This document shows, in pieces, positions 1 to 64,000 of a stretch of DNA of 64,000 bases. How positions within the stretch are numbered: the first letter of the stretch is position 1; each line of letters begins with the position of its first letter. Below the pieces are notes generated by a model. That model had not been told where the DNA came from, did not search any database, and saw only the letters and a list, made by a program, of their open reading frames with translations. Where the stretch lies: the IMG/VR virus record IMGVR_UViG_3300043570_001980, positions 62,001-126,000 of that record. One strand, 5' to 3'. Position numbers and translations under genes: made by a program.

Positions 1-1
1 A

Positions 2-391
2 TTTGCTGGCACTGAGTTTGCTATTATTCCTATTGCAGTGGCCAAAGCTCTAGTTGATGCAGGCAAGGTAAAACCCATTGGATTTACAGGCACACGTCGG
101 ATGGCACAATTTCCTGATGTCCCATTGTTAAACACAGTAGCGCCTGGTATCAATGTGTATGCGGCCTGGTCAATACAATTGCCGCCTGGCACAGACAAGG
201 ACATTGTTGCATGGTATCAACAGCAATTCAGCAAGGCTATTCGTTCAGCAGAATACAAAGAGTACACGGATGCCAATGTTATTTTCTATGCTGAAGATGA
301 GTTGACTCCTGTCGGGCTTCGAAAGCAAATGGACGAATTACGTGCGGCATTTATTCCTGTGTTGAGTCGAATTGATTTAAGTAAAGAATGA
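2..391 (+). CDS. Tripartite tricarboxylate transporter substrate-binding protein (Bug/TctC family), C-terminal part; 5' end lies outside the window
   Basis: Frame is open from base 2. GKVKPIGFTGTRRMAQFPDVP and the closing helix match the Bug/TctC C-terminal pattern. Confidence 0.75.
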   Translation, partial: FAGTEFAIIPIAVAKALVDAGKVKPIGFTGTRRMAQFPDVPLLNTVAPGINVYAAWSIQLPPGTDKDIVAWYQQQFSKAIRSAEYKEYTDANVIFYAEDELTPVGLRKQMDELRAAFIPVLSRIDLSKE

Positions 392-1020
392 AATACATAT
401 TCGTAGCCGGTGCTCCAGGCTCAAAATGGAGTAGCGTAGTTAAAAACATCTACTACAGCGCAGACATTGATCGTAGCGACTATAGAGATGAGTGGACTTA
501 TTATCACGACGCTGGCGATACTGGGGTTAAAGAACTAATGCATTTGGGTGCATACTTTGACCCCGGCATGATCTCTCCATTGCCCGAAGATTTAACCGCA
601 TTGAATCGAGAACAACTGGAAAAAATATTTGCAGAACCCTTTCAATTCAAAGAATCCAAAGGTACACGAATTATCAAAAGCCATGTGTTTTCCAATCATA
701 TTGAACATTTGCGAGAATTATTCCCTGAAACGCCTGTTGTAATTGTACATCGTGGCGATGATTCATGTCTGGGCTGGTGGGTCAAGTGTGGGCATTTTGA
801 CATCACTTACCCTGACTATCACGAGTATTTCAAAGACTTAAAACACATGGCTCGGATTATCAAAAGTCAAAATCGAGACATCCTGAAAGCCTGGTGGAAG
901 TACACTGGTAAAATAGTGTCAGACAATGTTCAATTGGCACAAGCACTAAACATTGAACTCCCGCCTGTGGAATATTCTCAAGACTATGCAACATCAGACG
1001 TAAGGGTAAAAGTAATATGA
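388..1020 (+). CDS. Hypothetical protein, P-loop/sulfotransferase-like
   Basis: N-terminal YIFVAGAPGSKWSS loop, later IIKSH and IVHR motifs. ATGA overlap with upstream gene. Confidence 0.45.
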   Translation: MKYIFVAGAPGSKWSSVVKNIYYSADIDRSDYRDEWTYYHDAGDTGVKELMHLGAYFDPGMISPLPEDLTALNREQLEKIFAEPFQFKESKGTRIIKSHVFSNHIEHLRELFPETPVVIVHRGDDSCLGWWVKCGHFDITYPDYHEYFKDLKHMARIIKSQNRDILKAWWKYTGKIVSDNVQLAQALNIELPPVEYSQDYATSDVRVKVI

Positions 1021-1679
1021 TAACAGAAGAATTCAAAAGCAGTTGGGATTACACAAAGAGTTATAGCACATATCATTTTGACAGCGTCAAAATAGATCGA
1101 TTCAAAGATGTAATCACCCATCTAGGACATATCGAACCCACATGGACAGCAGACATAGCAGACATTGTGGCCAACTCTAATCCAGCAACCTGGGAAACTC
1201 GCGGCTACAAAGGTGAAGGTGTTCCTCCTCCGCGTGAAGATTTGTTAGCAGAAGAATACGACATTGAACGTGTGGGTGCAGATCCCAAAATGATCATTAC
1301 TCACATTAACTGGCGTATTCCCGCTTCGTTGCAAGCAATTACCGCGGCATTTGGCCTTGATGATTGCATGGAACGCATACATGTACAACAACCTGGAGAA
1401 GTGTGGAACTTACACATAGACAAACTGCAGAAATGGTGCCCAGAAGATCCGTCAAAGATAGGACGTTATTTTGTACAATTAACAGACTGGCAACCAGGAC
1501 AGTTTTGGGAATATGGGAACTATCACTGGAATCAATGGCAGGCCGGCGATGTATCAACATTCGACTGGGTTAACATACCGCACTCCACAGCCAATGCAGG
1601 TCACCATCCTAGAGTGACATTTCAGTTGACTGGTGTTATCACAGATAAGACTCGCAATTTCTTATCCTCACTACAATGA
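1017..1679 (+). CDS. Cupin / 2OG-Fe(II) oxygenase-like protein
   Basis: HxD (LHID) followed by a distal His (PHSTANAG) in a beta-rich core. Resembles 44694..45233. Confidence 0.55.
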   Translation: MITEEFKSSWDYTKSYSTYHFDSVKIDRFKDVITHLGHIEPTWTADIADIVANSNPATWETRGYKGEGVPPPREDLLAEEYDIERVGADPKMIITHINWRIPASLQAITAAFGLDDCMERIHVQQPGEVWNLHIDKLQKWCPEDPSKIGRYFVQLTDWQPGQFWEYGNYHWNQWQAGDVSTFDWVNIPHSTANAGHHPRVTFQLTGVITDKTRNFLSSLQ

Positions 1680-1885
1680 GCACAGACACATCAACAAGAA
1701 GTTTAGTCAAGACAATTAGTTGGCGTATAACTGGTAGCGGTGCAACTTTTGCAATATCTTATTTGGTGCTAGGTGATTTTTCTGTTGCTGGCACAATTGC
1801 AATAACTCAAGTCACACTGAATACCATATTGTATTACGTACACGAAAGAATTTGGAACAAGATTGCATGGCAAAAACACTTTTAA
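1676..1885 (+). CDS. DUF2061-like small membrane protein
   Basis: RSLVKTISWR...YYVHERIWNKI signature with a hydrophobic middle. Confidence 0.75.
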   Translation: MSTDTSTRSLVKTISWRITGSGATFAISYLVLGDFSVAGTIAITQVTLNTILYYVHERIWNKIAWQKHF

Positions 1886-2496
1886 TATTAACAGGGCCGC
1901 AGGGATCCGGTAATCATTTATGGTCAAAAATCTTTGCACTACATCCCGATGTGTATGCCTGGCATGCCTTGTTACATGAATACTGGATAGGACATGATCA
2001 AGAACCCTTTGCTGAGTACTGGGAAGATCCTGATCGGCTAAAGGAATTCAACTGGGGCAACTGCGAGTACTTTGTGACCAGCGTAAGCACACCATACATG
2101 ATGAACGGTGAGCGCACCGTGCCCAACATTGTGCGTTTTGCTGCCACTGCCATGGGTCTGGGCATTCGTGTAAAGATTGCTATCATTGGTCGTGACCGTA
2201 ACATATTAAACTATCAAGAAACTCGTGTGCGAGGTGAACCCACATATGATATAGCACTAGCAGAATATGAAAAATTAACAACATGGAATCCTGTATTCCT
2301 AAGTTACGAGTTACTTCATCTTTATAGAGAAAATTATTTGCTTCAAATTTCAAAACAATTAGAATTCCCTATAGAGTTTGATCATCCACAATTGAAATAT
2401 GTTCTGCAGGATGATACCAACAGTAAATACTTTCAACCTGTGGAACATCATGCCACAGATGATCTAGCACAACACTCTTCAAGGAAATGGAAATGA
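1867..2496 (+). CDS. P-loop / sulfotransferase-like protein
   Basis: LLILTGPQGSGNHLWSK N-terminal loop. Start moved to ATG 1867. Confidence 0.5.
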   Translation: MAKTLLILTGPQGSGNHLWSKIFALHPDVYAWHALLHEYWIGHDQEPFAEYWEDPDRLKEFNWGNCEYFVTSVSTPYMMNGERTVPNIVRFAATAMGLGIRVKIAIIGRDRNILNYQETRVRGEPTYDIALAEYEKLTTWNPVFLSYELLHLYRENYLLQISKQLEFPIEFDHPQLKYVLQDDTNSKYFQPVEHHATDDLAQHSSRKWK

Positions 2497-2515
2497 ATAT
2501 GCACGGAAAAACTTA

Positions 2516-2845
2516 ATGTTACCATATTTGCGAGAAGACATTGGTAACTTGTACAAAAAAATTATAGTAGTTGGATTATACAATTCTGCATCTTTTTCAA
2601 AAAAAGAAAGAGACTATATTTTTTCTTATGTAAGTAAAAAGAATAATTGCGATCAATGTTATATTGACCATTTACCCTTTGAATTTAACATCAACACATT
2701 TGATAGTAATATAATTAACCTAGTTGATAAATTGATTAGCGATTCGGCATATTATGACAATACCGTAGATCCACAATTGTTACTACAGATAAAATGTATT
2801 ATTGCATTTACTCATTTTGCAAATGCAATGAACAACTTAAGATAA
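2516..2845 (+). CDS. Hypothetical protein with CxxCxxxH (CMD/AhpD-like motif)
   Basis: CDQCYIDH. Very AT-rich ORF. Confidence 0.35.
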   Translation: MLPYLREDIGNLYKKIIVVGLYNSASFSKKERDYIFSYVSKKNNCDQCYIDHLPFEFNINTFDSNIINLVDKLISDSAYYDNTVDPQLLLQIKCIIAFTHFANAMNNLR

Positions 2846-2857
2846 TAGGAAATAAAA

Positions 2858-3652
2858 ATGACACAACGTATTTTAATCATGGGCCTGCCCGGCGCAGGCA
2901 AGACTTATTTGGCTCAACACATTGTTGACCATTTGCAAGCAGATAAAAAACGTGTGGGTTGGTTAAACGCCGACGATGTGCGTAAAAAATACAATGACTG
3001 GGATTTCAGTGATGCTGGACGTATTCGTCAGAGTTTACGTATGCGTGAACTAGCAGATTCTATGACAGATGTAGATTATGTTATCTGTGATTTTGTTGCA
3101 CCATTGGTTGAAATGCGCAACAACTTTAAGGCAGACTGGACAGTTTGGGTTGACACAATCGATAAAGGTCGTTACGAAGATACAAACAAAGCCTTTATTG
3201 CTCCAGAAGTATATGACTTCCGTATTATTGAACAGCATGGCGAGAAATGGGGTGAGTTTGTAGCCGCACACATATTAGATAATAGACGTCGTCCTACATT
3301 TGATTGGCAAAAAGAAACTGTGCAAATGCTAGGCCGTTGGCAACCGTGGCATGCAGGCCATCGTGCGTTGTTCGAACGTGCTATTGCTAAAACTGGGCAA
3401 GTTGTAATTCAGATACGTGATTGTCAAGGTTGGCAAGGATCCAATCCTTTTGCTATAGAACAAGTCAAGTCATTTATTCGACGTGATTTAGATATGTTAT
3501 ATCAGGGTCAATATGAAATACAAATTGTCCCAAACATTGTAAACATTACATATGGTCGCGATGTTGGCTATAAAATTGAACAAGAGTCATTTGATTCATC
3601 AGTAACTGATATCAGCGCAACTAAAATTCGTAAGAGCATGGGACTTGAGTGA
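2858..3652 (+). CDS. Adenylylsulfate-kinase-like domain fused to an HxGH nucleotidyltransferase domain
   Basis: GLPGAGKT P-loop and WLNADDVRK (CysC-like), then C-terminal GRWQPWHAGH. Confidence 0.75.
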   Translation: MTQRILIMGLPGAGKTYLAQHIVDHLQADKKRVGWLNADDVRKKYNDWDFSDAGRIRQSLRMRELADSMTDVDYVICDFVAPLVEMRNNFKADWTVWVDTIDKGRYEDTNKAFIAPEVYDFRIIEQHGEKWGEFVAAHILDNRRRPTFDWQKETVQMLGRWQPWHAGHRALFERAIAKTGQVVIQIRDCQGWQGSNPFAIEQVKSFIRRDLDMLYQGQYEIQIVPNIVNITYGRDVGYKIEQESFDSSVTDISATKIRKSMGLE

Positions 3653-4494
3653 TTCTGCCTGATTTTATTTTACCTAGTAGGATAAATCAACGTTGGGAAT
3701 ACAGCGGCATTGACAGCGTTAACTCTGCGCTAGATAGAGATCATTTTACTAGATACAAATTTACAGTAGATTACAAATACAACAGTCGAGGCTTCAGAGA
3801 TTCTGAATGGCCTGTGGATCTAAAAAAGTCAATTTGGTGTATTGGTGATAGCTTTACTGTGGGCATTGGAAGTCCGTTATCTCACACTTGGCCAAATATA
3901 CTACAGTCACAGTTAAAACAACGAACTATAAATGTAAGCATGGACGGTGGTAGTAATCCATGGATTAAAAGAAAAGCATTAACAGTTATTCAAGAAATTG
4001 TTCCTGAAACGGTAATCATACATTGGAGTTATCTACATCGTAGAGAAAATAGTTATCAAACAGTATTGAATAAAAAGTGGAGAGACTTTTACAACAATGT
4101 TAAAGATTCTTCTTGGCCCGCATGTCCCAACATCAACCACATGGATACCTTACCTAAATTTATATCTGACGAATTAAAAACATGTGATCAATCTTGGACA
4201 AATGTCAGTGATGAGGATCTGAAACTGCATTTTACTAGAAGCACAGATGAGGCAGACATAGCATTGACCATTGATTGTATTAACAAGATTGAAGAAAACA
4301 AAGGCAACTGTAACATAATTCACAGCGTTATTCCTAATTTTTCTGCGCCTGGTTTTAAATCAATGTTTCGCGAGCAATTACCTGATGTACAATTTATTCC
4401 TGAATTTGAAAAATTAGATCTTGCTAGAGACGGCTATCATTATGATATCAAAACTGCCGCTGCCTTTGTGGACAAGATTACAGATTTACTTTAA
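3649..4494 (+). CDS. SGNH/GDSL-like hypothetical protein
   Basis: YKYNSRGFRD, IGDSFTVG, C-terminal DGYHY. Confidence 0.55.
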   Translation: MILPDFILPSRINQRWEYSGIDSVNSALDRDHFTRYKFTVDYKYNSRGFRDSEWPVDLKKSIWCIGDSFTVGIGSPLSHTWPNILQSQLKQRTINVSMDGGSNPWIKRKALTVIQEIVPETVIIHWSYLHRRENSYQTVLNKKWRDFYNNVKDSSWPACPNINHMDTLPKFISDELKTCDQSWTNVSDEDLKLHFTRSTDEADIALTIDCINKIEENKGNCNIIHSVIPNFSAPGFKSMFREQLPDVQFIPEFEKLDLARDGYHYDIKTAAAFVDKITDLL

Positions 4495-5619
4495 CAAAGC
4501 TGTGGCATGCCAGGTTTTGATTTCTTCTTTTATTGTTGATTGAATATCTTCATCAGAGTACTGAATACCCTTGCCTGTGGCTTCTGACCATTTATTGTAA
4601 ACATCAACACACTGAGAAAAATTATTAATTAATAACTTCTTTTCCAGCATTGTCTGCAGTTTTATTGGTACAGGCGTGACCAACACTTTATTTTCTACCA
4701 GTTCGTTGATGGCATTGTGTGCTTTTTGATAACCAGGCCCGTTTTTTATTAAGAAACGTTGATCAATCACGGACAAAGACTTTGGTATCTCTGTTCTTGC
4801 CAGGCTTTGTAGTTGCACATTATCAAAGTTGGATTCTTTTCCGTCATAGGTCAACTGTGGATGGTCAACAGTTGGCAGTTGTGTGCTGATTCCGCTTAGA
4901 TCGCTGATCAAGTAATGACACTTATTCCAGTCAGCAAACTCTAGTTCAAAGATGTCTTTCCAGGACCGTTTATTTGGTTGCTGGCCAAAGATAGACAGCC
5001 CAAGTATGTACTCTTCTAGTCTTGACATATCTTTGTCGTATTTAAAATACGAGTTAACGTCAAAGTGATTGTCTACCCAGGCCAGATACTCAACATACTG
5101 GTCAAGGTATTTTGTTAGTGCCAATGGATCAACGTTGATCTTATTTTTATAAATGTTAGAAAATGCATCAACTTTTTCTTGATGGCTAAACACATTTAAT
5201 TTCTTTGACTCGTTTGATATACACCAGCTCAATCCATGCTCAAACAAATTGTCTCGTTGGGCACTGATGATGTAAAAATTTTGATTTAGATATTCGTAAA
5301 AAGGAACTTGACTAGCAATAGTGTCCTGTCGTTTTTTAATATGATAATGTGCTAGTCTTGTGGTTTTATAATGTTTAACTGAGCCAAGAAGTTCTGTGAT
5401 TTCCCCCAGTGTTTGATAATACCCCCATTTTTGTCGATCTTCAAACTTGCCCAGCACTTCTTGATTAAATGTAGGGCTATAATATTTCATAATGCCGTTG
5501 GTTAATTCATGCAAATTAATCACAGGCTGATCAAATGCGTGTGCATTCATGTAAACTGTGATTAATCTTTGTAGTAGAGTACTGCCAACACGATCGGGCG
5601 TGAGAATCAAAACATTCAT
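4486..5619 (-). CDS. Sulfotransferase-like P-loop protein
   Basis: MNVLILTPDRVGSTLL PSB-loop-like start; start moved to 5619. The only convincing minus-strand gene in the window. Confidence 0.55.
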   Translation of the reverse strand: MNVLILTPDRVGSTLLQRLITVYMNAHAFDQPVINLHELTNGIMKYYSPTFNQEVLGKFEDRQKWGYYQTLGEITELLGSVKHYKTTRLAHYHIKKRQDTIASQVPFYEYLNQNFYIISAQRDNLFEHGLSWCISNESKKLNVFSHQEKVDAFSNIYKNKINVDPLALTKYLDQYVEYLAWVDNHFDVNSYFKYDKDMSRLEEYILGLSIFGQQPNKRSWKDIFELEFADWNKCHYLISDLSGISTQLPTVDHPQLTYDGKESNFDNVQLQSLARTEIPKSLSVIDQRFLIKNGPGYQKAHNAINELVENKVLVTPVPIKLQTMLEKKLLINNFSQCVDVYNKWSEATGKGIQYSDEDIQSTIKEEIKTWHATALLK

Positions 5620-5648
5620 TGTAACATACTTATAAAATTCTGGGATCC

Positions 5649-5655
5649 ATAAATA
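5649..5655 (+). promoter_or_regulatory. T4-like late promoter-like motif ATAAATA
   Basis: Lies 22 nt before the endolysin ATG; the same motif recurs before many late genes. Confidence 0.5.
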
Positions 5656-5676
5656 CTTTTCAAATAGGACAATATT

Positions 5677-6315
5677 ATGAGCTTTGACTTTGAATTTACA
5701 CAGCAACAATTAAATCAAATGGTTCCGGGTAATCCCCATATAGATCACTGGTTCGAAGCAGTGGCAGAAATACTACCCGACTACGACATCAATACTAAAT
5801 CTCGTGTGGCAATGTTTATTGCACAATGCGCACACGAATCAGGCGGGTTTCGAGCCATTAAAGAAAATTTAAATTACAAGGCAGCAAGTTTACGCAAGAT
5901 ATTCCCAAAATATTTTCCCAACGATGAAATAGCCAATCGCTATGCCAGTTTGCCCAACAAGCAAGAAGCCATTGCCAATAGAATATATGCCAGCAGAATG
6001 GGCAATGGCCCAGAAGAATCTGGAGATGGCTATCGCTATTGCGGGCGTGGACTAATTCAGTTGACCGGCAAGTCCAACTATGAAAATTTTGCCATGAGTA
6101 TTGAAACCGCAGTAGAGGATGTTCCTGAATATTTGGCAACCTTTGAAGGTGCAGTACAATCAGCCTGTTGGTTCTGGGAAACCAACAATTTAAATCAGTG
6201 GGCTGACAAAGGTGACGTGCTCACTGCTACCAAACGCATCAACGGTGGAACCATTGGTCTCGACGATCGTATCAAACACTACAATCATGCCCTGCACATA
6301 TTAGGAGAACACTAA
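5677..6315 (+). CDS. Glycoside hydrolase family 19 endolysin
   Basis: FIAQCAHESGGF, YCGRGLIQLTGKSNY and TKRINGGTIGLDDR are GH19 motifs. Confidence 0.92.
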   Translation: MSFDFEFTQQQLNQMVPGNPHIDHWFEAVAEILPDYDINTKSRVAMFIAQCAHESGGFRAIKENLNYKAASLRKIFPKYFPNDEIANRYASLPNKQEAIANRIYASRMGNGPEESGDGYRYCGRGLIQLTGKSNYENFAMSIETAVEDVPEYLATFEGAVQSACWFWETNNLNQWADKGDVLTATKRINGGTIGLDDRIKHYNHALHILGEH

Positions 6316-6316
6316 A

Positions 6317-6796
6317 ATGTGGCAAATTACCTGGATACTTGGATTACTGCCAGAATGGTTTTGGCATGTAATCACTATCGGTGGTGCTGTTGCACTAGTG
6401 GTTGCTATGGCATTGAGTCGTATTCCATTTGTTAGCCAATACAACCTGCTGATTAAACTAGTCGGTATAACAGCTTTGTTACTGGGTGTATGGATGGAAG
6501 GCGGCATTGCCAACGAAGCAAAATGGCAGGCCAAAGTTGCTGACATGGAAGCAAAGTTAGAAGAAGCTAAAAAAGAATCTGTCAAAGTCAACACAGTGGT
6601 AGAAACCAAAGTTGTTACCAAGACTAAAGTTATCAAAGAAAAAGCTGATACTATAATTCAGTATGTTGACAGAGAAAAAGAGATTGTTAAATTTGATACA
6701 ACCTGTCCTATTCCCAAAGAAGCAATTGATGTACACAACGAAGCCGCACGTATGAATCAAGCCATTGAAGAAATGCGTAAAGGAGCCAAGAAATGA
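6317..6796 (+). CDS. Inner-membrane spanin (Rz-like)
   Basis: N-terminal TM helices, then a coiled coil. Directly after the endolysin and overlapping a lipoprotein gene. Confidence 0.65.
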   Translation: MWQITWILGLLPEWFWHVITIGGAVALVVAMALSRIPFVSQYNLLIKLVGITALLLGVWMEGGIANEAKWQAKVADMEAKLEEAKKESVKVNTVVETKVVTKTKVIKEKADTIIQYVDREKEIVKFDTTCPIPKEAIDVHNEAARMNQAIEEMRKGAKK

Positions 6797-7059
6797 AGTA
6801 CACTATTTTAGCATTGATGTTAGCATTAACAGCCTGCTCAACTACTGTACCAGTCAAGCCGGCATTTCCTGTGGCACCACAAATTCTACTAGAGCGTTGC
6901 CCAGACTTGATGCTGATTGATGACGGCAAAAATACCTTGCGTGAAATGTTAAAAGTAGTTATTCAAAACTATGCTACCTATTATCAATGTGCCGAAAAAA
7001 CACACGGATGGCAGGACTGGTACAAGGACCAAAAGAAAATCTACGAGGAAATTAAATGA
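6793..7059 (+). CDS. Outer-membrane lipoprotein spanin (Rz1-like)
   Basis: Lipobox LTAC followed by a Pro-rich segment PVKPAFPVAP...CP. Confidence 0.7.
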   Translation: MKYTILALMLALTACSTTVPVKPAFPVAPQILLERCPDLMLIDDGKNTLREMLKVVIQNYATYYQCAEKTHGWQDWYKDQKKIYEEIK

Positions 7060-7409
7060 AACGCATTTTGCTAGCATTGGCTGTTGTTTCATTAACTGGT
7101 TGTGGTACTATCAAAGAATATTGGCCAAGAGCGCACGATCCTGAAATGTTTGGTGCATTGGTTGACGTAGACATTGCAGTTGAACGTGTTAATTGCAACG
7201 CACCGGACTGGTCCAAAGCCATTGACTTGTCCACTCGGTTGGCACGTTTTAGTGAGTGGCGCGGTGATCCTCAAGCCACAAACCTCAAAGGGCTACAAGC
7301 GCACACAGAGCGCATGAGTCAAGGTGGCAGTCAAGTATTTTGCGATCTTGGCAAGAAAACTGCCGCACAACGTATACAAGCCGCTCGATCGGCCTGGGAA
7401 GGAAGATAA
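7056..7409 (+). CDS. Lipoprotein of unknown function
   Basis: Signal peptide with lipobox LTGC. Confidence 0.6.
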   Translation: MKRILLALAVVSLTGCGTIKEYWPRAHDPEMFGALVDVDIAVERVNCNAPDWSKAIDLSTRLARFSEWRGDPQATNLKGLQAHTERMSQGGSQVFCDLGKKTAAQRIQAARSAWEGR

Positions 7410-7597
7410 TGCATACATTAGAACAAGAAATTCAGGCCATTGTTGAACAATGCCAAATGGGCAACATCTCTGAAGATGAACACAATTATCTTCTTACTGA
7501 GATACGTGACATTCGTGCCGCACAAGAGTGTGCCGGCAACGAAGAATTATTCCGCTATGTTGTTCAAGCCTGCAACATAGCAATGAAATTGATATAA
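7409..7597 (+). CDS. Small hypothetical protein
   Basis: ATG 7409 overlaps the upstream stop; helical and acidic. Confidence 0.5.
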   Translation: MHTLEQEIQAIVEQCQMGNISEDEHNYLLTEIRDIRAAQECAGNEELFRYVVQACNIAMKLI

Positions 7598-7607
7598 AAG
7601 GAAACAA

Positions 7608-8195
7608 ATGAAAAAACTATTAGTTATACTAGCATCACTATTGCTATCAACCCCTGTATTTGCTCAGCCATCCAAAGATGGCATTACAACTTGTACGGGT
7701 GAATACGCACTATGTGCCGCAAGTACTTGCAATCCCACTGGTCGAACAATCACTGGCAACAACGGTGTGGCTTATCCTGAAGTAGAATGCCGGTGTCCCA
7801 TTCTCAACGGCACGTCTATTGCTGATACTTCAGCTGGTAATATGAAGGGTTCATGTGCCGCAACAGATAATAATCATGTTTGGAGTTTGTTTGCACCTAA
7901 AATCTTTTATCCACAAGAGGCTAGTAACTTTAGTCCTCTACCTTGGAAACAAAAAGCTACTATACAAAAATGTGATGCTAGTTTGAATCTTGGCGCACAA
8001 AGTAGCAATTGCTTTAGTTGGAATTGTAAAAAAGGTGCTGATGGTATAGCCGTATGTTCATGTCCTACAGGTCAAGTACCACCAGCAACATCATTCTTAA
8101 CAGAAGCCGGTCAAGGCGACCCGTCAGCTTGTGCTCAGTATCCTGTGAGCTTGCCAATTAAAGCACAAGACCGAGCAGAAGCTAAAGGAAAGTAG
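7608..8195 (+). CDS. Secreted cysteine-rich protein
   Basis: Signal peptide MKKLLVILASLLLSTPVFA, 12 Cys in the mature part, aaggaa SD. Confidence 0.6.
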   Translation: MKKLLVILASLLLSTPVFAQPSKDGITTCTGEYALCAASTCNPTGRTITGNNGVAYPEVECRCPILNGTSIADTSAGNMKGSCAATDNNHVWSLFAPKIFYPQEASNFSPLPWKQKATIQKCDASLNLGAQSSNCFSWNCKKGADGIAVCSCPTGQVPPATSFLTEAGQGDPSACAQYPVSLPIKAQDRAEAKGK

Positions 8196-8205
8196 GAGCT
8201 AGATA

Positions 8206-8778
8206 ATGTCAAAAGAAATCAAAAGCGAAAGCGAAAAGAAAAAAGAAGATTGGATGAATTCCAAATGGCGTCCAATGATGGGTTGGAGTTACATGTTGAC
8301 ATGTATTGCAGATTTTGTCATATTTCCAGTGTTATGGAGTGTATTACAATCTATCAGCAAAGGTCAAGTTAACATTCAGTGGCAACCTATTACCTTGCAA
8401 GGCGCAGGGCTATATCACATTGCCATGGGTGCTGTTCTAGGTATTGCCGCTTATGGTCGTACACAAGAAAAGCTGGGCGGTGCAAACAATGGCGGTATTG
8501 CATTACCACCAAATGTCGGAACAACATATACGCCTCCGCCACCGCCAGGACAGTCCATGCCCGGTGCATTTGGTACACCAACAGCAACAACAGTCACACA
8601 GTCCTGGGGCACGCCCTCCATGAGCGGTGGCTTTGGTACCACAAGTCCTGGGTTTGGAGCAGTACCTCCAATGTCAGGGCCAACCATGGGGTTTGCTGGT
8701 AATTCAGCAACAGGTCAAGTAGTATCAGGGTTTGGCGGCAAAAAAGCACCACCACCACAATTTGACCCAGAAATTTAA
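8206..8778 (+). CDS. Holin-like membrane protein with a Pro/Gly/Thr-rich tail
   Basis: WRPMMGWSY...TM...YHIAMGAVLGIAAYGRTQEK resembles 3TM holin-type proteins. Located in the lysis block. Confidence 0.6.
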   Translation: MSKEIKSESEKKKEDWMNSKWRPMMGWSYMLTCIADFVIFPVLWSVLQSISKGQVNIQWQPITLQGAGLYHIAMGAVLGIAAYGRTQEKLGGANNGGIALPPNVGTTYTPPPPPGQSMPGAFGTPTATTVTQSWGTPSMSGGFGTTSPGFGAVPPMSGPTMGFAGNSATGQVVSGFGGKKAPPPQFDPEI

Positions 8779-8790
8779 AAGGAGTATGTT

Positions 8791-8913
8791 ATGTTAGATA
8801 CATTATTATGGATAGCAGTAGGAGCATTTATTGGATGGAATTTCCCACAGCCGTTTTGGGCAAAGATTATTCAAGAAAAAATTCAAGCTATGTTAGCTAA
8901 GAAAGGAACATAA
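8791..8913 (+). CDS. Small membrane protein (40 aa; not in ORF track)
   Basis: MLDTLLWIAVGAFIGWNFPQPFWAK..., with an aaggag SD upstream. Confidence 0.6.
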   Translation: MLDTLLWIAVGAFIGWNFPQPFWAKIIQEKIQAMLAKKGT

Positions 8914-8915
8914 AA

Positions 8916-9125
8916 ATGAAAAATGTTATATTTGTAGCAGGTCTATGTTTGGTATTATCCGGTCCATCAGTAGCTGGCGGCGAAATTAAAGAAGTTTGTA
9001 CAGACAAAAAAGACAAAGCCGGTAAAGTCATAAATGGCAAGGACGGCAAACCTGTACAAGAATGCAAGAAAATCAAAGTACACAAGAAATTTGAAGGTGA
9101 AAAAGTTCCTGATGGCAAGAAATAA
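8916..9125 (+). CDS. Small secreted basic protein
   Basis: Signal peptide, two Cys, Lys-rich; aaagga SD. Confidence 0.55.
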   Translation: MKNVIFVAGLCLVLSGPSVAGGEIKEVCTDKKDKAGKVINGKDGKPVQECKKIKVHKKFEGEKVPDGKK

Positions 9126-9128
9126 TTA

Positions 9129-9157
9129 TTGACACTCGGTTAACAATCCTGTATAAT
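9129..9157 (+). promoter_or_regulatory. Sigma70 consensus promoter
   Basis: TTGACA(9129)-17 nt-TATAAT(9152), with TG extension. Confidence 0.8.
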
Positions 9158-9176
9158 TAACTGTACAGGATTTTTT

Positions 9177-9968
9177 ATGACAGATCACTATGCCACATTA
9201 GGTGTGCCCAAAACTGCTGCCGCTGATGAAATTAAAAAGGCTTATCGTAAGCTGGCCAGCCAACACCATCCAGACAAAGGTGGCGACACAAAAAAGTTCC
9301 AGGAAGTAGAAGAAGCATACAGAACACTAAGCGATCCAGAAAAGCGAGCACAATACGATACTCCACAGACTAATTTTAATTTTAGATCTGGTGGTCCGGG
9401 CGCCGGCCAGGATCCATTTGATATGGATGCTATTTTTAACATGTTTGGTGCCAGGATGAATGCTCATGCACCAAGACAGTCGTTTCAACGCATGACCTTG
9501 TGGATCAAACTAGATGATGTGGTCACAGGCGGCGCAAGAACTGTGTCAGTAACATCAAATTCAGGTACGTCAACAATTGAAATACACGTACCCGAAGGTA
9601 TTGAGGATGGTGCTAACATACGTTATCCAGGCATAGGACCCGGCAATGCTGATCTTGTTGTGCAGTTCAGAATTCACCCGCATCCAATTTGGTCTAGACA
9701 AGGCAATGATCTTTTTGCCAAGCACGATGCATCTTTTTGGGAATTAATTACAGGAACCGACACAGTGGTACACGACCTAAAAGGCAGAGCAATGACAGTG
9801 ACCATTCCCCCTATGACTAATCCAAATACCACATTGAGATTACGAGGACTGGGTCTGCGCTCAAGCAACAGACCAACTGGGGATATAATGATTAAATTAA
9901 ATGCAGTCATGCCCGACCATATTCCTGATGAAATACTAGATATTCTTAAAAATCAGTCAAATAAATAA
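9177..9968 (+). CDS. dnaJ: DnaJ-class (CbpA-like) co-chaperone lacking the zinc finger
   Basis: J-domain with HPD (HHPDKGG) and a DnaJ C-terminal domain. Confidence 0.9.
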   Translation: MTDHYATLGVPKTAAADEIKKAYRKLASQHHPDKGGDTKKFQEVEEAYRTLSDPEKRAQYDTPQTNFNFRSGGPGAGQDPFDMDAIFNMFGARMNAHAPRQSFQRMTLWIKLDDVVTGGARTVSVTSNSGTSTIEIHVPEGIEDGANIRYPGIGPGNADLVVQFRIHPHPIWSRQGNDLFAKHDASFWELITGTDTVVHDLKGRAMTVTIPPMTNPNTTLRLRGLGLRSSNRPTGDIMIKLNAVMPDHIPDEILDILKNQSNK

Positions 9969-10043
9969 TTTAACCGTACTGCTTGTGTTTTTAACACATT
10001 GAGTTTATAATTAAAAACTATCGAAGTACCCAATAGGAAAACT

Positions 10044-12335
10044 ATGCAAAATAATCCCGAAATTGAACAAATCATTGATGCGGCAGTTAGAATTGCCCGA
10101 GATAAAAAACACGAATATGTGTTAACTGAGCATCTATTGTTGTCGTTACTACAATACAATCCATTCAGAAATGTATTAATTAAGTTTGGTTCTGAAGTAG
10201 ACATGCTGGAAGCAGAATTAACTGCATATTTAGAAAATATGATCAATCTACGCAGTGACAAAGAAGATGTTCAACCTCGAAAAACAAATGCACTAGAACG
10301 TATTTTTAATCGTGCGTTGACACAGGTGTTGTTCACTGGTCGCCGAGTAATCACCACAATTGATCTTTATCTTGCAATCATGAGTGAGAGCAATAGTCAT
10401 GCACACTACTTCTTGCTCAAGTACGGTGTAACAAAAGCAGAGTTTGTGAAATTCTGGGAACAAAATTACAAGCACGGCGATGTTAAAATCACCAATCAAC
10501 AGGCCACAGAAATACTTGAAGAACATTGTACCAACATTACTGACCAGGCCAAAAAAGATCAACTTGAACCAGTGATTGGGCGGGAAAAAGACATTGAAGA
10601 AATGGTCACTGTGTTAGCACGTAGATTTAAAGCCAATGTGCTAATGGTAGGAGATCCCGGAGTGGGCAAAACTGCCATCATTGAAGGATTGGCACAGCGT
10701 ATTGTCAACAACACCGTTCCTAGTTTCCTTAGGGACCATGAAGTGTGGAGTTTGGAAATTGGCAGTTTACTAGCAGGTTCAAAATATCGCGGGGAGTTTG
10801 AAGAAAAACTCAAGCAGGTAATTGATGCTTTAGAAAGCAAAAAGAATTGTGTTTTGTTCATTGATGAAGCTCATACCATGCGTGGTGCAGGCAGTTCAGG
10901 ACAGAGTCAACTGGACTTTGCCAACATGATCAAGCCAGCCATTACCAAAGGTGTACTTAAAGTTGTAGCTAGTACTACCTGGGAAGAGTACTACGAAAGT
11001 TTTGAAAAGGATCGTGCATTAATGCGTAGATTCTATAGACTCAGCATTGACGAGCCAAACAAAGAAACCACAGAAAAAATTCTTATTGGACTGAGTCCGC
11101 GGCTGGAAAAGTTTCACAATGTGATGATTGATACAGATGCTATTATGTCAGCAGTTGAACTAAGTGGTCGTTATATTCATGACAAAAAGAATCCTGACAA
11201 AAGCATTGATTTAATTGATGCTGCCTGTGCCCGTGAAAGAGTCAAAGATGCAGGTACGTTAACAGTTACAAAAGAATTAATTATGCAACAGGTCAGTCGT
11301 GTTGCTGGCGTACCAATGGATCATTTGGCCAATCAACAGAGTACACGTATTATTGATCTTGAAAGTAATATCAAACAACGAGTATATGGTCAAGACCAAG
11401 TAATTGACACAGTACTAGATCGTATCTATGTAAGTTTTGCTGGCATCAATACAACAAGAAAACCCATGTCTAGTTTCTTATTCTTGGGCCCAACTGGCAC
11501 AGGTAAAACTGAATTAGCACGTATGTTAGCCGAATACCTTGATATGAAATTACTCAAGTACGACATGAGTGAGTACCAAGAAAAGCATACTGTATCAAGT
11601 TTGATTGGTGCTCCACCGGGCTATGTTGGGTTCGAAGATGGCAATCTTGGTGGCGGCAAATTAATCAGCGATCTGAGCAAGCACCCATTTTCAATATTAT
11701 TGTTTGACGAAGTAGAAAAAGCACATCCTGATGTAAGCAACATCTTTTTACAATTGCTTGATGAAGGAAAAATTACAGGTAGCAACGGAAAAACAGTTGA
11801 TTGTAAAAATACCATTGTTATCATGACCAGCAATCTTGGCAGCGCCGACAGTGAACGTAATAATATTGGCTTCGGAGACATGGCAAAAACCGGCGAAGAT
11901 GATCGTGCTCTTAAAGAATTTTTTAAACCTGAATTACGCAATCGCTTGGATGCAGTCTGTAAGTTTAGCAAGCTTGATAAGCTAGCAATTAAGAAAATTG
12001 TTATTAAATTCGTTGATGAACTAAAAACCAGTCTAGTTGATAAAAATATTAAACTAAACTTGACAGAGCCAGCAGTTGAACTGTTAGCTGACCGTGGATA
12101 TGATCCGTTGATGGGAGCTCGCCCACTGGGTAGAAAAATTGATGAGCTTATTCGTGTTCCGTTAAGTAGAAAAATTTTATTTGACCGTCTAACTGATTGC
12201 AACATAAATGTTGTTGTAAAGGATGGAGAAATTTACTTTGAAACAGACATAACCGTGCCTGTGCAAGAAACAAATCAACCTACAGTTAACAGTGATGGAT
12301 ACATTGTCCTTGACCAATTCAAACCCAGAATTTGA
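10044..12335 (+). CDS. clpA: ATP-dependent Clp protease ATP-binding subunit ClpA
   Basis: Clp N-domain; two AAA+ modules (GDPGVGKT/FIDEAH and GPTGTGKT/LFDEVEK); GARPL. No ClpB middle domain. Confidence 0.92.
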   Translation: MQNNPEIEQIIDAAVRIARDKKHEYVLTEHLLLSLLQYNPFRNVLIKFGSEVDMLEAELTAYLENMINLRSDKEDVQPRKTNALERIFNRALTQVLFTGRRVITTIDLYLAIMSESNSHAHYFLLKYGVTKAEFVKFWEQNYKHGDVKITNQQATEILEEHCTNITDQAKKDQLEPVIGREKDIEEMVTVLARRFKANVLMVGDPGVGKTAIIEGLAQRIVNNTVPSFLRDHEVWSLEIGSLLAGSKYRGEFEEKLKQVIDALESKKNCVLFIDEAHTMRGAGSSGQSQLDFANMIKPAITKGVLKVVASTTWEEYYESFEKDRALMRRFYRLSIDEPNKETTEKILIGLSPRLEKFHNVMIDTDAIMSAVELSGRYIHDKKNPDKSIDLIDAACARERVKDAGTLTVTKELIMQQVSRVAGVPMDHLANQQSTRIIDLESNIKQRVYGQDQVIDTVLDRIYVSFAGINTTRKPMSSFLFLGPTGTGKTELARMLAEYLDMKLLKYDMSEYQEKHTVSSLIGAPPGYVGFEDGNLGGGKLISDLSKHPFSILLFDEVEKAHPDVSNIFLQLLDEGKITGSNGKTVDCKNTIVIMTSNLGSADSERNNIGFGDMAKTGEDDRALKEFFKPELRNRLDAVCKFSKLDKLAIKKIVIKFVDELKTSLVDKNIKLNLTEPAVELLADRGYDPLMGARPLGRKIDELIRVPLSRKILFDRLTDCNINVVVKDGEIYFETDITVPVQETNQPTVNSDGYIVLDQFKPRI

Positions 12336-13026
12336 AGTAGTTAATTCAAGTCAGCTATACTTTGATCAATTTGAGTATAGGGCTGTGTTTTACCTTCAAG
12401 AGTTGCCTTGTCTACGAAATTTAAAAAATGATCCTGACAAAGATCGTCAGATGATTTCCTGGAATGTGGATCAGCGAAAAAAATTCAAAGATCACCTAAG
12501 ACATGTTAACTGGGGAGGAAGCTGGCACAACCAAAATAGTTCAATACCCATTGGTGATGAAGTAGAACCAAATTTATTGTTGTTTTATGATTTTTATTCT
12601 TCAGAGCCCGACGTTAAAAAACTAGTGATTCAGTCAGGTGGTTACGGGTATCTATACACTAACAATAAAAAATACATACAAGAACTGGCTAGATTACCAT
12701 TTATTAAAAATGTCTACGGGTATCAAATCAATGTAGCGTTTGCAAAAGGAACCATTAGGTTAAAAAATCCAAAGCATTCTTATCGTTTATATTTTAAAGA
12801 TAGAAAAATAACCAAACAACAAAAAAGTTATTTGGTTAATTTCTTAAAGAACCACGAAGGGCAAATAAGACTAGGACCAGCACTTAAACATTGGGTAAAA
12901 AAAGACGAGTACTGTTATTTGTACGGAAACTTTTTTGTAGAATACGATCACCAATCTTTTGTAAGTATGCTTAGTCTTGTGAGTCCAAGCACAGTTAGAA
13001 AGACTGTAACCTTAATAAAAGCATAA
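12295..13026 (+). CDS. Hypothetical protein
   Basis: 243-aa AT-rich ORF filling the gap after clpA. Confidence 0.6.
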   Translation: MDTLSLTNSNPEFEVVNSSQLYFDQFEYRAVFYLQELPCLRNLKNDPDKDRQMISWNVDQRKKFKDHLRHVNWGGSWHNQNSSIPIGDEVEPNLLLFYDFYSSEPDVKKLVIQSGGYGYLYTNNKKYIQELARLPFIKNVYGYQINVAFAKGTIRLKNPKHSYRLYFKDRKITKQQKSYLVNFLKNHEGQIRLGPALKHWVKKDEYCYLYGNFFVEYDHQSFVSMLSLVSPSTVRKTVTLIKA

Positions 13027-13036
13027 ATATATTACC

Positions 13037-13216
13037 ATGGCAAAAATACACGAAGAAATAGTTGTGATCAAACTTTCAAAATTGATCAAAGATGATGCAC
13101 CAAATCAAGGCACAATTGCCACGGTGGAACTGATAGAAAGTTTAGCGGCTGTGGCTGAAGAACTTGGCGGCAACGGTGTTGTTGTAGAAATTGAACAAGT
13201 TGGTCAACAGCAATGA
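13037..13216 (+). CDS. Small hypothetical protein (59 aa; not in ORF track)
   Basis: MAKIHEEIVVIKLSKLIK...; ATAAATA at 13023; stop overlaps the next ATG (ATGA). Confidence 0.6.
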   Translation: MAKIHEEIVVIKLSKLIKDDAPNQGTIATVELIESLAAVAEELGGNGVVVEIEQVGQQQ

Positions 13217-13581
13217 AAACCACAACCCTCCAGCTATTGCCAACTACCTCATATGGCACACCCTCGGGCAACTACGATGGTAGCAGTTTAGACTGGTCTG
13301 GAGAAAAGCAACAAGCGTCTAATTATTATGGTGGCTTTGGTTCCTTGCAAACGTTGGCTTTTTATCTAAATGGGTTTGAGGGTTTAATTAAAATTGAAGC
13401 CACAGTTGACTCAGTACCAGCAACCGACGCTGACTGGTTCAAAGTATACGAATTTGATTCTTTAACTACCACAACCACTAACAATTTTAGTGTCAACGTC
13501 ACTGGAAACTTTACATGGATTAGAGCCAATGTAGAGGGATTTTCCGCTGGAACAATCACCAAGTTGATGTTAAGCTATTAA
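13213..13581 (+). CDS. Hypothetical beta-rich protein, possibly a virion component
   Basis: Thr/Ser/Gly-rich ORF in the late block. Confidence 0.5.
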   Translation: MKTTTLQLLPTTSYGTPSGNYDGSSLDWSGEKQQASNYYGGFGSLQTLAFYLNGFEGLIKIEATVDSVPATDADWFKVYEFDSLTTTTTNNFSVNVTGNFTWIRANVEGFSAGTITKLMLSY

Positions 13582-14009
13582 TGGACAATTCAACATTGAG
13601 CCTGCGAGTTTCTGCTACAGAACCCGAGCTCGACGTGTCAATTCATTTAAATGATGTCAATATTTTTCAAGGAAAACCCAGCGTTGACCCTGTAATTGTT
13701 AATCACAAATTTGTAGACACTGATCAGGCATACACATTGACTATTACAATGTCTGGAAAAACCATTGATCATACCAAGGTAGATGAATTTGGAAATATTA
13801 TAAAAGATGTGCTAGTTACAGTTACTGATTTTAAACTTGAAGACATTGACGTAAGCAAAATAGTATTTCAGCAGGCCACGTATCACCACAACTTTAATGG
13901 GACTCAAGACAACATTGTTGACTCTTTCCATGGTGCAATTGGCTGCAACGGTCAAGTGATTTTTAAATTTCAAGCACCATCGTACCTTTGGCTCTTAGAG
14001 AACATGTAG
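13581..14009 (+). CDS. Hypothetical protein
   Basis: Coupled to the upstream stop codon. Confidence 0.55.
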   Translation: MDNSTLSLRVSATEPELDVSIHLNDVNIFQGKPSVDPVIVNHKFVDTDQAYTLTITMSGKTIDHTKVDEFGNIIKDVLVTVTDFKLEDIDVSKIVFQQATYHHNFNGTQDNIVDSFHGAIGCNGQVIFKFQAPSYLWLLENM

Positions 14010-14023
14010 GCTAAATATAAGGT

Positions 14024-15016
14024 ATGAAAAAACTAGTCATTATGCCCGGTGGTTTCCACCCCTTTCACGCAGGCCATAAAGCTCTGTATGATGCGGCCCA
14101 AGCGGCTTTCCCCAGCGCCGATGTTTACATTGCTGCCACAGCAGACACCTCAACAAGACCTTTTCCTTTTGCAGTCAAGCAAAAGCTGGCAAAATTAGCT
14201 GGCATTCCTGCACACAGATTTATTCAAGTCAAAAATCCTTTCCGTGCCAATGAAATTACACAACATTACGATCCCAGCACTACACAGCTGATTTTTGTAC
14301 GTAGTGAAAAAGATCGTAACGAACAGCCCGTGCCCGGTGGTGTAAAAAAGGATGGTAGTGCTGGCTACTTACAACCATACAAGCGCACAGGCCTACAGCC
14401 AATGACTCAGCATGCTTACATAGCATATTTGCCTGTGGTACAGTTTGGTTCAGGTATGACCAGTGCCACAGAAATTCGTGCCAAATGGCCTGCAATGTCA
14501 CCTGAACAAAAAGCCACATTGGTTAACTCATTATATCCACAGACCCAGGGCAACGAAAAATTAACCAATGTAACAATTAAACTAATTGATGCAGGCATGG
14601 GCAGTGATGTGAAAGAAGCACTACAAGGTCCAGCCTTTGGTGTTGGTGCAGGCGGATTAAATGCAGGAATGCCAATGCCAAATGGTCCAGATAAAGAAGT
14701 TGATGAAGCTACTCTGGTCAATGATCCCGACGAAGGAATTCAAATTCGCCCTACTGGAGGTCTTGGTACCTGGGATGAAGGTAGTCTTAAGCAGAGTTTA
14801 GTACGACAACTGGTTGAGTTAGCAGAAATGCTCAAAGTTGGCAACTATCGCGGAGTGGAACATCTAATGTACAAAGCTGGTGCTATGCAAAGTAAAGTCC
14901 AAGCTCTGGCCCGATTAGAAGATTTTACTGACAAACAAGGAAGACGACCTGTTGCACGTGGGCGAGAAATTGACATTGGCGAAAACAATGACTACGTCAA
15001 TGAAACAAACAAGTAA
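14024..15016 (+). CDS. HxGH cytidylyltransferase-like protein with C-terminal accessory modules
   Basis: IMPGGFHPFHAGH; later DVKE-A and EVDE-A junctions; CTAAATA at 14011. Confidence 0.7.
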   Translation: MKKLVIMPGGFHPFHAGHKALYDAAQAAFPSADVYIAATADTSTRPFPFAVKQKLAKLAGIPAHRFIQVKNPFRANEITQHYDPSTTQLIFVRSEKDRNEQPVPGGVKKDGSAGYLQPYKRTGLQPMTQHAYIAYLPVVQFGSGMTSATEIRAKWPAMSPEQKATLVNSLYPQTQGNEKLTNVTIKLIDAGMGSDVKEALQGPAFGVGAGGLNAGMPMPNGPDKEVDEATLVNDPDEGIQIRPTGGLGTWDEGSLKQSLVRQLVELAEMLKVGNYRGVEHLMYKAGAMQSKVQALARLEDFTDKQGRRPVARGREIDIGENNDYVNETNK

Positions 15017-15217
15017 ACGTCGCGTCTATCCGCCGAAACTACCGGTTAAAGTAGTACAGCACGGATCTCCCAATGTATTAATGACTCCACTAAGAAATTG
15101 CAGTAAGGTAATGCAGTTGGGCATTGGATTAAAAATAGCATCATAAATTTGCCAACAAAAAAATAGCCTGGGTTTTGTACGTAGTTAAATAGAAGTACAT
15201 ATTTTTACGAGGAACAT

Positions 15218-16162
15218 ATGGCTGAACAACAAATCCAAGTCAACGTTGACTACCTGCGCACCACTAGAGTGCATATCTGTATGCCCTGCTACGGTGGCAT
15301 GTTAACTGAAAGCACATTCATGAGTTATATCAAATGGGCCAACACTTGCCGACAACTTGGCATTGAGTGGACCATGGAAACCATGACCAATGAATCATTG
15401 ATCAGCCGTGCTAGAAACACACTGGTTGCTAAATTCCTAAACAATCCAGACTCAACTCACTTGATGTTTATCGACGCTGATATTGGTTGGGAACCTTGGC
15501 ATTTATTAGTACTGCTTAATGCACAAAAAGATGTAGTCGGTGGACTATATCCAATGAAAACTCTACCAATTAAATGGGTAGTTAATGGGTTTGAAAATGC
15601 AGAAGTCAGTGAAGATGGTAATCTTCAAGAAGTTAGCAAAACAGGCACAGGCTTTATGCTAGTAAAGCGTGATGTGTTTGATAAACTCAATGTACATCAA
15701 GCAGTCAAGCCGTTTAAGAACGACATTGGATTGCCTGTAGAATTAGATCCATACATGAAAACATACTACGACACAGCAGTTCGCGAAGGTCGCTACTATT
15801 CAGAAGACTGGACATTCTGTGAAAACTGGCGCGACATTGGTGGTAAAGTCTGGGTCGACAAGCGTGTATTGCTCAAGCATACAGGCACCTATGTGTTTGA
15901 CTTTAACACACAGGACAAATTGTACGAAGACCTAAGTGTTATTGCCAAAGCCAATGCAGACGCTAAAAAACTAGCAGATGCACAGGCAGCTCTGCAACAG
16001 GTGCCTGTAACTCCTCGAGTGATTGCCAGTAATGAATCACCTGTTGCAGAAACAGCCAAACAAGGTAAAGCAGTAGCCAAGCCAGTTAAAGCAGTGGCTA
16101 AACCAGTCAAGGCAATAGAAACGCCTGCTCTAGCTAAAAAGAAAACAAAAGCATCTAAGTAA
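15218..16162 (+). CDS. GT-A-type glycosyltransferase-like protein with a Lys/Ala/Pro-rich tail
   Basis: HICMPCYGG, ESLISRARN, HLMFIDADIGW, GTGFML, SEDWTFC. Confidence 0.75.
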   Translation: MAEQQIQVNVDYLRTTRVHICMPCYGGMLTESTFMSYIKWANTCRQLGIEWTMETMTNESLISRARNTLVAKFLNNPDSTHLMFIDADIGWEPWHLLVLLNAQKDVVGGLYPMKTLPIKWVVNGFENAEVSEDGNLQEVSKTGTGFMLVKRDVFDKLNVHQAVKPFKNDIGLPVELDPYMKTYYDTAVREGRYYSEDWTFCENWRDIGGKVWVDKRVLLKHTGTYVFDFNTQDKLYEDLSVIAKANADAKKLADAQAALQQVPVTPRVIASNESPVAETAKQGKAVAKPVKAVAKPVKAIETPALAKKKTKASK

Positions 16163-16183
16163 TCAAAGCGGTAAATATAGTTT

Positions 16184-18772
16184 ATGAACATTCATGAACT
16201 AGATTCCTATCGTTTAAGCAACGCAATCAAGTTTAACGACAAGTTAAACCCACGCATTTGGGGAGAGGACGAACATCTTCTCCCTGATGTTCGTGACCAC
16301 TTATTGGCAATTGCGGATGACTTTCGCGAATTCCTTGGCCTAACAGACCTTGAACTAAAAGATGTTACAATATCTGGTTCAAACGCCGCCTACACATATA
16401 CACCACACAGCGACATTGATCTACACTTGGTAGTAGATTTACCCAGGGCCGATGCCAGCGACGTTTATCGTGAGCTGTTTGATGCTAAAAAATATCAGTA
16501 CAACGATCAACACAATTTTAAAATTGGCGGTTACGATGTTGAGTTGTATGTACAGAATGCCAATCAACCGCCGGTGAGCCAAGGCGAGTATTCGGTGTTG
16601 AACAATGACTGGCTACAAGTTCCCAAACGTCAACAAGCTGTGGTTGATGACATGAGCACACGTAGCAAGTACGAAGATCTAGGACACAGAATTGAGTCAG
16701 CCATTGCTGATGGTGATAGACAGCGCATGGAGTCGCTGGCTAAAAAGATACGTGAAATGCGCACAACCGGCCTGGCAAAGACTGGAGAATTTGGTCCAGA
16801 AAATCTAGCATTTAAACTGTTGAGAGCCAGTGGCTTGATTGATCGACTGCGTGAAGCCAGACTTGCCGCAAAAGATCATGAACTAAGTTTACAAGAGCGC
16901 AAGAAAAAGAAAGTACGCTACGGATATGGTGGGTACTGGATGCCAGGATTCTCGTTTGGCGACGGCGAGGGCGGCGATGGTGGTGGTGGCGAAAGTGTAC
17001 AAGAAAACACAGAATCCCCAGACATCAATCAAGACATTAGGCAAGTACTACAACCATTCATTGATAGTTGTGTTGAGTATCTTGGAATTGAACAAGCCCC
17101 AAAAATTATATTAAAACGTGACCCAGAATGGACACGTAGAAACGGCACATTTGGTCAATTTGATCCCGAAACACGTTCAGTCACACTGGCAGTGAGTGGC
17201 CGTCATGTGCTAGATATTTTGCGTACTCTAGCACATGAGCTCACACACTCTCGTCAAAACGAACTAGCTGACATGCCCGTGGATGCAGGCGAAACAGGAT
17301 CCCCTTACGAAGACGAAGCCAATGCCAAAGCAGGCCAAATTATGCGACACTGGGTTGATCAGTATCCTGAATTCTTCAAAGATGCGCCACTAGAGGAATC
17401 TTTAAAAGATAAATTGGCTGCCGCTGCCGCTGCCGCTTGCATAGCTGGCACGCCCGGGTGTGCTACCACACAAAGCATGTCCACCGCTGATACATTGAAA
17501 GGTATTCAAACTGTTGGCCGAACTGCACAAACAGTAAAGCAAATGGGTAGCGCAGGCGCAAAAGAAGAATTAATACAACAACTAAAGAATGAACTGCGTA
17601 GACAACGTGGGCAGTTGCCAGAAACAGTCACTGACGAAGATTATGATCCCAACGGAAAACCACCCGGTCCAGAATTCAAACCCACCATGCCAGCAGGCAC
17701 AGTCAAAGTAGATGTCAGCGATGTCTACGATTGGTACAAGCTAGGACAACACATTAGTGATTTAAAAGGGCTGGGTCAGCATGACTTTGGAAGTGGTCCT
17801 CCTAGTACTATTATGGCATTTGGCAGCGAAGAAGAAGAACACAAGTATATCGACGCATTAAAGAAAACAGGATTGACCACAACTGACATTGATCCTGTTG
17901 ACCCCAATCGACCCAAAGGCATGCCTCGCCAGAAGACAGATCCTACATACAATGTCAACGAAGCATTTGATCAACCTTATCCACTACTTCGATGGGAAAA
18001 GGGTGACTTTGGTGATGTAGACGCAATCGCACGATTAGATGACGGAACTTTTCTAAGTATCATGTTCAACAAGGGATTTAGTAAAGATTCAAAAGAGGAA
18101 GCATGGAGTGTTGAGTTTTATAGAAACAACAGCCAAGAAGTCACAGGTGAAGGTGATTCTCAACGAGTATTTGCCACTGTGTTAAGTGCTATACAAACAT
18201 TTATTAAAAAGTACAAGCCTAATAGAATGACCTTTTCGGCCTCAAAAGAAGTTGAACCGGGACAAAACTCACAAAGCAGAGCCAGACTCTACGATAGTTT
18301 GGTTCAGCGTTATGCCAGAGCTTGGGGTTATAGAGCTTTCCGTGCAGATACCGGCAACAAAGTCATCTACGAACTAAGCAGAAGACAACCTGTAGTAGCA
18401 GAAGGTCCATTTGTTCAAAGAATTGTTCATCCTAATAAAATCAACATCTACGTGCGAGCAGGCAAAAAACCCAAACTGGTTGCAACCAATGTGTCTTATA
18501 ATCTATTAGACAAATACATTGACAAAGTGGTAGACAAATATCCACAGTTTAGGCCCACTGATTTTTCTTTTCAATCTGCTGATGAAAAAGTAATAGCAGA
18601 AGCCACCGGATACATTCCTGTCAACGACAAAGAAGCTCGTGATCCACGCTACAGCATGGCCATCACACAAGACATCAAGCCTGGCGAAGTGCAACGTCAA
18701 GCCAAAAAAATGGGCTGGCGCACCACTGCCGCTGGAACACCACCTACATTAAAGACATCAGGAAGAATGTAA
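16184..18772 (+). CDS. Putative head-packaged polyprotein: pol-beta-like nucleotidyltransferase + HEXXH metallopeptidase-like + further modules
   Basis: ISGSNAAY...SDIDLH; TLAHELTH; junctions VQE-N, LEE-S, VNE-A, VAE-G, IAE-A. Confidence 0.7.
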   Translation: MNIHELDSYRLSNAIKFNDKLNPRIWGEDEHLLPDVRDHLLAIADDFREFLGLTDLELKDVTISGSNAAYTYTPHSDIDLHLVVDLPRADASDVYRELFDAKKYQYNDQHNFKIGGYDVELYVQNANQPPVSQGEYSVLNNDWLQVPKRQQAVVDDMSTRSKYEDLGHRIESAIADGDRQRMESLAKKIREMRTTGLAKTGEFGPENLAFKLLRASGLIDRLREARLAAKDHELSLQERKKKKVRYGYGGYWMPGFSFGDGEGGDGGGGESVQENTESPDINQDIRQVLQPFIDSCVEYLGIEQAPKIILKRDPEWTRRNGTFGQFDPETRSVTLAVSGRHVLDILRTLAHELTHSRQNELADMPVDAGETGSPYEDEANAKAGQIMRHWVDQYPEFFKDAPLEESLKDKLAAAAAAACIAGTPGCATTQSMSTADTLKGIQTVGRTAQTVKQMGSAGAKEELIQQLKNELRRQRGQLPETVTDEDYDPNGKPPGPEFKPTMPAGTVKVDVSDVYDWYKLGQHISDLKGLGQHDFGSGPPSTIMAFGSEEEEHKYIDALKKTGLTTTDIDPVDPNRPKGMPRQKTDPTYNVNEAFDQPYPLLRWEKGDFGDVDAIARLDDGTFLSIMFNKGFSKDSKEEAWSVEFYRNNSQEVTGEGDSQRVFATVLSAIQTFIKKYKPNRMTFSASKEVEPGQNSQSRARLYDSLVQRYARAWGYRAFRADTGNKVIYELSRRQPVVAEGPFVQRIVHPNKINIYVRAGKKPKLVATNVSYNLLDKYIDKVVDKYPQFRPTDFSFQSADEKVIAEATGYIPVNDKEARDPRYSMAITQDIKPGEVQRQAKKMGWRTTAAGTPPTLKTSGRM

Positions 18773-20220
18773 TGAGAGCAACAGAGTTTATAGTTGAAAA
18801 CGCAGATCAAGCCGCAGTCAGTGCTTTGCAAAAAAAGCATGGCTGGTCTACGGGCACAACAGTCAATGGAGATCTTTACTTTACTTGGCAAGGGCTTACT
18901 TATGTGTTTTATGGTGAGCGTATGCGTATCAACGTCCCAAACACTGACCGCTCTATATCAGTTGTGTGGGGCAAGAAACCTGATTGGCAAGGCCGAGGCA
19001 ATGATGAAATTAGTTTTGCACAAGCAGTACAACGAAAAATTCTAAAATTTGACTTGTCAATTTGGCAACAATTGGACCGTGGTCAAATCAATGATAATCA
19101 AGCCCTGCAAAAATTCAAGGCCGAAAATGAACGGCAGGCTAGAGAAGCTCTTGCACAGGATACTACGGAAGGTCGAGAAAAGTTTAACCAGGCTGTGATG
19201 AAACCCGGTTTTGAGTTCAGTCAAGAAATCAACGGTGTCACGTATGAAGTAACAAATGATGAGGGCCCGGGTCCTGTGGTCACTGTAACTGACAAGAACA
19301 AAGAAGTAATTGCTCAAGCGGCATTCTGGAAGCACAAAACTCGTCCAGGATTAGAAAGCCTAAACACTTACGTTGAGCCCGAGTGGCAAGGTCAAGGCAT
19401 TGCCGCAAACATGTATGCTGTGATGCGCATGTTGGGTGCTAACATATCACCGTCTACCATTCAAACAGATGACGGCCAGGCCATGTGGGCCAAGTGGAGT
19501 AAACAAGGTGATGCTAAACATCTAAAGAATCTAAATCCCAAAATCAAAGAGCAAACAGTAACAGAAGGCAAGTTGAGTGTGGATGTACCCAACGAAGAAT
19601 GGTTGCAGGACAAGATTGACTATGCCAAGAGCAAAGGGCGTAACAGCTACGGTGTTCCTTACATGGGCAGTACCACTGCTGGGGTTGTTGGAACTCCACC
19701 TAGAGTGCGTGTAATGCGACTAGCTTCGTTGCCTGGTATGCGCAACGAACAAATGAATGTGCGCAAAAATGATCTAAAGTGGTTAATGGATTACATGGAA
19801 CGCACAGGTAAGTTGCCGCCCATGGGCAGTAATCCCAACGAGGAATACCTGCCCTACATCATGGTGGCCTACAATGGTGAAGCCTGGGTCAACGAAGGCA
19901 ATCATCGTATCATGGCTGCCTACAGATTAAACTGGCCCGACATGCCCATTGAAATACGTTACTTTGATGGTGGTGAAAGAATTGAATCAGGGCCAATGGC
20001 TCCGGGAAAGATTGGGCTGGGTACACCAGTGGCAGAATCTCATGAACAATGTCCTGAGTGTGGCGGAGCAATGTTCAGTGAATTAATGATCAACGAAAAA
20101 CAAGATGCCTGTTACTACAAAGTTAAAAGCCGTTACAAAGTATGGCCTAGTGCTTATGCCAGTGGTGCACTGGTGCAATGTCGTAAAAAAGGTGCGGCCA
20201 ATTGGGGGAACAAAAAATGA
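18772..20220 (+). CDS. Putative head-packaged polyprotein: GNAT acetyltransferase + ParB-like domain + Cys module
   Basis: Starts MRATEFIVE; YVEPEWQGQGIA (GNAT motif A); NEGNHRIMAA (ParB-like); junctions VTE-G and VAE-S. Confidence 0.7.
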   Translation: MRATEFIVENADQAAVSALQKKHGWSTGTTVNGDLYFTWQGLTYVFYGERMRINVPNTDRSISVVWGKKPDWQGRGNDEISFAQAVQRKILKFDLSIWQQLDRGQINDNQALQKFKAENERQAREALAQDTTEGREKFNQAVMKPGFEFSQEINGVTYEVTNDEGPGPVVTVTDKNKEVIAQAAFWKHKTRPGLESLNTYVEPEWQGQGIAANMYAVMRMLGANISPSTIQTDDGQAMWAKWSKQGDAKHLKNLNPKIKEQTVTEGKLSVDVPNEEWLQDKIDYAKSKGRNSYGVPYMGSTTAGVVGTPPRVRVMRLASLPGMRNEQMNVRKNDLKWLMDYMERTGKLPPMGSNPNEEYLPYIMVAYNGEAWVNEGNHRIMAAYRLNWPDMPIEIRYFDGGERIESGPMAPGKIGLGTPVAESHEQCPECGGAMFSELMINEKQDACYYKVKSRYKVWPSAYASGALVQCRKKGAANWGNKK

Positions 20221-21731
20221 GATATCGTGAAATATTAGAAGCCTGCTGGAAAGGCTATCACAAAGAAGGCATGAAAACCATGTTTGGCAAACGCTATCCC
20301 AACTGCGTGAAAAATACCAACGAAGAACTAGAAGAAGATCTACGCAAATGGTTCAAAGAGAAGTGGGTGCGTTTTGGTCCAGATGGCAAGATTCGTGGAG
20401 ATTGTGCCAGGGGTGATGATAGTGAAGGCAAGCCAAAATGTTTGCCACAAAGCAAGGCACACGGTCTAGGTAAAAAGGGTCGTGCAAGTGCGGCAAGTCG
20501 TAAGCGCAGACAAGATCCCAATCCAGAGCGTAGTGGTCCAGCAATCAATGTCAACACCAAGAAAAAATCAAACGAAGGTGCAGTTGGAGTTGGTTGGTCT
20601 CACAAGCCCGAAGCAATTGACAAGATTCATTCTTGGCAAAATTCAGAGACAGGTACAGATTCAAGAATGTTTCAGGGTTACAAAATGAAGTTCACTCCCA
20701 ATGGGATGTTTATCTACAAAGGTGGCGATGTGGTACATAAGCAGCCTGGAGATTTTTCAGACCCGACCAATAAAGACATCATGGCGGCTAAGAGAAGAAT
20801 AACAATGTTGATTAATAAAACGCAAGGCGTGGCGGAAGGCTCTGAGCAACAGTACGCCGTTACCATTGACGCAATCAATCACGGTGTGTTGGCACCTGTA
20901 ACAGTTGTTGCCGGCAGTTCAGAAGAAGCAAAACAAAAGGCCATTGCTGGTGTTAAAGCATCAATGATCAAGCGTGGATATGAATTAATGGTGCGTAGTG
21001 TATCAGCCAAGCCCGAACAAGGTGTGGCGGAAAACATGGACCACAGCAAAGATGGTCGCGCTGTGGAAGAACTCAAGGCAGCATTGATAGATCGCAAACA
21101 ACGATTACAGTCTGCCAGTGATGATCAAGTGTACGATAGCATTGACAAGATCATGACACGTATTGCAAAAACTCACAGCATCAGTGGACAGAAACTGCAT
21201 GACCTGTGGGTGGACCGGTACAAACAAGTACCTGATACATGGATCATGAACGAAGATGCCAGTGGTATAGATTTTGACATGCAGTTTGACGATGACACCG
21301 GGTCGTTTGCAACAGTGACCGCTCGAGCACAAGGCCGCACACTAGGTTCGGTCAAGTTCTTTATGGACGGAGATACCTTGGAAGCAGACATGGTAGAAGT
21401 GGATGACCGGTATCGTGGACAAGGCATTGCGGCGGCCATGTATGACTATGCCAAGAGCCAAGGTTATACAATAGAAAAAAGTTCGAATCTAACACCCGAT
21501 GGTGATCACTTCTGGAACAAAAATCGCGGAGAAGAAACTGTTTGGGAACAAGGCATGGCAGAGAACTTTGCCGACGGTAAGAATCCTGGACGCAAAGGCC
21601 TAGCCAAACGTGTGGGTGTGAACTGCAAACAACCTGTTGCCAAACTGCGTAGTATTGCTGCCAATTCATCAGGCGAACGACAACGAATGGCACATTGGTG
21701 TGCCAACATGAAATCAGGAAAGAAAAAATGA
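20217..21731 (+). CDS. Putative head-packaged polyprotein with a GNAT domain and small Cys/basic modules
   Basis: Starts MRYREILE; CWKGY...PNCVK; DLRKWFKEKWV; VEVDDRYRGQGIA; two QGVAE and one QGMAE. Confidence 0.7.
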   Translation: MRYREILEACWKGYHKEGMKTMFGKRYPNCVKNTNEELEEDLRKWFKEKWVRFGPDGKIRGDCARGDDSEGKPKCLPQSKAHGLGKKGRASAASRKRRQDPNPERSGPAINVNTKKKSNEGAVGVGWSHKPEAIDKIHSWQNSETGTDSRMFQGYKMKFTPNGMFIYKGGDVVHKQPGDFSDPTNKDIMAAKRRITMLINKTQGVAEGSEQQYAVTIDAINHGVLAPVTVVAGSSEEAKQKAIAGVKASMIKRGYELMVRSVSAKPEQGVAENMDHSKDGRAVEELKAALIDRKQRLQSASDDQVYDSIDKIMTRIAKTHSISGQKLHDLWVDRYKQVPDTWIMNEDASGIDFDMQFDDDTGSFATVTARAQGRTLGSVKFFMDGDTLEADMVEVDDRYRGQGIAAAMYDYAKSQGYTIEKSSNLTPDGDHFWNKNRGEETVWEQGMAENFADGKNPGRKGLAKRVGVNCKQPVAKLRSIAANSSGERQRMAHWCANMKSGKKK

Positions 21732-22132
21732 GAAATTTTATTAATCTACTGGAAGCTATAGAAAAAGGCTGCCCGCTTGCTACACAAAGCATTGAACTAA
21801 ATTTAAAAAATCGTCAAAAAGCCATAGACGAATACCATTATGGACCTCTCAATCCCAACGAGCCCAACGATGAATATTGGGAAGAATTAGCAGACAAATG
21901 GAACACAAATGACATTAAATCAGTAAAACAAAACCGCTGTGGGAATTGTGCAGCCTTTGACATTTCTGAATCCATGCAAGATTGTATTGCAAAAGGCATT
22001 GGTGAGGAACCAGGGTCAGATCCACACGATACAATAGATGCTGGGCAACTAGGATATTGTAAGTTTTTGAAATTTAAATGTGCCGCCAAACGAACTTGCG
22101 ATGCCTGGGTAGAAGGCGGCCCTGTTACATGA
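21728..22132 (+). CDS. Cys-rich hypothetical protein with an IP-like propeptide
   Basis: MRNFINLLE-A; CGNCAAF, YCKFLKFKC, TCDAW. Confidence 0.6.
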   Translation: MRNFINLLEAIEKGCPLATQSIELNLKNRQKAIDEYHYGPLNPNEPNDEYWEELADKWNTNDIKSVKQNRCGNCAAFDISESMQDCIAKGIGEEPGSDPHDTIDAGQLGYCKFLKFKCAAKRTCDAWVEGGPVT

Positions 22133-22275
22133 AATTTGGTCGTAAAAAATAATGTCAGCATCTTCAAAATCTATTTTATTAGTAGGATGCTTGTTTAGCG
22201 ATTATTGCGGATTTGGAGAGATCATTGGAAATCATAAGTAATCAATAAAGATTGCCTTTGCAAATAGGAAAAAAA

Positions 22276-23769
22276 ATGAGATTTAACGAACTTCAAGAAA
22301 CTACCCTAGGCGGATTTAAAGTAAAACCGTTGCATATTGAGAACACCGGTGTTAGTGAAGAGCTTGAGCATAACTTTGACAAACACATAGTTGCGGTCAC
22401 TGTCAGTGATCCTCACAGTTCAGCTGTGACACAACGTCAAGAACTAAAACAACGCAAGGCCAAGGTACGTGCATTAGATCGTGAATCTGCTGTTAATACT
22501 GCTGTCAATTGGTATCGTAAACAAGGCTACAAAGTACACGATCATCACTACATTGGCACAGATAACGGTATTGCCGAAGGCTCTGTAACTAAAAAGCCGC
22601 AACCCTATAATGACCCCAATTGGTCCAAAAACTTACCTAAAGAAAAATTAGATGCATTGGCTGGACCAAGATATAAAAAAGATAAAAAAGACAAAGGTGT
22701 AGCCGAAGCAATCAAGTTAAATGCGCCACAACGCACAATACCACGTGATGAATTGCAGGGCTATGCTGACCGTATCAAGACTGGCACCAAAACCAAACGT
22801 GACAAGTTTAGCCCTATCATTCACGGCAGCAATATCAAGGCCATTACCAAAGATGATGAGAACACTGAGTGGGACTTGGATGATTTGTCCAAGCAGATTA
22901 CCACACGTCCCCGGGCCATACTTGGCACTAATGCCAAAATGGAAAAGTCTAAAACTGAAGGCGAAATCATTTATGACCTGACATTGCCTGCACTATCAGG
23001 TATTGTTGTGGATGAAGATACTGGCGACTTTGTGGAAATTACCACATGCCCGGGTGCTGGTGCTTGCCAACTATTCTGTTATGCTAGAAAAGGTGGCTAT
23101 GTTATGTTCCCTGCTAGCAGTATGAGTGCGGCGCAGGCACTAAACTTCCTGGTCAATGACCCTGAAGGTTATACTGCCAGAGTCAATCAAGAAATCAAAA
23201 CAATCAAAGCCAAAACAGACAAAGCTGGTGTACAGTTAGTTGTTCGTTGGCACGATGCTGGTGATTTCTTCTCCAAGGAGTATTTGGATCTAGCATATGG
23301 TGTTGCCCAATCCAATCCTGATGTGCAGTTTTATGCCTACACCAAGATGGGCGATGTTGCCACAGGTGCCGCACCTGCTAACTTTACCATGAACTTTTCA
23401 TCAGGCAGCAAGCGTGGTGAAGAAAAGAAAGTGGAATTCTACAAACAACAAAACCCTGGTGCCACAGTCAAGCAAGGTGTTACTGTTCCCAAGGACATGT
23501 TCTTTGATCTAATTGCACGTAAAGGCACTAGCTTGATCAAAGACGCCAAGGGTCGCACACAATTTGCCAGCCCCGAAGCACTTGACACATTTAAGCAACG
23601 TATTGCACAACAGTACAAGGTTGCTCCTGATTCAATTATTACCTACGATCAAATGCTAGCAACTCCAGTGGGCACAGAGCCCAAGTGGAATGTTATTGTA
23701 CAACCGGGTGCTGGTGACCGTGCAGCCAATCGCAAGGATGTAATTGACAGTTACTTGATGTTCCACTGA
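22276..23769 (+). CDS. Putative head-packaged polyprotein with a C-terminal Gp88-like domain
   Basis: MRFNELQE-T; GIAE-G and GVAE-A junctions; TCPGAGAC..FCYA, VRWHDAGDF, FYAYTK. Confidence 0.6.
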   Translation: MRFNELQETTLGGFKVKPLHIENTGVSEELEHNFDKHIVAVTVSDPHSSAVTQRQELKQRKAKVRALDRESAVNTAVNWYRKQGYKVHDHHYIGTDNGIAEGSVTKKPQPYNDPNWSKNLPKEKLDALAGPRYKKDKKDKGVAEAIKLNAPQRTIPRDELQGYADRIKTGTKTKRDKFSPIIHGSNIKAITKDDENTEWDLDDLSKQITTRPRAILGTNAKMEKSKTEGEIIYDLTLPALSGIVVDEDTGDFVEITTCPGAGACQLFCYARKGGYVMFPASSMSAAQALNFLVNDPEGYTARVNQEIKTIKAKTDKAGVQLVVRWHDAGDFFSKEYLDLAYGVAQSNPDVQFYAYTKMGDVATGAAPANFTMNFSSGSKRGEEKKVEFYKQQNPGATVKQGVTVPKDMFFDLIARKGTSLIKDAKGRTQFASPEALDTFKQRIAQQYKVAPDSIITYDQMLATPVGTEPKWNVIVQPGAGDRAANRKDVIDSYLMFH

Positions 23770-23770
23770 T

Positions 23771-23971
23771 ATGCGCTACAACGAAATCAAGCCTGTTAAA
23801 ACCAAGATGAAAACCTATGTTGTAAAGATAAAATTACAGCAAACAGGCTACACCAATATCATCGACACCACAGTGATGGCTCGCACACCAGAAATGGCTC
23901 GTAGACTACTCCGACAACAATACAACAACAAGCATGTGGTTGTTGGACAGCCAAAAGAACTCAAAGTTTAG
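23771..23971 (+). CDS. Small basic hypothetical protein
   Basis: MRYNEI start; coupled to the upstream gene. Confidence 0.55.
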   Translation: MRYNEIKPVKTKMKTYVVKIKLQQTGYTNIIDTTVMARTPEMARRLLRQQYNNKHVVVGQPKELKV

Positions 23972-23998
23972 TTCAGTTAACGCCCAACTAAATACTGG

Positions 23999-24298
23999 GT
24001 GAAAAAACAATTTGTAAAAGCTTTTTTTGATTTACATTGCGACTGGCAAGGATTACCACCTTCCTATCGAATCTACGTCAACGATGAATTATTTGCTGAA
24101 CGTACATTCTATTGGGAAAATGAATACCTAAAAGAAATACTGCAAATAGAAGCACCGGCAGGAATGTACACAGTTAAGTTTGAGCCGCTAAAGCCCAACT
24201 TGGCCACGTTCCAGATGGAAAATTATGGAATTGAACACGGATCGGCTCGCTGGGTTGATCAACAAACCTTGGAGATTATATTCGATGCGACTACGTGA
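23999..24298 (+). CDS. Hypothetical protein
   Basis: GTG start 5 nt after CTAAATA (23988). Confidence 0.5.
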   Translation: MKKQFVKAFFDLHCDWQGLPPSYRIYVNDELFAERTFYWENEYLKEILQIEAPAGMYTVKFEPLKPNLATFQMENYGIEHGSARWVDQQTLEIIFDATT

Positions 24299-24452
24299 AA
24301 TAACTGAAAGTATGGGCGGCACATGCTCAGGCGGTATTGCTACTGTGGCTCAACCAATGGGCGAAGTGATAACTAGGACTAAGAGTACTAAACCGGCTAA
24401 ATATGCTAATAGCGCACAAAAAATGGTGCCTGTAAAACCTAGGAAAAAATAA
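24285..24452 (+). CDS. Small basic protein with an IP-like propeptide
   Basis: MRLREITE-S start at ATG 24285. Confidence 0.55.
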   Translation: MRLREITESMGGTCSGGIATVAQPMGEVITRTKSTKPAKYANSAQKMVPVKPRKK

Positions 24453-24892
24453 TGTTATCGGACGATTTAAAGACCTTGCTGGCCACACAATATGCTTTGA
24501 GTATCAAAGCACAGAATTTTCACTGGAATGTGGAAGGTCCTGACTTTGCTCAATACCACGACTTCTTTGCCAACTTCTATGAAGAGGTTTACAGCGCAGT
24601 TGATCGAATCGCTGAATACATTCGCACCTTGCAAGAATACAGCCCGGGAAGTTTTGAGCGTTTTCAAGAACTGTCTATTATACAAGGACAAACAAAGATC
24701 CCACGTGCTCGATTGATGATTGAAGAATTGCTGTCAGACAACGGCGCCCTAATTGATCTGTTGAATCAGACATTTGTCAGTGCTGAACAAGAAAACAACC
24801 AGGGCATTGCCAACTTCATTGCTGAACGCTTGGACGCACAGGCCAAGCATGGCTGGATGCTGAGAAGTTTCTTAAAAGGCGACCGGGCATGA
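24452..24892 (+). CDS. dps: Dps / DNA-binding ferritin-like protein
   Basis: KAQNFHWNVEGPDF..HDFF...Y...D.IAEYIR, and C-terminal KHGWML. Confidence 0.92.
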   Translation: MLSDDLKTLLATQYALSIKAQNFHWNVEGPDFAQYHDFFANFYEEVYSAVDRIAEYIRTLQEYSPGSFERFQELSIIQGQTKIPRARLMIEELLSDNGALIDLLNQTFVSAEQENNQGIANFIAERLDAQAKHGWMLRSFLKGDRA

Positions 24893-25482
24893 GCGATTTA
24901 AAAGATATTTTAGCAAAGCTAGATAAAATTGCCGAGGGAGACATTACTCCCGTGAATGTTAAATCTGGACTTAATAAACAACAAAGGCGAGTACCTGAAC
25001 TTCCTGCGCTGTTCAAGCCAAGAAGTATCAATGTATTAACCAATAAAACCGATCCTGAGCATCCTACCAAGGGATACTTTGTTGGCTCAGAAAGTGTTGA
25101 ACAAGACGAAGATCAAGAAACCATCGCCGAAGTGGTCACATCCGAAGATGTAGTCAGCACAGTGAAGAAAAAACTAGGCGATTACCTAGCTGACCTTTCA
25201 AAAGAAATCAAGTCAGACTCTGATCTCAAGGACAAGATTCCACAAGAAGTTGATCAAATTGGTTCTTCAGTTAGAACTATTACCACAGACGACGGTCAAG
25301 AAATTAAAATCCACGGCAACGAGGATGATGGTTTCAGAATTACAATTAAAAACAAACCACATAGTGCAAAGTTTGAATCACTCAAACATGCCGAGATGGC
25401 CTGCGAAATGTACTGCTCACGTCGTAGAGCACGTACTATGGAAACTTCACAGGCCACACCTGATTACCTGGATGAAGCATAA
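24889..25482 (+). CDS. Hypothetical acidic protein, putative head-packaged
   Basis: KIAE-G, TIAE-V, ends YLDEA. Confidence 0.55.
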   Translation: MSDLKDILAKLDKIAEGDITPVNVKSGLNKQQRRVPELPALFKPRSINVLTNKTDPEHPTKGYFVGSESVEQDEDQETIAEVVTSEDVVSTVKKKLGDYLADLSKEIKSDSDLKDKIPQEVDQIGSSVRTITTDDGQEIKIHGNEDDGFRITIKNKPHSAKFESLKHAEMACEMYCSRRRARTMETSQATPDYLDEA

Positions 25483-27164
25483 TGAATCTCAATAACTTAT
25501 TCGAAGCTGCCAACCCGGCGCAACAAGCTGCCATTGCTATAGCAAAGAAAAAAGCTGGTGAAAAACCCAAGAACAAAGGCCTGACTGAATTTGCTCCACC
25601 CGGTGGGAACAACGGTGATTCGGGACGCTGGTACACAGATGACGAGCTGGCAGACATCATTGGTGATGATTGGTTTGAAGATTTTGATGTCAGCAACGAT
25701 GGATTTAACATTGATGCATACGGCGAAAAGGCCAAGAAGAATTTAGTGGGCTATGCCAACTCATGGTTTGATGACAAAGGTTACAATGTTAACGTAATGG
25801 GTGTAGAACATAATGATGTTGACCATGATTTAAAATGGTACATTGTTGGTAGTTTCCAGAATGATAATTTTGCAGGTAAAGATGTAGACGAAGGCTTGGG
25901 TTCCAAGTTAGCTGGATTAGGTCTTGCTGGAGCAATGGCTCTTGGCTCAGCAGGCGCCAATGCCAGAGTTACTCCTGATGGCCAAGGCGGTTTCACTGGC
26001 GGGCTAAAGCCAAGTACAACAGTGACAGCACCTGCTGATAATAAACCGGCCGCAGAAGCACCAAAAGGATTTAGCAAAGAATATCTACAAAAGGCAGCAG
26101 ACCCAAATAGATTTGGTAGATACATGATCAGTGTTGAAAAAGCACAAGAATTGCTGAAGAACATGCAAGAAGCTGTAGCGGAAGGTTCACAGCGAGTTGA
26201 TTCACTTGTGACCGACGCACTAAAAATAATGCAGGGTTCAGACGTAAATGATGCTGTACGAGCTCTAAAGACTGTGCTTGGAGATAGAGAATACAACGGC
26301 CGCCGTGGTCATTACAATTTCTATGTTCGACAACTGATGGATATGTATGGCCAGCAAGGTGTAACAGAAGCTGGTTACAGAAACTACGATGACAATCGCA
26401 CAGGTTTTGGTAAGAATTCACAAGCATATCGTGCTGATGGTGGTGCCAACGATGAAGATCACGAAAGCGATCGTCGCCGTGAACAACAAGTGCAGTCCGG
26501 TACATGGTACATTCGTCTCAATGGAAAAATCATCAAAGACAAACAAGGCAATCCTTATTCATTCCGCGGTAAGGCTGCCGCAAACAAAGCCGCACTAACA
26601 ATGCAGGCTAAACTGTTCAATCAGGGCAAAGAGTTTATGTTGACTACCAATCCCAACGATAACCCTCAAGGTGTGGCGGAAGGCTGGAAAGATGTTGTTG
26701 CAGGTAGTGCAATGGCATTAAGTTCACTAGGTGTTGGCGCTCAAACAATGCCAAGCATGAATGGTCAACAAGTAGAATTAGCAAACAAATATTTTCAGGT
26801 CTTAGTGCAACGAGCAAAAGAAGATGGTAGAGAATTAGACACAAGAACATTGAATGTGTTGAAGGCAAAGGCACAAGATGCGGCTGCACAAAAGATGCAA
26901 CAATCTAAGAAATCACAAACTAATTTTCCAAGTCAAGGCAGTGAGCGTAGAGTTTCTAAAGATATAGGTACTTTTGAATCGCAAGGCGTGGCAGAAGGCC
27001 CTGCTGTAGACGCATACATGGCAGGCAAGAGTCCGGCACTGGCTCACTTTGCTGATCAACTAGATAAGAGTACTGAAGTAAATTTTCAGAAAAACAAAGG
27101 TGTAGCGGAAGGTCAACGAAGCGGCTACGGTCGCGGCTACGCTAGTTATAAATCCAGCAAGTAA
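25482..27164 (+). CDS. Putative head-packaged polyprotein with multiple GVAE junctions and internal signal-peptide-like segments
   Basis: MNLNNLFE-A; GLTE-F, VDE-G, AVAE-G, QGVTE-A, two QGVAE-G, KGVAE-G. Confidence 0.7.
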   Translation: MNLNNLFEAANPAQQAAIAIAKKKAGEKPKNKGLTEFAPPGGNNGDSGRWYTDDELADIIGDDWFEDFDVSNDGFNIDAYGEKAKKNLVGYANSWFDDKGYNVNVMGVEHNDVDHDLKWYIVGSFQNDNFAGKDVDEGLGSKLAGLGLAGAMALGSAGANARVTPDGQGGFTGGLKPSTTVTAPADNKPAAEAPKGFSKEYLQKAADPNRFGRYMISVEKAQELLKNMQEAVAEGSQRVDSLVTDALKIMQGSDVNDAVRALKTVLGDREYNGRRGHYNFYVRQLMDMYGQQGVTEAGYRNYDDNRTGFGKNSQAYRADGGANDEDHESDRRREQQVQSGTWYIRLNGKIIKDKQGNPYSFRGKAAANKAALTMQAKLFNQGKEFMLTTNPNDNPQGVAEGWKDVVAGSAMALSSLGVGAQTMPSMNGQQVELANKYFQVLVQRAKEDGRELDTRTLNVLKAKAQDAAAQKMQQSKKSQTNFPSQGSERRVSKDIGTFESQGVAEGPAVDAYMAGKSPALAHFADQLDKSTEVNFQKNKGVAEGQRSGYGRGYASYKSSK

Positions 27165-27168
27165 ATCA

Positions 27169-27249
27169 ATGCAAAACAACGAGTACCCAGTGTATCCTGA
27201 ACAAGAGGGCGAATGGGATCGCCCTCTCAATCCCCACAGCCCAGTATAA
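27169..27249 (+). CDS. Putative 26-aa micropeptide
   Basis: MQNNEYPVYPEQEGEWDRPLNPHSPV, directly after the 25482..27164 stop. Confidence 0.4.
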   Translation: MQNNEYPVYPEQEGEWDRPLNPHSPV

Positions 27250-27274
27250 ATTATCAACTACTTTTTTTAAGAAC

Positions 27275-27360
27275 ACACCTTAGGACCGGTACTTGTTACC
27301 GTGGTGTAGGCGGCTGCTGCCTTGGACGGCCTGATTCGCTACCAGGAATCCAAAAGTGAG
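27275..27360 (+). ncRNA. Candidate structured RNA (multi-hairpin with possible pseudoknot)
   Basis: GC-rich island in an AT-rich intergenic region: ACACC/GGTGT, CGGTA/TACCG, AGGC/GCCT, TGGA/TCCA, CCTG/CAGG. Confidence 0.5.
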
Positions 27361-27372
27361 CATAATTACTAT

Positions 27373-28443
27373 ATGTCAAAATACAAACTAAATTGGATAC
27401 AAAAACCACTAGTACAATTTCCAGCAAAAAATTTTCAAAATCTTGTTTGTCTTAGTCCTTTTGTGGGCATGTGCATTGATACAGATGGTGGAATAACATT
27501 ATGTGGTTGTCAAGATTGGATGCCCTCCAAGGTTGGAAATTTATTAATCAATTCACTAGACGAAATATTGTCCAATGCTGGCAGTACCAATATACGTCAA
27601 AGCATCATCAACGGAACCTACGACTTTTGCAATGAAAACACCTGTGGAGTTTTAAAAAGTGATCTACTTAATGTTAAAGAAAATGTAGGCGATGATATTA
27701 AGCCCTTGCTTCTTGATGCATCTCGTTACATTATGCCCAAAGAGATTTGGGTATCCGGCGATCGCACCTGTAATCTCAGTTGCCCAAGTTGTCGAACGGA
27801 AATTATAAAAAACAATGATGCACAGACCGAACATCTAGAACACCTAGGGCAAACGCTAAAATCAAATCTGTTTTGTACACCCACTGATCGACCAATTGTA
27901 CTACACGTGAGTACCAGTGGGGAACTGTTTGCTAGTCCAATGTTGTTGTCGTTTGTTAACACAATATCAACTGAGGATTTTCCAAACGTACAATTGGCTA
28001 TACAATCAAATGGTTTACTGGTACCAGAACGATGGCATCGACTCGAGAGCATGCAAGAAAAAGTAAAATCAATTACCATTACCACTGATGCCGCAAGGCC
28101 CGCTACATATGAAAAATTGCGTCGTGGTGGACGCTGGGACGACCTACAACATGCATTATTGTGGATCTCTGAAAAGAAAAAACAAAATGGCATGCTGTTT
28201 AAAATTCGAATGATTGTTCAAAAAGATAATTTTGAAGAAATGCTAGAATTTTACAACATGGGACAGGAACTGGGCGTAGATTTAGTCGAATATGGAAGAA
28301 TTGGAAATTGGGGTACATTTTCCAACGATGAATTTAAGTTGATTGATGTATTTAATCCCAAACACAGTCAATATCCACAAGCACAAGAAAACTTAGATCA
28401 AATAAAAAATCTTGACCGAGTAATTTTATTTGGCGGATTATAA
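27373..28443 (+). CDS. Radical SAM protein with an N-terminal SPASM/twitch-like Cys cluster
   Basis: CNLSCPSC (CxxxCxxC) and CLSPF...LCGC. Start moved to ATG 27373. Confidence 0.8.
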   Translation: MSKYKLNWIQKPLVQFPAKNFQNLVCLSPFVGMCIDTDGGITLCGCQDWMPSKVGNLLINSLDEILSNAGSTNIRQSIINGTYDFCNENTCGVLKSDLLNVKENVGDDIKPLLLDASRYIMPKEIWVSGDRTCNLSCPSCRTEIIKNNDAQTEHLEHLGQTLKSNLFCTPTDRPIVLHVSTSGELFASPMLLSFVNTISTEDFPNVQLAIQSNGLLVPERWHRLESMQEKVKSITITTDAARPATYEKLRRGGRWDDLQHALLWISEKKKQNGMLFKIRMIVQKDNFEEMLEFYNMGQELGVDLVEYGRIGNWGTFSNDEFKLIDVFNPKHSQYPQAQENLDQIKNLDRVILFGGL

Positions 28444-28467
28444 TTCTACCAAAACAGCCATATATTG

Positions 28468-28496
28468 TTGACCTAGGCAGGTAAACCTGTTATACT
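28468..28496 (+). promoter_or_regulatory. Sigma70-type promoter
   Basis: TTGACC-17 nt-TATACT upstream of the replication block. Confidence 0.65.
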
Positions 28497-28516
28497 ATGT
28501 TTTTAGGAGAACTCTC

Positions 28517-28777
28517 GTGGACAACAAAACATTTAATGGCGATCAAAAGATTAAACTTATTCAAATTATCAATGAAGGCATGCAAGTCATGCACGAAGTT
28601 GAAACTTTAAATGGCGGCCTAAACGATACCATTAAAGCCATCGCCGAAGAACTTGAAATCAAACCAGCTGTTCTTAAAAAAGCAATCAAGATCGCACACA
28701 AAGCTGAACTAGGAAAAACACGACAGGACCACGAGCTCCTGGAAACTATTCTCGAAACTGCCGGCAAAACTCTTTAA
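28517..28777 (+). CDS. Small DNA-binding protein (T4 DsbA / GapR-like)
   Basis: Helical pattern LNDTIKAIAEELEIKPAVLKKAIKIAHK; aggaga SD. Confidence 0.5.
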   Translation: MDNKTFNGDQKIKLIQIINEGMQVMHEVETLNGGLNDTIKAIAEELEIKPAVLKKAIKIAHKAELGKTRQDHELLETILETAGKTL

Positions 28778-28786
28778 AGGTAAAAT

Positions 28787-29380
28787 ATGGCATTAGTACC
28801 AATGGTGCTGGAACAAACCAGCAAAGGTGAGCGTAGCTATGATATCTATAGCCGCTTGTTACGTGACCGTGTGATTTTACTTGAAGGTGAAGTACATGAT
28901 CAAATGGCAAATCTAATTGTTGCTCAACTACTATTTCTCGAGAGCGAAAACCCAGACAAAGATATCAGTATGTACATCAACAGCCCTGGAGGTAGTGTCA
29001 CTGCTGGTATGGCTATCTATGATACCATGCAGTTTATTAAACCCGATGTTAATACCATTGTAATGGGACAAGCATGTAGCATGGGAAGTTTGTTGGCACA
29101 ATCGGGTGCCAAAGGCAAGCGCATGATCCTGCCTAATGCACGACACATGATACACCAACCTAGTGGTGGCGCTCGTGGCATGCAAAGCGATATCGAAATT
29201 AGCTACAAAGAAATTACCTATTTGAAGAAACGTTTAACTGAAATTTATGTCAAGCACAACTCAACGGGTAAAACTTTTGAACAGCTAACTGAAGATATGG
29301 ATCGTGACAAGTTTATGTCAGCAGAGGAATCAGTTAATTACGGTCTTGCCGACAAAGTGATAACTACACGTGATATTTAA
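28787..29380 (+). CDS. clpP: ATP-dependent Clp protease proteolytic subunit
   Basis: [23 protein letters not shown] (catalytic Ser), MIHQP, DRD. Confidence 0.95.
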
Positions 29381-29396
29381 TGTTAAGTGGAGATAA

Positions 29397-32057
29397 ATGA
29401 GTTACATTGACGCACTATTTGATCGTGAGCACGATCGTATTCACATTGTGGGTCGTAAGAATGGACAAAGGTACTACGAAGAATACCCTGCCAACTACAT
29501 CTTTTATTATGATGACCCTAGAGGCAAGTTTCAAAGCATCTATGGCACATCTGTCAGTAGATTCTCCACACGCAACAACAAAGAGTTTCGTAAGGAACTG
29601 CGAGTACAAAGTCACAAGAACTTGTACGAAGCAGATATCAAACCTGTGTTTAGATGCCTGGAAGAAAACTACAAAGGGCAAGACGGCCCTAAACTTAATG
29701 TAGCGTTCTTTGACATTGAAGTAGACTTTGATCCTGAACGTGGCTTCAGCAGACCCGATGATCCATTCAATCCTATCACTGCTATCAGTGTTTACATGGA
29801 CTGGCTGGACCAGATGGTCACCTTGGTTGTTCCACCTAGGCACATGAGTGCAGAGACTGCAAATGAAATTGCTAGAGAATTCCCTAACTGTTTTGTGTTT
29901 GAAAAAGAAGCAGACTTGTTGGATACCTTTTTAAATCTTATTGAAGACGCAGATGTGCTGAGTGGCTGGAACTCAGAAGGCTACGACATACCATATACAA
30001 TCAACAGAACAACTCGTGTGCTCAGCAAAGATGACACCAGGAGATTCTGCTTGTGGGGGCAACTGCCCAAGAAGCGTATGTTTGAACGTTTTGGCAGTGA
30101 AAATGAGACCTTTGACTTGATTGGCCGTGTGCATCTAGACTACATGCAATTGTATCGCAAATACACATACGAAGAGCGACATTCATACAGTCTAGATGCA
30201 ATTGGTGAGTACGAAGAACTGGGATCAAAGACAGCATTTGAAGGTACCTTGGACCAGTTGTACAATCAAAACTTCAAAACATTCATTGAGTACAACAGAC
30301 AAGATACAAAACTGTTGAGTGACATTGACAAGAAACTGCGTTTCCTAGACCTAGCCAATACCTTGGCACATGAGAATACTGTGTTACTGCCAACCACCAT
30401 GGGTGCTGTGGCAGTGACAGAACAAGCAATTATTAATGAAGCCCACGAACGTGGAATGGTAGTTCCTAACCGTAAAGAAAGACTCACAGATGAAGACACG
30501 CAAGCCGCAGGTGCCTATGTTGCTTATCCCAAAAAAGGAGTCCACGAATACATTGGTAGTATCGACATCAACTCGCTCTACCCGTCAGCAATCCGTGCTC
30601 TTAACATGGGACCCGAAACCATTGTTGGTCAACTCCGACCGATAATGACAGATCATTTGATTCGAGAAAAGACCAGCAAAGGTTCCAGTTTTGCCGGTGC
30701 CTGGGAGGGCTTGTTTGCCACCATGGAATACACAGCAGTGATGGAACAGCAACGTGGCACAGAGATCACCATTGACTGGCAGTCGGGCGAGGAGACTGTG
30801 CATAGTGCCGCCGAAATATGGAAGATGATCTTTGATTCAAATCAACCCTGGATCTTGAGCGCCAATGGCACTATCTTTACCTATGCCACAGAAGGCATCA
30901 TACCAGGCTTGTTAAAACGTTGGTATGCTGAACGTAAAGAAATGCAGGCCAAACTAAAAGAATGCAAAACAAAAGAAGATGAAGAATACTGGGACAAGCG
31001 TCAGTTGGTCAAGAAGATTAACTTGAACAGCTTGTATGGTGCTATTCTTAATCCTGGTTGTAGATTCTTTGACAAACGAATTGGTCAAAGTACCACTTTG
31101 ACTGGGCGTAGCATTGCCCGGCACATGGATGCTCATGTGAACGAGTGCATACATGGCAAGTATGATCACACAGGCGAAAGCATCATTTATGGTGACACAG
31201 ACTCCTGTTACTTTAGTGCATGGAGTGCTGTCAAAGCCGAAGTAGAAGCAGGTCGCATGGAATGGTCAAAAGAAATTGCCATTGCATTGTATGACTCTAT
31301 TGCTGAACAAGTGAATCAAAGTTTCCCAGGATTTATGGAACAGGCATTTCATGTGCCAAGAGAAATGGGATCAATTATCAAGGGCGGTCGAGAAATTGTT
31401 GCCAGCAAAGGATTATTCATTACCAAGAAGCGTTATGCTGTGATGATCATTGACAAGGAAGGCAAGCGACTGGATGTGGCAGGCAAGCCAGGCAAGGTCA
31501 AGGCCATGGGCCTGGATTTGAAGCGCAGTGACACGCCCAAGGTCATTCAAGAATTTCTCAGTGACATTCTTAACGAAGTATTGATAGGTACCAAGCGTGA
31601 GATCATCATTGAAAAAATCCGAGACTTCAAGTACATATTTGCTGATCGTCCAGGTTGGGAAAAAGGTTCGCCCAAGCGTGTGAACAACTTGACCAAGTAT
31701 GCGGCAGAAGAAGCCCGCTTGGGCAAAGCCAACATGCCCGGGCATGTTAGAGCAGCCATCAACTGGAATAACATGCGTAAGATGAACGGGGACAACTATT
31801 CCATGCAAGTGGTTGACGGTATGAAAACCATTGTGTGCAAACTAAAATCAAATCCCCTGGGCTGGACATCAATTGGTTATCCCACAGACGAACTACATTT
31901 GCCACAATGGTTCAAAGACTTGCCGTTCAACGATGGCGAGATGGAGGCCACTGTTGTGGATCAAAAAATTGATAACTTGTTGGGTGTACTAGAATGGGAT
32001 CTTGCTAGTGCAACCAACACAGAAAATACATTTCAAACATTATTTGACTTCTCATGA
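29397..32057 (+). CDS. Family B DNA polymerase (T4 gp43-like)
   Basis: Exonuclease FFDIE and GWNSEGYD; polymerase DINSLYP, KINLNSLYG, YGDTDS, KKRY. Confidence 0.95.
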   Translation: MSYIDALFDREHDRIHIVGRKNGQRYYEEYPANYIFYYDDPRGKFQSIYGTSVSRFSTRNNKEFRKELRVQSHKNLYEADIKPVFRCLEENYKGQDGPKLNVAFFDIEVDFDPERGFSRPDDPFNPITAISVYMDWLDQMVTLVVPPRHMSAETANEIAREFPNCFVFEKEADLLDTFLNLIEDADVLSGWNSEGYDIPYTINRTTRVLSKDDTRRFCLWGQLPKKRMFERFGSENETFDLIGRVHLDYMQLYRKYTYEERHSYSLDAIGEYEELGSKTAFEGTLDQLYNQNFKTFIEYNRQDTKLLSDIDKKLRFLDLANTLAHENTVLLPTTMGAVAVTEQAIINEAHERGMVVPNRKERLTDEDTQAAGAYVAYPKKGVHEYIGSIDINSLYPSAIRALNMGPETIVGQLRPIMTDHLIREKTSKGSSFAGAWEGLFATMEYTAVMEQQRGTEITIDWQSGEETVHSAAEIWKMIFDSNQPWILSANGTIFTYATEGIIPGLLKRWYAERKEMQAKLKECKTKEDEEYWDKRQLVKKINLNSLYGAILNPGCRFFDKRIGQSTTLTGRSIARHMDAHVNECIHGKYDHTGESIIYGDTDSCYFSAWSAVKAEVEAGRMEWSKEIAIALYDSIAEQVNQSFPGFMEQAFHVPREMGSIIKGGREIVASKGLFITKKRYAVMIIDKEGKRLDVAGKPGKVKAMGLDLKRSDTPKVIQEFLSDILNEVLIGTKREIIIEKIRDFKYIFADRPGWEKGSPKRVNNLTKYAAEEARLGKANMPGHVRAAINWNNMRKMNGDNYSMQVVDGMKTIVCKLKSNPLGWTSIGYPTDELHLPQWFKDLPFNDGEMEATVVDQKIDNLLGVLEWDLASATNTENTFQTLFDFS

Positions 32058-32998
32058 AATTAAGTTCTCTTGTGGCATACAAAAATTTGCTAGACGATTT
32101 AACACCAATTGATGTTATTCCGCTCACGCACGAAAAACTTGGACCAGTATTACATACAGTAGCTACCCACGGAATTCAATTTAACGATTTAATTCGAGAA
32201 TTAGAGGACGACTACAAAAATATTAATTCAGCGTTTACTAAATTTGACGACACCATTGAGAAAGTCAAAGAAGAACTTGCATCAATAATTTCCAATCAGG
32301 AATCGGCGTATTTTCAAGAAAGTTATAGACTATATGATCAAGAAATGGTGCATGACTCAGCTGAATACATTTTAGATCGACGGCCTACTCTGGAACACTC
32401 AGCATTTGATTTTATCAAAGGAAGAATTGGGCTGTATGGTGACTGGCATCATGCAGGTATGATTATTCGTCCGGGTCGAGAAGATTGGATACGGCAATTG
32501 GTTGGTTGCGATCCGTTGTATCTTGTTGATGTTACCAATGAGTTGTTAGATCCTGCTGTATTAAAATTTAGTAGACAATATCAACGTCGACTACGATCGT
32601 ATGTGATCCAAGAATCATGTGAACACACTATGCTGGATAACATCCCTGACAATCAATTTGGGTTTTGTCTTGCTTATAACTTTTTTAATTTTAAACCATT
32701 TGAAGTAATCAAATGTTACCTTATTGAAATATACAAAAAACTCAAAAATGGTGGAACATTTGCTATAACATTTAACGATTGCGACCGTGCCGCAGGAGTT
32801 GAATTGACCGAGCGTAGCTTTATGTGCTACACACCCGGCGCAATGGTATTAAATCTTGCACGTTCAATAGGGTATGAAGTGAGACAAACATTTCATGTAG
32901 ATGCGGCCAGCTGTTGGGTAGAATTGCGTAAGCCGGGTACATTGTCCAGTATTAGAGGTGGACAAAGTTTGGCCGAAATCGTTGCAAAATCTAAATAA
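32054..32998 (+). CDS. Class I SAM-dependent methyltransferase-like protein
   Basis: C-terminal LAYNFF...IYKKLKNGGTFAITF Rossmann-MTase pattern. Confidence 0.5.
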   Translation: MKLSSLVAYKNLLDDLTPIDVIPLTHEKLGPVLHTVATHGIQFNDLIRELEDDYKNINSAFTKFDDTIEKVKEELASIISNQESAYFQESYRLYDQEMVHDSAEYILDRRPTLEHSAFDFIKGRIGLYGDWHHAGMIIRPGREDWIRQLVGCDPLYLVDVTNELLDPAVLKFSRQYQRRLRSYVIQESCEHTMLDNIPDNQFGFCLAYNFFNFKPFEVIKCYLIEIYKKLKNGGTFAITFNDCDRAAGVELTERSFMCYTPGAMVLNLARSIGYEVRQTFHVDAASCWVELRKPGTLSSIRGGQSLAEIVAKSK

Positions 32999-33033
32999 CC
33001 CTTGTATAATACTTTTAACACTTTGGAGAAAAT

Positions 33034-33765
33034 ATGAAAGACCACTTACTAGACTTAGTACAACACACATTCGATCTTGGCTGTATCGACCTAATTAAGA
33101 TTACAGGAACAGAAACCGAAACTGTCATCGACGGCATGGCCGAAGATCGTTCAGTTGTAGTCCAGGCTAAATTTTTAAATCCAGTTCCTGACTTTATTGG
33201 CACATTTGGCATGCCTAATCTAAGCAAACTTAAAATTCTATTAAACTTGCAAGAGTATAAAGAAAATGCTGAGATCACTGTCAAGCGACAAGACCGCAAT
33301 GGTGAATCTGTGCCGGTGGGCTTACACTTTAAAAACAAAGTAGGCGACTTTAAAAACGACTATCGTTTTATGACCAGTGAGATAATTGCCGAAAAACTTA
33401 AAACAGTCAAGTTCAAGGGTGTGAACTGGCACATTGAATTCGAACCAACCAATGCAGGAATTCAACGTCTTAAGATGCAAAGTCAGGCCAATGCAGAAGA
33501 GCCATCGTTTCAAGCACGTACCGAAGGTACAGATCTAAAATTATATTTTGGTGATCACTCAACACATGCTGGTGAATTTGTGTTCCACTCAGGTATCAGT
33601 GGACAATTGAAACGTGCATGGTCTTGGCCCAAGTCACAGGTAATCAGTATTCTAGATCTAACTGGTGATAAAACATTTAAAATCAGCGATGACGGTGCCG
33701 CACAGATTACTGTAAACAGTGGCATTGCAGAATACAATTATATTCTTCCAGCACATAGCAAATAA
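33034..33765 (+). CDS. Sliding clamp (gp45-like)
   Basis: 243 aa with repeated beta-alpha pattern, FGMPNLSKL and C-terminal YNYILPA; near the polymerase. Confidence 0.7.
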   Translation: MKDHLLDLVQHTFDLGCIDLIKITGTETETVIDGMAEDRSVVVQAKFLNPVPDFIGTFGMPNLSKLKILLNLQEYKENAEITVKRQDRNGESVPVGLHFKNKVGDFKNDYRFMTSEIIAEKLKTVKFKGVNWHIEFEPTNAGIQRLKMQSQANAEEPSFQARTEGTDLKLYFGDHSTHAGEFVFHSGISGQLKRAWSWPKSQVISILDLTGDKTFKISDDGAAQITVNSGIAEYNYILPAHSK

Positions 33766-33780
33766 AAGATTGTTATTCTG

Positions 33781-35346
33781 ATGGATCTTAAAGAAAATAA
33801 TAGCTCAGTCACGCAGGACAATTTAACAGCACAGCAAAGTGACTATGCTGTGTTTTTGCCTGCTATTAGTAGTTTCTATGCTTCGTATGTGGGCAGGCAA
33901 CGTACTGAACAATATATTGAACCAGCACGTATGCCCACAGCAATCCCTGACATGGAAATGCTTAATTGGCTCAGTCCACAAAAAGGGTTATTTCCATACA
34001 AGTACAGTCTTTACTCAGCGGGTCATGCCAACCTAGATCTGGCCAAGGTAGATCCAAAAGAAGACATGGTTCGAAACAGGGATCCAAACAGTCTCATGAT
34101 TTTGGACTCCGGCGGATTCCAGATAGCCAAGGGTGTATGGCCCGGTCGCTGGGCTGATCCCACAGACAAAGCCGCAGAGAAAAAACGCAGAGCAGTATTA
34201 GAATGGCAATGCGGTCTGGGCACATACGGAATGACCATGGATATTCCAACTTGGACATTCCGTGATCCAAAGGCCGCTGCCGCATGTGGTATTTTTAGCT
34301 ACGACGATGCAGTGAGTGCCACAAAGTACAACAACGAATATTGGATTAAAAATAGACACGGCAATGTCAAGATTCTAAATGTACTGCAAGGTGGTAATCA
34401 TGGAGAGGCCGACCACTGGTACAGTTTGATGAAGGATTACTGCGACCCTTCCAAATACGAACGACCATTTAACGGCTGGGGCATGGGTGGTCAGAACATG
34501 TGTGATGTTCACTTGGTTCTAAAAAGATTAATTACACTAATTCACGATGGTCTATTAGAAGAAGGCCTACATGATTGGATGCACTTTTTAGGTACAAGCA
34601 AACTTGAGTGGGCGTGTTTGCTTACTGATGTTCAACGTGCAGTTAGACGTTATCACAATCCCAAGTTCACCATCAGCTTTGACTGTGCCAGCCCTTTCCT
34701 TGCCACAGCCAATGGACAAATCTACACCAATCTACGTGTGGAAGATAGAGGCAAGTGGTCTTATCAAATGGAACCAACTGCAGATGATAAAAAATATTCT
34801 ATCGACACAAGAAGTTTTAGAGATGCAGTAATACAAGACAAAGTACACAGCTTGTTTGAAGACAGTCCAATTAGTTCAAGAATGGGCATTAAGGATGTTT
34901 GCATTTATAAACCTGGTGATCTTAATAAGATTGGCAAAGAAGGTCGCACATCATGGGATAGTTTTAGCTATGCTTTGATGATGGGGCACAATGTTTGGCA
35001 TCACATTCGAGCAGTACAGGAAGCAAATAGGCAATATGATGCAGGCTTGTTGCCCGGAATGCTTGTCCGAGAAACCTTTGATCGTGTAAAATTTAGGGAC
35101 TTAATAGATAAAATCTTTAGCCTTAAAGACAGACAAAAGAGTCTTGACTTGATTAACCAACATTCGAAGTTTTGGGATCAGATCATAGGCACTAGAGGTT
35201 TTACTGGTAAGAAAACAACCAACGCACATACACAATTTAATAACTTGTTTGAAGTTGAAAGCACCCGGTCATCAGATGAGTTTGATGAATCACTTTTAGA
35301 TCAATTGGAGAATTTAAATGCACAAGGGAAAAATTCGCATGCTTGA
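33781..35346 (+). CDS. dpdA: DNA 7-deazaguanine transglycosylase (TGT-fold, DpdA/DpdA2-like)
   Basis: ILDSGGFQ, MTMD, LNVLQGG, MHFLG, ISFDCASP; folE, queD and queE nearby. Confidence 0.8.
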   Translation: MDLKENNSSVTQDNLTAQQSDYAVFLPAISSFYASYVGRQRTEQYIEPARMPTAIPDMEMLNWLSPQKGLFPYKYSLYSAGHANLDLAKVDPKEDMVRNRDPNSLMILDSGGFQIAKGVWPGRWADPTDKAAEKKRRAVLEWQCGLGTYGMTMDIPTWTFRDPKAAAACGIFSYDDAVSATKYNNEYWIKNRHGNVKILNVLQGGNHGEADHWYSLMKDYCDPSKYERPFNGWGMGGQNMCDVHLVLKRLITLIHDGLLEEGLHDWMHFLGTSKLEWACLLTDVQRAVRRYHNPKFTISFDCASPFLATANGQIYTNLRVEDRGKWSYQMEPTADDKKYSIDTRSFRDAVIQDKVHSLFEDSPISSRMGIKDVCIYKPGDLNKIGKEGRTSWDSFSYALMMGHNVWHHIRAVQEANRQYDAGLLPGMLVRETFDRVKFRDLIDKIFSLKDRQKSLDLINQHSKFWDQIIGTRGFTGKKTTNAHTQFNNLFEVESTRSSDEFDESLLDQLENLNAQGKNSHA

Positions 35347-35524
35347 GGAGTCACACCGTGTGCTCCATGACAAGATTGACACATTAGAAAAGTCGGGTGT
35401 GTACACCGACGAGTTAATGCAAAATCTTAAAAAACAAAAACTAACAGTTTTAGATCAACTGTCAGCACTACGCAAACAACAATACGAATACGAACAAGAG
35501 ATTCCCTGGGATGATGAACGATGA
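35318..35524 (+). CDS. DUF465/YdcH-like coiled-coil protein
   Basis: LEESHRVLHDKI...LKKQKLTVLDQL pattern. Confidence 0.6.
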   Translation: MHKGKIRMLEESHRVLHDKIDTLEKSGVYTDELMQNLKKQKLTVLDQLSALRKQQYEYEQEIPWDDER

Positions 35525-36063
35525 ATCGCGAAGGTCACAATAATATCAAGTTCTTCTTTGGCAAAGAAGTTGAACACACTCCTGCTTATGGAATGAATAC
35601 TCTTTTTGTAGTTGGATTACAATCGCCCAATGACATTAAAGAAATATTAGATGAGCAAAATAGTCACTCAGATTCTACCCAGCGTATAAAACACATTTAC
35701 TTTGGCGCAAATATGAGTTTTCCAATTCATATTGAAACCAATGATGCTGTTTTTTGGAATCCTTGGGAAAAATTAATTCAATACTTTTTAGACCTAGGTT
35801 ATTGGTGTACTCTTGACATTGACCAAAAAAATGTCGAAGGACTGTTGGAAAGCGGATTAGTTGAACATCACTTGTTCATTCCAATGATCAGTGTTAAACT
35901 ACCTTACATCCAACAACTAGGATACAATGCCACAATTAAACTAGATGATAAAGACTTTGCCGCTACCAATCCTGGCGTCTGGTGTCATAGTCTGCATGAG
36001 TTAACAAGGCGCGAAACATTCACTGACTGGACTCAGTATAAAAATGATTCAACGTTTAAATAA
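35521..36063 (+). CDS. Hypothetical protein next to dpdA
   Basis: GKEVEHTPAYG, HIYFGAN, GVWCH; coupled by ATGA. Confidence 0.6.
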   Translation: MNREGHNNIKFFFGKEVEHTPAYGMNTLFVVGLQSPNDIKEILDEQNSHSDSTQRIKHIYFGANMSFPIHIETNDAVFWNPWEKLIQYFLDLGYWCTLDIDQKNVEGLLESGLVEHHLFIPMISVKLPYIQQLGYNATIKLDDKDFAATNPGVWCHSLHELTRRETFTDWTQYKNDSTFK

Positions 36064-36073
36064 GGAAATAAAA

Positions 36074-36265
36074 ATGGCAAAACTAACTAAACTTGCAAAA
36101 GTAAATGAAAACATCAGTCTTAATCGTTATGACAACGGCTTCATGGTAGAAGTTGGTGGTCGCGATAAGAAAGAAGAATGGAAGACCGCCAAGGTTATGT
36201 GCAATACAGAAGAAGAACTTATTGCAGTGGTCAAAGAGTGGATTTCAATGGACTTAGATAATTAA
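36074..36265 (+). CDS. Small hypothetical protein
   Basis: taagga SD and ATG 36074. Confidence 0.6.
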   Translation: MAKLTKLAKVNENISLNRYDNGFMVEVGGRDKKEEWKTAKVMCNTEEELIAVVKEWISMDLDN

Positions 36266-36275
36266 GGAGAAAAAT

Positions 36276-36971
36276 ATGTTTGGTGCAAATTATACTGATA
36301 ATGGTATTGTAAATTACCGCTCAGCAGAAGAAATCAATTCAGCAATGGGTCGTGTGTATGGACACATGAGTCTTGCTGTAATAGTATCAATGTTTGTGAG
36401 TTACTTTGTAGGATCTAGTCCAGAGTTGCTGGCATTCTTTTTTACAGGTTGGTTGAAATGGATTGTGATCTTTTCACCACTTGCGGCAATCTTTGGTGTT
36501 GCTATGGTACTAGGTAACAATCCTACTAAGAGTGTGGCACAGTTATGCTTGCATGGCTTTGCGGCCCTGATGGGCCTGAGTTTTGCAATGATCTTTGCTG
36601 TGTTCACTATGGGATCAATTGTGTCAGCATTTATGGGTGCTGCCATTCTGTTTGGGGTGATGAGTGGCTATGGCTACTTCACCAAACAAAGTCTAGATAG
36701 CATGGGCAAGTTTATGTTTGTTGGACTGATTGCTATTGTTATTGCCAGTATTGTGAATATCTTTATTGGATCAACTGTGATGCAGATGGTGATCTCCGCA
36801 CTAGCAATTATTATCTTCCTTGGATTGACTGCCTATGACACGCAAAAGATTCGTGAAGAACTCAGTACCGAAACCAGCGACGTGGCCGAAGTTCGTGGTG
36901 CGCTGACCTTGTACATGGACTTTATCAACTTGTTCTTGAACCTGTTGCAGTTGTTTGGTGATAGGAAATAA
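36276..36971 (+). CDS. Bax inhibitor-1 / YccA family membrane protein
   Basis: About 7 TM helices; AYDTQKI and ALTLYMDFINLFL. Confidence 0.9.
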   Translation: MFGANYTDNGIVNYRSAEEINSAMGRVYGHMSLAVIVSMFVSYFVGSSPELLAFFFTGWLKWIVIFSPLAAIFGVAMVLGNNPTKSVAQLCLHGFAALMGLSFAMIFAVFTMGSIVSAFMGAAILFGVMSGYGYFTKQSLDSMGKFMFVGLIAIVIASIVNIFIGSTVMQMVISALAIIIFLGLTAYDTQKIREELSTETSDVAEVRGALTLYMDFINLFLNLLQLFGDRK

Positions 36972-36973
36972 TT

Positions 36974-37165
36974 GTGACTGACCTAGCAACGGCGTTAGAG
37001 TCGCATGACTGGAGTTTAGATGGTTATGCAACAAGACCGCAACTGGATCAGTTGATGAAGTCTCATGCTGATGTTGCAGAAGCAAACACACTATGGGAAC
37101 AACATTGTCCCTGGAGCAAAACCAATGGTGGCTACATTGTCTGGGCCGCTTGCATTACTAAGTAA
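36974..37165 (+). CDS. Small hypothetical protein
   Basis: Fills the gap; GTG start. Confidence 0.4.
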   Translation: MTDLATALESHDWSLDGYATRPQLDQLMKSHADVAEANTLWEQHCPWSKTNGGYIVWAACITK

Positions 37166-37177
37166 AGGAGCCAAATC

Positions 37178-37588
37178 ATGGCAACATGGACGCTAAAAAC
37201 GCTACACAAAAAGTCTGCTGTTGAACGACAGTTCTGGTACAAAGACGGCAAAGTAATCATTCGTGAAGAAGGTTATCGTTGGGGCGAGTTCTATTGCGAA
37301 AGCGATGAACAACCTGTTATTGAGCCTGAAGATGGAGAATACAATCTAAGCGAAAGTGATTATGATTGGGAACTGTCAAGTCTTGACGATGGATGTTGGG
37401 CTGATTGGACTTTTCCTGAGGACATGACGGAAGAAGAACAAGCAGAGATTGAAACAGCATGGGATGAAGATTACTTTGATGGCATGGAAGAACTAGGTTG
37501 GTCAAACAATGACACAGATTACATCTTACAAGGACCGCTAGAGTTGACTGATGAAGAAGGCAATGTTGTATATTCAGGAGAAGAATGA
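37178..37588 (+). CDS. Acidic hypothetical protein (paralog of 37764..38243)
   Basis: KTLHKKSAV...EGYRWG...WDEDYFDG...GW. Confidence 0.6.
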   Translation: MATWTLKTLHKKSAVERQFWYKDGKVIIREEGYRWGEFYCESDEQPVIEPEDGEYNLSESDYDWELSSLDDGCWADWTFPEDMTEEEQAEIETAWDEDYFDGMEELGWSNNDTDYILQGPLELTDEEGNVVYSGEE

Positions 37589-37767
37589 TGATGGGTAAAT
37601 TTTTAGAATGGTGTAATCGCAACAGTAAATCAATTAGCCTTACAATTGGCGGGTTGAATCTACTGTCTGGGCTAAGTGCATTGGTCACAGGTAACTATGC
37701 ACTTGCCATAGTGGGATTTACAATTGGTGGCGCTCTTATGTTTGACGCTTATCGGGGATTCAAATGA
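37585..37767 (+). CDS. Small membrane protein
   Basis: Two hydrophobic segments; overlapping start and stop with neighbours. Confidence 0.55.
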   Translation: MMMGKFLEWCNRNSKSISLTIGGLNLLSGLSALVTGNYALAIVGFTIGGALMFDAYRGFK

Positions 37768-38243
37768 GTGTATATCTTATCAAACCCTTGGAAAAGAAAA
37801 GTGTTCAGTGGGTGGTAGAAATGTTTCGCCAAAACGACAATGATACTGTCAGTTGGTTTACCATGCGTGAAACATATCGATGGGGACAAGGATTTATTGA
37901 AGAGGATCTAGATTGCAATCTTCCCTGGAAAGAAGACGACATTGCTTATGCTCGAACCGATTGTGGTTGGGGCTGTGAGTTTGACGACAGTATAGGAATC
38001 GAATGGGAATTTAGTGATGATATCACTGAAACAGAGCAACAAGAAATCAAAGAATCCTACTACGAAGGTGGCGCCGCCTGGTTATTTGATGGCGAACACG
38101 AATGGGGTGTCGAGGATGATCAGGTTGTGATATATGCACCTTTTGAGATTAGTCTGTGTGAAGATGATGGTACAGTGATTGAAGAAAATATTAAATTAAA
38201 ACCTCGCCCCGCTGCCAGCAATAACTGGCCATTTCCAAACTAA
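37764..38243 (+). CDS. Acidic hypothetical protein (paralog of 37178..37588)
   Basis: KPLEKKSV...ETYRWG...YYEGG...EW. Confidence 0.6.
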   Translation: MSVYLIKPLEKKSVQWVVEMFRQNDNDTVSWFTMRETYRWGQGFIEEDLDCNLPWKEDDIAYARTDCGWGCEFDDSIGIEWEFSDDITETEQQEIKESYYEGGAAWLFDGEHEWGVEDDQVVIYAPFEISLCEDDGTVIEENIKLKPRPAASNNWPFPN

Positions 38244-38245
38244 AA

Positions 38246-38425
38246 ATGAATCAGATATATCATATCCAATCTCTCAACGGAGATTTAATTGAGTATTTTT
38301 TTGATCCTGATTTGGTAGATAGTTGGTTCCCAGAGAATCTTGATAAAATTAATAATTTAGGCCCAGTTCTAGTTGACATTGTTGATAAAAAGCAATATAA
38401 TAGCATGAACAAGGACAATACATGA
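38246..38425 (+). CDS. Small hypothetical protein (59 aa; not in ORF track)
   Basis: MNQIYHIQSLNG...; stop overlaps the ATG at 38422. Confidence 0.4.
   Translation: MNQIYHIQSLNGDLIEYFFDPDLVDSWFPENLDKINNLGPVLVDIVDKKQYNSMNKDNT
38373..38401 (+). promoter_or_regulatory. Sigma70 consensus promoter
   Basis: TTGACA-17 nt-TATAAT. Confidence 0.8.
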
Positions 38426-38718
38426 AATGGTTTTGGAGATATCTTTTTAACAAAATAGATAGAGTTGGCTCTGATTGCGAGGCTGTGCCTGCTCGTAATA
38501 TTAGCAAACACAGTCGACTAATGAATAGTACTGATGATTACCCAGACGGCGGCCTAAATATACAAGTTAAATCTGCTATTGGCGGTAAAATTGTAATCTT
38601 TAGGAACTACGATCAAAGAACAGATAGAACAAACCACACAACTTATATTATCAACAGCGATGAGAATTTTTCTGAATCACTAGGTAAAATTATAACTACT
38701 GAAAGTCTTAAATTATGA
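38422..38718 (+). CDS. Hypothetical protein
   Basis: aagga SD; coupled to the next gene. Confidence 0.6.
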   Translation: MKWFWRYLFNKIDRVGSDCEAVPARNISKHSRLMNSTDDYPDGGLNIQVKSAIGGKIVIFRNYDQRTDRTNHTTYIINSDENFSESLGKIITTESLKL

Positions 38719-39164
38719 ATCAAGAGCAACGAGAAAAAATTGATAGAATTAAACAATATGCAGAACGAAAAATCTGGGTCACGTTCCGCAAAGAAGGCAT
38801 CCACAAGTATCCGGCAGCCTTGGAAGACCCGCAACTAGCAACAGGAGATGAATATGATGTTTCGTTTTTGGGCTATCCTCATCGTCATATTTTTCATTTC
38901 AGGGTTTGGATTGACGTATTCCACAATGACCGAGATGTGGAGTTTATACAATTCAAGCGTTGGCTCGAAAAATTGTATTCTAGCAACCAAGGTGTACTGT
39001 CGTTAGACTACAAGAGTTGCGAAATGATCTCAGACGATCTGTACTTGCAGATTGCCGAAAGGTATCCTGACCGTGCGGTCTGGATTGAAGTGGCCGAAGA
39101 TGGTGAGAACGGCGCTTTGATCAAGTATGAAATTTCTCGCTCAAGTTTGTCAATCAAAATTTAA
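38715..39164 (+). CDS. QueD-paralog T-fold protein (DpdL-like, putative CDG decarboxylase)
   Basis: LGYPHRHIF matches LxxxHRHxF; also SCEMI and EVAEDGENGA, QueD-like C-terminus. Confidence 0.65.
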   Translation: MNQEQREKIDRIKQYAERKIWVTFRKEGIHKYPAALEDPQLATGDEYDVSFLGYPHRHIFHFRVWIDVFHNDRDVEFIQFKRWLEKLYSSNQGVLSLDYKSCEMISDDLYLQIAERYPDRAVWIEVAEDGENGALIKYEISRSSLSIKI

Positions 39165-39175
39165 TAGGAAATAGT

Positions 39176-39382
39176 ATGGCCAAGCCTACATTTAAAACCA
39201 ACCCTCGTCTTAATCAAATTTTTGAAGAGCTAGAAAAATTTCTAGATTTTTGTATTAGATTTGGCTATCGTTACAACGAAACCGATTTGTATAACTGGAA
39301 GAGTTATGCATGGCAACAATACAGCAAACATGCCCAAGGCAAAAACGCCAAGGACATGTGGACTGCTGACACAAGACCTTAA
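39176..39382 (+). CDS. Small hypothetical protein
   Basis: agga SD; 68 aa. Confidence 0.55.
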   Translation: MAKPTFKTNPRLNQIFEELEKFLDFCIRFGYRYNETDLYNWKSYAWQQYSKHAQGKNAKDMWTADTRP

Positions 39383-39390
39383 GGGTTAAT

Positions 39391-40587
39391 ATGAGAAAAC
39401 TATTCTACATGGGCTTGGAAAGTTACGAAGCCCGTTACACACTACAACTCACTGAATGGAATCGACGTGTATTTGAACGTCGAGGCATTGATGTAGTGTA
39501 TGTTCCTGGATCCACTATAGACAATACTAAAAGTATTAGTGTAGGACAGGTTTTAGACGCACACGGGCGCAGTTACTTTGGCATGAGTCAGATGATGAAT
39601 CTTGTACAGCTGATGCGTAATGGTGAATGCTCAGGAAAAGATGTTGTGTACTTTGAAGACATGTTCCAGCCAGGCATTGAAAGCTTGCCTTATATCATGA
39701 ATCAGATTCCAACAGAACAAAGACCTCGTGTGTATGTTCGTTGTCTGGCACAGGCTATTGATCCCGACGACTTTGTACATGTATGGGGCATGAGCAAGTG
39801 GATGAGTTTGTATGAACAAATGGTCAATGAATTTGTTACAGGTGTACTGGCTACCAACGAAGAAATGGTAGCCCACATGCGTATTGCCAATTGGACTGCA
39901 CCTATCTACAATATTAGCGGTTTAGCATTTGGCAAAGAAGAAGTGTTAGAACGCATAGGTGGCACAGCAAATATCAAACCATTTGCCGATCGTAAAATGC
40001 GGGTAGGGTTTGCCGCAAGATTTGACCAAGAAAAGCAACCAGGTTTCTTTATGGACCTGGCTGAACGTGTTCAAGAAGAACAGCCTCAGATTAGCTTTGC
40101 TATCTTCTCTGGAGGTCCGTTGCGGTCAAACAATAATAATTATGTAAAACGTGCTCGCAAATTACAAGCTAGTGGATTACTTGAGATTCATGAAAACTTA
40201 ACTAAAAATGAGTATTACTCTCTTCTTAATGACACTCGTGTTCTTTTCAATTGTGCTCTTCAAGACTGGGTGTCAAACACAGTTTCAGAAGCTGACACAC
40301 TTGGCGCTAATGTGCTTTACCCTGCTTATCGTAGTTTTCCAGAAACATTTGCTAACGACCTAGACCGTCTGTACATTCCCTGGAGTGAGGATGATGTAGT
40401 TAGAAAACTTAATAATCTATTAGAAAAATCTCATCATAACATTGGTCTCATCAGTGACTGGAACAACGGAACTATTGATAGAATCTGCGATATCATGCAA
40501 GGCAAAGGAGAGCAATGGAATCGTGCAGGCAATCGATATCGAGACCATGTGGCTGGCGCAAAATATAAAGTTAGGAAAGTTGAATGA
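39391..40587 (+). CDS. GT-B glycosyltransferase
   Basis: GFAARFDQEKQP and EADTLGANVLYP, the C-terminal GT-B nucleotide-sugar motif. Confidence 0.75.
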   Translation: MRKLFYMGLESYEARYTLQLTEWNRRVFERRGIDVVYVPGSTIDNTKSISVGQVLDAHGRSYFGMSQMMNLVQLMRNGECSGKDVVYFEDMFQPGIESLPYIMNQIPTEQRPRVYVRCLAQAIDPDDFVHVWGMSKWMSLYEQMVNEFVTGVLATNEEMVAHMRIANWTAPIYNISGLAFGKEEVLERIGGTANIKPFADRKMRVGFAARFDQEKQPGFFMDLAERVQEEQPQISFAIFSGGPLRSNNNNYVKRARKLQASGLLEIHENLTKNEYYSLLNDTRVLFNCALQDWVSNTVSEADTLGANVLYPAYRSFPETFANDLDRLYIPWSEDDVVRKLNNLLEKSHHNIGLISDWNNGTIDRICDIMQGKGEQWNRAGNRYRDHVAGAKYKVRKVE

Positions 40588-41561
40588 ATGTTGACTCTTA
40601 TAAATTAGTAGTAGTTACTGGTGCTGCCGGGTATATCGGTGGACAAACAATGATTTCGTTAAAGCGGTTAGGGTACATAGTTCTTGGAGTTGATCAGAAT
40701 ACGTTGCCCAAACATTTAATGTTGGTACCAAATCAATTCCATCGAGGGGATTTTGCATCTGAGGAAATCATCAATGTCATCGAGGCCGCCAGGCCAGCCG
40801 CGGTCATTCATTGTGCAGGAACTAGTCTAGTTGGACCCAGTGTTAAGAATCCAAAAGAATACTGGAATAATAACATTGCAAAGAACATACAATTTCTGGA
40901 TAGAATTTGTAGTATTCCAGCAGAATATCGTCCCAAAATTATCTTTAGTAGTAGTGCTAGTGTTTATGGTAATCCAATTATGACTCCTTGTCACGAAGTT
41001 GATCCTTGCGAACCAATTAGTCCATATGGAGAAACAAAACGGGCTATGGAATGGATTTTAGAAGGATATAAAGTAGCTTATGGATTAGAATATGTTGCAT
41101 TCCGATATTTCAATGCCTGCGGTGCAGATAGTAAAATACAGCACGGGCAAGCACCCAATGCAACACACATTATTGCTCGTGTGTTAGAGAGTTTACGGGA
41201 TGGTCAAGAATTCACTCTCAATGGTAACAATTATCCCACTGCTGACAAAACCTGCATTAGAGATTACATTCATGTTGAGGACATTGCACATGCACACATA
41301 TTGGCAATTGATGCAGAACTTCCTAGTGGGACTTATAATCTTGGAACCAGTACAGGATCAAGTAATCAGGACATTATCAATTCAGCAGAAAAAATTACAG
41401 GATTAAAACTACAGGTAAAAATAGGTCCACAAAGAGATGGTGATCCGGAGATCCTGACTGCCAGCGCAGATAAATTTAGTTCTTTAACCAATTGGAAACA
41501 GCAGTTTTCACTAGATGATATAATTAAACATGCCTGGCTTTGGTATAATAGAAAACAGTAA
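40584..41561 (+). CDS. galE: UDP-glucose 4-epimerase-like NAD-dependent epimerase
   Basis: TGAAGYIGG, FSSSASVYG, YGETK, FRYFNACGA, IRDYIHV. Confidence 0.9.
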   Translation: MNVDSYKLVVVTGAAGYIGGQTMISLKRLGYIVLGVDQNTLPKHLMLVPNQFHRGDFASEEIINVIEAARPAAVIHCAGTSLVGPSVKNPKEYWNNNIAKNIQFLDRICSIPAEYRPKIIFSSSASVYGNPIMTPCHEVDPCEPISPYGETKRAMEWILEGYKVAYGLEYVAFRYFNACGADSKIQHGQAPNATHIIARVLESLRDGQEFTLNGNNYPTADKTCIRDYIHVEDIAHAHILAIDAELPSGTYNLGTSTGSSNQDIINSAEKITGLKLQVKIGPQRDGDPEILTASADKFSSLTNWKQQFSLDDIIKHAWLWYNRKQ

Positions 41562-42228
41562 ACTTTGGGTATTTGGACAAAGTATGTCCTTGCCTTACAA
41601 TATTGGGTCACCCGAACATGGATGGCCCAATCTTCTTAGTAAAAAGCTAAATATAGAGTACGAAAATTATGCTCAAGCAGGAGCAGATAATTTTTTCATT
41701 TATCATACGTTTTTAGAAAATCTTAACAGAATTACAGACAACGATTTGGTAATAATTGGATGGAGTCACCCATCACGAAAATCCTTTATCATTGACAATG
41801 ATAACCCAGTACACACAGAAGCTATTAAAAAAAGTTTAGTGTATACCACCAAAACAAAACAGTTATTTCGCAGTAATAACAATTTTCTTAACACACAAAA
41901 AAAGTGGTCAACATTGACTCCTACGTCAACTGGGATCAATTTTTATGATAATTGGTTTGACAATTATTATTCGTTATACGAACAAACCTGCAATTTTCTA
42001 AGTTACACCGATAGTGTAAAATTGCGGTGTCCTGGGACTTATGTTCCGTTTTATTTTAGCAAAGAAAGCACACAAGATTTAAAACTTGTTGGTGCTGGAT
42101 ATATGTTGGATTTCATTGTTGACAACAATGTTGCGATAAGTAAAAATGATTGTCACCTTAATGATTATGGTCACCAAATGTGGTCAGAGCATATTTACAA
42201 TTATATAAAAAAATCAAAAAATGCATAA
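41530..42228 (+). CDS. SGNH-like hypothetical protein
   Basis: VFGQS, GWSHPSR, DCHLNDYGH. Start uncertain. Confidence 0.5.
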   Translation: MPGFGIIENSKLWVFGQSMSLPYNIGSPEHGWPNLLSKKLNIEYENYAQAGADNFFIYHTFLENLNRITDNDLVIIGWSHPSRKSFIIDNDNPVHTEAIKKSLVYTTKTKQLFRSNNNFLNTQKKWSTLTPTSTGINFYDNWFDNYYSLYEQTCNFLSYTDSVKLRCPGTYVPFYFSKESTQDLKLVGAGYMLDFIVDNNVAISKNDCHLNDYGHQMWSEHIYNYIKKSKNA

Positions 42229-44101
42229 TGTTTACTTACTACAGCCCGCACATGGAAATGTGTTTGGCGGAACCGAAGGGTATTGGTTGCCGTATTCTGT
42301 AGGATGCCTTTGGAGTTTTGCTGTACAAAACCCGGTGATTAAAGATAACTTTGCACTTAAAGAGTTGGTCTTTAAAAGAATGTCAATTGACGAAACAATT
42401 AAAAACTTTGATAATCCATCCGTGGCAGCATTTAGTTGTTATGTCTGGAATTACGAATATTGTAAAAAACTAGCCGAGGCTATTAAAGAAAAATGGCCCA
42501 AGTGTCTTATTGTATTTGGTGGACCACAAGTTACTAAATTACCCTATGAAAAATCTTTCTTTAAGAAACATCCATATGTTGATACAATTGTCAATGGTGA
42601 AGGTGAGCCGGCATTTTTAGATATACTATTATCATTATATCATAATAAACCAATTAAAAAAGTTAGTACGTTTGCTAGAATGGCCAACTTAGAGTACCCA
42701 AGCCCATACACATCGGGTGTGTTTGATAAAATAGTCAAGGATAATCCTGAGTATTACTGGCAAGGAGTATTAGAAACCAACCGTGGATGCCCGTATTCAT
42801 GTACTTTTTGTGATTGGGGTAGCTTAACATACAGCAAGGTTCTTAAATTTGCAGAAGATCGGGTACTAGACGAGCTTACTTGGATGGCTAACAATCGTGT
42901 TGCATATTTGTTTATTGCTGATGCAAATTTTGGCATGCTCTATGAAAGAGATAAAAAGTTTGCACAACACATCCATCAATTACAAAACACAAAGGGATTT
43001 CCGCATGTTGTTATTGCCCAATGGGCTAAAAATGCAAAACAAAAAATTATAGAAATTGCAAAAATATTTTTTAGTAATGATAAAAATAGAGGATTTACTG
43101 TCAGTGTGCAAAGCATGAACGACCAAGTTCTCGATGCTATCAAAAGAAAGAATATGGAAATCAGCGATCTTAAAGAAATGCTAGAAGAATGTTTTAAAAA
43201 TGGTATTCCAGCATACACTGAAATGATCCTCGGACTACCCTATGAGACCTATGAAACTTGGAAACAAAATCATGGGCTGATACTCGAGGCCGGGCAACAC
43301 AACAGCCTGGATGTTTGGCTTGCACAATTATTAGAAAACTCAGAACTCAACAGCTATGAGCAACGGACTCTGCACCAGATTGAAAGTATTGCTGTTCCAA
43401 AGTTTGTAACTGGTGCATTAGTTAATGAGGGTGATGATATTATGGAAAAAGAAGTAGTAGTCAAAGCCACAAAGTACATGCCCCTTGAGGATTTTGTTAA
43501 GAGTTATTTGTTTAGTTATATTATAATGACTTATCACTATAGTGGCATCACGCATATTCTAAGTAGGTTCCTAAGAAAACATAAAAATATCAGTTACTAC
43601 GATTTCTATTCTCAAATTGAAAATAAAATTGTTAACGGTCCTAGTACTAGTTTACTGACTCAAGAATACTATAGAATGAAGAATTTTATTGTTTCTTTTT
43701 TAGAAAGTGGCGAAAGTATTATTCCAAACAGGGATGGGCATAGTGCGCTTTGGACCAGTATCCACATATTGTTTGATAATGTTGATTTGACGCTTGAAGA
43801 AATTTATCAAATTATTAACAACGAATTTTGCGAGTTGGATCCTGAAATTTATAAAGAAGTAATGTTGTTGCAATCTGATTATCTACATCATTATGAAGGT
43901 AGTTACCCGTATACTGTTGACTATCAATACAACATTTACGATTATGTGTTCAACAACTCTGACGAATTAAACGTTCCAAACACACTTGAAATTTCGTATC
44001 CATTTAAGCATAAAAACAAACAGGACTTCTTTGAACAATTATATTTTGGTCGACGAGCATCAGTATCAAAAAACAGAATTAACAAAATTGACAATGTTTG
44101 A
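42221..44101 (+). CDS. Cobalamin-binding radical SAM protein
   Basis: B12 domain (FSCYVWN, VFGGP, GEGE) plus RGCPYSCTFC. Confidence 0.88.
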   Translation: MHNVYLLQPAHGNVFGGTEGYWLPYSVGCLWSFAVQNPVIKDNFALKELVFKRMSIDETIKNFDNPSVAAFSCYVWNYEYCKKLAEAIKEKWPKCLIVFGGPQVTKLPYEKSFFKKHPYVDTIVNGEGEPAFLDILLSLYHNKPIKKVSTFARMANLEYPSPYTSGVFDKIVKDNPEYYWQGVLETNRGCPYSCTFCDWGSLTYSKVLKFAEDRVLDELTWMANNRVAYLFIADANFGMLYERDKKFAQHIHQLQNTKGFPHVVIAQWAKNAKQKIIEIAKIFFSNDKNRGFTVSVQSMNDQVLDAIKRKNMEISDLKEMLEECFKNGIPAYTEMILGLPYETYETWKQNHGLILEAGQHNSLDVWLAQLLENSELNSYEQRTLHQIESIAVPKFVTGALVNEGDDIMEKEVVVKATKYMPLEDFVKSYLFSYIIMTYHYSGITHILSRFLRKHKNISYYDFYSQIENKIVNGPSTSLLTQEYYRMKNFIVSFLESGESIIPNRDGHSALWTSIHILFDNVDLTLEEIYQIINNEFCELDPEIYKEVMLLQSDYLHHYEGSYPYTVDYQYNIYDYVFNNSDELNVPNTLEISYPFKHKNKQDFFEQLYFGRRASVSKNRINKIDNV

Positions 44102-44690
44102 CAAAATATTAAAATTTGAACAAGCTCTAGCAGAGTTTACCGGTGCGCCATATGCAATCATGACTGATTGTTGTACGCATGCTATTGAACTGTGTTTGCG
44201 ATACGATCAAGTCAAGGAGTGCAAGTTTACTCCTTATACCTATTTGAGTATTCCAATGACCATGCACAAGTTAGGTATCAAATACGAGTACCTTGATCAT
44301 GCCTGGCAACGCTGGGTCGGCGAATACCCTTTTGTAGGCACACGCATTTGGGATTCAGCACGTAGACTCGAACAAGATATGTATCGTCCGGACACATTGA
44401 CCTGCCTGAGCTTTGGGCATGGCAAACCACTTCACATTGGTCGTGGTGGTGCTATCTTGCTGGATGATGTCGAAGCCTACAATATCATGCTGGCTCAACG
44501 CTACGACGGCAGAGACTTAGCTATCAAGCCATGGGAATCACAGCAGGTGTTCAAGGTGGGTTATCATTACAAGCCCACCATAGAAGAAGCAGAAATTGGT
44601 TTGGACCTGCTCAACGTAATCAAGGTTAATAGGCCGCAACCCGTGTATGTTGATTATCCAGACTGTAGACAAATAACCATTGAGGATTAA
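44094..44690 (+). CDS. Short DegT/DnrJ-like PLP-dependent protein
   Basis: DCCTHAIELCL, WDSA, LSFGHGKPL..GRGG. Start moved to ATG 44094; only 198 aa. Confidence 0.7.
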   Translation: MFDKILKFEQALAEFTGAPYAIMTDCCTHAIELCLRYDQVKECKFTPYTYLSIPMTMHKLGIKYEYLDHAWQRWVGEYPFVGTRIWDSARRLEQDMYRPDTLTCLSFGHGKPLHIGRGGAILLDDVEAYNIMLAQRYDGRDLAIKPWESQQVFKVGYHYKPTIEEAEIGLDLLNVIKVNRPQPVYVDYPDCRQITIED

Positions 44691-44693
44691 AAA

Positions 44694-45233
44694 ATGTTTG
44701 TACAAAAAATTAAACTAGACTATAATTTTGGTATTTTTCTAAATGCCGACTATACCACACACGAAGATACCTGTATCAAACATCAGGTGACCGAAATGGC
44801 TGACATCTATGCATCCTATGGTGGATTGCCAAAAAGTTACTGTTATGAAAATACTAAAATTAATCAACTTTGGTGGACTCCGGATCAGATAGACTTTATA
44901 GAAATTGGTCAACAGTTAGGTATGGAAATTGTCACTATGTCAAGTATTAGACAACAACCTGGCTGTATAACCACCTTGCACAAAGATACATTCTACCAAA
45001 TTAAAAAACGATTTCCTGAACGTACTGAACTAAAAGTCAGAGCCAATGTCTATTTGGAAGATTACAAATTTGGGCAAATGATTCAATACATTTCCCCGGA
45101 CAATACTTTTGAAACCAGTGTTGGTTGGAAACAGGGCGAGGGCTGGATGTGGGATAGTGATATCCAACATCTAAGCTGTAATGCAGGCATGGAAGACAAA
45201 TATACTCTCCAAATTTCAGGCTTTAGGATTTGA
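44694..45233 (+). CDS. Cupin / 2OG-Fe(II) oxygenase-like protein
   Basis: LHKD (HxD) and a distal HLSCNAG. Confidence 0.55.
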   Translation: MFVQKIKLDYNFGIFLNADYTTHEDTCIKHQVTEMADIYASYGGLPKSYCYENTKINQLWWTPDQIDFIEIGQQLGMEIVTMSSIRQQPGCITTLHKDTFYQIKKRFPERTELKVRANVYLEDYKFGQMIQYISPDNTFETSVGWKQGEGWMWDSDIQHLSCNAGMEDKYTLQISGFRI

Positions 45234-45267
45234 CTTTTTTAAATAAATCTGTTAAACTTAATAAATA
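45230..45267 (+). promoter_or_regulatory. Tandem sigma70-type and late-type promoters for folE
   Basis: TTGACT-17 nt-TAAACT, then ATAAATA at 45261. Confidence 0.55.
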
Positions 45268-45329
45268 TTCTTGCTACACAAAGGTAGCAAATATCAAAAT
45301 TTAAAATCCGCGTAAGGAAGGATATCAAT

Positions 45330-46013
45330 ATGTCATACAACAAAACAAAATGCGACCCTGAATTGGGTCTACTAGTACACAAACACTTGGTCAAGTGTGG
45401 TGTAGAAACTCCTACATTTCAACATGCAGTTGATCGTAAAGATAAAATTGAGTTAATCGAAAAAGACTTTAAACATATCATGGAAGTGTTGGGTTTAGAC
45501 CTTAGTGATGATAGTCTAATGGATACACCAAAGCGTGTGGCCAAGATGTATGTTAATGAAATCTTCTGGGGTCTTGACTATGAAGCGTTTCCAAAATGTA
45601 CTACAGTTGACAACAAGATGAAATACGATGAAATGGTTATTGAACGTAATGTCAACGTACAAAGCAATTGCGAACATCACTTTGTTGTGATTGATGGTGT
45701 AGCAACTGTGGGTTACATTCCCAAACAAAAAGTCTTGGGCTTATCTAAGATCAATCGTGTTGTTGAATACTTTAGCAAACGTCCACAAATTCAAGAGCGT
45801 CTGACAGAACAGGTATATCATGCTCTACAATACATTCTTGACACTGATGATATTGCGGTGGTAGTCGATGCTCAACACTATTGTGTAAAGAGTCGCGGCG
45901 TAGAGGACACAGGATCGTCAACAGTTACTAGCAAACTTGGCGGAGTATTCAAGAGTGATCCATCAGTTCGTAACGAGTTTATGAATATTGTTAATGCGTG
46001 TAAAAGAAATTAA
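45330..46013 (+). CDS. folE: GTP cyclohydrolase I
   Basis: DTPKRVAKMY, SNCEHH, GLSK, RPQIQERLT, HYCVKSRG. Confidence 0.95.
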   Translation: MSYNKTKCDPELGLLVHKHLVKCGVETPTFQHAVDRKDKIELIEKDFKHIMEVLGLDLSDDSLMDTPKRVAKMYVNEIFWGLDYEAFPKCTTVDNKMKYDEMVIERNVNVQSNCEHHFVVIDGVATVGYIPKQKVLGLSKINRVVEYFSKRPQIQERLTEQVYHALQYILDTDDIAVVVDAQHYCVKSRGVEDTGSSTVTSKLGGVFKSDPSVRNEFMNIVNACKRN

Positions 46014-46016
46014 TAT

Positions 46017-46709
46017 ATGAATAACGTAAACGAATACAATGTATCCAAATTTAAAGAAGAGTTTCTGAATACAGATTTATACCGGACTCTCGAAAAAGAC
46101 TTTGACCATTTAGTCTGGACCAAACACTGGCCGTATCAAAAACATGCAAGTACTCCTAGACAAATGTGGGGAGATCGGCTACGAGAGACTTATTTTTCTC
46201 TAACACCTTTTTATTATCTAAAACCATTGTTGGAAAAATCTCCGGACACAATATATGATATAGGATGTGGCTGGAATATTTTTAAAAAATATATACCTAA
46301 TATTGTTGGTGTAGATTTCAATGATGACTATCGAGACATTGATGATCAATTTGATGATGAATATGTTAAAAATCATCAACAATATTTTGAATCAGTATTT
46401 TCAATTTGTGCCTTGCATTTTTGTTCATTAACTAAATTTGAGAATCAAATACAACAATTTGTTTCAATGATCAAACCTGGCGGGCGAGGATATCTGGCAT
46501 TAAATTTTCAAAGATTCACTGACTTTACAAGTGAAACTGATTTAATTAAACTTTTTAACACAGCAAAGCCCAACGGTGCAATGTACAATCAGTTTATCCG
46601 TGATGCGTTATCAAATATAGATTGTAATTATTTGATTGTGGACGTTGACATTAGCACTCACAATGAACAAATGGACGGAAATATTCGTATTGTGGTAGAA
46701 GCCAAGTAG
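46017..46709 (+). CDS. Class I SAM-dependent methyltransferase-like protein
   Basis: IYDIGCG motif I; KPGGRGYL. Confidence 0.7.
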   Translation: MNNVNEYNVSKFKEEFLNTDLYRTLEKDFDHLVWTKHWPYQKHASTPRQMWGDRLRETYFSLTPFYYLKPLLEKSPDTIYDIGCGWNIFKKYIPNIVGVDFNDDYRDIDDQFDDEYVKNHQQYFESVFSICALHFCSLTKFENQIQQFVSMIKPGGRGYLALNFQRFTDFTSETDLIKLFNTAKPNGAMYNQFIRDALSNIDCNYLIVDVDISTHNEQMDGNIRIVVEAK

Positions 46710-46718
46710 TCAAGCTTC

Positions 46719-46756
46719 AGCGGTCTTTAGAGCATCATCCCGCTATACAAATTCTG
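46719..46756 (+). ncRNA. Candidate preQ1-I-like H-type pseudoknot aptamer upstream of queD
   Basis: P1 AGCGG/CCGCT; C immediately before the P1 3' strand; A-rich tail ATACAAA; P2 TAGAG/TTCTG. Confidence 0.4.
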
Positions 46757-46790
46757 CTGTCTATGCTATAATTTAACATAGGAGAAAAGC

Positions 46791-47324
46791 ATGTCAGACA
46801 ATTTTAACGCAGTAGTCGAGCAAAAGTATCGTCCGGTGACCTACAAGTTTACCAGTACCAAAGAGTACATTGATGCATTTCCGTGTGCCTACCGACAGTG
46901 GAGAGCCGACAGTCATTGTAACTTGAATCATGGTTACTCGTTTAGTATGAAGTTTTACTTTGGTACCAACCACCTTGACGTCCGCAACTGGGCCGCTGAC
47001 TATGGTGGTCTCAAAGAACTTAAAAAGATTTTAGAAGATCAATTTGATCACACAACCTTGGTCAGTGCCGATGATCCGGAACTAGAATTCTACAAAGAAA
47101 TGGAACGTCGTAAACTGGCCAAGCTCACAATCTTGCCCCGAGTTGGATGTGAATCACTTGCAGACATGCTGTACAAGTATGTGAACGGTGTTTACATTCC
47201 TGACTTTTGGGGAGAGTACGAAGCAAGTCGTTTATGGTGCTACCGAGTGGAAGTGCGTGAAACACAAGCAAACATGGCTTTTAGAGAAGGCCATAGAGAA
47301 TGGAACGAGGATTTATTTGAATGA
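46791..47324 (+). CDS. queD: 6-carboxytetrahydropterin synthase-like (QueD) protein
   Basis: HCNLNHGY (CxxxHG), DYGGLKELK, FDHTTL, EVRET; strong aggaga SD. Confidence 0.8.
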   Translation: MSDNFNAVVEQKYRPVTYKFTSTKEYIDAFPCAYRQWRADSHCNLNHGYSFSMKFYFGTNHLDVRNWAADYGGLKELKKILEDQFDHTTLVSADDPELEFYKEMERRKLAKLTILPRVGCESLADMLYKYVNGVYIPDFWGEYEASRLWCYRVEVRETQANMAFREGHREWNEDLFE

Positions 47325-48163
47325 AATTAATTGAAATACCAGCTTTAATTTTAGAGCCAAAATATGATGTGGCTGTATTATTACCCACACGAGGACGCAC
47401 AACTGCATTGCTCGATAGTCTAAACAGCCTGATTGACCACGCCGATGATGTAAAATCAATACAAATTTTACTGGGCATGGATGATGATGACACAGAGTCT
47501 ATTGAGTGGGCGGCAAAAAATATTTTTAAAGATTTTGACAGTCGAGGTATTTCAACGTCAATATTGGAATTTAAACCGGTTGGCTACACTCGCTTGAATG
47601 AATATGTAACAGCACTGGCTAAAAAAAGCAATGCACGTTGGTTAATGTTCTGGAACGACGATGCACTCATGCAAACACAGGGCTGGGACAGTCGAATAAA
47701 AGAGCACACCGGTAAGTTTCGTGTGTTGAGAATGCCCACACACAATGAACACCCTTATGCTGTATTTCCAATTGTGCCAAGAGATTGGTTAATGTTATTT
47801 GATTATCTAAGCGCACATCAACTTTCCGACGCATGGATTAGTCAGATTGCCTATATATTGAATATCATGGAAACTATTTCCGTTGATGTACTACACGATC
47901 GACACGACCTAACCGGTAATAATAACGACGAAACTTTTCAGAATAGAATTATGTACGAGGGTCGGCCTGAAGATCCTAGAGACTTTAATCACTTTGACCA
48001 TCGACGTCAACGCTTTTTAGATGCTAGTCGAATTGCTTGGTTTATGCATGCTCGAGGTGAAGATGTTAGTTGGTTTATGAATGTACTGGCAAACAAACAA
48101 GACCCGTGGGTTAGAATGCTTGATGAGTTTGACCCAAATAAACAAATGGCAAAATTTAATTAA
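47321..48163 (+). CDS. GT2-family glycosyltransferase
   Basis: VLLPTRGR, LGMDDDD, FWNDD. Confidence 0.75.
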   Translation: MKLIEIPALILEPKYDVAVLLPTRGRTTALLDSLNSLIDHADDVKSIQILLGMDDDDTESIEWAAKNIFKDFDSRGISTSILEFKPVGYTRLNEYVTALAKKSNARWLMFWNDDALMQTQGWDSRIKEHTGKFRVLRMPTHNEHPYAVFPIVPRDWLMLFDYLSAHQLSDAWISQIAYILNIMETISVDVLHDRHDLTGNNNDETFQNRIMYEGRPEDPRDFNHFDHRRQRFLDASRIAWFMHARGEDVSWFMNVLANKQDPWVRMLDEFDPNKQMAKFN

Positions 48164-48165
48164 TT

Positions 48166-48936
48166 ATGGACTTACAAAAAAGAATTCTTGACTACTGGAA
48201 CACACAACCATGTAATGTTGGGCACAGTAGTGCTACCATTGGCTCTGAACAGTACTTTGACGAAGTAACAAGCAAACGATATCGTGCTGAACCACACATC
48301 CTTGATTTTGCTGGATTTCACAGTTGGCGAGGTAAACGTGTATTAGAAATTGGATGTGGTATTGGCACGGATGCTGAACAGTTTGCTCGTCACGGTGCCG
48401 AATACGTGGGCATTGATTTGTCAGATGCCAGTTTAGATTTGTGCAAGCAAAGATTCAATGTCTATGACCTCGAAGGTGAGTTTTACAATATTGACATCAC
48501 TGACCGCAAAGTGTTAGACTTAGGACAATTTGATTTGGTCTACAGCTACGGAGTCCTGCATCATTACCCAGGCATGCAAGATCATATTAAAACTGTTGCC
48601 AGTTTGTTAACACCCGACGGCGAGTTTAGATTTATGGTCTATGCCAAAAACTCCTGGAAGTATGCTATGATTCGAAAAGGTCTAGATCAATTTGAAGCTC
48701 AGGCAAATTGTCCTTATGCAGAAGCATATACTTCAGAAGAAATACACGAGTTGCTAAAAGAAGATTTCGATGTGTTACGCTTACGACAAAGTCATTGCTT
48801 TATGTATAATGTAGAAAAATACAAGCAGGGTATTTTTGAACTTGAGCCGTGGTTTGAAGCAATGCCCGAATTAATGAGAGAAGCAGTTAAAGAATATTTA
48901 GGCTGGCATCTTTTGGTAAAAGCAAAGAAGTTATGA
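48166..48936 (+). CDS. Class I SAM-dependent methyltransferase
   Basis: VLEIGCGIG, GIDLS, FDLVYSYGVLHH, LTPDG. Confidence 0.88.
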   Translation: MDLQKRILDYWNTQPCNVGHSSATIGSEQYFDEVTSKRYRAEPHILDFAGFHSWRGKRVLEIGCGIGTDAEQFARHGAEYVGIDLSDASLDLCKQRFNVYDLEGEFYNIDITDRKVLDLGQFDLVYSYGVLHHYPGMQDHIKTVASLLTPDGEFRFMVYAKNSWKYAMIRKGLDQFEAQANCPYAEAYTSEEIHELLKEDFDVLRLRQSHCFMYNVEKYKQGIFELEPWFEAMPELMREAVKEYLGWHLLVKAKKL

Positions 48937-49211
48937 ACTCAAAAATAAACGAAGTGATGGATATCCTCCAGGAAGAGTGTGCTGAGGTTATACAAATTGT
49001 AAGCAAGATACGTAGATTTGGCATAGATGAAATTCATCTGAAACGTGGAATGTCCAATAGAGAAATGTTGTGCGAAGAAGTAGGCGATGTACTGTGCATG
49101 GTTGAATTGCTTAGAGAACTTAAAATTATTGATGATGCTAGTATACAAGCCGCTGTTCAAAATAAAAGAAAAAAGTTACAGCAGTGGTCAACCATATATG
49201 AAAGCCAGTGA
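48933..49211 (+). CDS. MazG-like nucleotide pyrophosphohydrolase
   Basis: EECAE...EEVGDV. Confidence 0.75.
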   Translation: MNSKINEVMDILQEECAEVIQIVSKIRRFGIDEIHLKRGMSNREMLCEEVGDVLCMVELLRELKIIDDASIQAAVQNKRKKLQQWSTIYESQ

Positions 49212-50046
49212 CATCAAATGGCTTCATGTTGAAGCTAGTTCAAAATGCAATGCTTGGTGTCCGGCTTGTCCCAGAAACAACAATGGATATGGATTGAAGC
49301 CAGGACTGGTTGAACAAGATCTTGAAACTGATCGGTTAGCTGATATTCTAAATCAACTGCCAATGTTGGACGGCATACAATTTTGCGGAAACTACGGTGA
49401 TCCAGTGATAGCTCACAATTTTATTGAATTGATTAAACTTGCTAAACGTCACACTCAAAAAATACAAATACATACCAACGGTAGCTTAAGAACTACTGCA
49501 TGGTGGAAAGATTTAGCAAATTTATTAACTGACATCAATCATGACGTTTGGTTTGGTATAGATGGGCTAAAAGGTGTACACGAAATATATCGGCAAGGCA
49601 CAGACTATAACAAAGTAATTGAAAATGCCAAGGCATTTATATCAGCTGGTGGAACAGCAACATGGCAATTTATACCATATGCACACAACGAACATCAGGT
49701 TAAAGATTGTATACGCACTAGCCAAAAACTAGGATTTAAACATTTTAAATTGGTTAAATTATATCGCAATCGTCAATTGGCCAAAAATTATAGAACTGGA
49801 GAGGAATTTGATCTTTTACCACCGGTGGAATTTCAACATCTGATACGTATGCCAAAAATATCAACTGTGGTTGATCCAAAAAATTGTATACATTTATTGC
49901 CGCCTTCGATGTATCTAGCCGCATCAGGAAAACTGAGTACATGTTGTTTTTTTGCTCCAGTAGAAAAATTTGACAGCATTGACGAATTACTGTATAATAA
50001 ACTAGATCTAACACACAATCAGTGTTTGATATCATGTGGAACATAA
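49198..50046 (+). CDS. Radical SAM protein
   Basis: KCNAWCPAC, GNYGDP, HTNG. Start moved to ATG 49198. Confidence 0.8.
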   Translation: MKASDIKWLHVEASSKCNAWCPACPRNNNGYGLKPGLVEQDLETDRLADILNQLPMLDGIQFCGNYGDPVIAHNFIELIKLAKRHTQKIQIHTNGSLRTTAWWKDLANLLTDINHDVWFGIDGLKGVHEIYRQGTDYNKVIENAKAFISAGGTATWQFIPYAHNEHQVKDCIRTSQKLGFKHFKLVKLYRNRQLAKNYRTGEEFDLLPPVEFQHLIRMPKISTVVDPKNCIHLLPPSMYLAASGKLSTCCFFAPVEKFDSIDELLYNKLDLTHNQCLISCGT

Positions 50047-50047
50047 T

Positions 50048-50929
50048 ATGAAAATAAAAGTAAGCGAACTGTTTTACTCCGCACAAGGTGAAGGACGCTT
50101 TGTTGGTGTACCCAGTGTTTTTTTACGCACATTTGGCTGTAACTTTAAATGTGCAGGATTTGGTATGCCCCCAGGGGAAGTGAGTCATGAAGCCACTGAC
50201 ATTGCGGCAACTCACAAATTGATCCAGCCTTTTAAAAAGTTTGAAGACTTGCCATTGGTCAATACCGGCTGTGACAGTTATGCCAGCTGGCATCCGGACT
50301 TTAAAGACCTAAGTCCAACTATTGATAACAATAAGCTGGTAGATCAAATGTTGGCATTGACACCCAATCACAAATGGGTACAAGACAATGGTAATGATGT
50401 ACATTTGGTTATCACAGGTGGTGAGCCGTTGTTGGGATGGCAACGTGCATATGAAGAATTAATTAGTAACCCAAACATGGGAGATTTGCGTAACATTACA
50501 TTTGAAACCAATGGTACTCAAAAATTGCAACCCAGTTTTAAAGATTTCATGCACGAATGGCAACGAGCTCCATTGGGCGGCAAGAAAGATCGCGAAATTA
50601 CATTTTCAGTCAGTGCCAAGCTCAGTGCCAGCGGTGAGAGTTGGGAGGAAGCAATCTGTCCTGACATTGTTGCCAGCTATCAAGCACTAGGCACAGTATA
50701 TCTCAAATTTGTTGTTGAAACCAACGAACATTTTGCAGAAGTAGAACGTGCAGTTAAAGAATTTAGAGCAGGTGGATTTACCGGTGTTGTTTACGTTATG
50801 CCACAGGGTGGTGTGGTTACTCCTTATGCGCAGAATCGTGTTCGTGTGGCAGACTGGGCATGCAGTCGTGGTTATTACTACAGTCCAAGACTACACGTTG
50901 ACCTATGGGGCAACGGATGGGGGAAATAA
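50048..50929 (+). CDS. queE: 7-carboxy-7-deazaguanine synthase
   Basis: SELFYSAQGEG...FLRTFGCNFKC...CDS, ITGGEP, FETNG, SPRLHVDLWG. Confidence 0.92.
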   Translation: MKIKVSELFYSAQGEGRFVGVPSVFLRTFGCNFKCAGFGMPPGEVSHEATDIAATHKLIQPFKKFEDLPLVNTGCDSYASWHPDFKDLSPTIDNNKLVDQMLALTPNHKWVQDNGNDVHLVITGGEPLLGWQRAYEELISNPNMGDLRNITFETNGTQKLQPSFKDFMHEWQRAPLGGKKDREITFSVSAKLSASGESWEEAICPDIVASYQALGTVYLKFVVETNEHFAEVERAVKEFRAGGFTGVVYVMPQGGVVTPYAQNRVRVADWACSRGYYYSPRLHVDLWGNGWGK

Positions 50930-50930
50930 A

Positions 50931-51194
50931 ATGAATTTTGTTTTAAATTACATTAAGTCTCATGTGCCACAAATGGAAATGATTGGGGTTATCATGCGTA
51001 TCATTAGTTTTAGTTTGGTGTCATGGTTAGGCCCGGCTAGTCCGTTTATGTTTGTATGGGTATTCAATACTTTAGATGCTATTCTATTAACATATTGTGC
51101 TAGACTAAAGAGAGATCCAGCATACACGCTGTTAAATGCTTTCTGGATCCTAGTTGGGATCATTGGGATTGCTAGAGCAGGAGGGTGGGCATAA
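50931..51194 (+). CDS. Small membrane protein
   Basis: Three hydrophobic segments; ATG 50931. Confidence 0.55.
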   Translation: MNFVLNYIKSHVPQMEMIGVIMRIISFSLVSWLGPASPFMFVWVFNTLDAILLTYCARLKRDPAYTLLNAFWILVGIIGIARAGGWA

Positions 51195-51569
51195 ATGAAA
51201 CTGTTTGACAAGTTCTTTAAGAAAAAAACAAAACAACCCGAGCAACCAAAAGAAGCAAAGGCTCCTAAGAAAACAGAAAAAGAGTTAGCTACTGAACGTG
51301 GAGAGCCTTATGTGGCAATACTAGGTTTAGAAATTGATGCCAATAATATGCATCAAGGTGCATTTGACCTTGACTGGAATGAAAAATTTGTAGCCAATCT
51401 GCTACGTGCAGGATATGCGGGAAAAACAGATGCTGACATAGTCGACCAATGGTTCCAAAATGTCTGCAGACATGTGGTGATGGAAACATGGGAACAAGAG
51501 CAGGCAATGAATCCCAATACATACACCAGAGAACGAGACCTAGGCGGCGGAAGAAAAGAAATTTCATGA
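51195..51569 (+). CDS. Hypothetical protein
   Basis: Coupled ORF of 124 aa. Confidence 0.6.
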   Translation: MKLFDKFFKKKTKQPEQPKEAKAPKKTEKELATERGEPYVAILGLEIDANNMHQGAFDLDWNEKFVANLLRAGYAGKTDADIVDQWFQNVCRHVVMETWEQEQAMNPNTYTRERDLGGGRKEIS

Positions 51570-52051
51570 TTTTCAATCACATTAAACAACTCAAAGCAGA
51601 CGGTAAAAAAATTGGCATCACGTTCTCGACCTTTGACATGCTACACGCAGGGCATATTGCCATGCTCAGTGAAGCAAAGAATCACTGCGATTACTTGATA
51701 TGCGGACTACAAACAGACCCTACCATTGATCGTCCTGATACTAAAAATCATCCTGTGCAAAGTATTGTTGAGAGACAAATACAGTTGGCAGCCTGCCGCT
51801 ATGTAGACGAAGTTGTGGTGTACCAAACCGAGCAAGATCTAATTGACCTGTTGTTGATCCTGCCACTGGATGTGCGTATCTTGGGTGTAGAATATGCTGA
51901 GAAAGAGTTCTCAGGACAAGGCGAATGCTATGACAGAGGCATTGAAATTGTGTTTAACAAACGTGATCATAGTTTCAGTAGTTCGAGTTTAAGGAAGCGG
52001 GTAGTTCACGCAGAAACATTTAAGGTATTAAAAGATGGAAATCCAACCTAA
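51566..52051 (+). CDS. Cytidylyltransferase (TagD/RfaE-like)
   Basis: TFSTFDMLHAGH, GLQTDP, YVDEV; ATG 51566. Confidence 0.88.
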   Translation: MIFNHIKQLKADGKKIGITFSTFDMLHAGHIAMLSEAKNHCDYLICGLQTDPTIDRPDTKNHPVQSIVERQIQLAACRYVDEVVVYQTEQDLIDLLLILPLDVRILGVEYAEKEFSGQGECYDRGIEIVFNKRDHSFSSSSLRKRVVHAETFKVLKDGNPT

Positions 52052-52202
52052 AGACACAAGCAAGGGACATTTTTATGTTAGCCTTGTCAAAAGTGTGTTA
52101 CGCATTACAGCAGGTGGTGCGTTAATTTCCGGCTTTATAGTACATGCTGGTGTATTGTTAATTGTAGCCGAAGTGCTTGGCATTGTTGAGGAACTGGTGT
52201 GA
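52035..52202 (+). CDS. Small membrane protein (55 aa; not in ORF track)
   Basis: MEIQPKDTSKGHFYVSLVKS...GIVEELV; overlaps both neighbours. Confidence 0.55.
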   Translation: MEIQPKDTSKGHFYVSLVKSVLRITAGGALISGFIVHAGVLLIVAEVLGIVEELV

Positions 52203-52903
52203 TTTTATATGTAAACGGCGATAGTCACACAGCTGGTGCAGAAATTGTCACACCATATGCATTTGCAGAGGATGACCAACGCTATGTCTACATGGGTCGT
52301 AGACCACATCCTGAAAATATTATTGCCACGTGGGGCAAAACATTAGCTGATGCAATCAAAGCGGGTTTTTGGTACGATGCTGAGTCTGCTAGTTCAAATG
52401 CACGTATTATTAGAACCACAGAAAAATACCTAACAGAGCATGCCAGTAATCTGTACGAAACATTGATGATTATTCAATGGAGTACCTGGGAACGAGAAGA
52501 ATGGTTACACAACGGTGTTTATTATCAAGTGAACGCCAGTGGAATTGACGACGTTCCACAAGAGCTACAAGAAAAATACAGAAATTATATTATTGGAATC
52601 GATTGGCAATTAAAAACCGAACAAGCACACAACGATATATGGCAACTGCATTGCCGACTCAATGATCTAAATGTCAAGCATGTGTTTTTTAATGGTAACT
52701 CAGATTTTTCTAAAATTACTGATCAACGCAGTTGGGGAGTAAGTTACATGGATCCTTACAAACCAAAATCTACATTTTCGGATACACTTACACAACGTGG
52801 GTTTGATACAGTAGCACCCAGTTCTTATCATTTTGGTAAACCTGCCCATAGCTTTTGGAGCAATCATATGCTACAATATGTTATCAGTAACCATTTGATT
52901 TGA
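52199..52903 (+). CDS. SGNH-like hypothetical protein
   Basis: YVNGDSHTAG, SSNARI, IIQWSTWER, HF...AH. Confidence 0.55.
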   Translation: MILYVNGDSHTAGAEIVTPYAFAEDDQRYVYMGRRPHPENIIATWGKTLADAIKAGFWYDAESASSNARIIRTTEKYLTEHASNLYETLMIIQWSTWEREEWLHNGVYYQVNASGIDDVPQELQEKYRNYIIGIDWQLKTEQAHNDIWQLHCRLNDLNVKHVFFNGNSDFSKITDQRSWGVSYMDPYKPKSTFSDTLTQRGFDTVAPSSYHFGKPAHSFWSNHMLQYVISNHLI

Positions 52904-52909
52904 GGCAAA

Positions 52910-53917
52910 ATGCAATATCTTTTAATCGATACTTCTAACATGTTTTTTCGTGCTAGACATGTGGCCTACAGGGCAGAAGATGCTTGGGAAAAAATTGGAT
53001 ACGCATTACACATTACACTGGCTTCAATTAACAAAGTAGCACGACAATTTAATGCAGACCATGTGGTATTTGCACTCGAAGGTCGTAGCTGGCGTAAGGA
53101 TTTTTACAAGCCCTACAAAGCAAACCGTGCAGAATCACGTGCGGCCATGTCAGAAAAAGAGCAAGAAGAAGACAAATTGTTCTGGGAAACTTATGATAAT
53201 CTGACTAAATATTTGCTAGAGCAAACAAACTGTTCAGTAATCCGACACCCTAATGCAGAAGCAGATGATGTAATTGCACGTTGGACTGCTCTGCACCCAC
53301 AAGACAATCATATTATCATTTCAAGCGACACAGATTTTGTGCAGTTACTGGCGGACAATGTGCAACAGTACAATGGCATAACTGATGAACTTCTTACAAT
53401 TAATGGTATCTTTGATGCCAAGGGTAAACCTGTAATTGATAAGAAAACAAAAGAACCTAAAACTATTCCAAATCCAAAGTGGCTTCTATTTGAAAAATGC
53501 ATGCGTGGTGACACATCCGATAATGTTTTTAGTGCCTTCCCGGGTGTACGCCTTAAAGGAACTAAAAACAAAATTGGCTTGCAAGAAGCATTTGACGACA
53601 TGAATAAAAAAGGATATGCTTGGAACAATCTCATGCTTCAGCGTTGGACCGACCACAACGGTCTAGAACATCGTGTGTTAGATGACTACGAACGCAATCG
53701 ACATTTAATTGATCTTGGTGAACAACCAGAAGAAATTAAACAACAAGTCGATCAAGCAATATGTGAACAGATTAGTCATCGAGACATTGGACAAGTTGGT
53801 GTCAGATTTATGAAGTTTTGTGGCAAGTACGAGCTTAGTCGTATCAGCGAAAATCCCGAACAGTTTGCTCGCTGGCTAAACGCAACATATCAAGGAGTAT
53901 TAAATGATCATAGCTAA
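52910..53917 (+). CDS. rnh: 5'-3' exonuclease / T4 RNase H-like
   Basis: LLIDTSN, SWRK, EADD, SSDTD, GDTSDN. Confidence 0.88.
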   Translation: MQYLLIDTSNMFFRARHVAYRAEDAWEKIGYALHITLASINKVARQFNADHVVFALEGRSWRKDFYKPYKANRAESRAAMSEKEQEEDKLFWETYDNLTKYLLEQTNCSVIRHPNAEADDVIARWTALHPQDNHIIISSDTDFVQLLADNVQQYNGITDELLTINGIFDAKGKPVIDKKTKEPKTIPNPKWLLFEKCMRGDTSDNVFSAFPGVRLKGTKNKIGLQEAFDDMNKKGYAWNNLMLQRWTDHNGLEHRVLDDYERNRHLIDLGEQPEEIKQQVDQAICEQISHRDIGQVGVRFMKFCGKYELSRISENPEQFARWLNATYQGVLNDHS

Positions 53918-54353
53918 AGCAGTTATTCCAAATCAATATTGGATCTTGAAAGAAAACGATCGTAAGATTGGTAACATTGAATCTGGACCTGACGGATTTT
54001 CTGTTAAAATAAAAGATCTAACCACGTGTTTTAAAACACTGAGTATGGTGCAACAACGTATTGGCATTGACTTTGAACCTATTAAACAAAGATCTGTACC
54101 TGAACCTAACCAAGTACACGGATATCCAACCACAGACCATCCATATAATCCAATTTTTGATGTTAAACGTCAACTGCCTATTTGGACGCAGGAAGAAAAA
54201 TCCAAGTCGTGGTTTGCCGCAGGATGGTATCGATTAAAGACCGGACGAGTCTGGAATGTTGTACAATGTCCAAAACTTATTACACTTCAGCGTTATCCAT
54301 ACACTGGACCATTTTATACCGAGGAAGAAGCCTGTGACAAATCCGTTTCGTGA
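53904..54353 (+). CDS. Hypothetical protein
   Basis: Coupled ORF. Confidence 0.6.
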   Translation: MIIAKAVIPNQYWILKENDRKIGNIESGPDGFSVKIKDLTTCFKTLSMVQQRIGIDFEPIKQRSVPEPNQVHGYPTTDHPYNPIFDVKRQLPIWTQEEKSKSWFAAGWYRLKTGRVWNVVQCPKLITLQRYPYTGPFYTEEEACDKSVS

Positions 54354-54705
54354 TCAAGAAAAATTTATGAGAGCCTGCGACCAAACAGTGGGTGAATTCA
54401 ATGGTACACAATATGATATGTATTGTGCGTTAATCGAAGAAGAGTTTAAAGAACTTCAACAAGCATTAGCCGATAACAATGATGTGGAGTGCTTGGATGC
54501 ACTGATCGACATCTTGGTTGTGACTATCGGTGCCATACAGTCAGCTGGGTTTGACGGTGAAGGTGCGTGGAAAGAAGTCATGAGTACAAACTTTGCCAAA
54601 ATCGACAAGTTAACTGGCAAGGTGCGTAAACGTGAAGATGGTAAGGTATTAAAGCCAGTGGGGTGGACCCCTCCTAATCTAGCACCTTATCTAAAAAGAA
54701 CATAA
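54334..54705 (+). CDS. MazG/HisE-like all-alpha NTP pyrophosphohydrolase
   Basis: EEEFKE, DALIDI, TNFAK, REDGKVLKP; GTG 54334. Confidence 0.8.
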   Translation: MTNPFRDQEKFMRACDQTVGEFNGTQYDMYCALIEEEFKELQQALADNNDVECLDALIDILVVTIGAIQSAGFDGEGAWKEVMSTNFAKIDKLTGKVRKREDGKVLKPVGWTPPNLAPYLKRT

Positions 54706-54911
54706 TGTTACACATTAACAAATTCATCGATCGAGTCAAAGCGGCAGAAAGCAGAAGTCAACGTGACTTGATCATGACCATCAACGAAGCCAGGGACTTG
54801 CACGGGGATATTACAAAATTACTTTTAAGTCTTCAAGTACTACGTGAACAGTCTACTGCAACCCCTGTGGAACCCGTAACCAGCATTGAGGTTGTCGGCG
54901 GCTCATTCTAA
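54705..54911 (+). CDS. Small hypothetical protein
   Basis: Coupled ORF. Confidence 0.55.
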   Translation: MLHINKFIDRVKAAESRSQRDLIMTINEARDLHGDITKLLLSLQVLREQSTATPVEPVTSIEVVGGSF

Positions 54912-54963
54912 AACTACCTAAAACTACCTACATAACGGGATAAATAAAAGTAGGAGTTTAACA

Positions 54964-55266
54964 ATGAGCAGACCAAAACCTAAAGTTCTAGTAGAACTAA
55001 CCAACAAAGTCAATTACAAGACCGAACAGGTACTTGCGGCTGAAGGGATATGGGCTGTGTTTTTTGACGGGCTACCTATCAACCTCAAAACATCAAATAT
55101 GCTAATTCAATATCCTGGCCCCAAGTACAAGAAGGTTAGTTTTTCCAACAGCGGCCATGCAATTAATCTAGCAAAAAAACTTAACACACAATTCAAGACT
55201 GACAAATTCTCAGTGGTGTTATTAAAGCAAGGTCCCCAGATTTTTCCAGATGGTAAACAAAAATGA
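54964..55266 (+). CDS. Hypothetical protein
   Basis: ATAAATA at 54940 and aggag SD. Confidence 0.6.
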   Translation: MSRPKPKVLVELTNKVNYKTEQVLAAEGIWAVFFDGLPINLKTSNMLIQYPGPKYKKVSFSNSGHAINLAKKLNTQFKTDKFSVVLLKQGPQIFPDGKQK

Positions 55267-55606
55267 ACTAACACAAACGTTAGTTGAATTATTACCCAAT
55301 TCATTATCTGTAACCACAGAAAAAGCACTCAAGACTTGGTACTGTAATATTCGATCCAATGGTGGGTTACGACTTACTGATTACGGCTACAAAGCTTTTC
55401 AATTCTTAGAGATTGAAAGTTGGAATGTGCCGATTGAGTTTAAAAATCTCAATAAGAAAGGTCTATTGGCACTAGACCGTAAACTGACCTTTCCTTATTA
55501 TATTGATTCAAAAAATAAACAGCTAGTTATGTTTTCTAGTAAGGAAGCAATGTTGGCAACTTTATACGGGGATTTACAAAAGTTTCTCGACAGTTATTCC
55601 GGGTAA
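55250..55606 (+). CDS. Hypothetical protein
   Basis: Coupled ORF. Confidence 0.55.
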   Translation: MVNKNELTQTLVELLPNSLSVTTEKALKTWYCNIRSNGGLRLTDYGYKAFQFLEIESWNVPIEFKNLNKKGLLALDRKLTFPYYIDSKNKQLVMFSSKEAMLATLYGDLQKFLDSYSG

Positions 55607-55687
55607 CTATAATCCACTATAATATTATCAGATATTATTGATAATATTATCGGATTATCAAGGTAATACTTGAGTATTATCTTATTT

Positions 55688-55727
55688 TGTTGTTTTTTTA
55701 CCACAATTTTGTGGCTTTTTTACCACA
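55688..55727. promoter_or_regulatory. Tandem palindromic operator-like sites TGT(T/G)G-N8-CCACA
   Basis: Two copies, at 55688-55705 and 55710-55727, 22 bp apart and just upstream of a -35 box. Confidence 0.55.
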
Positions 55728-55738
55728 GTTGTGTTTGG

Positions 55739-55767
55739 TTGACTGGAAATGCCCATTTTGCTATAAT
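55739..55767 (+). promoter_or_regulatory. Sigma70-type promoter, probably giving a leaderless mRNA
   Basis: TTGACT-17 nt-TATAAT, with ATG 7 nt after the -10 box. Confidence 0.75.
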
Positions 55768-55773
55768 ATATAC

Positions 55774-56115
55774 ATGAACACAAAAACAGTAACCCGTAAA
55801 AAGCGTACAGACCGCACTCACATCATTTATATGATCGAAAGCGGTACAGACTTCTACATTGGTGTCACAGCCAAGACCATGAGCACCGTTAAAAAGAGTG
55901 TGTTGGTTCGTTGCAACAAACACATTTATCGTATGCGTTCTGAAGACAAGTCATGGATGCTGTACGAGACCATGCGTGAGCGTGGTACTGACTCATTCAC
56001 TGTTCGTGTGATGGCTGTGGTGCGTGGCAAAACAGAAGCTCACAATTTTGAGCGTGACATGATCCGTAGCATGAAGCCCAACTTAAATACTGATGTTCGT
56101 GGAGTTAACTTTTAA
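55774..56115 (+). CDS. GIY-YIG-like endonuclease
   Basis: HIIY...FYIG...R...H...E. Start moved to ATG 55774. Confidence 0.65.
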   Translation: MNTKTVTRKKRTDRTHIIYMIESGTDFYIGVTAKTMSTVKKSVLVRCNKHIYRMRSEDKSWMLYETMRERGTDSFTVRVMAVVRGKTEAHNFERDMIRSMKPNLNTDVRGVNF

Positions 56116-56124
56116 TGGTGCAGT

Positions 56125-56277
56125 ATGAAAATCAAACAATCCAAACCTAGAAACTTTGTTGCCAAAGATTTGCGCACACCAAAATATCGCATGCGCAAAG
56201 AAGAATTAAAAACGGCATACCAACGACATGAAAAACATCAAACACGTTGTTGTCTTGTTGACTTTAAAATTGCATAA
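56125..56277 (+). CDS. ArfA-like alternative ribosome-rescue factor (50 aa; not in ORF track)
   Basis: NFVAKDLRTPKYRMRKEELKTAYQRHEKH aligns by eye with E. coli ArfA [32 protein letters not shown]. Confidence 0.55.
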   Translation: MKIKQSKPRNFVAKDLRTPKYRMRKEELKTAYQRHEKHQTRCCLVDFKIA

Positions 56278-56286
56278 GTGTATAAT
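56258..56286 (+). promoter_or_regulatory. Sigma70-type promoter
   Basis: TTGACT-17 nt-TATAAT, with TG extension. Confidence 0.75.
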
Positions 56287-56311
56287 CAGTATCTAACCAG
56301 GAGTATATCAT

Positions 56312-56857
56312 ATGATCACAATGAAAGAATGGATGGAACTAGTTGACTATAAAATCACCGAAGGTGGTGATTTTGGCTGGGACTGTTACGGATCAAATAG
56401 TTACCAGCTAAGTAGCTGGAACGGTGTTCACGACCAGGGTGGGTGGAGTTTCAATATTGTATTCAGTACCAAGAGTCAAAAGGTCTACGAAGTAGCAGTC
56501 TGCGACTACACCAACAATCGTGCATATCGCATGATCAATCCCGACTATGTTAAAAAGTACAACAAAGAAGCCAAGACTCGCGGCGAAATGCTGAACCAAG
56601 CCTGGGACGATGTTGACTATGTGGATCTAGAAGTGGACGACGACTTTATCCAAAAATGTCTTGCTATCAAAGCCGGAGAAGTGTATGATACCCGTGTGAG
56701 TGTGCCTATTGATCTGTCAGATGATGGCATGTTTACACTGATGAAAATGGCACACGAACGCGACATTACATTTAATCAAATGGTCGAACAAGTCCTACGA
56801 GAACAATTGGGTCTGCTGGGTATGGATTCAGTTGTTGACAACAAAAACAAATTCTAA
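56312..56857 (+). CDS. Hypothetical protein with a C-terminal ribbon-helix-helix-like segment
   Basis: aggag SD; C-terminal LMKMAHERDITFNQMVEQVL. Confidence 0.6.
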   Translation: MITMKEWMELVDYKITEGGDFGWDCYGSNSYQLSSWNGVHDQGGWSFNIVFSTKSQKVYEVAVCDYTNNRAYRMINPDYVKKYNKEAKTRGEMLNQAWDDVDYVDLEVDDDFIQKCLAIKAGEVYDTRVSVPIDLSDDGMFTLMKMAHERDITFNQMVEQVLREQLGLLGMDSVVDNKNKF

Positions 56858-56863
56858 TATAAT
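56835..56863 (+). promoter_or_regulatory. Sigma70 consensus promoter for the tRNA cluster
   Basis: TTGACA-17 nt-TATAAT, 11 nt before the first tRNA. Confidence 0.85.
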
Positions 56864-56873
56864 TACGTTTATA

Positions 56874-56951
56874 GGGCCGTTAGCTCATGTTGGTTAGAGC
56901 AGTGGACTCATAATCCATTGGTGCTGTGTTCGACTCACAGACGGCCCACCA
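56874..56951 (+). tRNA. tRNA with CAT anticodon, most like tRNA-Ile2 (lysidine)
   Basis: Cloverleaf GGGCCGT/ACGGCCC, loop CTCATAA, TTCGA, encoded CCA. Resembles ileX rather than Met tRNAs. Confidence 0.85.
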
Positions 56952-56958
56952 GACAATT

Positions 56959-57045
56959 GCGACTGTGGTGAAATAGGTAGACACAAGAGACTTAAAATCT
57001 CTCGCTCGCAAGGGCATGCCGGTTCGATTCCGGCCAGTCGCACCA
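56959..57045 (+). tRNA. tRNA-Leu(TAA)
   Basis: GCGACTG/CAGTCGC acceptor, AGAGA-CTTAAAA-TCTCT, long variable arm, CCA. Confidence 0.93.
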
Positions 57046-57050
57046 ACAAC

Positions 57051-57125
57051 CTGGCCTTAGTTCAATGGACAGAACAGTAGCCTTCTAAGCTATCAATACA
57101 GGTTCGATTCCTGTAGGCCGGACCA
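57051..57125 (+). tRNA. tRNA-Arg(TCT)
   Basis: CTGGCCT/AGGCCGG, GTAGC-CTTCTAA-GCTAT, TTCGA, CCA. Confidence 0.92.
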
Positions 57126-57140
57126 TAACAAGGATTTACA

Positions 57141-57386
57141 ATGACTAATTCGCAGAAATCAAAAGTAGAGTTTGCACCTGGTGCATTTGATGATTTTGAT
57201 GGAACACAAGAAGAACTTGATGCTTTGCAGAAAGAGCTTGTTGAAATGTTTTCTAATCTAACACCAGAAGAATTAGCAGAACAAAGTCGAGCTGTGGACT
57301 TTGAAGAACTCATGGAAGAAGATCCTGCGCTGGCAGAAAAACTGTTTAACAGTTTTAACGACGAGCCCACAAGAAAACTGCAATGA
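57141..57386 (+). CDS. Acidic hypothetical protein
   Basis: aagga SD. Confidence 0.6.
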   Translation: MTNSQKSKVEFAPGAFDDFDGTQEELDALQKELVEMFSNLTPEELAEQSRAVDFEELMEEDPALAEKLFNSFNDEPTRKLQ

Positions 57387-57934
57387 CCAAGATAAACAGC
57401 AGTCCTGAGCGTAATACCTTCCAAGTAGAAGGTGCTATCAAGCGGGCAGAAGAAGCAGGCCAAGAGCCTGACCAAGACTATATTGACATGTGGGAACAGA
57501 TCAAGATTGACGATGCTAACAAGATCCACGATCCTGAGTGGCAAAAAGACAATATGGAGTACGATCTACGCAGTACTTTATGGATCTGTGACAAAGTAAA
57601 AGCCAGCGACAATTATGCACAGAACTTGTATGCGGCCATGTGTAACATGCAGTTTCAAAAATTAGAAACTTGGCCTATCTTAAAGAATCAGCGGTGGAGT
57701 TGTAGTTGGCGTCATAGTGGTGGTATCATTGCAGACATGCAAGAAAAAGGCGACTACATTGATTGGTACTGTAGCGGCATTGGTAACAAAGAAAACGGTT
57801 TTGGATTAGATGGGTACGAACCCACATTGGATTCTGATGGCAGAGACTACGTTGCCGAAGGTGTAGTCACAGAAGAGATCCGAGAAGATCTACGTAAACT
57901 TGGATGGACGCCAATTGAATGGGAAGATGATTAA
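57383..57934 (+). CDS. Hypothetical protein
   Basis: NMEYDL, YAQNLYAAMCN, WSCSWR, YIDWYCSG. Confidence 0.65.
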   Translation: MTKINSSPERNTFQVEGAIKRAEEAGQEPDQDYIDMWEQIKIDDANKIHDPEWQKDNMEYDLRSTLWICDKVKASDNYAQNLYAAMCNMQFQKLETWPILKNQRWSCSWRHSGGIIADMQEKGDYIDWYCSGIGNKENGFGLDGYEPTLDSDGRDYVAEGVVTEEIREDLRKLGWTPIEWEDD

Positions 57935-58145
57935 CAGTTTATCAGGGTGGTATGTGGCCAGTATTACGCCTCCTGTAAACGGTCGCGTTTCTAAACATGT
58001 ATATGTGGGGTGGACACCTTGCATAGATTGGTGCAAAGAGCAATTTGGAAATAATGCAATAGATGGTTGGAGATTCATCGGAGAAGGTGTATTTGAATTT
58101 AGAGATGAAAAAATGTTAACATTGTTCTTACTGAGGTGGGCATGA
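57927..58145 (+). CDS. Small hypothetical protein
   Basis: ATG 57927; ends FEFRDEKMLTLFLLRWA. Confidence 0.5.
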   Translation: MINSLSGWYVASITPPVNGRVSKHVYVGWTPCIDWCKEQFGNNAIDGWRFIGEGVFEFRDEKMLTLFLLRWA

Positions 58146-58360
58146 TCGAAGTAACTCTCGAAGGACACAACCCAACTCGTGTTATGGAAATAGTACAAGA
58201 GTTGAGAGACAGCGGTCTTCAACAAGGCTCCGACTTTGACTTTCAATATCATCCTCCCAAGTTTGATGCAATAAATGGTCACGAAATGAAACCTAAATAT
58301 ACAATTTTTTTCTTTTACAACAATGCAACTGCCAGTTGGTTTGCATTAAAACACAAGTGA
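58142..58360 (+). CDS. Small hypothetical protein
   Basis: ATGA overlap; gagg SD. Confidence 0.55.
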   Translation: MIEVTLEGHNPTRVMEIVQELRDSGLQQGSDFDFQYHPPKFDAINGHEMKPKYTIFFFYNNATASWFALKHK

Positions 58361-58367
58361 GGTAATT

Positions 58368-58724
58368 ATGGATTGGTCTAAACAAGAAATGGTACGACTG
58401 CTTAAAAGTGCTCCTGGCACACAGTACCAAGAAGCAGATGACACGCAGAAAATGGTCATTAGAGATTGGGTGCGTAGTTTGCTACAAGCAGGTTCTGTCA
58501 GCCTTGAGTTTGTCAAGGCTGATGGTACAATTCGACAAATGAAATGTACTCTTAATCACGACTTGATCAAATGGGAAACTGTTACAGAATCGGCACTCCC
58601 CAAGAAAGAACGCAAAGAACCCACAGAGGATGTTGTGCGGGTGTATGACTTGGAAAAACAAGAATGGCGTAGTTTTAGATTTGACCGACTGCATAAAATT
58701 ACAACCGAGTTATCTTTTACCTAA
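58368..58724 (+). CDS. DUF2693/WYL_2-like SH3-fold protein
   Basis: FVKADGTIRQMKCTL and VYDLEKQEWRSFRFD. Confidence 0.7.
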   Translation: MDWSKQEMVRLLKSAPGTQYQEADDTQKMVIRDWVRSLLQAGSVSLEFVKADGTIRQMKCTLNHDLIKWETVTESALPKKERKEPTEDVVRVYDLEKQEWRSFRFDRLHKITTELSFT

Positions 58725-58728
58725 TTGG

Positions 58729-58772
58729 TTGCAAATATTTTTTGTATAGTATAAAATAACGAATTATAAATA
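58729..58772 (+). promoter_or_regulatory. Sigma70-type plus perfect T4 late-type promoter for groES
   Basis: TTGCAA-17 nt-TAAAAT, and TATAAATA at 58765. Confidence 0.65.
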
Positions 58773-58776
58773 TTGA

Positions 58777-58834
58777 TTCGTGATGCCATTCATGGGTCAT
58801 GAATAAAATCTTGCTTAATTTAAAGGAGAAAAAT

Positions 58835-58837
<3 letters not shown>
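58777..58837 (+). promoter_or_regulatory. ROSE-like RNA thermometer in the groES 5' UTR
   Basis: Two hairpins; TCTTGCTT pairs with AAAGGAGA (SD) with a bulged G, the ROSE U(U/C)GCU signature. Confidence 0.65.
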
Positions 58838-60753
<1,916 letters not shown>

Positions 60754-60756
60754 TCT

Positions 60757-60784
60757 AAAAGCCCGGACATTGTCCGGGCTTTTT
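60757..60784. terminator. Rho-independent (bidirectional) terminator after groEL
   Basis: AAAAGCCCGGAC-ATT-GTCCGGGCTTTT. Confidence 0.88.
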
Positions 60785-60794
60785 AACAAGAGTT

Positions 60795-60880
60795 ATTGAT
60801 TTTTTCTATTGTCGTTATTAAAACAATTTCAAGAAAAATCCATAAATCTGCTTGATTATATAGATATATAATATTATAAT
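60795..60880 (+). promoter_or_regulatory. OxyR-like site plus sigma70 promoter of ahpC
   Basis: ATTG-N7-CTAT-N7-ATTA at 60795; TTGATT-17 nt-TATAAT at 60852-60880. Confidence 0.5.
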
Positions 60881-60928
60881 AAACACTCAGTACAAACACT
60901 GAGTAACATTTTAACAAAGGAAAATAAC

Positions 60929-61489
60929 ATGAAAACAGTTGGCGATAAATTAACCCCATTTGCAGTAACAGGTGTCAAGCCAGGACAACCAGAAGATGCC
61001 TTCTATACAATTACAGAAAAATCATTTGAAGGCAAGTGGAAAGTAATTGTTTACTATCCAAAGGACTTTACATTTGTATGCCCTACAGAAATTGTAGCAT
61101 ATGACAAATTAGCAGGTGACTTTGCCGAGCGTGATGCAGTTTTACTCACAGGCTCGACAGACAACGAGTTCTGTAAGGTAGCATGGCAAAAGTCACACGA
61201 TGACTTGCGCAAGATTATACATCACCAGTTTGCTGATACTGCTCGTCACCAACCTGGCGAAGAACGTGGCGGTGTAAGTCTTATTGAGCAGTTGGGCGTG
61301 TTCTATGCTCCAGCAGGTGCCGCACTTCGTGCCACATTCATCGTTGACCCAGACAACGTTATCCAGCACGTTACTGTGAACAACTTGAATGTTGGTCGTA
61401 GCCCAGAAGAAACTCTGCGTGTGTTGGATGCGTTACAGACTGGCGAACTATGTGCCTGTAACCGTACCGTTGGCGGCGAGACACTATAA
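60929..61489 (+). CDS. ahpC: Peroxiredoxin AhpC
   Basis: YYPKDFTFVCPTE, GELCACN. Confidence 0.95.
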   Translation: MKTVGDKLTPFAVTGVKPGQPEDAFYTITEKSFEGKWKVIVYYPKDFTFVCPTEIVAYDKLAGDFAERDAVLLTGSTDNEFCKVAWQKSHDDLRKIIHHQFADTARHQPGEERGGVSLIEQLGVFYAPAGAALRATFIVDPDNVIQHVTVNNLNVGRSPEETLRVLDALQTGELCACNRTVGGETL

Positions 61490-61995
61490 TGGCATTTATT
61501 GACGCAATTAAAACTGCGTTGCCAGACTACGCCAAGGACACCAAGTTAAACCTTGATGCTGTTCTTGTGCGTAGCACATTGGATGCTGATGTGGCCATGG
61601 GTTGTGCTGTGGCCGCACTCGCCGCAACTGGTAACGGAAAGGTATTAGCTGTTATGTTAGCGGATCAACCAGTACATGCTGAATCAGCAATGACCGCCGC
61701 TTCAATTATGGCACAGAACAATGTATGGTATCCCTACGTTGAGATGGCTGACGATCCTGCTCTTAAAGGATTGCCAGCACAGTTACGCATGAATGCCATT
61801 GCCAGTCACGGTGGAACTACCAAGTCAAACTTTGAGGCATTTAGTTTAGCCGCAAGTATTGTGGGCAAGTGCCACTTCTGTGTGAAAGCGCACTACGAAA
61901 CACTCAAGCAAGAAGGATACACAGTAGAGCAATTACGTGATATTGGCCGTATTGCCAGTGTTATGAATTCGGTGGCCAAAGTTCTGAACAGCTAA
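61489..61995 (+). CDS. ahpD: Alkyl hydroperoxide reductase AhpD
   Basis: LPDYAKDTKLNL, MAQNNVWY, SIVGKCHFCVKAH. Confidence 0.93.
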   Translation: MAFIDAIKTALPDYAKDTKLNLDAVLVRSTLDADVAMGCAVAALAATGNGKVLAVMLADQPVHAESAMTAASIMAQNNVWYPYVEMADDPALKGLPAQLRMNAIASHGGTTKSNFEAFSLAASIVGKCHFCVKAHYETLKQEGYTVEQLRDIGRIASVMNSVAKVLNS

Positions 61996-63083
61996 TGCAC
62001 AAAAAACATCAAGTCATCAGATGTGAAGCATATATCTTTCAAGGAGATACTTTTTCCGTTGAACAGGCTGAAAATTTTCTTAAAGAGTACGACACAGACT
62101 GTGATACTATTTTAGCTAGTGTGTGGGAAGTACCTTATTATAAAATGTCTACTAACTGGAGACAAGGGTATAAAAACCTAGTACAAACAGCAAAAAGAAA
62201 ATTAAAAGGAAGAATTTTTGTTATACTTGATTCCTGGTATCAACCATATTACCAAGACTTGTTAGATCCAGCTGTTGATGATGTTTTGTTAATTGATTAT
62301 TTCTTGGTTAGAATCTATAACGAAGTTGTAGTTAAAAAACTATGCGATTTTAAAAAAATACCCGATGTAAAAAATCCATTTTTATTCTTAACTGGCAAAC
62401 CATCTAAACTCAACAGAACTCGATTGTTATATAAGTTACAACAGAAGAATTTGTTAGAAAACAGCATATGGTCGTTTTATCCAATTAAAGATAAAATTAA
62501 TCAAGAACATTCAACTGTGCCTGAAATAACAGTTGACGAATACATTGATTTTACAAACAAATATCAACGTCAACCAGATAGTGTTAAATTTAAACCGTCT
62601 GGCCACTCTTATTTTTTTCTTCCGGTACCTTACGACGTTAAACTTTATGATAGTACAGGTTTTTCAATTGTACCCGAAACTATATTTAATAATACAAATT
62701 CGTTTGATACTGTTTTTTTCACAGAAAAAACCTGGATTCCAATATTAAATAATCATGCTTTTATAATTGCTGGAATTCCTGGTGTACTCAAACAACTATC
62801 AACTATGGGGTTCAAAACCTTTGAAGAATATTTGCCAGTTAAATATGACAACATACTTAACCACGAACAACGATTAAATGCAATTGTTGAAAACGTGGAA
62901 TTTTTAGTTAATAACATCGATGCCCTAGAGAATGATTTAATTAACGATATCAAACACAATCATCAAAATTTAATAAAATTAGCTTGCAATAATGTTGATA
63001 ATATTCTCAATCTTGCCAAACAGCATCAATGGCAAATTAAACAGTTTGACGACCTAGTTAACACCGCTGATAAAATTCTATAA
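61995..63083 (+). CDS. Hypothetical protein, glycosyltransferase-like
   Basis: FLFLTGK...R, IVPET, FTEKTW, LSTMGFKTF pattern; AT-rich. Confidence 0.55.
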   Translation: MHKKHQVIRCEAYIFQGDTFSVEQAENFLKEYDTDCDTILASVWEVPYYKMSTNWRQGYKNLVQTAKRKLKGRIFVILDSWYQPYYQDLLDPAVDDVLLIDYFLVRIYNEVVVKKLCDFKKIPDVKNPFLFLTGKPSKLNRTRLLYKLQQKNLLENSIWSFYPIKDKINQEHSTVPEITVDEYIDFTNKYQRQPDSVKFKPSGHSYFFLPVPYDVKLYDSTGFSIVPETIFNNTNSFDTVFFTEKTWIPILNNHAFIIAGIPGVLKQLSTMGFKTFEEYLPVKYDNILNHEQRLNAIVENVEFLVNNIDALENDLINDIKHNHQNLIKLACNNVDNILNLAKQHQWQIKQFDDLVNTADKIL

Positions 63084-63114
63084 CAATTACAGATTATGGA
63101 TATATAATAGTACT

Positions 63115-63219
63115 ATGAACTATCAATCATTGTCCATGTACACCAAGTGTGACGCACGAGATTTCGTGAGTTACAACTATGAGCACATGTGCAATGCGGG
63201 TCTTGGGAAATCTAGATAA
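63115..63219 (+). CDS. Putative leader peptide (34 aa; not in ORF track)
   Basis: MNYQSLSMYTKCDARDFVSYNYEHMCNAGLGKSR; ATG 7 nt after TATAAT (63103). Confidence 0.45.
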   Translation: MNYQSLSMYTKCDARDFVSYNYEHMCNAGLGKSR

Positions 63220-63238
63220 CTAGAAAGTACTGCTAATA

Positions 63239-63269
63239 AAGACCCGCCAACTAGGCGGGTTTTCTTTTT
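63239..63269 (+). terminator. Rho-independent terminator with an overlapping antiterminator option
   Basis: AAGACCCGCC-AACTA-GGCGGGTTTT-CTTTTT; the 5' arm also pairs with GCGGGTCTT at 63196. Confidence 0.8.
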
Positions 63270-63367
63270 GTAGGTAGACCAGAATTGACAGATCTAGTAC
63301 AATAGAAACATGAAGGAAGCAATTCCGGGCAACAACAGAGTGTTGTAAAAATACAACAAACAAGTAG

Positions 63368-63434
63368 TTGACAAAAATTGCAAAGTATCATATAATTGAT
63401 GCATACGTTGAGAAATCAACAATGTTCTTTAACA
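63368..63434 (+). promoter_or_regulatory. Sigma70 consensus promoter followed by a boxB-like hairpin and rrn-type boxA
   Basis: TTGACA-17 nt-TATAAT; GTTGA-GAAA-TCAAC; TGTTCTTTAACA at 63423. Confidence 0.75.
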
Positions 63435-63487
63435 ATGTTAGAGTTTTTGTATAGTAGCCCGCAAGGGTTGCTATATTAAAATGTATT

Positions 63488-63668
63488 AAAGGTTACCTAC
63501 ACCGTTAGGGATCTACAGCGAGGACAGTGGGGCCGCCCACGCTCAAACTAGGTCTATGAAACCGGGCAGAAATGTCCAGAAAAGCGGCGGAGCATGTAGG
63601 CAGTAATGACCGTGCAGGCCTATACAAGACGGTTGTATAGGTAGACATAGATGCACAATGGTTCCTTT
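63488..63668 (+). ncRNA. Candidate multi-helix structured RNA upstream of tRNAs
   Basis: CCTACA/TGTAGG, GTGGG/CCCAC, GGGCA-GAAA-TGTCC, GTGCA/TGCAC, CCTATACAA/TTGTATAGG, AAAGG/CCTTT. Confidence 0.55.
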
Positions 63669-63693
63669 AGTATTTTTTAATATAGTAAATTTT

Positions 63694-63783
63694 GGAGCGG
63701 TGGCCGAACGGTAAGGCAGCGGATTGCTAATCCGTACAACGTGTTAAAGCGTTGACTGGGTTCGACTCCCAGTCGCTCCGCCA
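63694..63783 (+). tRNA. tRNA-Ser(GCT)
   Basis: GGAGCGG/TCGCTCC, loop TTGCTAA, long variable arm, GCCA end. Confidence 0.93.
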
Positions 63784-63789
63784 AGTTTT

Positions 63790-63854
63790 GAGAGTCACAT
63801 CGCCTGGATACTTCCTTTGGTAACAAAGCACTAGGTCCTGCAACCGTGGCTCTC
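63790..63854 (+). ncRNA. Candidate small structured RNA between tRNA genes
   Basis: GAGAGTCAC/GTGGCTCTC, CCTGG/CTAGG, CTTTG-GTAA-CAAAG. Confidence 0.45.
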
Positions 63855-63862
63855 CCTTATTT

Positions 63863-63937
63863 GCTCGATTCGTCTATCGGTTAGGACATGCGGTTTTCAT
63901 CCGCATAAGAGCGGTTCGACTCCGCTATCGAGTACCA
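63863..63937 (+). tRNA. tRNA-Glu(TTC)
   Basis: GCTCGAT/ATCGAGT, TGCGG-TTTTCAT-CCGCA, TTCGA, CCA. Confidence 0.93.
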
Positions 63938-63942
63938 GACAT

Positions 63943-64000
63943 GGAGATGTGGCCGAGTGGCTGAAGGCGGCAGACTGTAAATCTGTTCTGTAAAAAGCGC
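63943..64000 (+). tRNA. tRNA-Tyr(GTA), truncated by the window end
   Basis: GGAGATGTGGCCGAGTGG D-arm; GCAGA-CTGTAAA-TCTGT. Confidence 0.85.

What the first reader, a model, noticed from the sequence alone, without database searches (positions are those of the whole stretch)
17393..26741. Cryptic signal-peptide or membrane-anchor segments that begin right after predicted cleavage sites
Seen: LEE-SLKDKLAAAAAAACIAGTPGC (17393-17462, lipobox-like end); VDE-GLGSKLAGLGLAGAMALGSAGANA-R (25893-25964, AxA end); VAE-GWKDVVAGSAMALSSLGVGA-Q (26682-26741). Each shows a basic residue, a hydrophobic core and a small-residue end. Inference: head proteolysis exposes new N-terminal export or membrane signals, so ejected fragments could insert into the inner membrane or periplasm (ejection conduit or superinfection exclusion).
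Basis: inference. Interest (0 to 1): 0.7.

Follow-up and report, generated by a model that had tools for sequence, protein, structure and literature searches.

The report
Masked export signals in phage polyproteins
A giant T4-like phage strings many small proteins into polyproteins, and some pieces begin, right after a predicted head-protease cut site, with a bacterial export signal; virion-delivered proteins may therefore be re-routed to the new host's cell envelope.

Summary
Three Ala/Gly-rich hydrophobic segments lie 4-5 residues after [VILM]-x-E|[GASN] sites in two polyproteins (A, 16184-18772; G, 25482-27164). The chance estimate for 3 of 3 is about 1e-4. The window is a fragment of a ~342-kb T4-superfamily jumbo phage. 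A near-identical, 95%-complete genome has a gp21-type prohead protease. Several block genes start with T4 capsid-targeting-like peptides (MRATEFIVE|N against T4 MKTYQEFIAE|A).

Relatives make the signal reading strong:
- The same polyprotein slot carries twin-arginine signals that pass the curated TIGR01409 cut-off.
- Cassette 2 keeps an invariant A-x-A|RV end in about 20 relatives.
- Cassette 1 is internal and preceded by a Glu site in all 32 representatives examined. Its Cys is aligned with canonical lipoboxes (LSGC, LVGC) in divergent copies and replaced by AQA|Q in two.
- Cargos in relatives include a GH19 muramidase and an M48 peptidase.
- No Met-initiated copy without an upstream Glu site was found. 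The shortest genes are capsid-targeting peptide + site + signal + cargo.

Best reading: export signals are kept silent until head maturation, then used after ejection. Cleavage, packaging and export are inferred, not shown. This is a new variant of T4 internal-protein and polyvalent-protein systems.

The parts
16184..18772 (+). Polyprotein A (862 aa): NTase module (aa 1-236), Gly-rich linker, zincin HExxH module (aa 275-405; HELTH at 17234-17248), lipoprotein-type signal cassette, DUF6934 module, C-terminal modules.
   Evidence: the NTase is a stand-alone gene in cyanophages and Maribacter phages; module alignment; coordinates.
17390..17398 (+). L-E-E| predicted cleavage site and module boundary at the end of the zincin module.
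   Evidence: in L014 the zincin module ends at the same P-L-E-E and is followed by a different module; all 32 representatives examined have a [VILM]xE site here.
17399..17461 (+). Segment 1: n-region SLKDK, h-region LAAAAAAACIAG, lipobox-like TPGC (Cys426 would be the +1 residue).
   Evidence: C[IV]AG[TAS]PGC is conserved. Divergent homologues have LSGC or LVGC at the aligned Cys, and two have AQA|Q instead.
17462..17638 (+). Core cargo of cassette 1: a conserved ~55-aa predicted helical piece (..VGRTAQT.K.MG.AGA.EE..), ending at TVTDE|.
18772..20220 (+). Polyprotein B (482 aa), N-terminus MRATEFIVE|N (CTS-like); internal sites TVTE|G and PVAE|S; C-terminal WPSAYASG module.
20217..21731 (+). 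Polyprotein C, N-terminus MRYREILE|A (CTS-like); three GVAE|/GMAE| sites; GNAT acetyltransferase module.
21728..22132 (+). Protein D, N-terminus MRNFINLLE|A (CTS-like).
22276..23769 (+). Polyprotein E, N-terminus MRFNELQE|T; sites GIAE|G and GVAE|A; GP88 (PF17338) module.
25482..27164 (+). Polyprotein G (560 aa): CTS-like MNLNNLFE|A (25482-25505), then cassettes separated by VDE|, AVAE|, GVTE| and GVAE| (x3).
   Evidence: (cassette insertion and swap among relatives).
25884..25892 (+). V-D-E| predicted cleavage site before segment 2.
   Evidence: the conserved upstream module ends with V-x-E in all relatives, and the cassette is an insertion exactly here; every relative that includes the upstream residues has [VIL][DE]E here.
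25893..25964 (+). Segment 2: Sec-type signal-like peptide GLGSK + LAGLGLAGAMALGS + AGANA|R.
   Evidence: The h-region varies; A-[NQH]-[AS]|R-V is conserved, with R and V invariant.
25965..26183 (+). Cargo of cassette 2: Pro/Thr/Ala-rich linker plus a conserved ~30-aa helical motif (..EYLQKAADPNR.GRYMISVEKAQELL..).
   Evidence: AF2 model of low confidence.
26670..26681 (+). G-V-A-E| predicted cleavage site before segment 3.
   Evidence: The same slot after NPND.PQGV[AS]E holds a Tat-type cassette in G005, L009 and L028.
26682..26741 (+). Segment 3: Sec-type signal-like peptide GWKD + VVAGSAMALSSLG + VGA|Q.
   Evidence: relatives end in AVA|Q, ANA|Q or AGA|Q; weak in-silico support for docking to E. 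coli LepB.
26742..26996 (+). Cargo of cassette 3: ~85 aa, predicted helical hairpin, ends at QGVAE|.

Best explanation
The block 16184-27164 encodes the internal head proteins of a ~342-kb T4-superfamily jumbo phage, written as polyproteins of exchangeable cassettes.

1. Short N-terminal peptides of the T4 capsid-targeting type would take the polyproteins into the prohead core.
2. The gp21-type prohead protease would cut them after Glu at [VILM]-x-E|[GASN], the same kind of site as T4 IPIII I-A-E|A.
3. Three cassettes in the window start 0-5 residues after such a site with an export signal: two SPase-I type (AxA end) and one lipoprotein type (Cys426). Relatives also use twin-arginine signals.
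4. In the primary product the signal is internal, or is capped by an acidic propeptide, and so is silent in the producing cell. Maturation makes it N-terminal.
5. After ejection into the next cell, the host Sec, Tat or Lol machinery would move the cargo to the periplasm or envelope at time zero. The signals are weakly hydrophobic and Ala/Gly-rich, which suits post-translational export.

Shown here: the segments, the association with sites, its conservation, the Tat-model matches in relatives, the envelope-type cargos in relatives, the CTS resemblance, and the protease gene in the near-identical genome.

Inferred: cleavage, packaging, ejection, export, and what the three small cargos of the window do.
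For: Phage identity:
- The window lies in an IMG/VR record that is 35% complete.
- L003/G001 is 100% identical over protein G and is a 341,990-bp, 95%-complete genome.
- G001 has a Peptidase_S77 protease (85 bits; 32% identical to T4 gp21, E 1e-19). It also has a scaffold protein and a gp23 capsid protein whose N-terminus carries LLE|G, ILE|N and LKE|N near the position aligned with the T4 cut.

Capsid-targeting resemblance:
- T4 ipII and ipIII start MKTYQEFIAE|A.
- The window has MRATEFIVE|N, MRYREILE|A, MRNFINLLE|A and MNLNNLFE|A. Relatives have MKAREFITE|A and MRAQEFITE|G.
- Only 3-7 of about 400 ORFs per genome match the strict pattern.
- Literature: the CTS is the first 10 residues of IPIII, and gp21 cuts after Glu (PMC9026906).

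Sites are module boundaries:
- Cassettes are inserted, deleted or swapped exactly at the sites.
- In L114 the same modules are separate genes, each starting with a CTS-like peptide.

Signal nature:
- TIGR01409 scores 23.5, 27.8 and 19.1 bits (cut-off 16.7) for three post-site fragments of relatives, with the profile starting at fragment residue 2-4.
- Pfam TAT_signal scores 23.6 bits, above its 22.7 cut-off, for one of them.
- One Tat cassette sits in the very slot that holds segment 3.
- Cassette 2 keeps A-x-A|RV while its h-region drifts.
- Cassette 3 ends in VGA, AVA, ANA or AGA before Q.
- Cassette 1 is preceded by a [VILM]xE site in all 32 representatives examined (33 hits at E up to 1e-3). 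Its Cys is aligned with LSGC, LVGC or TAGC in divergent copies, and two copies carry AQA|Q instead.

Cargos in relatives: Glyco_hydro_19 (E 3.8e-16) behind a Sec-type signal and Peptidase_M48 (E 1.8e-8) behind a Tat-type signal.

Masking: the shortest complete genes are CTS + site + signal + cargo (P0018, P0022, P0027). No Met-initiated copy without an upstream Glu site was found.

A distinct class of signal: post-site signals have a best-10 hydrophobicity of 1.72 and A+G of 0.44-0.82. Ordinary N-terminal signals of the same phages score 2.46 and 0.1-0.35 (Mann-Whitney P 1.8e-5).

Weak support: LepB with segment 3 scored 0.46 against a best control of 0.00. The tool calls this 'weak support': the mark was reached by 51 of 78 solved complexes and 2 of 108 mismatched pairs, but at 0.60 or under by only 5 of those 78 and by all 4 mismatches that passed. 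The runs agree in at least 57% of contacts and the partner's pLDDT is at least 47.
Against: - There is no protein-level evidence. All relatives are metagenomic and no isolate matched protein G.
- The block lies about 140 kb from the head module, next to ClpP, the DNA polymerase and a Dps-like gene.
- No T4-type late promoter was found.
- Polyprotein A has no CTS-like N-terminus; its NTase starts at residue 1 as in the stand-alone homologues.
- The window's own segments match no signal HMM, and SignalP, LipoP and TatP could not be run.
- The lipobox of segment 1 has Pro at -2, which is not canonical.
- The h-regions are weakly hydrophobic, and AF2 gives them no structure.
- Polyprotein A carries its own zincin module, which could be the processing enzyme instead.
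- Export of a protein that arrives through a phage tail has no precedent that I could find.
Confidence: 0.5

Rival explanations
1. Cleavage and ejection are the same, but the new Ala/Gly-rich N-termini insert into the inner membrane by themselves. They would act like viral fusion peptides or glycine-zipper helices, anchoring cargo or helping to build the DNA conduit. Sec, Tat and signal peptidases would play no part.
For: - The composition (A+G 0.44-0.82, low hydrophobicity) differs from the phage's ordinary signal peptides.
- An 820-aa protein of the same phage has LNE|GWKGE followed by a 43-residue glycine-zipper-like run and further membrane-type helices.
- L113 has a site followed by a TM-like helix without a basic n-region.
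- From my own knowledge: T7 and P22 ejection proteins form envelope conduits (see also PMC8402733).
Against: - Twin-arginine motifs that pass curated cut-offs have no role in spontaneous insertion.
- The AxA ends are conserved.
- Lipobox and AxA interchange in homologous cassettes, which is the signature of peptidase-processed signals.
- The cargos are soluble enzymes such as GH19 and M48.
Confidence: 0.2
2. The polyproteins are not packaged. They would be cut in the cytoplasm of the producing cell, for example by the zincin module of A or another protease. The freed pre-proteins would then be exported in that same cell, for lysis, superinfection exclusion or envelope remodelling.
For: - The block sits among replication and proteostasis genes rather than head genes.
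- A carries an HExxH zincin module directly upstream of cassette 1 in most homologues.
- Such modules are proposed as self-processing enzymes of polyvalent proteins (PMC5512222).
- GH19 with a signal peptide resembles a secreted endolysin.
Against: - The N-termini match the T4 capsid-targeting peptide, and the site matches T4 IPIII I-A-E|A.
- Stand-alone copies still carry a CTS-like propeptide in front of the signal instead of a plain Met start. That is needless for direct secretion, and its net negative charge should hinder it.
- Many polyproteins with sites lack any zincin module.
Confidence: 0.17
3. The segments are only flexible low-complexity Ala/Gly linkers between modules, and their likeness to signal peptides is accidental.
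For: AF2 gives them low confidence and no structure. The window's own segments match no HMM. Hydrophobicity is modest.
Against: - The order site, basic residue, uncharged run, small-x-small end is fixed in dozens of diverged copies.
- R and V after the AxA end are invariant, and the Cys is near-invariant.
- Tat-model matches occur in the same slot.
- 3 of 3 by chance is about 1e-4.
- Most other junctions between modules have no such segment.
Confidence: 0.06
4. The cassettes are translated on their own from internal starts, giving ordinary Met-initiated pre-proteins; the polyprotein context would be irrelevant.
For: Two Tat cassettes of relatives keep an in-frame ATG (ADM-NRRGFL, ADM-SRRGFL) with GGAAG 5 nt upstream.
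Against: None of the three window segments has a usable in-frame start with sensible spacing. Another Tat cassette has ATA at that position. No Met-initiated copy was found in the database searches.
Confidence: 0.04

Closest known systems
T4 internal proteins (IPI, IPII, IPIII, Alt): capsid-targeting sequence plus gp21 processing
   Same: - A short N-terminal peptide of the form M-[KR]-x-x-x-E-F-I-x-E|A.
- Cleavage after Glu at [LIV]-x-E by a Peptidase_S77 prohead protease.
- Highly variable cargo that is exchanged among relatives.
- Genes lying outside the head module.
   Different: - Here the cargos are strung into polyproteins of up to about 10 cassettes with internal sites.
- Some cassettes begin with Sec-, Tat- or lipoprotein-type signals.
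- T4 IPs are described as acting in the cytoplasm. I found no report of an export signal on them.
Phage-type polyvalent proteins (Iyer, Burroughs, Anand, de Souza, Aravind 2017; PMC5512222)
   Same: Large multidomain proteins that combine a Pol-beta NTase, zincin MPTase, GNAT, ParB and lysozyme modules. They are predicted to be packaged, injected and cut into units that act at different places in the cell.
   Different: That paper proposes the embedded MPTase as the processing enzyme, and it never mentions signal peptides, lipoproteins or the periplasm. Here the boundaries carry a T4 prohead-protease-type motif, and some units carry export signals.
Processed ejection and inner-body proteins of giant phages (phiKZ, 201phi2-1, SPN3US)
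   Same: Many head proteins are cut after Glu by a gp21-related protease, and the fragments are ejected into the host (PMC9026906, PMC5694885, PMC10052503).
   Different: This is a different phage lineage (the DNA polymerase is nearest to Atu_ph07, Phosso and Rak2-like phages). No export signals are reported at the new N-termini in those systems: the full-text search counted no occurrence of 'signal peptide' in PMC5694885, PMC10052503 or PMC9026906.
Bacterial Sec (SPase I), lipoprotein (SPase II) and Tat signal peptides
   Same: The three-part design (basic n-region, uncharged h-region, small-x-small or lipobox c-region). Relatives match the Tat profile, and lipobox and AxA interchange among homologues.
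   Different: - They are not at the N-terminus of the translation product.
- They are much less hydrophobic and richer in Ala/Gly than the phage's own ordinary signals.
- The lipobox in the window has Pro at -2.
Fusion peptides of enveloped viruses, exposed by proteolytic maturation (influenza HA2, HIV gp41)
   Same: A Gly/Ala-rich hydrophobic stretch that becomes N-terminal only after a maturation cut. This comparison rests on my own knowledge.
   Different: No membrane fusion is involved. The AxA, lipobox and RR features point to host export machinery rather than spontaneous insertion.

Membership tests
T4-type internal head proteins | N-terminal capsid-targeting peptide like MKTYQEFIAE | tested here: met
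   B MRATEFIVE|N, C MRYREILE|A, D MRNFINLLE|A, G MNLNNLFE|A, against T4 ipII and ipIII. Not met for A, which starts with its NTase domain.
T4-type internal head proteins | Genome encodes a gp21-family (Peptidase_S77) prohead protease | tested here: met
   Absent from the 128.8-kb fragment. Present in the near-identical 95%-complete genome G001 (85 bits; 32% identical to T4 gp21) and in G002, G003 and G005.
T4-type internal head proteins | Cut after Glu at [LIV]-x-E in the prohead; fragments present in virions and ejected | not testable with these tools
   Only the motif and its coincidence with module boundaries are seen. No proteomic data exist for this metagenomic phage.
Sec-type (SPase I) signal peptide | Basic n-region, uncharged h-region of 7-15 residues, small residues at -3 and -1 | tested here: met
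   Segments 2 and 3 have K at -1 or -2 of the run, then ANA|R and VGA|Q. The ends are conserved in relatives. The h-region is weakly hydrophobic.
Sec-type (SPase I) signal peptide | Located at the N-terminus of the translated protein | tested here: not met
   The segments start at residues 138 and 401 of G. They would become N-terminal only after the inferred cleavage.
Sec-type (SPase I) signal peptide | Recognised by a trained predictor or by signal peptidase | tested here: inconclusive
   SignalP is not available. LepB with segment 3 scored 0.46 against a best control of 0.00, verdict 'weak support'. The runs agree in at least 57% of contacts and the partner's pLDDT is at least 47.
Bacterial lipoprotein signal (SPase II) | Lipobox [LVI][ASTVI][GAS]C with invariant Cys after an h-region | tested here: inconclusive
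   The window has T-P-G-C, and Pro at -2 is not canonical (rule from memory). The Cys is invariant in close relatives. Divergent homologues have LSGC, LVGC or TAGC at the aligned Cys, and two have AQA|Q instead. The YgdI/YgdR lipoprotein HMM gives only E 0.11.
Twin-arginine (Tat) signal | S/T-R-R-x-F-L-K motif before a weakly hydrophobic h-region | tested here: not met
   The window's segments have no RR and no HMM hit. The feature is met in relatives: TIGR01409 scores 23.5, 27.8 and 19.1 bits against a 16.7 cut-off, and Pfam TAT_signal scores 23.6 and 22.0.
Phage-type polyvalent proteins | Several unrelated effector domains in one polypeptide, typically with a zincin MPTase | tested here: met
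   A has an NTase (phrog_36119 E 1.6e-40; stand-alone homologues), a conserved HExxH module (metallopeptidase HMMs only at E about 0.01) and DUF6934. C has a GNAT and E has GP88.

The most novel reading that the evidence does not exclude
Phage heads carry ready-made pre-proteins. Their Sec, Tat or lipoprotein signals are kept silent by an upstream propeptide or polyprotein until the prohead protease cuts. After injection the recipient cell's own export machinery sends them to the periplasm or outer membrane. The phage would thus place envelope effectors at the first moment of infection, before any phage gene is expressed. In relatives these effectors include a muramidase and a metallopeptidase; in the window they are small proteins of unknown role.
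Probability: 0.4. Interest if true: 0.9.

Novelty: new variant of a known kind. Interest (0 to 1): 0.78.

Why it matters
If true, it adds a compartment to what virion-delivered phage proteins can reach. They would act not only in the cytoplasm, as T4 IPI* and Alt do, but also in the periplasm and outer membrane, using host Sec, Tat and Lol.

It would also be a clean natural example of a signal peptide held inactive by a removable propeptide.

It suggests how a phage could set up superinfection exclusion, receptor masking or counter-measures against envelope-located defences at time zero.

It offers a design rule (CTS-site-signal-cargo) for delivering proteins to the periplasm of target bacteria from T4-type heads. 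The idea is directly testable in the existing T4 CTS packaging system.

Tried and rejected
- Nucleotide and protein searches of isolate phages found no match for the block or for protein G. Only the NTase module of A matched.
- DNA-level explanation of the motif: rejected, because the codons vary.
- T4 late promoter TATAAATA: one match in 64 kb, fewer than expected by chance. The sigma-70 and terminator scans were uninformative. Short TAAATA-like strings lie close to some starts and were not pursued.
- Pfam, NCBIfam and PHROGs on the three cassettes of the window gave nothing significant.
- The ESM Atlas gave only weak leads (scores 0.59-0.64). 'Putative lipoprotein' clusters were nearest to cassette 1.
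- AF2 models of cassettes 2 and 3 had low confidence (pLDDT 55 and 61), so no fold search was run on them.
- Search for stand-alone Met-initiated secreted homologues: none found. An apparent one (P0003) is an artefact of a scaffold gap inside a 715-aa polyprotein.
- A phage-encoded type I signal peptidase: none in four complete genomes.
- Internal translation starts: possible only for two Tat cassettes of relatives, not in the window.
- A broad scan for 'hydrophobic run near a site' over whole genomes was too noisy and was replaced by stricter definitions.
- Sequencing-read tools were not used. They cannot address proteolysis or export.

Full report
WHAT THE WINDOW IS

The window is part of a 128,804-bp IMG/VR virus record that CheckV rates 35% complete. 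Its family-B DNA polymerase (29397-32057) is 51% identical to that of Sinorhizobium phage Phosso, 46% to Agrobacterium phage Atu_ph07 and about 43% to Rak2-like jumbo phages. A search of viral contigs with protein G found 35 related loci. One of them (L003) is 100% identical over the protein and lies on a 341,990-bp contig, G001, rated 95% complete. I fetched G001 and three related complete genomes (G002, G003, G005) in full.

G001 has a T4-type head module. The module includes a Peptidase_S77 protease (85 bits; 32% identical to T4 gp21, E 1e-19), a scaffold protein and a gp23-type capsid protein. The module is absent from the window's own fragment, which does not reach that part of the genome.

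THE OBSERVATION

All three segments exist, in frame, in two long '+' ORFs: A (16184-18772, 862 aa) and G (25482-27164, 560 aa).
- Segment 1 is A 406-426, nt 17399-17461.
- Segment 2 is G 138-161, nt 25893-25964.
- Segment 3 is G 401-420, nt 26682-26741. Both G segments are exactly as stated.

Each has the same order of parts: a [VILM]-x-E site, 4-5 residues that include Lys, an uncharged Ala/Gly-rich run, and a small-residue end (TPGC, ANA|R, VGA|Q). Only 5.0% of positions in the seven block proteins lie that close behind a site, so 3 of 3 has a chance of about 1.2e-4.

THE SITES

The motif x-G-[VIM]-[AT]-E|[GAN] occurs repeatedly in five consecutive genes and nowhere else in the 128.8-kb contig. 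It is almost confined to that block in the 342-kb genome. Codons vary, so selection acts on the protein.

Alignments show that the sites are module boundaries.
- Cassette 2 of the window is an insertion exactly between V-D-E and the next module.
- The slot after NPND.PQGV[AS]E holds different cassettes in different relatives.
- The zincin module of A ends at P-[LV]-E-E in five relatives. It is followed by cassette 1 in four of them and by another module in the fifth.
- In one relative (L114) the same modules are separate, tightly packed genes.

WHY A HEAD PROTEASE

T4 ipII and ipIII begin MKTYQEFIAE|A (read from NC_000866). Four block genes of the window begin MRATEFIVE|N, MRYREILE|A, MRNFINLLE|A and MNLNNLFE|A. 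Relatives have MKAREFITE|A and MRAQEFITE|G. Only 3-7 of about 400 ORFs per genome match the strict pattern.

The literature states that the first 10 residues of IPIII are the capsid-targeting sequence. Residues 4 and 7 matter for targeting, residues 8 and 10 for processing, and gp21 cuts after Glu (PMC9026906). The T4 site I-A-E|A is the same motif as the V-A-E|G and I-A-E|A sites of the block. The G001 capsid protein has LLE|G, ILE|N and LKE|N just upstream of the region that aligns with mature T4 gp23. This supports cleavage in the prohead but does not prove it. Polyprotein A has no such N-terminus.

WHY THEY ARE EXPORT SIGNALS AND NOT CHANCE

(a) Tat signals in relatives. The corresponding post-site positions in relatives carry twin-arginine signals, for example QGVSE|ADMNRRGFLRGLGAAALAGAAGGAMA|Q in G005, in the very slot of segment 3. 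Three such fragments pass the curated TIGR01409 cut-off with 23.5, 27.8 and 19.1 bits against 16.7. The profile starts at fragment residue 2-4. One passes the Pfam TAT_signal cut-off, and two more score 22.0 and 16.5.

(b) Cassette 2. It has about 30 relatives, of which 20 sequences (the window's included) were aligned. The h-region drifts, but A-[NQH]-[AS]|R-V is kept, with R and V invariant. Every sequence that includes the upstream residues has [VIL][DE]E just before the segment.

(c) Cassette 3. Its relatives end in VGA, AVA, ANA or AGA before Q.

(d) Cassette 1. An exhaustive search of 1.84 billion cluster representatives gave 33 hits, all in proteins of 209-1634 aa. In the 32 whose flanks I examined, the cassette is internal and preceded by a [VILM]-x-E site. 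Most keep C[IV]AG[TAS]PGC. Divergent copies have canonical lipoboxes (LSGC, LVGC, TAGC) at the aligned Cys, and two have lost the Cys and carry AQA|Q instead. Switching between lipobox and AxA in front of one cargo is what genuine exported proteins do.

(e) Cargos in relatives. Cargos behind such signals include a GH19 muramidase (E 3.8e-16) and an M48 metallopeptidase (E 1.8e-8). Both are enzyme classes that typically act in the cell envelope (my own knowledge).

(f) Masking. No Met-initiated copy without an upstream Glu site was found. The shortest complete genes read CTS, site, signal, cargo. P0018 starts MRAAQFVKGLAE|DELDE|GWKDK, followed by the h-region and AQA|RV. P0022 and P0027 start MRINEIVLE|. 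An apparent stand-alone copy was an artefact of a scaffold gap.

A DISTINCT CLASS OF SIGNAL

The same phages encode many ordinary N-terminal signal peptides and canonical lipoproteins (MKK..LAAC..LTGC). Their best 10-residue hydrophobicity averages 2.46, with A+G of 0.1-0.35. The post-site signals average 1.72, with A+G of 0.44-0.82 (Mann-Whitney P 1.8e-5; the native set contains some false positives, which makes the test conservative).

My reading, which is inference, is as follows. Weakly hydrophobic, Tat-like h-regions avoid co-translational capture of the polyprotein in the producing cell. They also suit post-translational export of a protein that arrives ready-made. A recurrent start, E|GW[KR], is shared by several otherwise unrelated cassettes.

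WHAT REMAINS WEAK

- The window's own segments hit no signal HMM.
- I could not run SignalP, LipoP or TatP.
- The lipobox of segment 1 has Pro at -2.
- AF2 models of cassettes 2 and 3 are of low confidence. The signal part is unstructured, and cargo 3 is a helical hairpin.
- A complex prediction of E. coli LepB with the first 45 residues of cassette 3 scored 0.46, against a best control of 0.00. The tool's verdict is 'weak support': the mark was reached by 51 of 78 solved complexes and 2 of 108 mismatched pairs, but at 0.60 or under by only 5 of those 78 and by all 4 mismatches that passed. The runs agree in at least 57% of contacts and the partner's pLDDT is at least 47. No interface was reported.
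- The block lies about 140 kb from the head genes, among a Dps-like gene, a radical-SAM gene, ClpP and the DNA polymerase.
- No late-promoter signal was found.
- The phage has no signal peptidase of its own, so host enzymes would be needed.

MECHANISM AND RIVALS

Best reading (confidence 0.5): these are T4-type internal-protein polyproteins whose cassettes are freed by the prohead protease. Three cassettes in the window then expose a silent Sec- or lipoprotein-type signal. After ejection, that signal directs the cargo to the envelope of the new host.

Rivals:
- Spontaneous membrane insertion of the new N-termini, like fusion peptides or glycine zippers (0.2). The composition favours it, as does an 820-aa membrane-type protein elsewhere in the genome. 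The Tat, AxA and lipobox features argue against it.
- Processing and export in the producing cell, perhaps by the zincin module (0.17). The CTS-like propeptides placed in front of signals argue against it.
- Mere linkers (0.06).
- Internal translation starts (0.04). These are possible only for two Tat cassettes of relatives.

COMPARISON WITH WHAT IS KNOWN

The system works like T4 internal proteins (CTS plus gp21) and like the 'polyvalent proteins' of Iyer et al. 2017. The latter combine NTase, MPTase, GNAT and lysozyme modules and are predicted to be injected and cut into units. That paper never mentions signal peptides, lipoproteins or the periplasm, and neither does the jumbo-phage survey. 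Full-text searches that combined capsid-targeting, prohead-protease or ejection-protein terms with 'signal peptide' found no description of this arrangement. This covers only the held library.

I therefore rate it a new variant of a known kind. If the export step is real, the mechanism itself would be new.

Noticed in passing
window 10044-12335, 28787-29380, 59134-60753: The phage encodes a ClpA/ClpB-like double-AAA+ unfoldase (Clp_N, AAA, AAA_2, ClpB_D2-small), a bona fide ClpP (E 2e-81) and a GroEL-type chaperonin (E 4e-77). Together they form a near-complete proteostasis kit that flanks the polyprotein block.
   Followed up: partly
window 20095-20220 (end of B); L033, L023 and G003 polyproteins: Two short modules recur at polyprotein ends and junctions. 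One is a Cys-rich module, KYK.SINCSHPKGFSQ[KR]AHCAG[KR]KK. The other is a C-terminal module..KVWPSAYASG.LVQCRKKGAANWG (phrog_727). Their function is unknown.
   Followed up: no
G001:270618-273080 (outside the window and its contig): An 820-aa protein has QGVAE|G and LNE|GWKGE sites. The second site is followed by a 43-residue glycine-zipper-like run and further membrane-type helices. It lies near two small CTS-tagged genes (MRAREFIAE.., MRAREFITE.. at 265.9-266.7 kb). It is a candidate membrane-active ejection protein.
   Followed up: partly
L114:8866-12841: In one relative (a 46-kb Logan contig) the modules that are fused in the window occur as separate, overlapping small genes. Each starts with MR..E[FL][VI].E. 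Fusion into polyproteins and fission into CTS-tagged genes seem freely interchangeable.
   Followed up: partly
G005:338683-340341(-) and G003:162670-164073: Two Tat cassettes keep an in-frame ATG (..E|ADM-[NS]RRGFL..) with GGAAG 5 nt upstream. This may be a relic of a once independent Tat-substrate gene, or an internal start.
   Followed up: partly
window 27322-28443 and 42221-44101: There are two radical-SAM genes. One is a B12-binding radical SAM enzyme. The first lies directly downstream of polyprotein G.
   Followed up: no
window 24452-24892: A Dps/ferritin-like gene (PF00210, E 6e-23; PHROG 'DNA binding protein') sits inside the polyprotein block, between E and F.
   Followed up: no
window 14024-15016; L113:1622-3769: The cytidylyltransferase-like gene just upstream of the block has VKE|A, VDE|A, PDE|G and WDE|G sites in its C-terminal half. 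In relative L113 its homologue is the first module of a 715-aa polyprotein that ends with cassette 3, so it probably belongs to the same system.
   Followed up: partly

What the first reader, a model, noticed from the sequence alone, without database searches (positions are those of the whole stretch)
16184..27164. Polyprotein cargo system: (Q/K)GVAE-G junctions separate swappable effector modules
Seen: more than 20 [V/I/L/M]-x-E junctions at domain borders (VQE-N, LEE-S, VNE-A, VAE-G, IAE-A, VTE-G, VAE-S, QGVAE-G/N, QGMAE-N, GIAE-G, KGVAE-A/G, VDE-G, QGVTE-A). They delimit NTase, HEXXH, GNAT, ParB-like, Gp88-like and 20-90 aa modules. Known: T4-type head proteases cut after (I/L)-x-E, and phage polyvalent proteins (Iyer et al. 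2017) combine such domains for early host conflict. Inference: each gene is a string of effectors released by the maturation protease inside the capsid. This is the best candidate for an undescribed system here.
Basis: partly seen in the sequence, partly recalled or inferred. Interest (0 to 1): 0.85.

Follow-up and report, generated by a model that had tools for sequence, protein, structure and literature searches.

The report
Phage cargo polyproteins with a fixed joint
An uncultivated giant T4-type phage strings its probable capsid-delivered enzymes into long proteins joined by one short linker (QGVAEG), which looks like a head-protease cut site, is kept as a near-fixed 18-base DNA word, and is where related phages swap modules.

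Summary

**What the region is.** Window 16184-27164 (probably starting at 14024) is a co-oriented gene cluster in a Rak2/Phosso-like jumbo myovirus. It is preceded by T4-late-promoter-like elements.

**What the genes encode.** They encode chains of modules:
- an ANT-like nucleotidyltransferase
- an M78-like zincin
- GNATs
- a ParB/Srx-like domain
- GP88
- small Cys-rich basic modules

**The joints.** Modules are separated by disordered joints ending in hydrophobic-x-Glu, typically (K/Q)GVAE|G.
- G[VIM][AT]E occurs 9 times in the cluster against 0.33 expected.
- Generic [VILM]xE is not enriched.
- In about 270 related contigs, GVAE is the most frequent 4-mer of these proteins.
- DNA homology between phages ends at the joints 12-16 times more often than expected.

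**Evidence for packaging and cutting.** Five genes start with a T4 capsid-targeting-like leader (MRATEFIVE against T4 MKTYQEFIAE). Related genomes carry a gp21-type prohead protease. A cyanophage protein built from the same mini-modules was found in virions. Packaging and cutting by the head protease is therefore the best reading, but it is inferred.

**Not foreseen.** The joint is kept as one DNA word, CAAGGTGTGGCGGAAGGC. Its rare GCG codon is used at 75-85% of sites against 8% elsewhere. No protease requirement explains this; I read it as an in-frame recombination joint.

**Verdict.** A new variant of polyvalent or internal-protein systems. Interest 0.72.

The parts
14024..15016 (+). gA: NMNAT/cytidylyltransferase-like protein with a C-terminal extension containing VKE|A and VDE|A. 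It is a probable first member of the cargo cluster, and TAAATA lies 6 nt upstream of its ATG (14010-14017).
   Evidence: The phrog_3041 match is weak. In L028 a homologue is fused to the small Cys-rich modules. NMNAT-like proteins are repeatedly found in cyanophage virions (PMC9602691). Promoter-like element.
16170..16177 (+). GGTAAATA, a T4-late-promoter-like element 6 nt upstream of the g1 ATG, with no Shine-Dalgarno sequence.
   Evidence: The same (G/A)(G/A)TAAATA lies 3-9 nt upstream of the ATG of g1 homologues in about 36 different contigs, often just after a terminator hairpin. Portal genes of the clade carry CTATAAATA.
16184..18772 (+). g1, 862 aa. Its parts are an ANT-like nucleotidyltransferase (1-236), a Gly-rich linker, an M78/IrrE-like HEXXH zincin (284-399), a low-confidence helical part (406-593), a DUF6934/GNAT-like domain (596-735) and two small C-terminal modules.
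   Evidence: Homologues range from 449 to 1876 aa.
16886..18604 (+). The joints of g1: SLQE|R 16886-16900, SVQE|N 16994-17008, PLEE|S 17387-17401, NVNE|A 17951-17965, VVAE|G 18392-18406 and VIAE|A 18590-18604.
   Evidence: Five of the six lie in pLDDT<50 linkers; SLQE237 sits at the edge of the first one. Homology breakpoints.
18772..20220 (+). g2, 482 aa. It starts with the leader MRATEFIVE (18772-18798) and contains a GNAT (weak match), a ParB/Srx-like module and a C-terminal Cys-rich 'WPSAYASG' module. Its joints are TVTE|G 19555-19569 and PVAE|S 20026-20040.
20217..21731 (+). g3, 504 aa. It starts with the leader MRYREILE (20217-20240) and contains Cys-rich modules A and B, two small modules, a GNAT (354-424 numbering) and a basic C-terminal module. 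One joint is KSNE|G 20565-20579.
20823..20840 (+). 18-nt joint word in g3 (QGVAE|G), 1 mismatch to the consensus.
21018..21035 (+). 18-nt joint word in g3 (QGVAE|N), 2 mismatches. DNA homology to L006 starts right after it.
21549..21566 (+). Joint in g3 (QGMAE|N). DNA homology to L006 starts right after it.
21728..22132 (+). g4, 134 aa, a single Cys-rich module behind the leader MRNFINLLE (21728-21754).
22276..23769 (+). g5, 497 aa. It starts with the leader MRFNELQE (22276-22299). Two small modules are closed by NGIAE|G (22564-22581) and KGVAE|A (22693-22710), followed by a GP88 domain.
   Evidence: PF17338, E 2e-32. The GP88 module aligns to L006 starting exactly at the KGVAE word.
23771..23971 (+). 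g5b, 66 aa, starting MRYNEI, a single small module.
24452..24892 (+). Dps/ferritin-like gene inside the cluster, translationally coupled to g8. It has no leader and no joint, so its membership is uncertain.
   Evidence: PF00210, E 5.6e-23. The genes overlap.
24889..25482 (+). g8, 197 aa, with KIAE|G at residues 13-17 (24925-24939). It matches no known family.
25482..27164 (+). g9, 560 aa, matching no known family. It starts with the leader MNLNNLFE (25482-25505) and consists of seven modules of 16-137 aa.
25881..27113 (+). The joints of g9: DVDE|G 25881-25895, AVAE|G 26172-26186, QGVTE|A 26355-26372, QGVAE|G 26667-26684 (exact consensus), QGVAE|G 26982-26999 and KGVAE|G 27096-27113.
   Evidence: Breakpoints. 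In L006 two of these modules are in the reverse order and one sits in another gene.

Best explanation
**What it is.** The region is a late-expressed cluster of polyvalent cargo genes in a T4-superfamily jumbo phage.

- Each gene encodes a chain of independently folding modules. These are enzymes (an ANT-like nucleotidyltransferase, an M78-like zincin, GNATs, a ParB/Srx-like domain, GP88) and many small basic or helical modules.
- The modules are joined by short disordered linkers that end in hydrophobic-x-Glu. The standard joint is (K/Q)-Q-G-V-A-E|G.
- Most genes begin with an 8-9 residue leader of the type M-R-x-x-E-F-I-x-E. This resembles the T4 capsid targeting sequence.

**Most likely mechanism (inferred).**
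1. The leader takes the chain into the prohead core.
2. The gp21-type prohead protease cuts after Glu, at the leader and at exposed joints.
3. The released modules stay in the head.
4. They enter the cell with the DNA and act early against the host.

**Second layer (pattern shown, mechanism inferred).**
- The standard joint is maintained as one 18-nt DNA word.
- It is the preferred end point of DNA homology between related phages.
- It therefore also serves as an in-frame recombination joint, through which modules are deleted, duplicated, permuted and moved between genes and genomes.
For: **Shown.**
- Motif enrichment in the window.
- GVAE is the most frequent 4-mer in 322 dereplicated family members: 6.6 per 10,000 residues, against 0.95 in other ORFs of the same loci. 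Its flanks are unrelated: 233 distinct upstream and 247 distinct downstream contexts among 257 sites.
- The joints lie in low-confidence linkers between confident domains.
- Protein and DNA homology ends at the joints. Of the interior blastn ends, 585 lie within 12 nt of a joint against 37 expected. Locally, 684 of 1791 ends fall in the 0-19 nt bin against about 58 per bin further out. 254 of 479 joints carry a breakpoint.
- A worked example: against L006, modules are reordered and transposed with ends on the joint words (protein view).
- Nucleotide constraint. 65 of 109 GVAE sites read GGTGTGGCGGAA. GCG is used at 75% of these 109 sites (85% in the QGVAEG subset), against 8% generally. Third-position identity is 0.80 between sites with unrelated flanks, against 0.39 expected. 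Invariant peptides inside modules show normal synonymous scatter.
- The exact 18-mer occurs in more than 120 IMG/VR stretches, against about chance level in 596 Gb of cellular genomes.

**Supporting the protease and packaging step.**
- In sites found by DNA similarity, the Glu codon is the least changed. Val changes to Met, Leu or Ile, and Ala to Thr or Ser.
- This matches T4, where CTS residues 8 and 10 govern processing and Asp at position 10 blocks it (PMC9026906).
- Unrelated modules A-D are always preceded by hxE, whether they are internal or follow an N-terminal leader.
- The leader MRAxEF[IVL]xE starts 131 ORFs of the loci and is never internal in 373,000 residues. The T4 CTS is MKTYQEFIAE.
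- A T4-type late-promoter-like element lies upstream of g1 in about 36 phages.
- A gp21 homologue with the conserved His and Ser motifs is present in Phosso and in the clade. Contigs 3300017917_002374 and 3300047558_000137 hold the protease together with a g1 homologue and the exact joint word respectively.
- Capsid protein propeptides of the clade carry LLE|S, LLE|G and YLxE|TATAG sites like T4.
- In L302, a gene with these joints follows the capsid gene.
- S-SCSM1 gp29, built from the same mini-modules, and NMNAT-like proteins were detected in virions by mass spectrometry.
Against: - No experiment shows packaging or cleavage. No cultured phage carries the GVAE chains.
- The protease of the window's own contig was not retrieved; it did not make the top 80.
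- Known gp21-type proteases remove N-terminal propeptides. T4 internal proteins are cut once (PMC8442874). In SPN3US, every identified substrate cleavage yields an N-terminal propeptide; the only exception is the protease's own self-cleavage (PMC10052503).
- Generic hxE is neither enriched nor depleted in these proteins. There is therefore no sign of selection against internal sites.
- Head-gene loci of the clade almost never contain the motif: 21 hits in 468,000 aa. The capsid propeptide sites are not of the GVAE type.
- The nucleotide-level constraint is not needed for a protease site. It could mean that the peptide is partly a by-product of a DNA or RNA signal.
- g1 starts with its conserved NTase domain and not with an obvious removable leader.
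Confidence: 0.5

Rival explanations
1. **Uncut polyvalent proteins.** The joints are only flexible linkers and recombination micro-homology. The chains work as intact multi-domain proteins, packaged or not, and the hxE ending is incidental to the DNA word.
For: - The nucleotide-level conservation and the concentration of DNA breakpoints at the word need no protease.
- Generic hxE is neither enriched nor depleted.
- Some polyvalent proteins are packaged unprocessed, such as N4 vRNAP (PMC5512222).
Against: - Second codon positions and the Glu codon are the most conserved, and substitutions are conservative (V to M/L/I, A to T/S). This is a protein-level pattern.
- Joints without nucleotide constraint ([EQ]LDE, VNE, LEE) still end in hxE just before each module.
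- The same modules occur behind an N-terminal T4-CTS-like leader that ends in hxE.
Confidence: 0.25
2. **Self-processing.** The M78/IrrE-like zincin carried by g1 cuts the chains in cis or in trans, not the prohead protease. This is the MPTase model proposed for polyvalent proteins.
For: - The NTase-zincin core (1-399) is the conserved head of the first gene in all relatives.
- Iyer et al. 2017 propose this role for the zincin domain (PMC5512222).
- Atlas look-alikes show this zincin fused to various enzymes in phage proteins.
Against: - Cutting after Glu with a hydrophobic residue at P3 is the documented signature of gp21-type serine proteases (PMC9026906), not of zincins. From general knowledge, zincins usually select on P1'.
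- The joint motif is also found in contigs and genes with no zincin in cis.
- Family assignment of the zincin rests on leads only (Pfam E 0.014; Atlas score 0.96).
Confidence: 0.1
3. **The 18-nt word works as RNA or DNA.** It could be an mRNA processing or pausing site, an internal start (the Val codon is GTG, often replaced by ATG), a two-tetrad G-quadruplex, or the target of a dedicated nuclease or recombinase. On this reading the modules are made or moved by that route.
For: - Strong synonymous constraint that is independent of the flanks.
- The word is always on the coding strand and in one frame.
- The pattern GG-TGT-GG-C-GG-AA-GG fits a two-tetrad G4. It would explain the choice of GTG and GCG and the Gly after Glu (read from the sequence).
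- Met (ATG) is the commonest replacement of Val.
Against: - There is no start-compatible Shine-Dalgarno spacing, and 21% of sites use GTA.
- The anti-SD pairing energy is average among the 1024 synonymous versions, and the word has no self-structure.
- G4 does not explain CAA (never CAG), GAA (rarely GAG) or GGT.
- Sub-words are not enriched outside the joint.
- No recombinase or nuclease gene is conserved next to the cluster.
Confidence: 0.1
4. **Chance or composition.** hxE tripeptides are common, and the pattern is read into ordinary multi-domain proteins.
For: Generic [VILM]xE is at the level expected by chance.
Against: - The extended motif occurs 9 times against 0.33 expected, and the 18-mer 5 times against 0.05.
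- It is the top k-mer of the family.
- Breakpoints are 12-16-fold enriched at the joints.
Confidence: 0.01

Closest known systems
T4 internal proteins IPI/IPII/IPIII and Alt: capsid targeting sequence plus gp21 processing
   Same: - A short N-terminal leader ending in hydrophobic-x-Glu: EF-I-x-E here, as in MKTYQEFIAE.
- Otherwise unrelated cargo proteins share only that leader.
- Late expression, a T4-type prohead protease in the genome, and a presumed role after ejection.
- The genes lie away from the head gene block.
   Different: - T4 internal proteins are single products cut once (PMC8442874). Here chains of up to about 1900 aa carry up to ten internal sites.
- The internal joint has an extended consensus (QGVAEG) and a fixed DNA word.
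- Nothing has been tested experimentally.
Polyvalent proteins of phages and conjugative elements (Iyer et al. 2017, PMC5512222)
   Same: - Many unrelated conflict-type domains in one polypeptide: zincin, GNAT, ParB-like, nucleotidyltransferase.
- Encoded by portal-terminase phages.
- Proposed delivery with the DNA, and proposed processing into units.
   Different: - That work proposes cutting by the protein's own zincin. It describes no conserved joint: the word 'linker' does not occur in its text.
- Here a defined joint peptide and DNA word marks every border, and its signature is that of the head protease.
Ejection and inner-body proteins of phiKZ-like giant phages (phiKZ, 201phi2-1, SPN3US), processed by a gp21-related protease
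   Same: - Cleavage after Glu following a short motif.
- Several sites per substrate, and large amounts of packaged protein.
- In SPN3US gp47, a transmembrane segment lies right after the cut (PMC5694885). Compare the hydrophobic segments after the joints in g1 and g9.
   Different: - In those phages the multiple cuts fragment N-terminal propeptides that are discarded (PMC10052503).
- Their motif is (A/S/G)-x-E.
- They are a different phage lineage, and no module shuffling at the sites has been reported.
Cassette borders of polymorphic toxins (VENN-type pre-toxin motifs of CDI/Rhs) and promoter-stem-loop cassettes that mediate shuffling in T4-type genomes. Both are recalled from general knowledge and were not tested here.
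   Same: A short conserved border element marks where variable modules are exchanged by recombination. In CDI and Rhs it lies at or near the point where the toxin is released.
   Different: - Those systems have one border per protein, or lie between genes.
- Here the border is repeated many times in frame inside one ORF, in a phage.
Polyproteins of RNA viruses, cut at short consensus sites by a viral protease
   Same: One translation product is divided into functional units at a repeated short site in flexible linkers.
   Different: - In RNA viruses, polyproteins are the means of gene expression and have a fixed content.
- Here the content is highly variable and accessory, the genome is DNA with ordinary genes, and processing is unproven.

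Membership tests
T4-type CTS-bearing internal (ejection) proteins | An N-terminal capsid targeting sequence of about 10-19 residues ending in (L/I)-x-E | tested here: met
   - g2 starts MRATEFIVE, g3 MRYREILE, g4 MRNFINLLE, g5 MRFNELQE and g9 MNLNNLFE.
- The strict leader pattern matches only cluster genes among 83 window ORFs.
- It starts 131 ORFs in related loci and is never internal.
- This is sequence resemblance only. g1, gA, gB and Dps lack the leader.
T4-type CTS-bearing internal (ejection) proteins | The phage encodes a gp21-type prohead serine protease | tested here: met
   - Phosso has a homologue, 33% identical to T4 gp21, E 4e-18, with the GE.DHP and GVSSRG motifs.
- Clade homologues are found in hundreds of contigs. 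One (3300017917_002374) also holds a g1 homologue, and another (3300047558_000137) holds the exact joint word.
- The window's own contig was not sampled outside the window.
T4-type CTS-bearing internal (ejection) proteins | Late transcription | tested here: inconclusive
   A conserved TAAATA element lies 3-9 nt upstream of the g1 ATG in about 36 contigs, and upstream of gA and gB. It resembles the T4 late promoter TATAAATA (general knowledge) and the portal upstream regions of the clade. No transcript data exist.
T4-type CTS-bearing internal (ejection) proteins | The protein is present in the virion and cut after the Glu | not testable with these tools
   There is only indirect support. S-SCSM1 gp29, made of modules A, B and C, and NMNAT-like proteins were detected in cyanophage virions by mass spectrometry.
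Polyvalent proteins (Iyer et al. 2017) | Two to fifteen unrelated conflict-type domains in one polypeptide of a phage or conjugative element | tested here: met
   - g1: NTase, zincin, GNAT-like domain and small modules.
- g2: GNAT, ParB/Srx-like domain and a Cys-rich module.
- g3: mini-modules and a GNAT.
- g5: GP88.

Polyvalent proteins (Iyer et al. 2017) | Presence of the zincin-like MPTase domain | tested here: inconclusive
   A HEXXH domain occupies g1 284-399. Pfam gives only sub-threshold hits (DUF6782, a putative metallopeptidase, E 0.014). ESM Atlas points to M78/IrrE-like and SprT-like clusters at 0.96. Identity with the MPTase family as defined in the paper was not tested.
Polyvalent proteins (Iyer et al. 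2017) | Genomic context of late or virion genes | tested here: inconclusive
   The cluster lies among replication and chaperone genes, with the DNA polymerase 2 kb downstream. Head genes are absent from all 194 polyprotein loci. One exception is L302, where such a gene follows the capsid gene.
Site-specific cassette systems (integron-like or shufflon-like) | A dedicated recombinase or nuclease next to the repeated sites | tested here: not met
   No integrase, invertase or nuclease gene was recognised in the window cluster or conserved beside it. Only the repeated word itself is present. The finding is therefore not filed here; the resemblance is functional only.

The most novel reading that the evidence does not exclude
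The 18-nt word CAAGGTGTGGCGGAAGGC is a dual-use element. As peptide (QGVAE|G) it is the cut site that releases cargo modules in the capsid. As DNA it is a selected, possibly factor-recognised, in-frame exchange site.

On this reading the jumbo phages run a cassette system inside open reading frames. Effector modules are the mobile units. They spread among genes and genomes through the joints, which makes the system a protein-level counterpart of integron cassettes or of toxin-tip exchange.
Probability: 0.25. Interest if true: 0.85.

Novelty: new variant of a known kind. Interest (0 to 1): 0.72.

Why it matters
**What it would show, if the reading holds.**
- T4-type phages can scale the 'one leader, one cargo' logic of internal proteins up to chains of ten or more cargo units. 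A single targeting signal would load the whole chain, and the head protease would separate the units.
- It would give a simple sequence rule for predicting the mature products of hundreds of unannotated jumbo-phage proteins.
- The fixed DNA word at the joints is a rare case where the physical site of module shuffling can be read directly. That makes the evolution of phage counter-defence repertoires testable.

**Practical uses.**
- The leader plus joint could serve as a design for loading several proteins into T4-like capsids.
- The many 45-180 aa modules between joints are a catalogue of candidate early-acting host-takeover or anti-defence factors.

Tried and rejected
1. **Generic [VILM]xE as evidence.** It is not enriched in the window (48 against 40.8 +- 5.5) or in the family, so it was dropped as an argument.
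2. **Depletion of hxE inside modules** as a sign of protease exposure. No such depletion exists in the large set.
3. **The joint as a Shine-Dalgarno mimic, or as SD avoidance.** The consensus ranks 706 of 1024 synonymous versions for anti-SD pairing and forms no hairpin.
4. **Internal start codon.** The spacing is wrong and 21% of sites use GTA.
5. **A Chi-like genome-wide signal.** Sub-words occur at chance frequency outside the joint, and cellular genomes hold the word at about chance level.
6. **Recent common descent as the cause of the fixed codons.** Third-position identity stays near 0.8 whether the flanks are unrelated, saturated or nearly identical.
7. **Single-sequence AlphaFold of g3.** Mean pLDDT was 46, so it was uninformative.
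8. **Cultured relatives.** No megablast hit for the region and no tblastn hit for g9 or the L354 chain. Only single modules turn up in cyanophages and in Maribacter and other phages.
9. **Retrieving the protease of the window's own contig.** Contigs holding both features were used instead.
10. **Head genes in the polyprotein loci.** None were found.
11. **GVAE chains in the 156 head loci.** None with two or more strict motifs.
12. **Literature.** A full-text search for the peptide found no phage paper.

Full report
**Setting**

The window is a 64-kb piece of a 342-kb IMG/VR contig, 3300043570_001980. Almost all its genes are on the + strand.
- Its family-B DNA polymerase is 51% identical to that of Sinorhizobium phage Phosso. 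It is 42-46% identical to Atu_ph07, XaC1, Serratia BF and other Rak2-like jumbo myoviruses.
- The window also encodes DnaJ, a ClpA/B-like ATPase, ClpP and GroES/GroEL.
- According to Iyer et al. 2021, this group of jumbo phages uses a T4 gp21-type prohead protease (PMC7824862).

**Anatomy**

The true gene starts are g1 16184, g2 18772, g3 20217, g4 21728, g5 22276, g5b 23771, Dps 24452, g8 24889 and g9 25482. Most overlap by 1-4 nt.

The recognisable domains are:

| Domain | Where | Evidence |
|---|---|---|
| ANT-like nucleotidyltransferase | head of g1 | phrog_36119, E 1.6e-40; weak fold matches to aminoglycoside nucleotidyltransferases; stand-alone homologues in cultured phages end at residue 236-237 |
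| HEXXH zincin | g1 | M78/IrrE-like by ESM Atlas |
| DUF6934 region with a GNAT-like fold | g1 | fold search, |
| GNAT | g2 (weak) and g3 | Pfam, |
| ParB/Srx-like module | g2 | Atlas lead |
| GP88 | g5 | PF17338, E 2e-32 |

 g8 and g9 match no family. The upstream NMNAT-like gene gA (14024-15016) probably belongs to the cluster, because a homologue in L028 is fused to the same small modules.

**The observation**

All the listed junction strings are present.
- G[VIM][AT]E occurs 9 times in the cluster against 0.33 expected (maximum 4 in 5000 shuffles). It occurs twice in the rest of the window's proteins and never in non-coding frames.
- Generic [VILM]xE is not enriched (48 against 40.8 +- 5.5), so the count of 'more than 20' carries no weight as a count.
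- The position of the sites does carry weight. In the AlphaFold model of g1 (29-sequence alignment, mean pLDDT 64.8), the confident domains are 6-236, 284-399, 596-735, 750-796 and 809-855. All five joints fall in the pLDDT<50 linkers between them.

**Relatives**

Three protein-seeded scans and one scan with the DNA word brought in about 270 loci.
- g1 homologues range from 449 to 1876 aa.
- An unbiased k-mer census of 322 dereplicated family members puts GVAE first among 4-mers, and QGVAE and GVAEG first among 5-mers. They rank ahead of the words from the best-conserved modules.
- The logo from 257 distinct sites is [KQE]-[Q>E,K]-G-[V>L,M,I]-[A>T,S]-E|[G>A,D,E,N]. The flanks are essentially unrelated.
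- Contigs such as L354, L337, L286 and L330 carry strings of 45-180 aa modules separated by (K)QGVAE|G.

Module borders in relatives coincide with the motifs.
- Protein homology ends cluster at the joints.
- Interior ends of blastn matches lie within 12 nt of a joint 585 times against 37 expected (maximum 55 in 200 trials).
- Within 400 nt of a joint, 684 of 1791 ends fall in the first 20 nt, against about 58 per 20-nt bin beyond.
- 254 of 479 joints carry a breakpoint.
- In the pairwise map against L006 (70-90% nt identity), nearly every match starts or stops on a joint.
  - The g9 module 26668-26995 sits in another gene, behind g3 module 1.
  - The g9 modules 26170-26370 and 26412-26682 are in the reverse order.
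  - The GP88 module starts exactly at the KGVAE word (protein view).

**Evidence for packaging and cutting**

1. *Leaders.* g2, g3, g4, g5 and g9 start with MRATEFIVE, MRYREILE, MRNFINLLE, MRFNELQE and MNLNNLFE. The T4 capsid targeting sequence is MKTYQEFIAE (PMC8442874). A strict leader pattern starts 131 ORFs in the related loci and is never internal in 373,000 residues.
2. *Equivalence of leader and joint.* Four unrelated small modules are always preceded by hxE, whether they follow such a leader or an internal joint.
3. *Substitution pattern.* In sites found by DNA similarity alone, the Glu codon is the least changed. Val is replaced by Met, Leu or Ile, and Ala by Thr or Ser, while the flanking residues vary freely. 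In T4, residues 8 and 10 of the CTS govern processing, and Asp at position 10 blocks it (PMC9026906).
4. *Late expression.* (G/A)(G/A)TAAATA lies 3-9 nt upstream of the g1 ATG in about 36 contigs, often after a terminator hairpin and without a Shine-Dalgarno sequence. Portal genes of the clade have CTATAAATA.
5. *Protease.*
   - Phosso has a gp21 homologue with the conserved His and Ser motifs, and the clade has hundreds.
   - Contig 3300017917_002374 also carries a g1 homologue. Contig 3300047558_000137 also carries the exact word.
   - Capsid propeptides of the clade contain LLE|S, LLE|G and YLxE|TATAG.
   - In L302 a gene with QGITE|A, QGVAE|G, AVAE|G and GMAE|A joints follows the capsid gene.
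6. *Virion data.* Cyanophage S-SCSM1 gp29 is made of the same mini-modules, and its 'virion protein' label comes from mass spectrometry. NMNAT-like proteins recur in cyanophage virions.

**The unforeseen layer**

The joint is conserved as DNA.
- 65 of 109 GVAE sites read GGTGTGGCGGAA. At the 109 GVAE sites, Ala is GCG in 75% (85% in the QGVAEG subset), against 8% elsewhere. Val is GTG in 75% against 25%, and Gly is GGT in 95% against 41%.
- Controls behave normally. Invariant peptides inside modules (SAYASG, KWFKEKW) and the other joint type ([EQ]LDE) show ordinary synonymous scatter.
- The 12-mer occurs 86 distinct times in the first 194 loci, always on the coding strand and in frame.
- Third-position identity in the four codons is 0.80 between sites with unrelated flanks. 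It is 0.88 where homologous flanks are synonymously saturated at 0.39. Codon usage predicts 0.39.
It occurs 56 times in 596 Gb of cellular genomes, mostly as single hits in high-GC actinomycetes.
- The constraint is not explained by anti-SD pairing, by a hairpin or by a genome-wide signal. A two-tetrad G-quadruplex pattern explains some codons but not all of them.

**Interpretation**

Shown:
- A family of modular phage proteins exists.
- A conserved joint peptide sits in disordered linkers.
- Modules are exchanged at the joints.
- The standard joint is under nucleotide-level constraint.

Inferred:
- Capsid targeting by the leader.
- Cutting by the gp21-type protease.
- Ejection with the DNA.
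- Use of the DNA word as micro-homology or as a recognised exchange site.

The main rival keeps the chains uncut. Next comes self-processing by the zincin, then an RNA or DNA mechanism.

**Novelty**

I found no description of the joint or of such chains in the searchable literature. The closest known systems are the T4 internal proteins and the polyvalent proteins of Iyer et al. This cluster differs from them in three ways: the multiplicity of internal sites, the extended consensus, and the fixed DNA word.

Noticed in passing
window 17399-17479; 25893-25970; 26682-26750: Directly after three joints come segments that look like signal peptides. g1 406-432 has Lys-Asp-Lys, an Ala run and then Cys, which is lipobox-like. 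g9 138-163 ends in Ala-Asn-Ala. g9 401-423 is Gly/Ala-rich and hydrophobic. If the joints are cut, these segments would become N-terminal export or membrane-insertion signals.
   Followed up: no
window 13020-13036, 14010-14017, 15186-15193, 16170-16177, 23990-23996, 58767-58774: TAAATA-type late-promoter-like elements. Four lie only 4-7 nt from the ATG with no Shine-Dalgarno sequence, which suggests leaderless late mRNAs. GroES has a perfect TATAAATA 26 nt upstream.
   Followed up: partly
window 9177-12335, 28787-29380, 58799-60753: The phage has its own proteostasis set: DnaJ, a ClpA/B-like ATPase (phrog_4871, E 1e-238), ClpP, GroES and GroEL (phrog_5725, E 4e-175).
   Followed up: no
window 6793-9125: A run of four small genes with lipoprotein or secretory signal peptides. 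Two of the N-termini end in Ala-Cys or Gly-Cys.
   Followed up: no
window 24452-24892: A Dps/ferritin-like gene is embedded in the cargo cluster and translationally coupled to g8. It may be a packaged DNA-protecting protein, or it may be unrelated.
   Followed up: no
L302:1855-9937: A 10-kb contig carries, in order: portal, acidic core protein, gp21-type protease, scaffold, capsid protein, a GIY-YIG-like ORF (7870-8592), and then a chain with GVAE-type joints that runs off the contig end.
   Followed up: partly
L079:2215-3768 (S-SCSM1 gp29) and L080:1604-3085 (S-8S53): T4-like cyanophages have proteins of about 500 aa assembled from the same two-Cys basic mini-modules (CWxGY..PNCV, KWF..PKC, DACYxKVKSRY..WPSAYASG), but without the GVAE word. 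No Pfam model above threshold covers these modules.
   Followed up: partly
L330 (two ORFs): One 47-aa helical module occurs in two different ORFs of the same contig, each time between QGVAE|G joints. This looks like an intragenomic copy made through the joints.
   Followed up: no
g1 residues 276-405 (window 17009-17398): ESM-Atlas structural neighbours show this small zincin fused in other phage proteins to superoxide dismutase, NTP_transf_2, CTP_transf_like and NT5C domains. An 'enzyme plus zincin' pairing therefore seems common in phages.
   Followed up: no
window 27205-27226: A GC-rich perfect hairpin lies 40 nt after the g9 stop, followed about 20 nt later by TATAAAT. It is a possible end of the transcription unit. 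The terminator scan did not list it because it has no T-run.
   Followed up: no
L199:28361-33249 (Phosso head region): The cultured phage Phosso has small ORFs between its portal and capsid genes that start MRYNEFSKE and MRASELFE. This is the same leader type as in the window's cargo genes. Its gp21 homologue is annotated as 'scaffolding protein'.
   Followed up: partly

Follow-up and report, generated by a model that had tools for sequence, protein, structure and literature searches.

The window (64,000 nucleotides) is part of an uncultured T4-like jumbo phage of ~342 kb. A 341,990-bp contig, the near-complete genome of the same phage, matches window positions 14000-30000 at 100% identity over 16 kb. 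A block of ~11 kb (16184-27164) codes for proteins that we label P1 to P10 and belongs to an operon headed by a glycosyltransferase gene. A clear late promoter for the block was not found, the only candidate being a weak TTAAATA that precedes the glycosyltransferase gene by 33 nt; [CT]ATAAATA precedes the structural genes of this phage. Genes for a ClpA/B-like ATPase (10044-12335) and ClpP (28787-29380) flank the block, which contains the following genes.

16184..18772, +: P1, 862-aa polyprotein; nucleotidyltransferase-like N-terminal, HExxH zincin-like, DUF6934-like and small basic C-terminal modules
18772..20220, +: P2, 482-aa polyprotein; leader, uncharacterised module, GNAT-like, ParB/sulfiredoxin-like and small Cys-rich basic C-terminal modules
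20217..21731, +: P3, 504-aa polyprotein; leader, small basic Cys modules, 65-aa module, helical and GNAT module, 55-aa basic module
21728..22132, +: P4, 134 aa; leader and acidic Cys-rich module
22276..23769, +: P5, 497 aa; leader, short modules, C-terminal GP88 (PF17338) module at 22708-23766
23771..23971, +: P6, 66 aa, basic; degenerate leader MRYNEIKPV
23999..24298, +: P7, 99 aa; no leader
24285..24452, +: P8, 55 aa; leader and 47-aa basic peptide, pI 10.5
24452..24892, +: Dps/ferritin-like (PF00210, E = 5.6e-23); no leader
24889..25482, +: P9, 197 aa; longer leader-like N-terminus ending K-I-A-E16/G (a slash marks the candidate cut), conserved in relatives
25482..27164, +: P10, 560 aa; leader and six hydrophobic-x-Glu linkers, mostly low-complexity or disordered

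P1 matched phrog_36119 at residues 14-236 and, weakly, NTP_transf_2 and DUF6934; the motif of its zincin-like module is HELTH. Relatives of P1 (695-1726 aa) contain the same modules in different orders. Foldseek assigned GNAT folds to P3, and family searches gave no match for the acidic Cys-rich module of P4. The GP88 module of P5 (Pfam E = 1.9e-32) is always C-terminal in its homologues, behind variable N-terminal parts. Its AlphaFold2 model (pLDDT 91) has radical-SAM enzymes as best structural neighbours with middling Z-scores of 5-7, and the module may be radical-SAM-like. P7, whose membership of the cargo set is uncertain, is conserved in relatives; P8 is identical across several related contigs, and the Dps/ferritin-like gene occupies the same place in the blocks of relatives. 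For P10, which has a pLDDT of 0.46 in the ESM Atlas model, 35 related loci were found in IMG/VR but no homologue in a cultured phage. The small predicted products are mostly basic (pI 9-11), as are the T4 internal proteins. The block proteins, described in the first-pass annotation as otherwise unrelated, are not fully so: several have modules in common, such as GNAT domains and small basic modules.

Between 18772 and 27164, the pattern M-[RN]-x-x-[E/N]-[FIL]-x(1-2)-E opens six genes.

18772..18798, +: MRATEFIVE, then N (P2); also a hit when the full genome was scanned for the exact pattern
20217..20240, +: MRYREILE, then A (P3); residues 3-8 helical in the AlphaFold2 model
21728..21754, +: MRNFINLLE, then A (P4)
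22276..22299, +: MRFNELQE, then T (P5)
24285..24308, +: MRLREITE, then S (P8)
25482..25505, +: MNLNNLFE, then A (P10)

Weaker forms occur on two more genes, at 16184 (P1, MNIHEL) and 23771 (P6, MRYNEI). The first-pass annotation had listed all eight N-termini as one family of propeptides, and each is indeed present at its position in a plus-strand open reading frame. Six stand as leaders; P1 and P6 are doubtful, neither having a canonical cleavable leader. In P1 the sole candidate site is I-H-E at residues 3-5, within an N-terminal extension of the nucleotidyltransferase-like domain. P6 lacks a Glu at the expected cleavage position, and its orthologue in another genome, which starts MKAQEFITR, should likewise be uncleavable. 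Purine-rich stretches of the GGA/GAGG type lie 6-12 nt upstream of most starts, with 16184 and 23771 as exceptions, and several block genes overlap the preceding stop codon as ATGA. Both features make the gene starts credible.

The leader pattern is not due to chance. Among 421 crude open reading frames of the near-complete genome, seven N-termini matched the leader expression against 0.86 expected (binomial P = 3e-5), and four of these seven fall in the 10-gene block (hypergeometric P = 5.5e-6). The Arg and Glu codons vary from leader to leader, so it is the protein sequence that is conserved. Leaders of related phages have the consensus MRAQEF[ILV]xE and the logo Q-E-F-[ILV]-x-E, then A/S/N/G/D; the leader is present on 55 of 410 open reading frames in related loci and on 130 of 918 in a second set. 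Among cultured jumbo phages, the four closest ones (Phosso, Atu_ph07, XaC1 and Vibrio 2.275.O) have no M[RK]xxEF[ILV]xE start. The consensus has a QEFIxE core in common with the T4 capsid-targeting sequence MKTYQEFIAE, in which residues 4 and 7 target and residues 8 and 10 direct processing; T4 gp21 cuts after L/I-x-E (PMC8442874, PMC9026906).

The large proteins of the block are polyproteins in which a [Q/K]-G-[VIM]-[AT]-E linker connects one module to the next, a signal that had escaped the first-pass annotation. The strict linker occurs nine times in the block against 0.11 expected, and nowhere else in the 128.8-kb contig. Relatives carry 141 copies with the logo Q-G-V-A-E, then G/A/D/S. 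Linkers and close variants are as follows.

20823..20840, +: QGVAE, then G (E207 of P3); in low-pLDDT segment 196-229
21018..21035, +: QGVAE, then N (E272 of P3); pLDDT low at 263-269, folded domain from 273
21549..21566, +: QGMAE, then N (E449 of P3); pLDDT low at 435-449, ~90 afterwards
22564..22581, +: NGIAE, then G (E101 of P5)
22693..22710, +: KGVAE, then A (E144 of P5); directly before the GP88 module
25575..25592, +: KGLTE, then F (E36 of P10)
26355..26372, +: QGVTE, then A (E296 of P10)
26667..26684, +: QGVAE, then G (E400 of P10)
26982..26999, +: QGVAE, then G (E505 of P10)
27096..27113, +: KGVAE, then G (E543 of P10)

In the AlphaFold2 model of P3, E272 and E449 are each followed directly by a confidently folded unit, and pLDDT is low in the linkers. 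Because hydrophobic-x-Glu is a short and common motif, single sites other than the strict linker are uncertain.

Comparison with relatives gives the strongest evidence. In 16 of 16 fission or fusion events, the leader of the relative ends at precisely the residue that is an internal Glu in the window protein. At the borders of modules, a leader end and an internal hydrophobic-x-Glu site can replace each other. Junctions outside the listed linkers include the following.

17954..17962, +: V-N-E593, then AFDQPY (P1); separate genes of relatives start MRAHEFIAE/AFDQPY and MRAQEFVAE/AFD
19159..19167, +: T-T-E132, then GREKFNQ (P2); separate genes of relatives start MRSQEFIRE/YKEKFNQ and MRAHEFLSE/GQEEFNQ
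19558..19566, +: V-T-E265, then GKLSVDVP (P2); stand-alone genes of ~160 aa start MRAQEFITE/GKLSVDVP
20029..20037, +: V-A-E422, then SHEQCPECGG (P2); relatives have MNIKDIITE/SKHKCPHCGG and MIISELFE/TPQQCPECGG
26172..26183, +: A-V-A-E234, then GSQRVDSL (P10); in a relative the next module follows MKQGVAE/NTQQVDSL

The module after E272 of P3 is a separate gene in relatives (MRAQEFIVSE/NMDHSK and MRAQEFIE/NMNHSK), and the 55-aa module after E449 is encoded alone in at least five relatives as MRAQEFVNE/NFADGK. Of 105 homologues of the module after E265 of P2, 94 have their nearest upstream Glu 1-2 residues ahead of the conserved start. Every junction of the ParB-like module, whether N-terminal (69) or internal (36), ends in hydrophobic-x-Glu. 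The GP88 junction, located in 71 homologues, has a Glu before AIKLNAPQR with V/L/I/M at subsite P3 in almost all of them.

The near-complete genome encodes a Peptidase_S77 homologue of T4 gp21 (E = 6e-25), which matched the T4 gp21 structure (PDB 5JBL) with E = 1.8e-12 and with the DHP and SSRG motifs aligned. Its gene adjoins those for the portal, gp67/gp68-like core proteins, the scaffold and a gp23-type capsid protein, a T4-type head module. The capsid protein has I-L-E34/N and L-K-E42/N next to the position aligned with the N-terminus of mature T4 gp23, and the protease and core proteins of this phage likewise start with hydrophobic-x-Glu sites.

A link to virions comes from the cyanophage protein T4-GC119 (S-SM1 SSM1_115), of which 13 peptides were detected in purified S-SM1 virions (PMC3037559, Suppl. 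Table 8). SSM1_115 has three small modules in common with P2 and P3 (E = 2e-18, 7e-10 and 1e-8). The C-terminal module of P2 is 84% identical to part of it, and two N-terminal modules of P3 match it. The N-terminus of SSM1_115 has no clear leader.

The gp21 homologue in the same genome, the QEFIxE core, the exchange of leader and internal sites and the homology to SSM1_115 all favor the T4-type capsid-targeting propeptide proposed in the first-pass annotation, and every computational test that gave an answer agrees with it. We consider it likely that 16184-27164 codes for capsid-targeted cargo polyproteins that the prohead protease cleaves behind Glu residues. Points against this reading are the lack of strict leaders in the nearest cultured jumbo phages, the lack of an evident late promoter, the missing canonical leaders of P1, P6, P7 and the Dps-like protein, and the N-terminus of SSM1_115. 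Targeting, cleavage by this protease, head retention, ejection and function of the block proteins are what we infer from these data. Each cargo gene would start with a capsid-targeting leader of 8-10 residues, which may dock the protein onto the T4-type scaffolding core during prohead assembly. In the large genes, folded or basic modules would be strung on linkers that are short and flexible and usually read [Q/K]-G-[V/I/M]-[A/T]-E. After closure of the shell, the gp21-type serine protease would cleave all exposed hydrophobic-x-Glu sites behind the Glu, removing the leader and freeing the modules inside the capsid. The predicted cargo comprises nucleotidyltransferase-like, zincin-like peptidase, three GNAT acetyltransferase-like, ParB/sulfiredoxin-like and GP88 modules and many small basic peptides. 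These modules would stay with the DNA, be ejected with it and act early in infection, as do T4 IPI, IPII, IPIII and Alt.

Alternatively, the proteins may be auxiliary scaffold or core material that, like T4 gp22, gp67 and gp68, is targeted, cut, degraded and expelled before DNA packaging, with no delivery to the host. In T4, the core proteins exit the head after cleavage at many L/I-x-E sites, P10 is largely disordered with six sites, and a jumbo capsid may need extra core mass. Nevertheless, this explanation is unlikely: many modules are well folded and enzyme-like (GNAT, ParB-like, GP88 at pLDDT 91), with no obvious scaffolding role, the candidate sites in the P3 model lie between domains and not within them, and the cyanophage relative SSM1_115 was detected in mature virions. 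It is quite improbable that leaders and linkers serve another protease, either the P1 zincin or ClpP with the ClpA/B-like ATPase, and that the proteins are cut in the cytoplasm and left unpackaged. Zincin peptidases have been proposed to self-process polyvalent proteins (Iyer et al., PMC5512222), P1 carries the HELTH module, and the Clp genes flank the block. However, the zincin module is itself shuffled cargo with its own leader in relatives, and ClpP here is of the cellular type (317 bits, the head-maturation model falling below its cut-off), which does not cut at defined motifs. Furthermore, the logo (hydrophobic at subsite P3, Glu at P1, small at P1') corresponds to the specificity that has been published for T4 gp21 and for its homologues in giant phages, the T4 targeting peptide has the QEFIxE of the leader, and S-SM1 virions contain homologous modules. 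That the N-termini and linkers are recombination or translation-initiation cassettes conserved as nucleic acid is highly improbable despite the rampant module shuffling in the block and its relatives and the conserved leader-coding sequence flanking polymorphic internal-protein genes in T-even phages, given that codons of conserved residues vary (AGA/CGC/CGA, GAA/GAG, GTG/GTA, GCG/GCC/GCA), that leaders and linkers have only hydrophobic-x-Glu and a small residue in common, that the Glu position is maintained across clusters below 50% identity and that the linkers, being internal, are not translation starts.

Capsid-targeted, protease-cut cargo has partial parallels in several systems. The cyanomyovirus T4-GC119 'structural protein' (Syn9 gp114, SSM1_115) has the three small Cys/Lys-rich modules of P2/P3, and its highly variable length (276-2985 nt) points to module shuffling. 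Syn9 gp114 also has an internal start, MPPTYNEIFNE, resembling the T4 leader. Unlike the block, T4-GC119 consists of small basic modules only, without enzyme modules or an evident QGVAEG linker. A further parallel is given by the ejection and inner-body proteins of the giant phages phiKZ, 201phi2-1 and SPN3US, in which a gp21 homologue cuts many head proteins after Glu at the three-residue motif A/S/G-x-E, some of them at several sites, and cargo is ejected into the host (PMC5694885, PMC9026906). These phages belong to another lineage, however, and their propeptides are usually longer than 100 residues, against 8-10 here; subsite P3 is small and not hydrophobic, and no conserved short leader or repeated linker has been reported. 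The polyvalent proteins of phages and conjugative elements (Iyer et al. 2017, PMC5512222) are also multi-domain, are predicted to travel with the DNA and contain zincin-like peptidase, GNAT, ParB-like and nucleotidyltransferase-type domains, the order of which changes constantly. In the block, by contrast, defined sites lie between the domains and fit the prohead protease, not a built-in peptidase, and each domain can also be found as a single gene with its own leader; Pfam searches of the block proteins detected no polyvalent-protein-associated (LPD) domain.

The closest parallel is T4 itself. IPI, IPII, IPIII and Alt have a leader of ~10 residues that ends in hydrophobic-x-Glu and contains the QEFIxE core, and both phages combine a gp21-family protease with a T4-type core (portal, gp67/68-like, scaffold, gp23). 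Many products are small and basic in both, diverse cargo follows a conserved leader, and Alt is of the host-modifying-enzyme type, like one class of block product. The block differs in the leader, which is one residue shorter and starts MR instead of MK, and in scale (~11 kb, nine leader-type genes and about 30 predicted products). Its polyprotein cargo has a dedicated repeated QGVAEG linker, none being described for T4 in the literature searched. The predicted cargo includes large folded enzymes. Taken together, the leaders and the repeated linker suggest that the head takes up a large set of enzymes, which the protease then separates inside it.

The block at 16184–27164 is a single run of genes on the + strand encoding proteins P1 to P10. 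Six of these proteins begin with a short peptide ending in Glu (the leader), so that a propeptide of about 10 residues resembling the T4 capsid-targeting sequence MKTYQEFIAE (PMC8442874) is present in the block, with P1 and P6 failing a clean match. The N-termini are listed below, with the residue that follows the predicted cut.

N-termini of the proteins encoded in the block
Start 16184, + strand: P1, MNIHEL, a loose resemblance to the leader
Start 18772, + strand: P2, leader MRATEFIVE, then N
Start 20217, + strand: P3, leader MRYREILE, then A
Start 21728, + strand: P4, leader MRNFINLLE, then A
Start 22276, + strand: P5, leader MRFNELQE, then T
Start 23771, + strand: P6, MRYNEIKPV, the first half of the motif without the Glu
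Inside the block, + strand: P7, a 99-aa ORF without a leader
Start 24285, + strand: P8, leader MRLREITE, then S
Start 24889, + strand: P9, a longer leader-like form ending K-I-A-E16, then G
Start 25482, + strand: P10, leader MNLNNLFE, then A

The start codons are credible: purine-rich tracts lie 5' of most of them, and several overlap the preceding stop as ATGA. The codons of the conserved leader residues vary from gene to gene, and conservation is therefore at the level of the peptide and not of the DNA. The six leaders of P2, P3, P4, P5, P8 and P10 had been noticed in the first-pass annotation, and all are present; the leader pattern is enriched above chance (below). That annotation had also included MRYNEI of P6, where only the first half of the motif is present and the cut position has no Glu, and MNIHEL of P1, an N-terminus that exists but resembles the leader only loosely. 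By analogy with T4, P6 might be targeted yet remain uncut. A Dps/ferritin-like gene (PF00210) lies in the block at 24452–24892; it has no leader and is kept there in every related locus.

The window lies in a 128,804-bp IMG/VR fragment that is 35% complete. Window positions 14000–30000 recur with 100% identity in a 341,990-bp contig (95% complete), which therefore represents the same phage. Of the 421 crude ORFs of this near-complete genome, 7 have the leader pattern at the N-terminus, where its frequency at all protein positions predicts 0.86 (P = 3e-5), and 4 of the 7 fall in the 10-gene block (P = 5.5e-6). Chance was rejected as the origin of the pattern on these figures. Outside the window, its own contig has the leader-like N-termini MRDLINILDN and MELRDHINLVEA at genome positions 13377–14954 (−) and 41635–42183 (+). 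A second group of leader-type genes is found at 261681–273080 and 309347–310575 of the 341,990-bp contig, with the leaders MKTFAQYLIE then S, MKTLKDYLTE then A, MRAREFIAE then R and MRAREFITE then Q; an 820-aa protein of this group bears a GEQGVAEGT linker. The gene pair MRAQEFITERD/MRAREFIAEQK was found again in dozens of viral contigs.

The block proteins carry a second signal, absent from the first-pass list, in the form of an internal linker of the QGVAEG type. P3, P5 and P10 together contain nine copies of the strict form, G-[VIML]-[AT]-E-[GANS], in most cases after a Q or K (0.11 expected in the block); the 128.8-kb contig, with about 190 ORFs, has no others. Looser hydrophobic-x-Glu sites are present in P1, P2 and P10. 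P1, P2, P3, P5 and P10 consist of 4–8 modules each, and their relatives reach 1726 aa with the module order changed. An AlphaFold2 model of P3, from a 27-sequence alignment, had a mean pLDDT of 65. Its low-confidence stretches at 196–229, 263–269 and 435–449 cover or just precede E207, E272 and E449, and confident units start at 273 (helical plus GNAT, matched to GNATs by Foldseek) and at 450. Leader residues 3–8 were modeled as a helix.

A protein-guided scan yielded 35 related viral loci. In other near-complete jumbo genomes the block keeps this position, flanked by a glycosyltransferase and the DNA polymerase. The leader, with the consensus MRAQEF[ILV]xE, is present on 55 of 410 distinct ORFs of the related loci, which also contain 110 QGVAE-type linkers. 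An exact degenerate-DNA scan for MRAQEFIxE matched 72 viral contigs, where our information-content estimate predicted about 0.5, and 130 of the 918 ORFs on the matched contigs have the leader. Pooling gave the logo Q-E-F-[ILV]-x-E, then A/S/N/G/D, for the leaders and [Q/K]-Q-G-V-A-E, then G/A/D/S, for the linkers. Cleavage position P3 (two residues before the residue preceding the cut, cleavage position P1) is I, L or V in 137 of 145 leaders, the Glu at cleavage position P1 being fixed by the search pattern; these leaders end in the gp21-type motif L/I-x-E.

Modules that are internal in the block proteins occur in relatives as single genes with their own leaders, as follows.

Internal module borders and the corresponding single genes of relatives
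P1, V-N-E593, then AFDQPY; relative MRAHEFIAE, then AFDQPY
P2, T-T-E132, then GREKFNQ; relative MRSQEFIRE, then YKEKFNQ
P2, V-T-E265, then GKLSVDVP; relative MRAQEFITE, then GKLSVDVP
P2, V-A-E422, then SHEQCPECGG; relative MNIKDIITE, then SKHKCPHCGG
P3, G-V-A-E272, then NMDHSK; relative MRAQEFIVSE, then NMDHSK
P3, G-M-A-E449, then NFADGK; relative MRAQEFVNE, then NFADGK

There are 16 fission/fusion events with a leader at the start of the relative's gene, and in all 16 the end of the leader coincides exactly with the internal Glu. For the module that follows E265 in P2, a collection of 5.8 billion proteins contains 183 homologues; among the best 120, 88 have a leader at the start. The nearest upstream Glu lies 1–2 residues before the conserved L-x-V-D-V-P start in 94 of 105 homologues, a sample in which 69 N-terminal leaders and 36 internal junctions (for example TVAE, GMSE, DLLE and AMTE, each then G) show the pattern alike. 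For the GP88 module of P5, the residues ahead of AIKLNAPQR are GVEE, GVAE, LNE, IDE and the like, and a leader is present at the start of 76 of 120 homologues; across 50%-identity clusters of this family the N-termini are still T4-like (e.g. MTKTYREFLQ and MLSFRQFLVE). Because hydrophobic-x-Glu plus a small residue is kept at gene starts and internal joints alike, we read the module borders as putative protease sites, which they resemble in sequence. The leader and junction rule was seen in hundreds of metagenomic protein clusters. The original leader observation is confirmed and now extended by the linker and the module borders.

Genes for a gp21-family protease and a T4-type scaffolding core are present in this phage, on the 95%-complete contig only; gp21 and gp23 models had no match in the window's own 128.8-kb contig, a 35%-complete fragment. 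The head module of the larger contig is in T4 order and comprises a portal, acidic core proteins of 72 and 271 aa, a Peptidase_S77 protease, a scaffold and a gp23-type capsid protein. The protease, at 225700–226326 of that contig, matched Pfam with E = 6e-25 and T4 gp21 (PDB 5JBL) with E = 1.8e-12, and its His and Ser motifs align. The capsid protein has the sites I-L-E34 then N and L-K-E42 then N, with the adjoining residue aligned to the start of mature T4 gp23. N-terminal sites of the same kind occur in the protease (NIIVE then G) and the core proteins (MSKFEQLIE then Y, MILNE then V). A complex prediction for the gp21-like protease with P8 scored 0.00, which gives no verdict for or against.

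The phage also has chaperone and protease genes of its own in the window, namely DnaJ, a Clp_N double-AAA ClpA/B-type ATPase, a cellular-type ClpP, GroES and GroEL (9177–9968, 10044–12335, 28787–29380, 58799–59122 and 59134–60753). The neighboring ClpP (28787–29380) was rejected as the prohead protease, since it is of cellular type (317 bits against a cut-off of 249 for the cellular ClpP subfamily model) and scored below the cut-off of the head-maturation model NF045542 (99.7 versus 120 bits).

There is no close cultured relative. The family-B DNA polymerase of the fragment is closest to those of the jumbo phages Phosso (51%), Atu_ph07 (46%) and Rak2-like phages. Searches of 50,697 phage records with the block (megablast), P10 (tblastn) and the MRAREFI gene pair (blastn/tblastn) gave no match, and the nearest cultured jumbo phages (Phosso, Atu_ph07, XaC1 and Vibrio phage 2.275.O) lack the pattern M[RK]xxEF[ILV]xE.

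P1 combines a nucleotidyltransferase-like domain, an HExxH zincin-like module with weak metallopeptidase matches (E about 0.01) and a DUF6934-like module. P2 has a GNAT-like module and a ParB_N/sulfiredoxin-like module, the latter from a language-model score of 0.92 only; a profile built from 37 homologues of this module had no significant match in the PDB. P3 contains a GNAT and P5 contains GP88 (PF17338). P10 is mostly disordered; its model was of low confidence and the ESM Atlas held no usable match. The small predicted products are mostly basic (pI 9–11), and NCBIfam added nothing on the cargo proteins. The GP88 module (22708–23766; model pLDDT 91) belongs to a family of 1271 clusters at 50% identity and has three invariant cysteines (CX5CX3C) and the motifs RWHDAGDF and YAYTK. 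In VIA-align it was closest to radical-SAM enzymes (Z 5–7; spore photoproduct lyase, Z = 6.9; QueE, Z = 5.9), and Foldseek against the PDB and Swiss-Prot models gave TM values below 0.3 only. We did not call it a radical-SAM enzyme, since these Z-scores are below the trustworthy level; from the model, GP88 may be an unrecognized Fe-S enzyme family. A radical-SAM gene lies close to the block at 27373–28443 and another further downstream at 42221–44101; one of the two has a B12-binding domain.

A k-mer search found a late-type motif [CT]ATAAATA, a variant of the T4 late promoter, 5' of structural genes and TGCTATAAT as an early-type, extended −10 element. The operon head of the block has a weak TTAAATA upstream. 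No TGnTATAAT early-type promoter lies inside the block, and of the canonical T4 late promoter TATAAATA the + strand of the full genome has only 7 copies, none of them at the block.

From leader enrichment and the comparison of module borders, the best-supported reading is the one first proposed, in which the block probably encodes capsid-targeted cargo whose leaders would be cut by the prohead protease and whose products would be packaged into the head and ejected into the host with the DNA. We give roughly even odds to a wider proposal that environmental T4-like phages share a general cargo-cassette system with modules exchangeable between leader genes and linker polyproteins. A module flanked by hydrophobic-x-Glu could then stand as a single gene behind MRAQEFIxE or form part of a polyprotein via QGVAEG. 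The prohead protease would act as a polyprotein processor inside the capsid, as RNA virus proteases do, and one targeting signal per polyprotein would load dozens of enzymes and DNA-binding peptides for delivery with the genome. The delivered enzymes would include GNATs, a ParB/sulfiredoxin-like domain, a nucleotidyltransferase, a zincin and the possibly radical-SAM-like GP88 module.

The zincin of P1 could instead process the polyproteins, as has been proposed for polyvalent proteins (PMC5512222); against this, the logo of the sites matches gp21-type enzymes, and in relatives the zincin belongs to the modules that are shuffled and carry a leader. Alternatively, some products, and P10 above all, could serve as core material that is discarded and never delivered as an effector. 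A purely nucleic-acid role of leaders and linkers, in recombination or translation, does not fit their variable codons or the cleavage motif being the only thing that they have in common.

The T4 capsid-targeting peptide is the textbook route for loading proteins into a phage head and is also an engineering tool. That a jumbo-phage lineage both distant and uncultured has essentially this peptide suggests that the mechanism is old and widespread. The leader or the hydrophobic-x-Glu junction offers a sequence rule for predicting virion-delivered effectors from metagenomes, and this rule names a large candidate set of early-acting anti-host or anti-defense enzymes. Natural linkers might allow several cargos behind one targeting signal. 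GP88, a widespread uncharacterized family, gains a likely location inside the capsid.

Indirect evidence on presence in virions comes from cyanophages with homologous modules. The T4-GC119 gene cluster gave 13 peptides in purified S-SM1 virions (Sullivan et al. 2010, Suppl. Table 8, PMC3037559), and its S-SM1 member SSM1_115 has three modules in common with the window proteins: one at the C-terminus of P2 (84% identity, E = 2e-18) and two in the N-terminal part of P3 (E = 7e-10 and 1e-8). Syn9 gp114 of this cluster has an internal start MPPTYNEIFNE. T4-GC190, a cytidylyltransferase, is also listed among the S-SM1 virion proteins (same table), and an S-B68 cytidylyltransferase-like protein, placed by label and not by cluster membership, starts MKNFNSFLTE then A. 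Just upstream of the block, at 14024–15016, lies a 330-aa cytidylyl/adenylyltransferase-family gene without a leader.

The block proteins share with polyvalent proteins (Iyer et al. 2017) a variable-order build from multiple domains (2–15 of effector type). Among the signatures of those proteins, GNAT is present here, HExxH is weak and ParB_N-like comes from language-model features only, and domain searches detected no LPD or ART families. The ejection proteins of phiKZ and SPN3US have propeptides of more than 100 aa and an A/S/G-x-E cleavage motif (PMC5694885), whereas the leaders here have 8–10 residues and a hydrophobic cleavage position P3. Targeting in T4 depends on leader residues 4 and 7 and processing on residues 8 and 10, Asp at position 10 blocks cutting with targeting intact, and gp21 cuts after L/I-x-E (PMC9026906); the leader of the block family therefore retains the Phe, Ile and Glu that are important in T4. 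What is new relative to T4 is the far larger putative cargo set, its organization as polyproteins and the dedicated linker, in an uncultured jumbo-phage clade.
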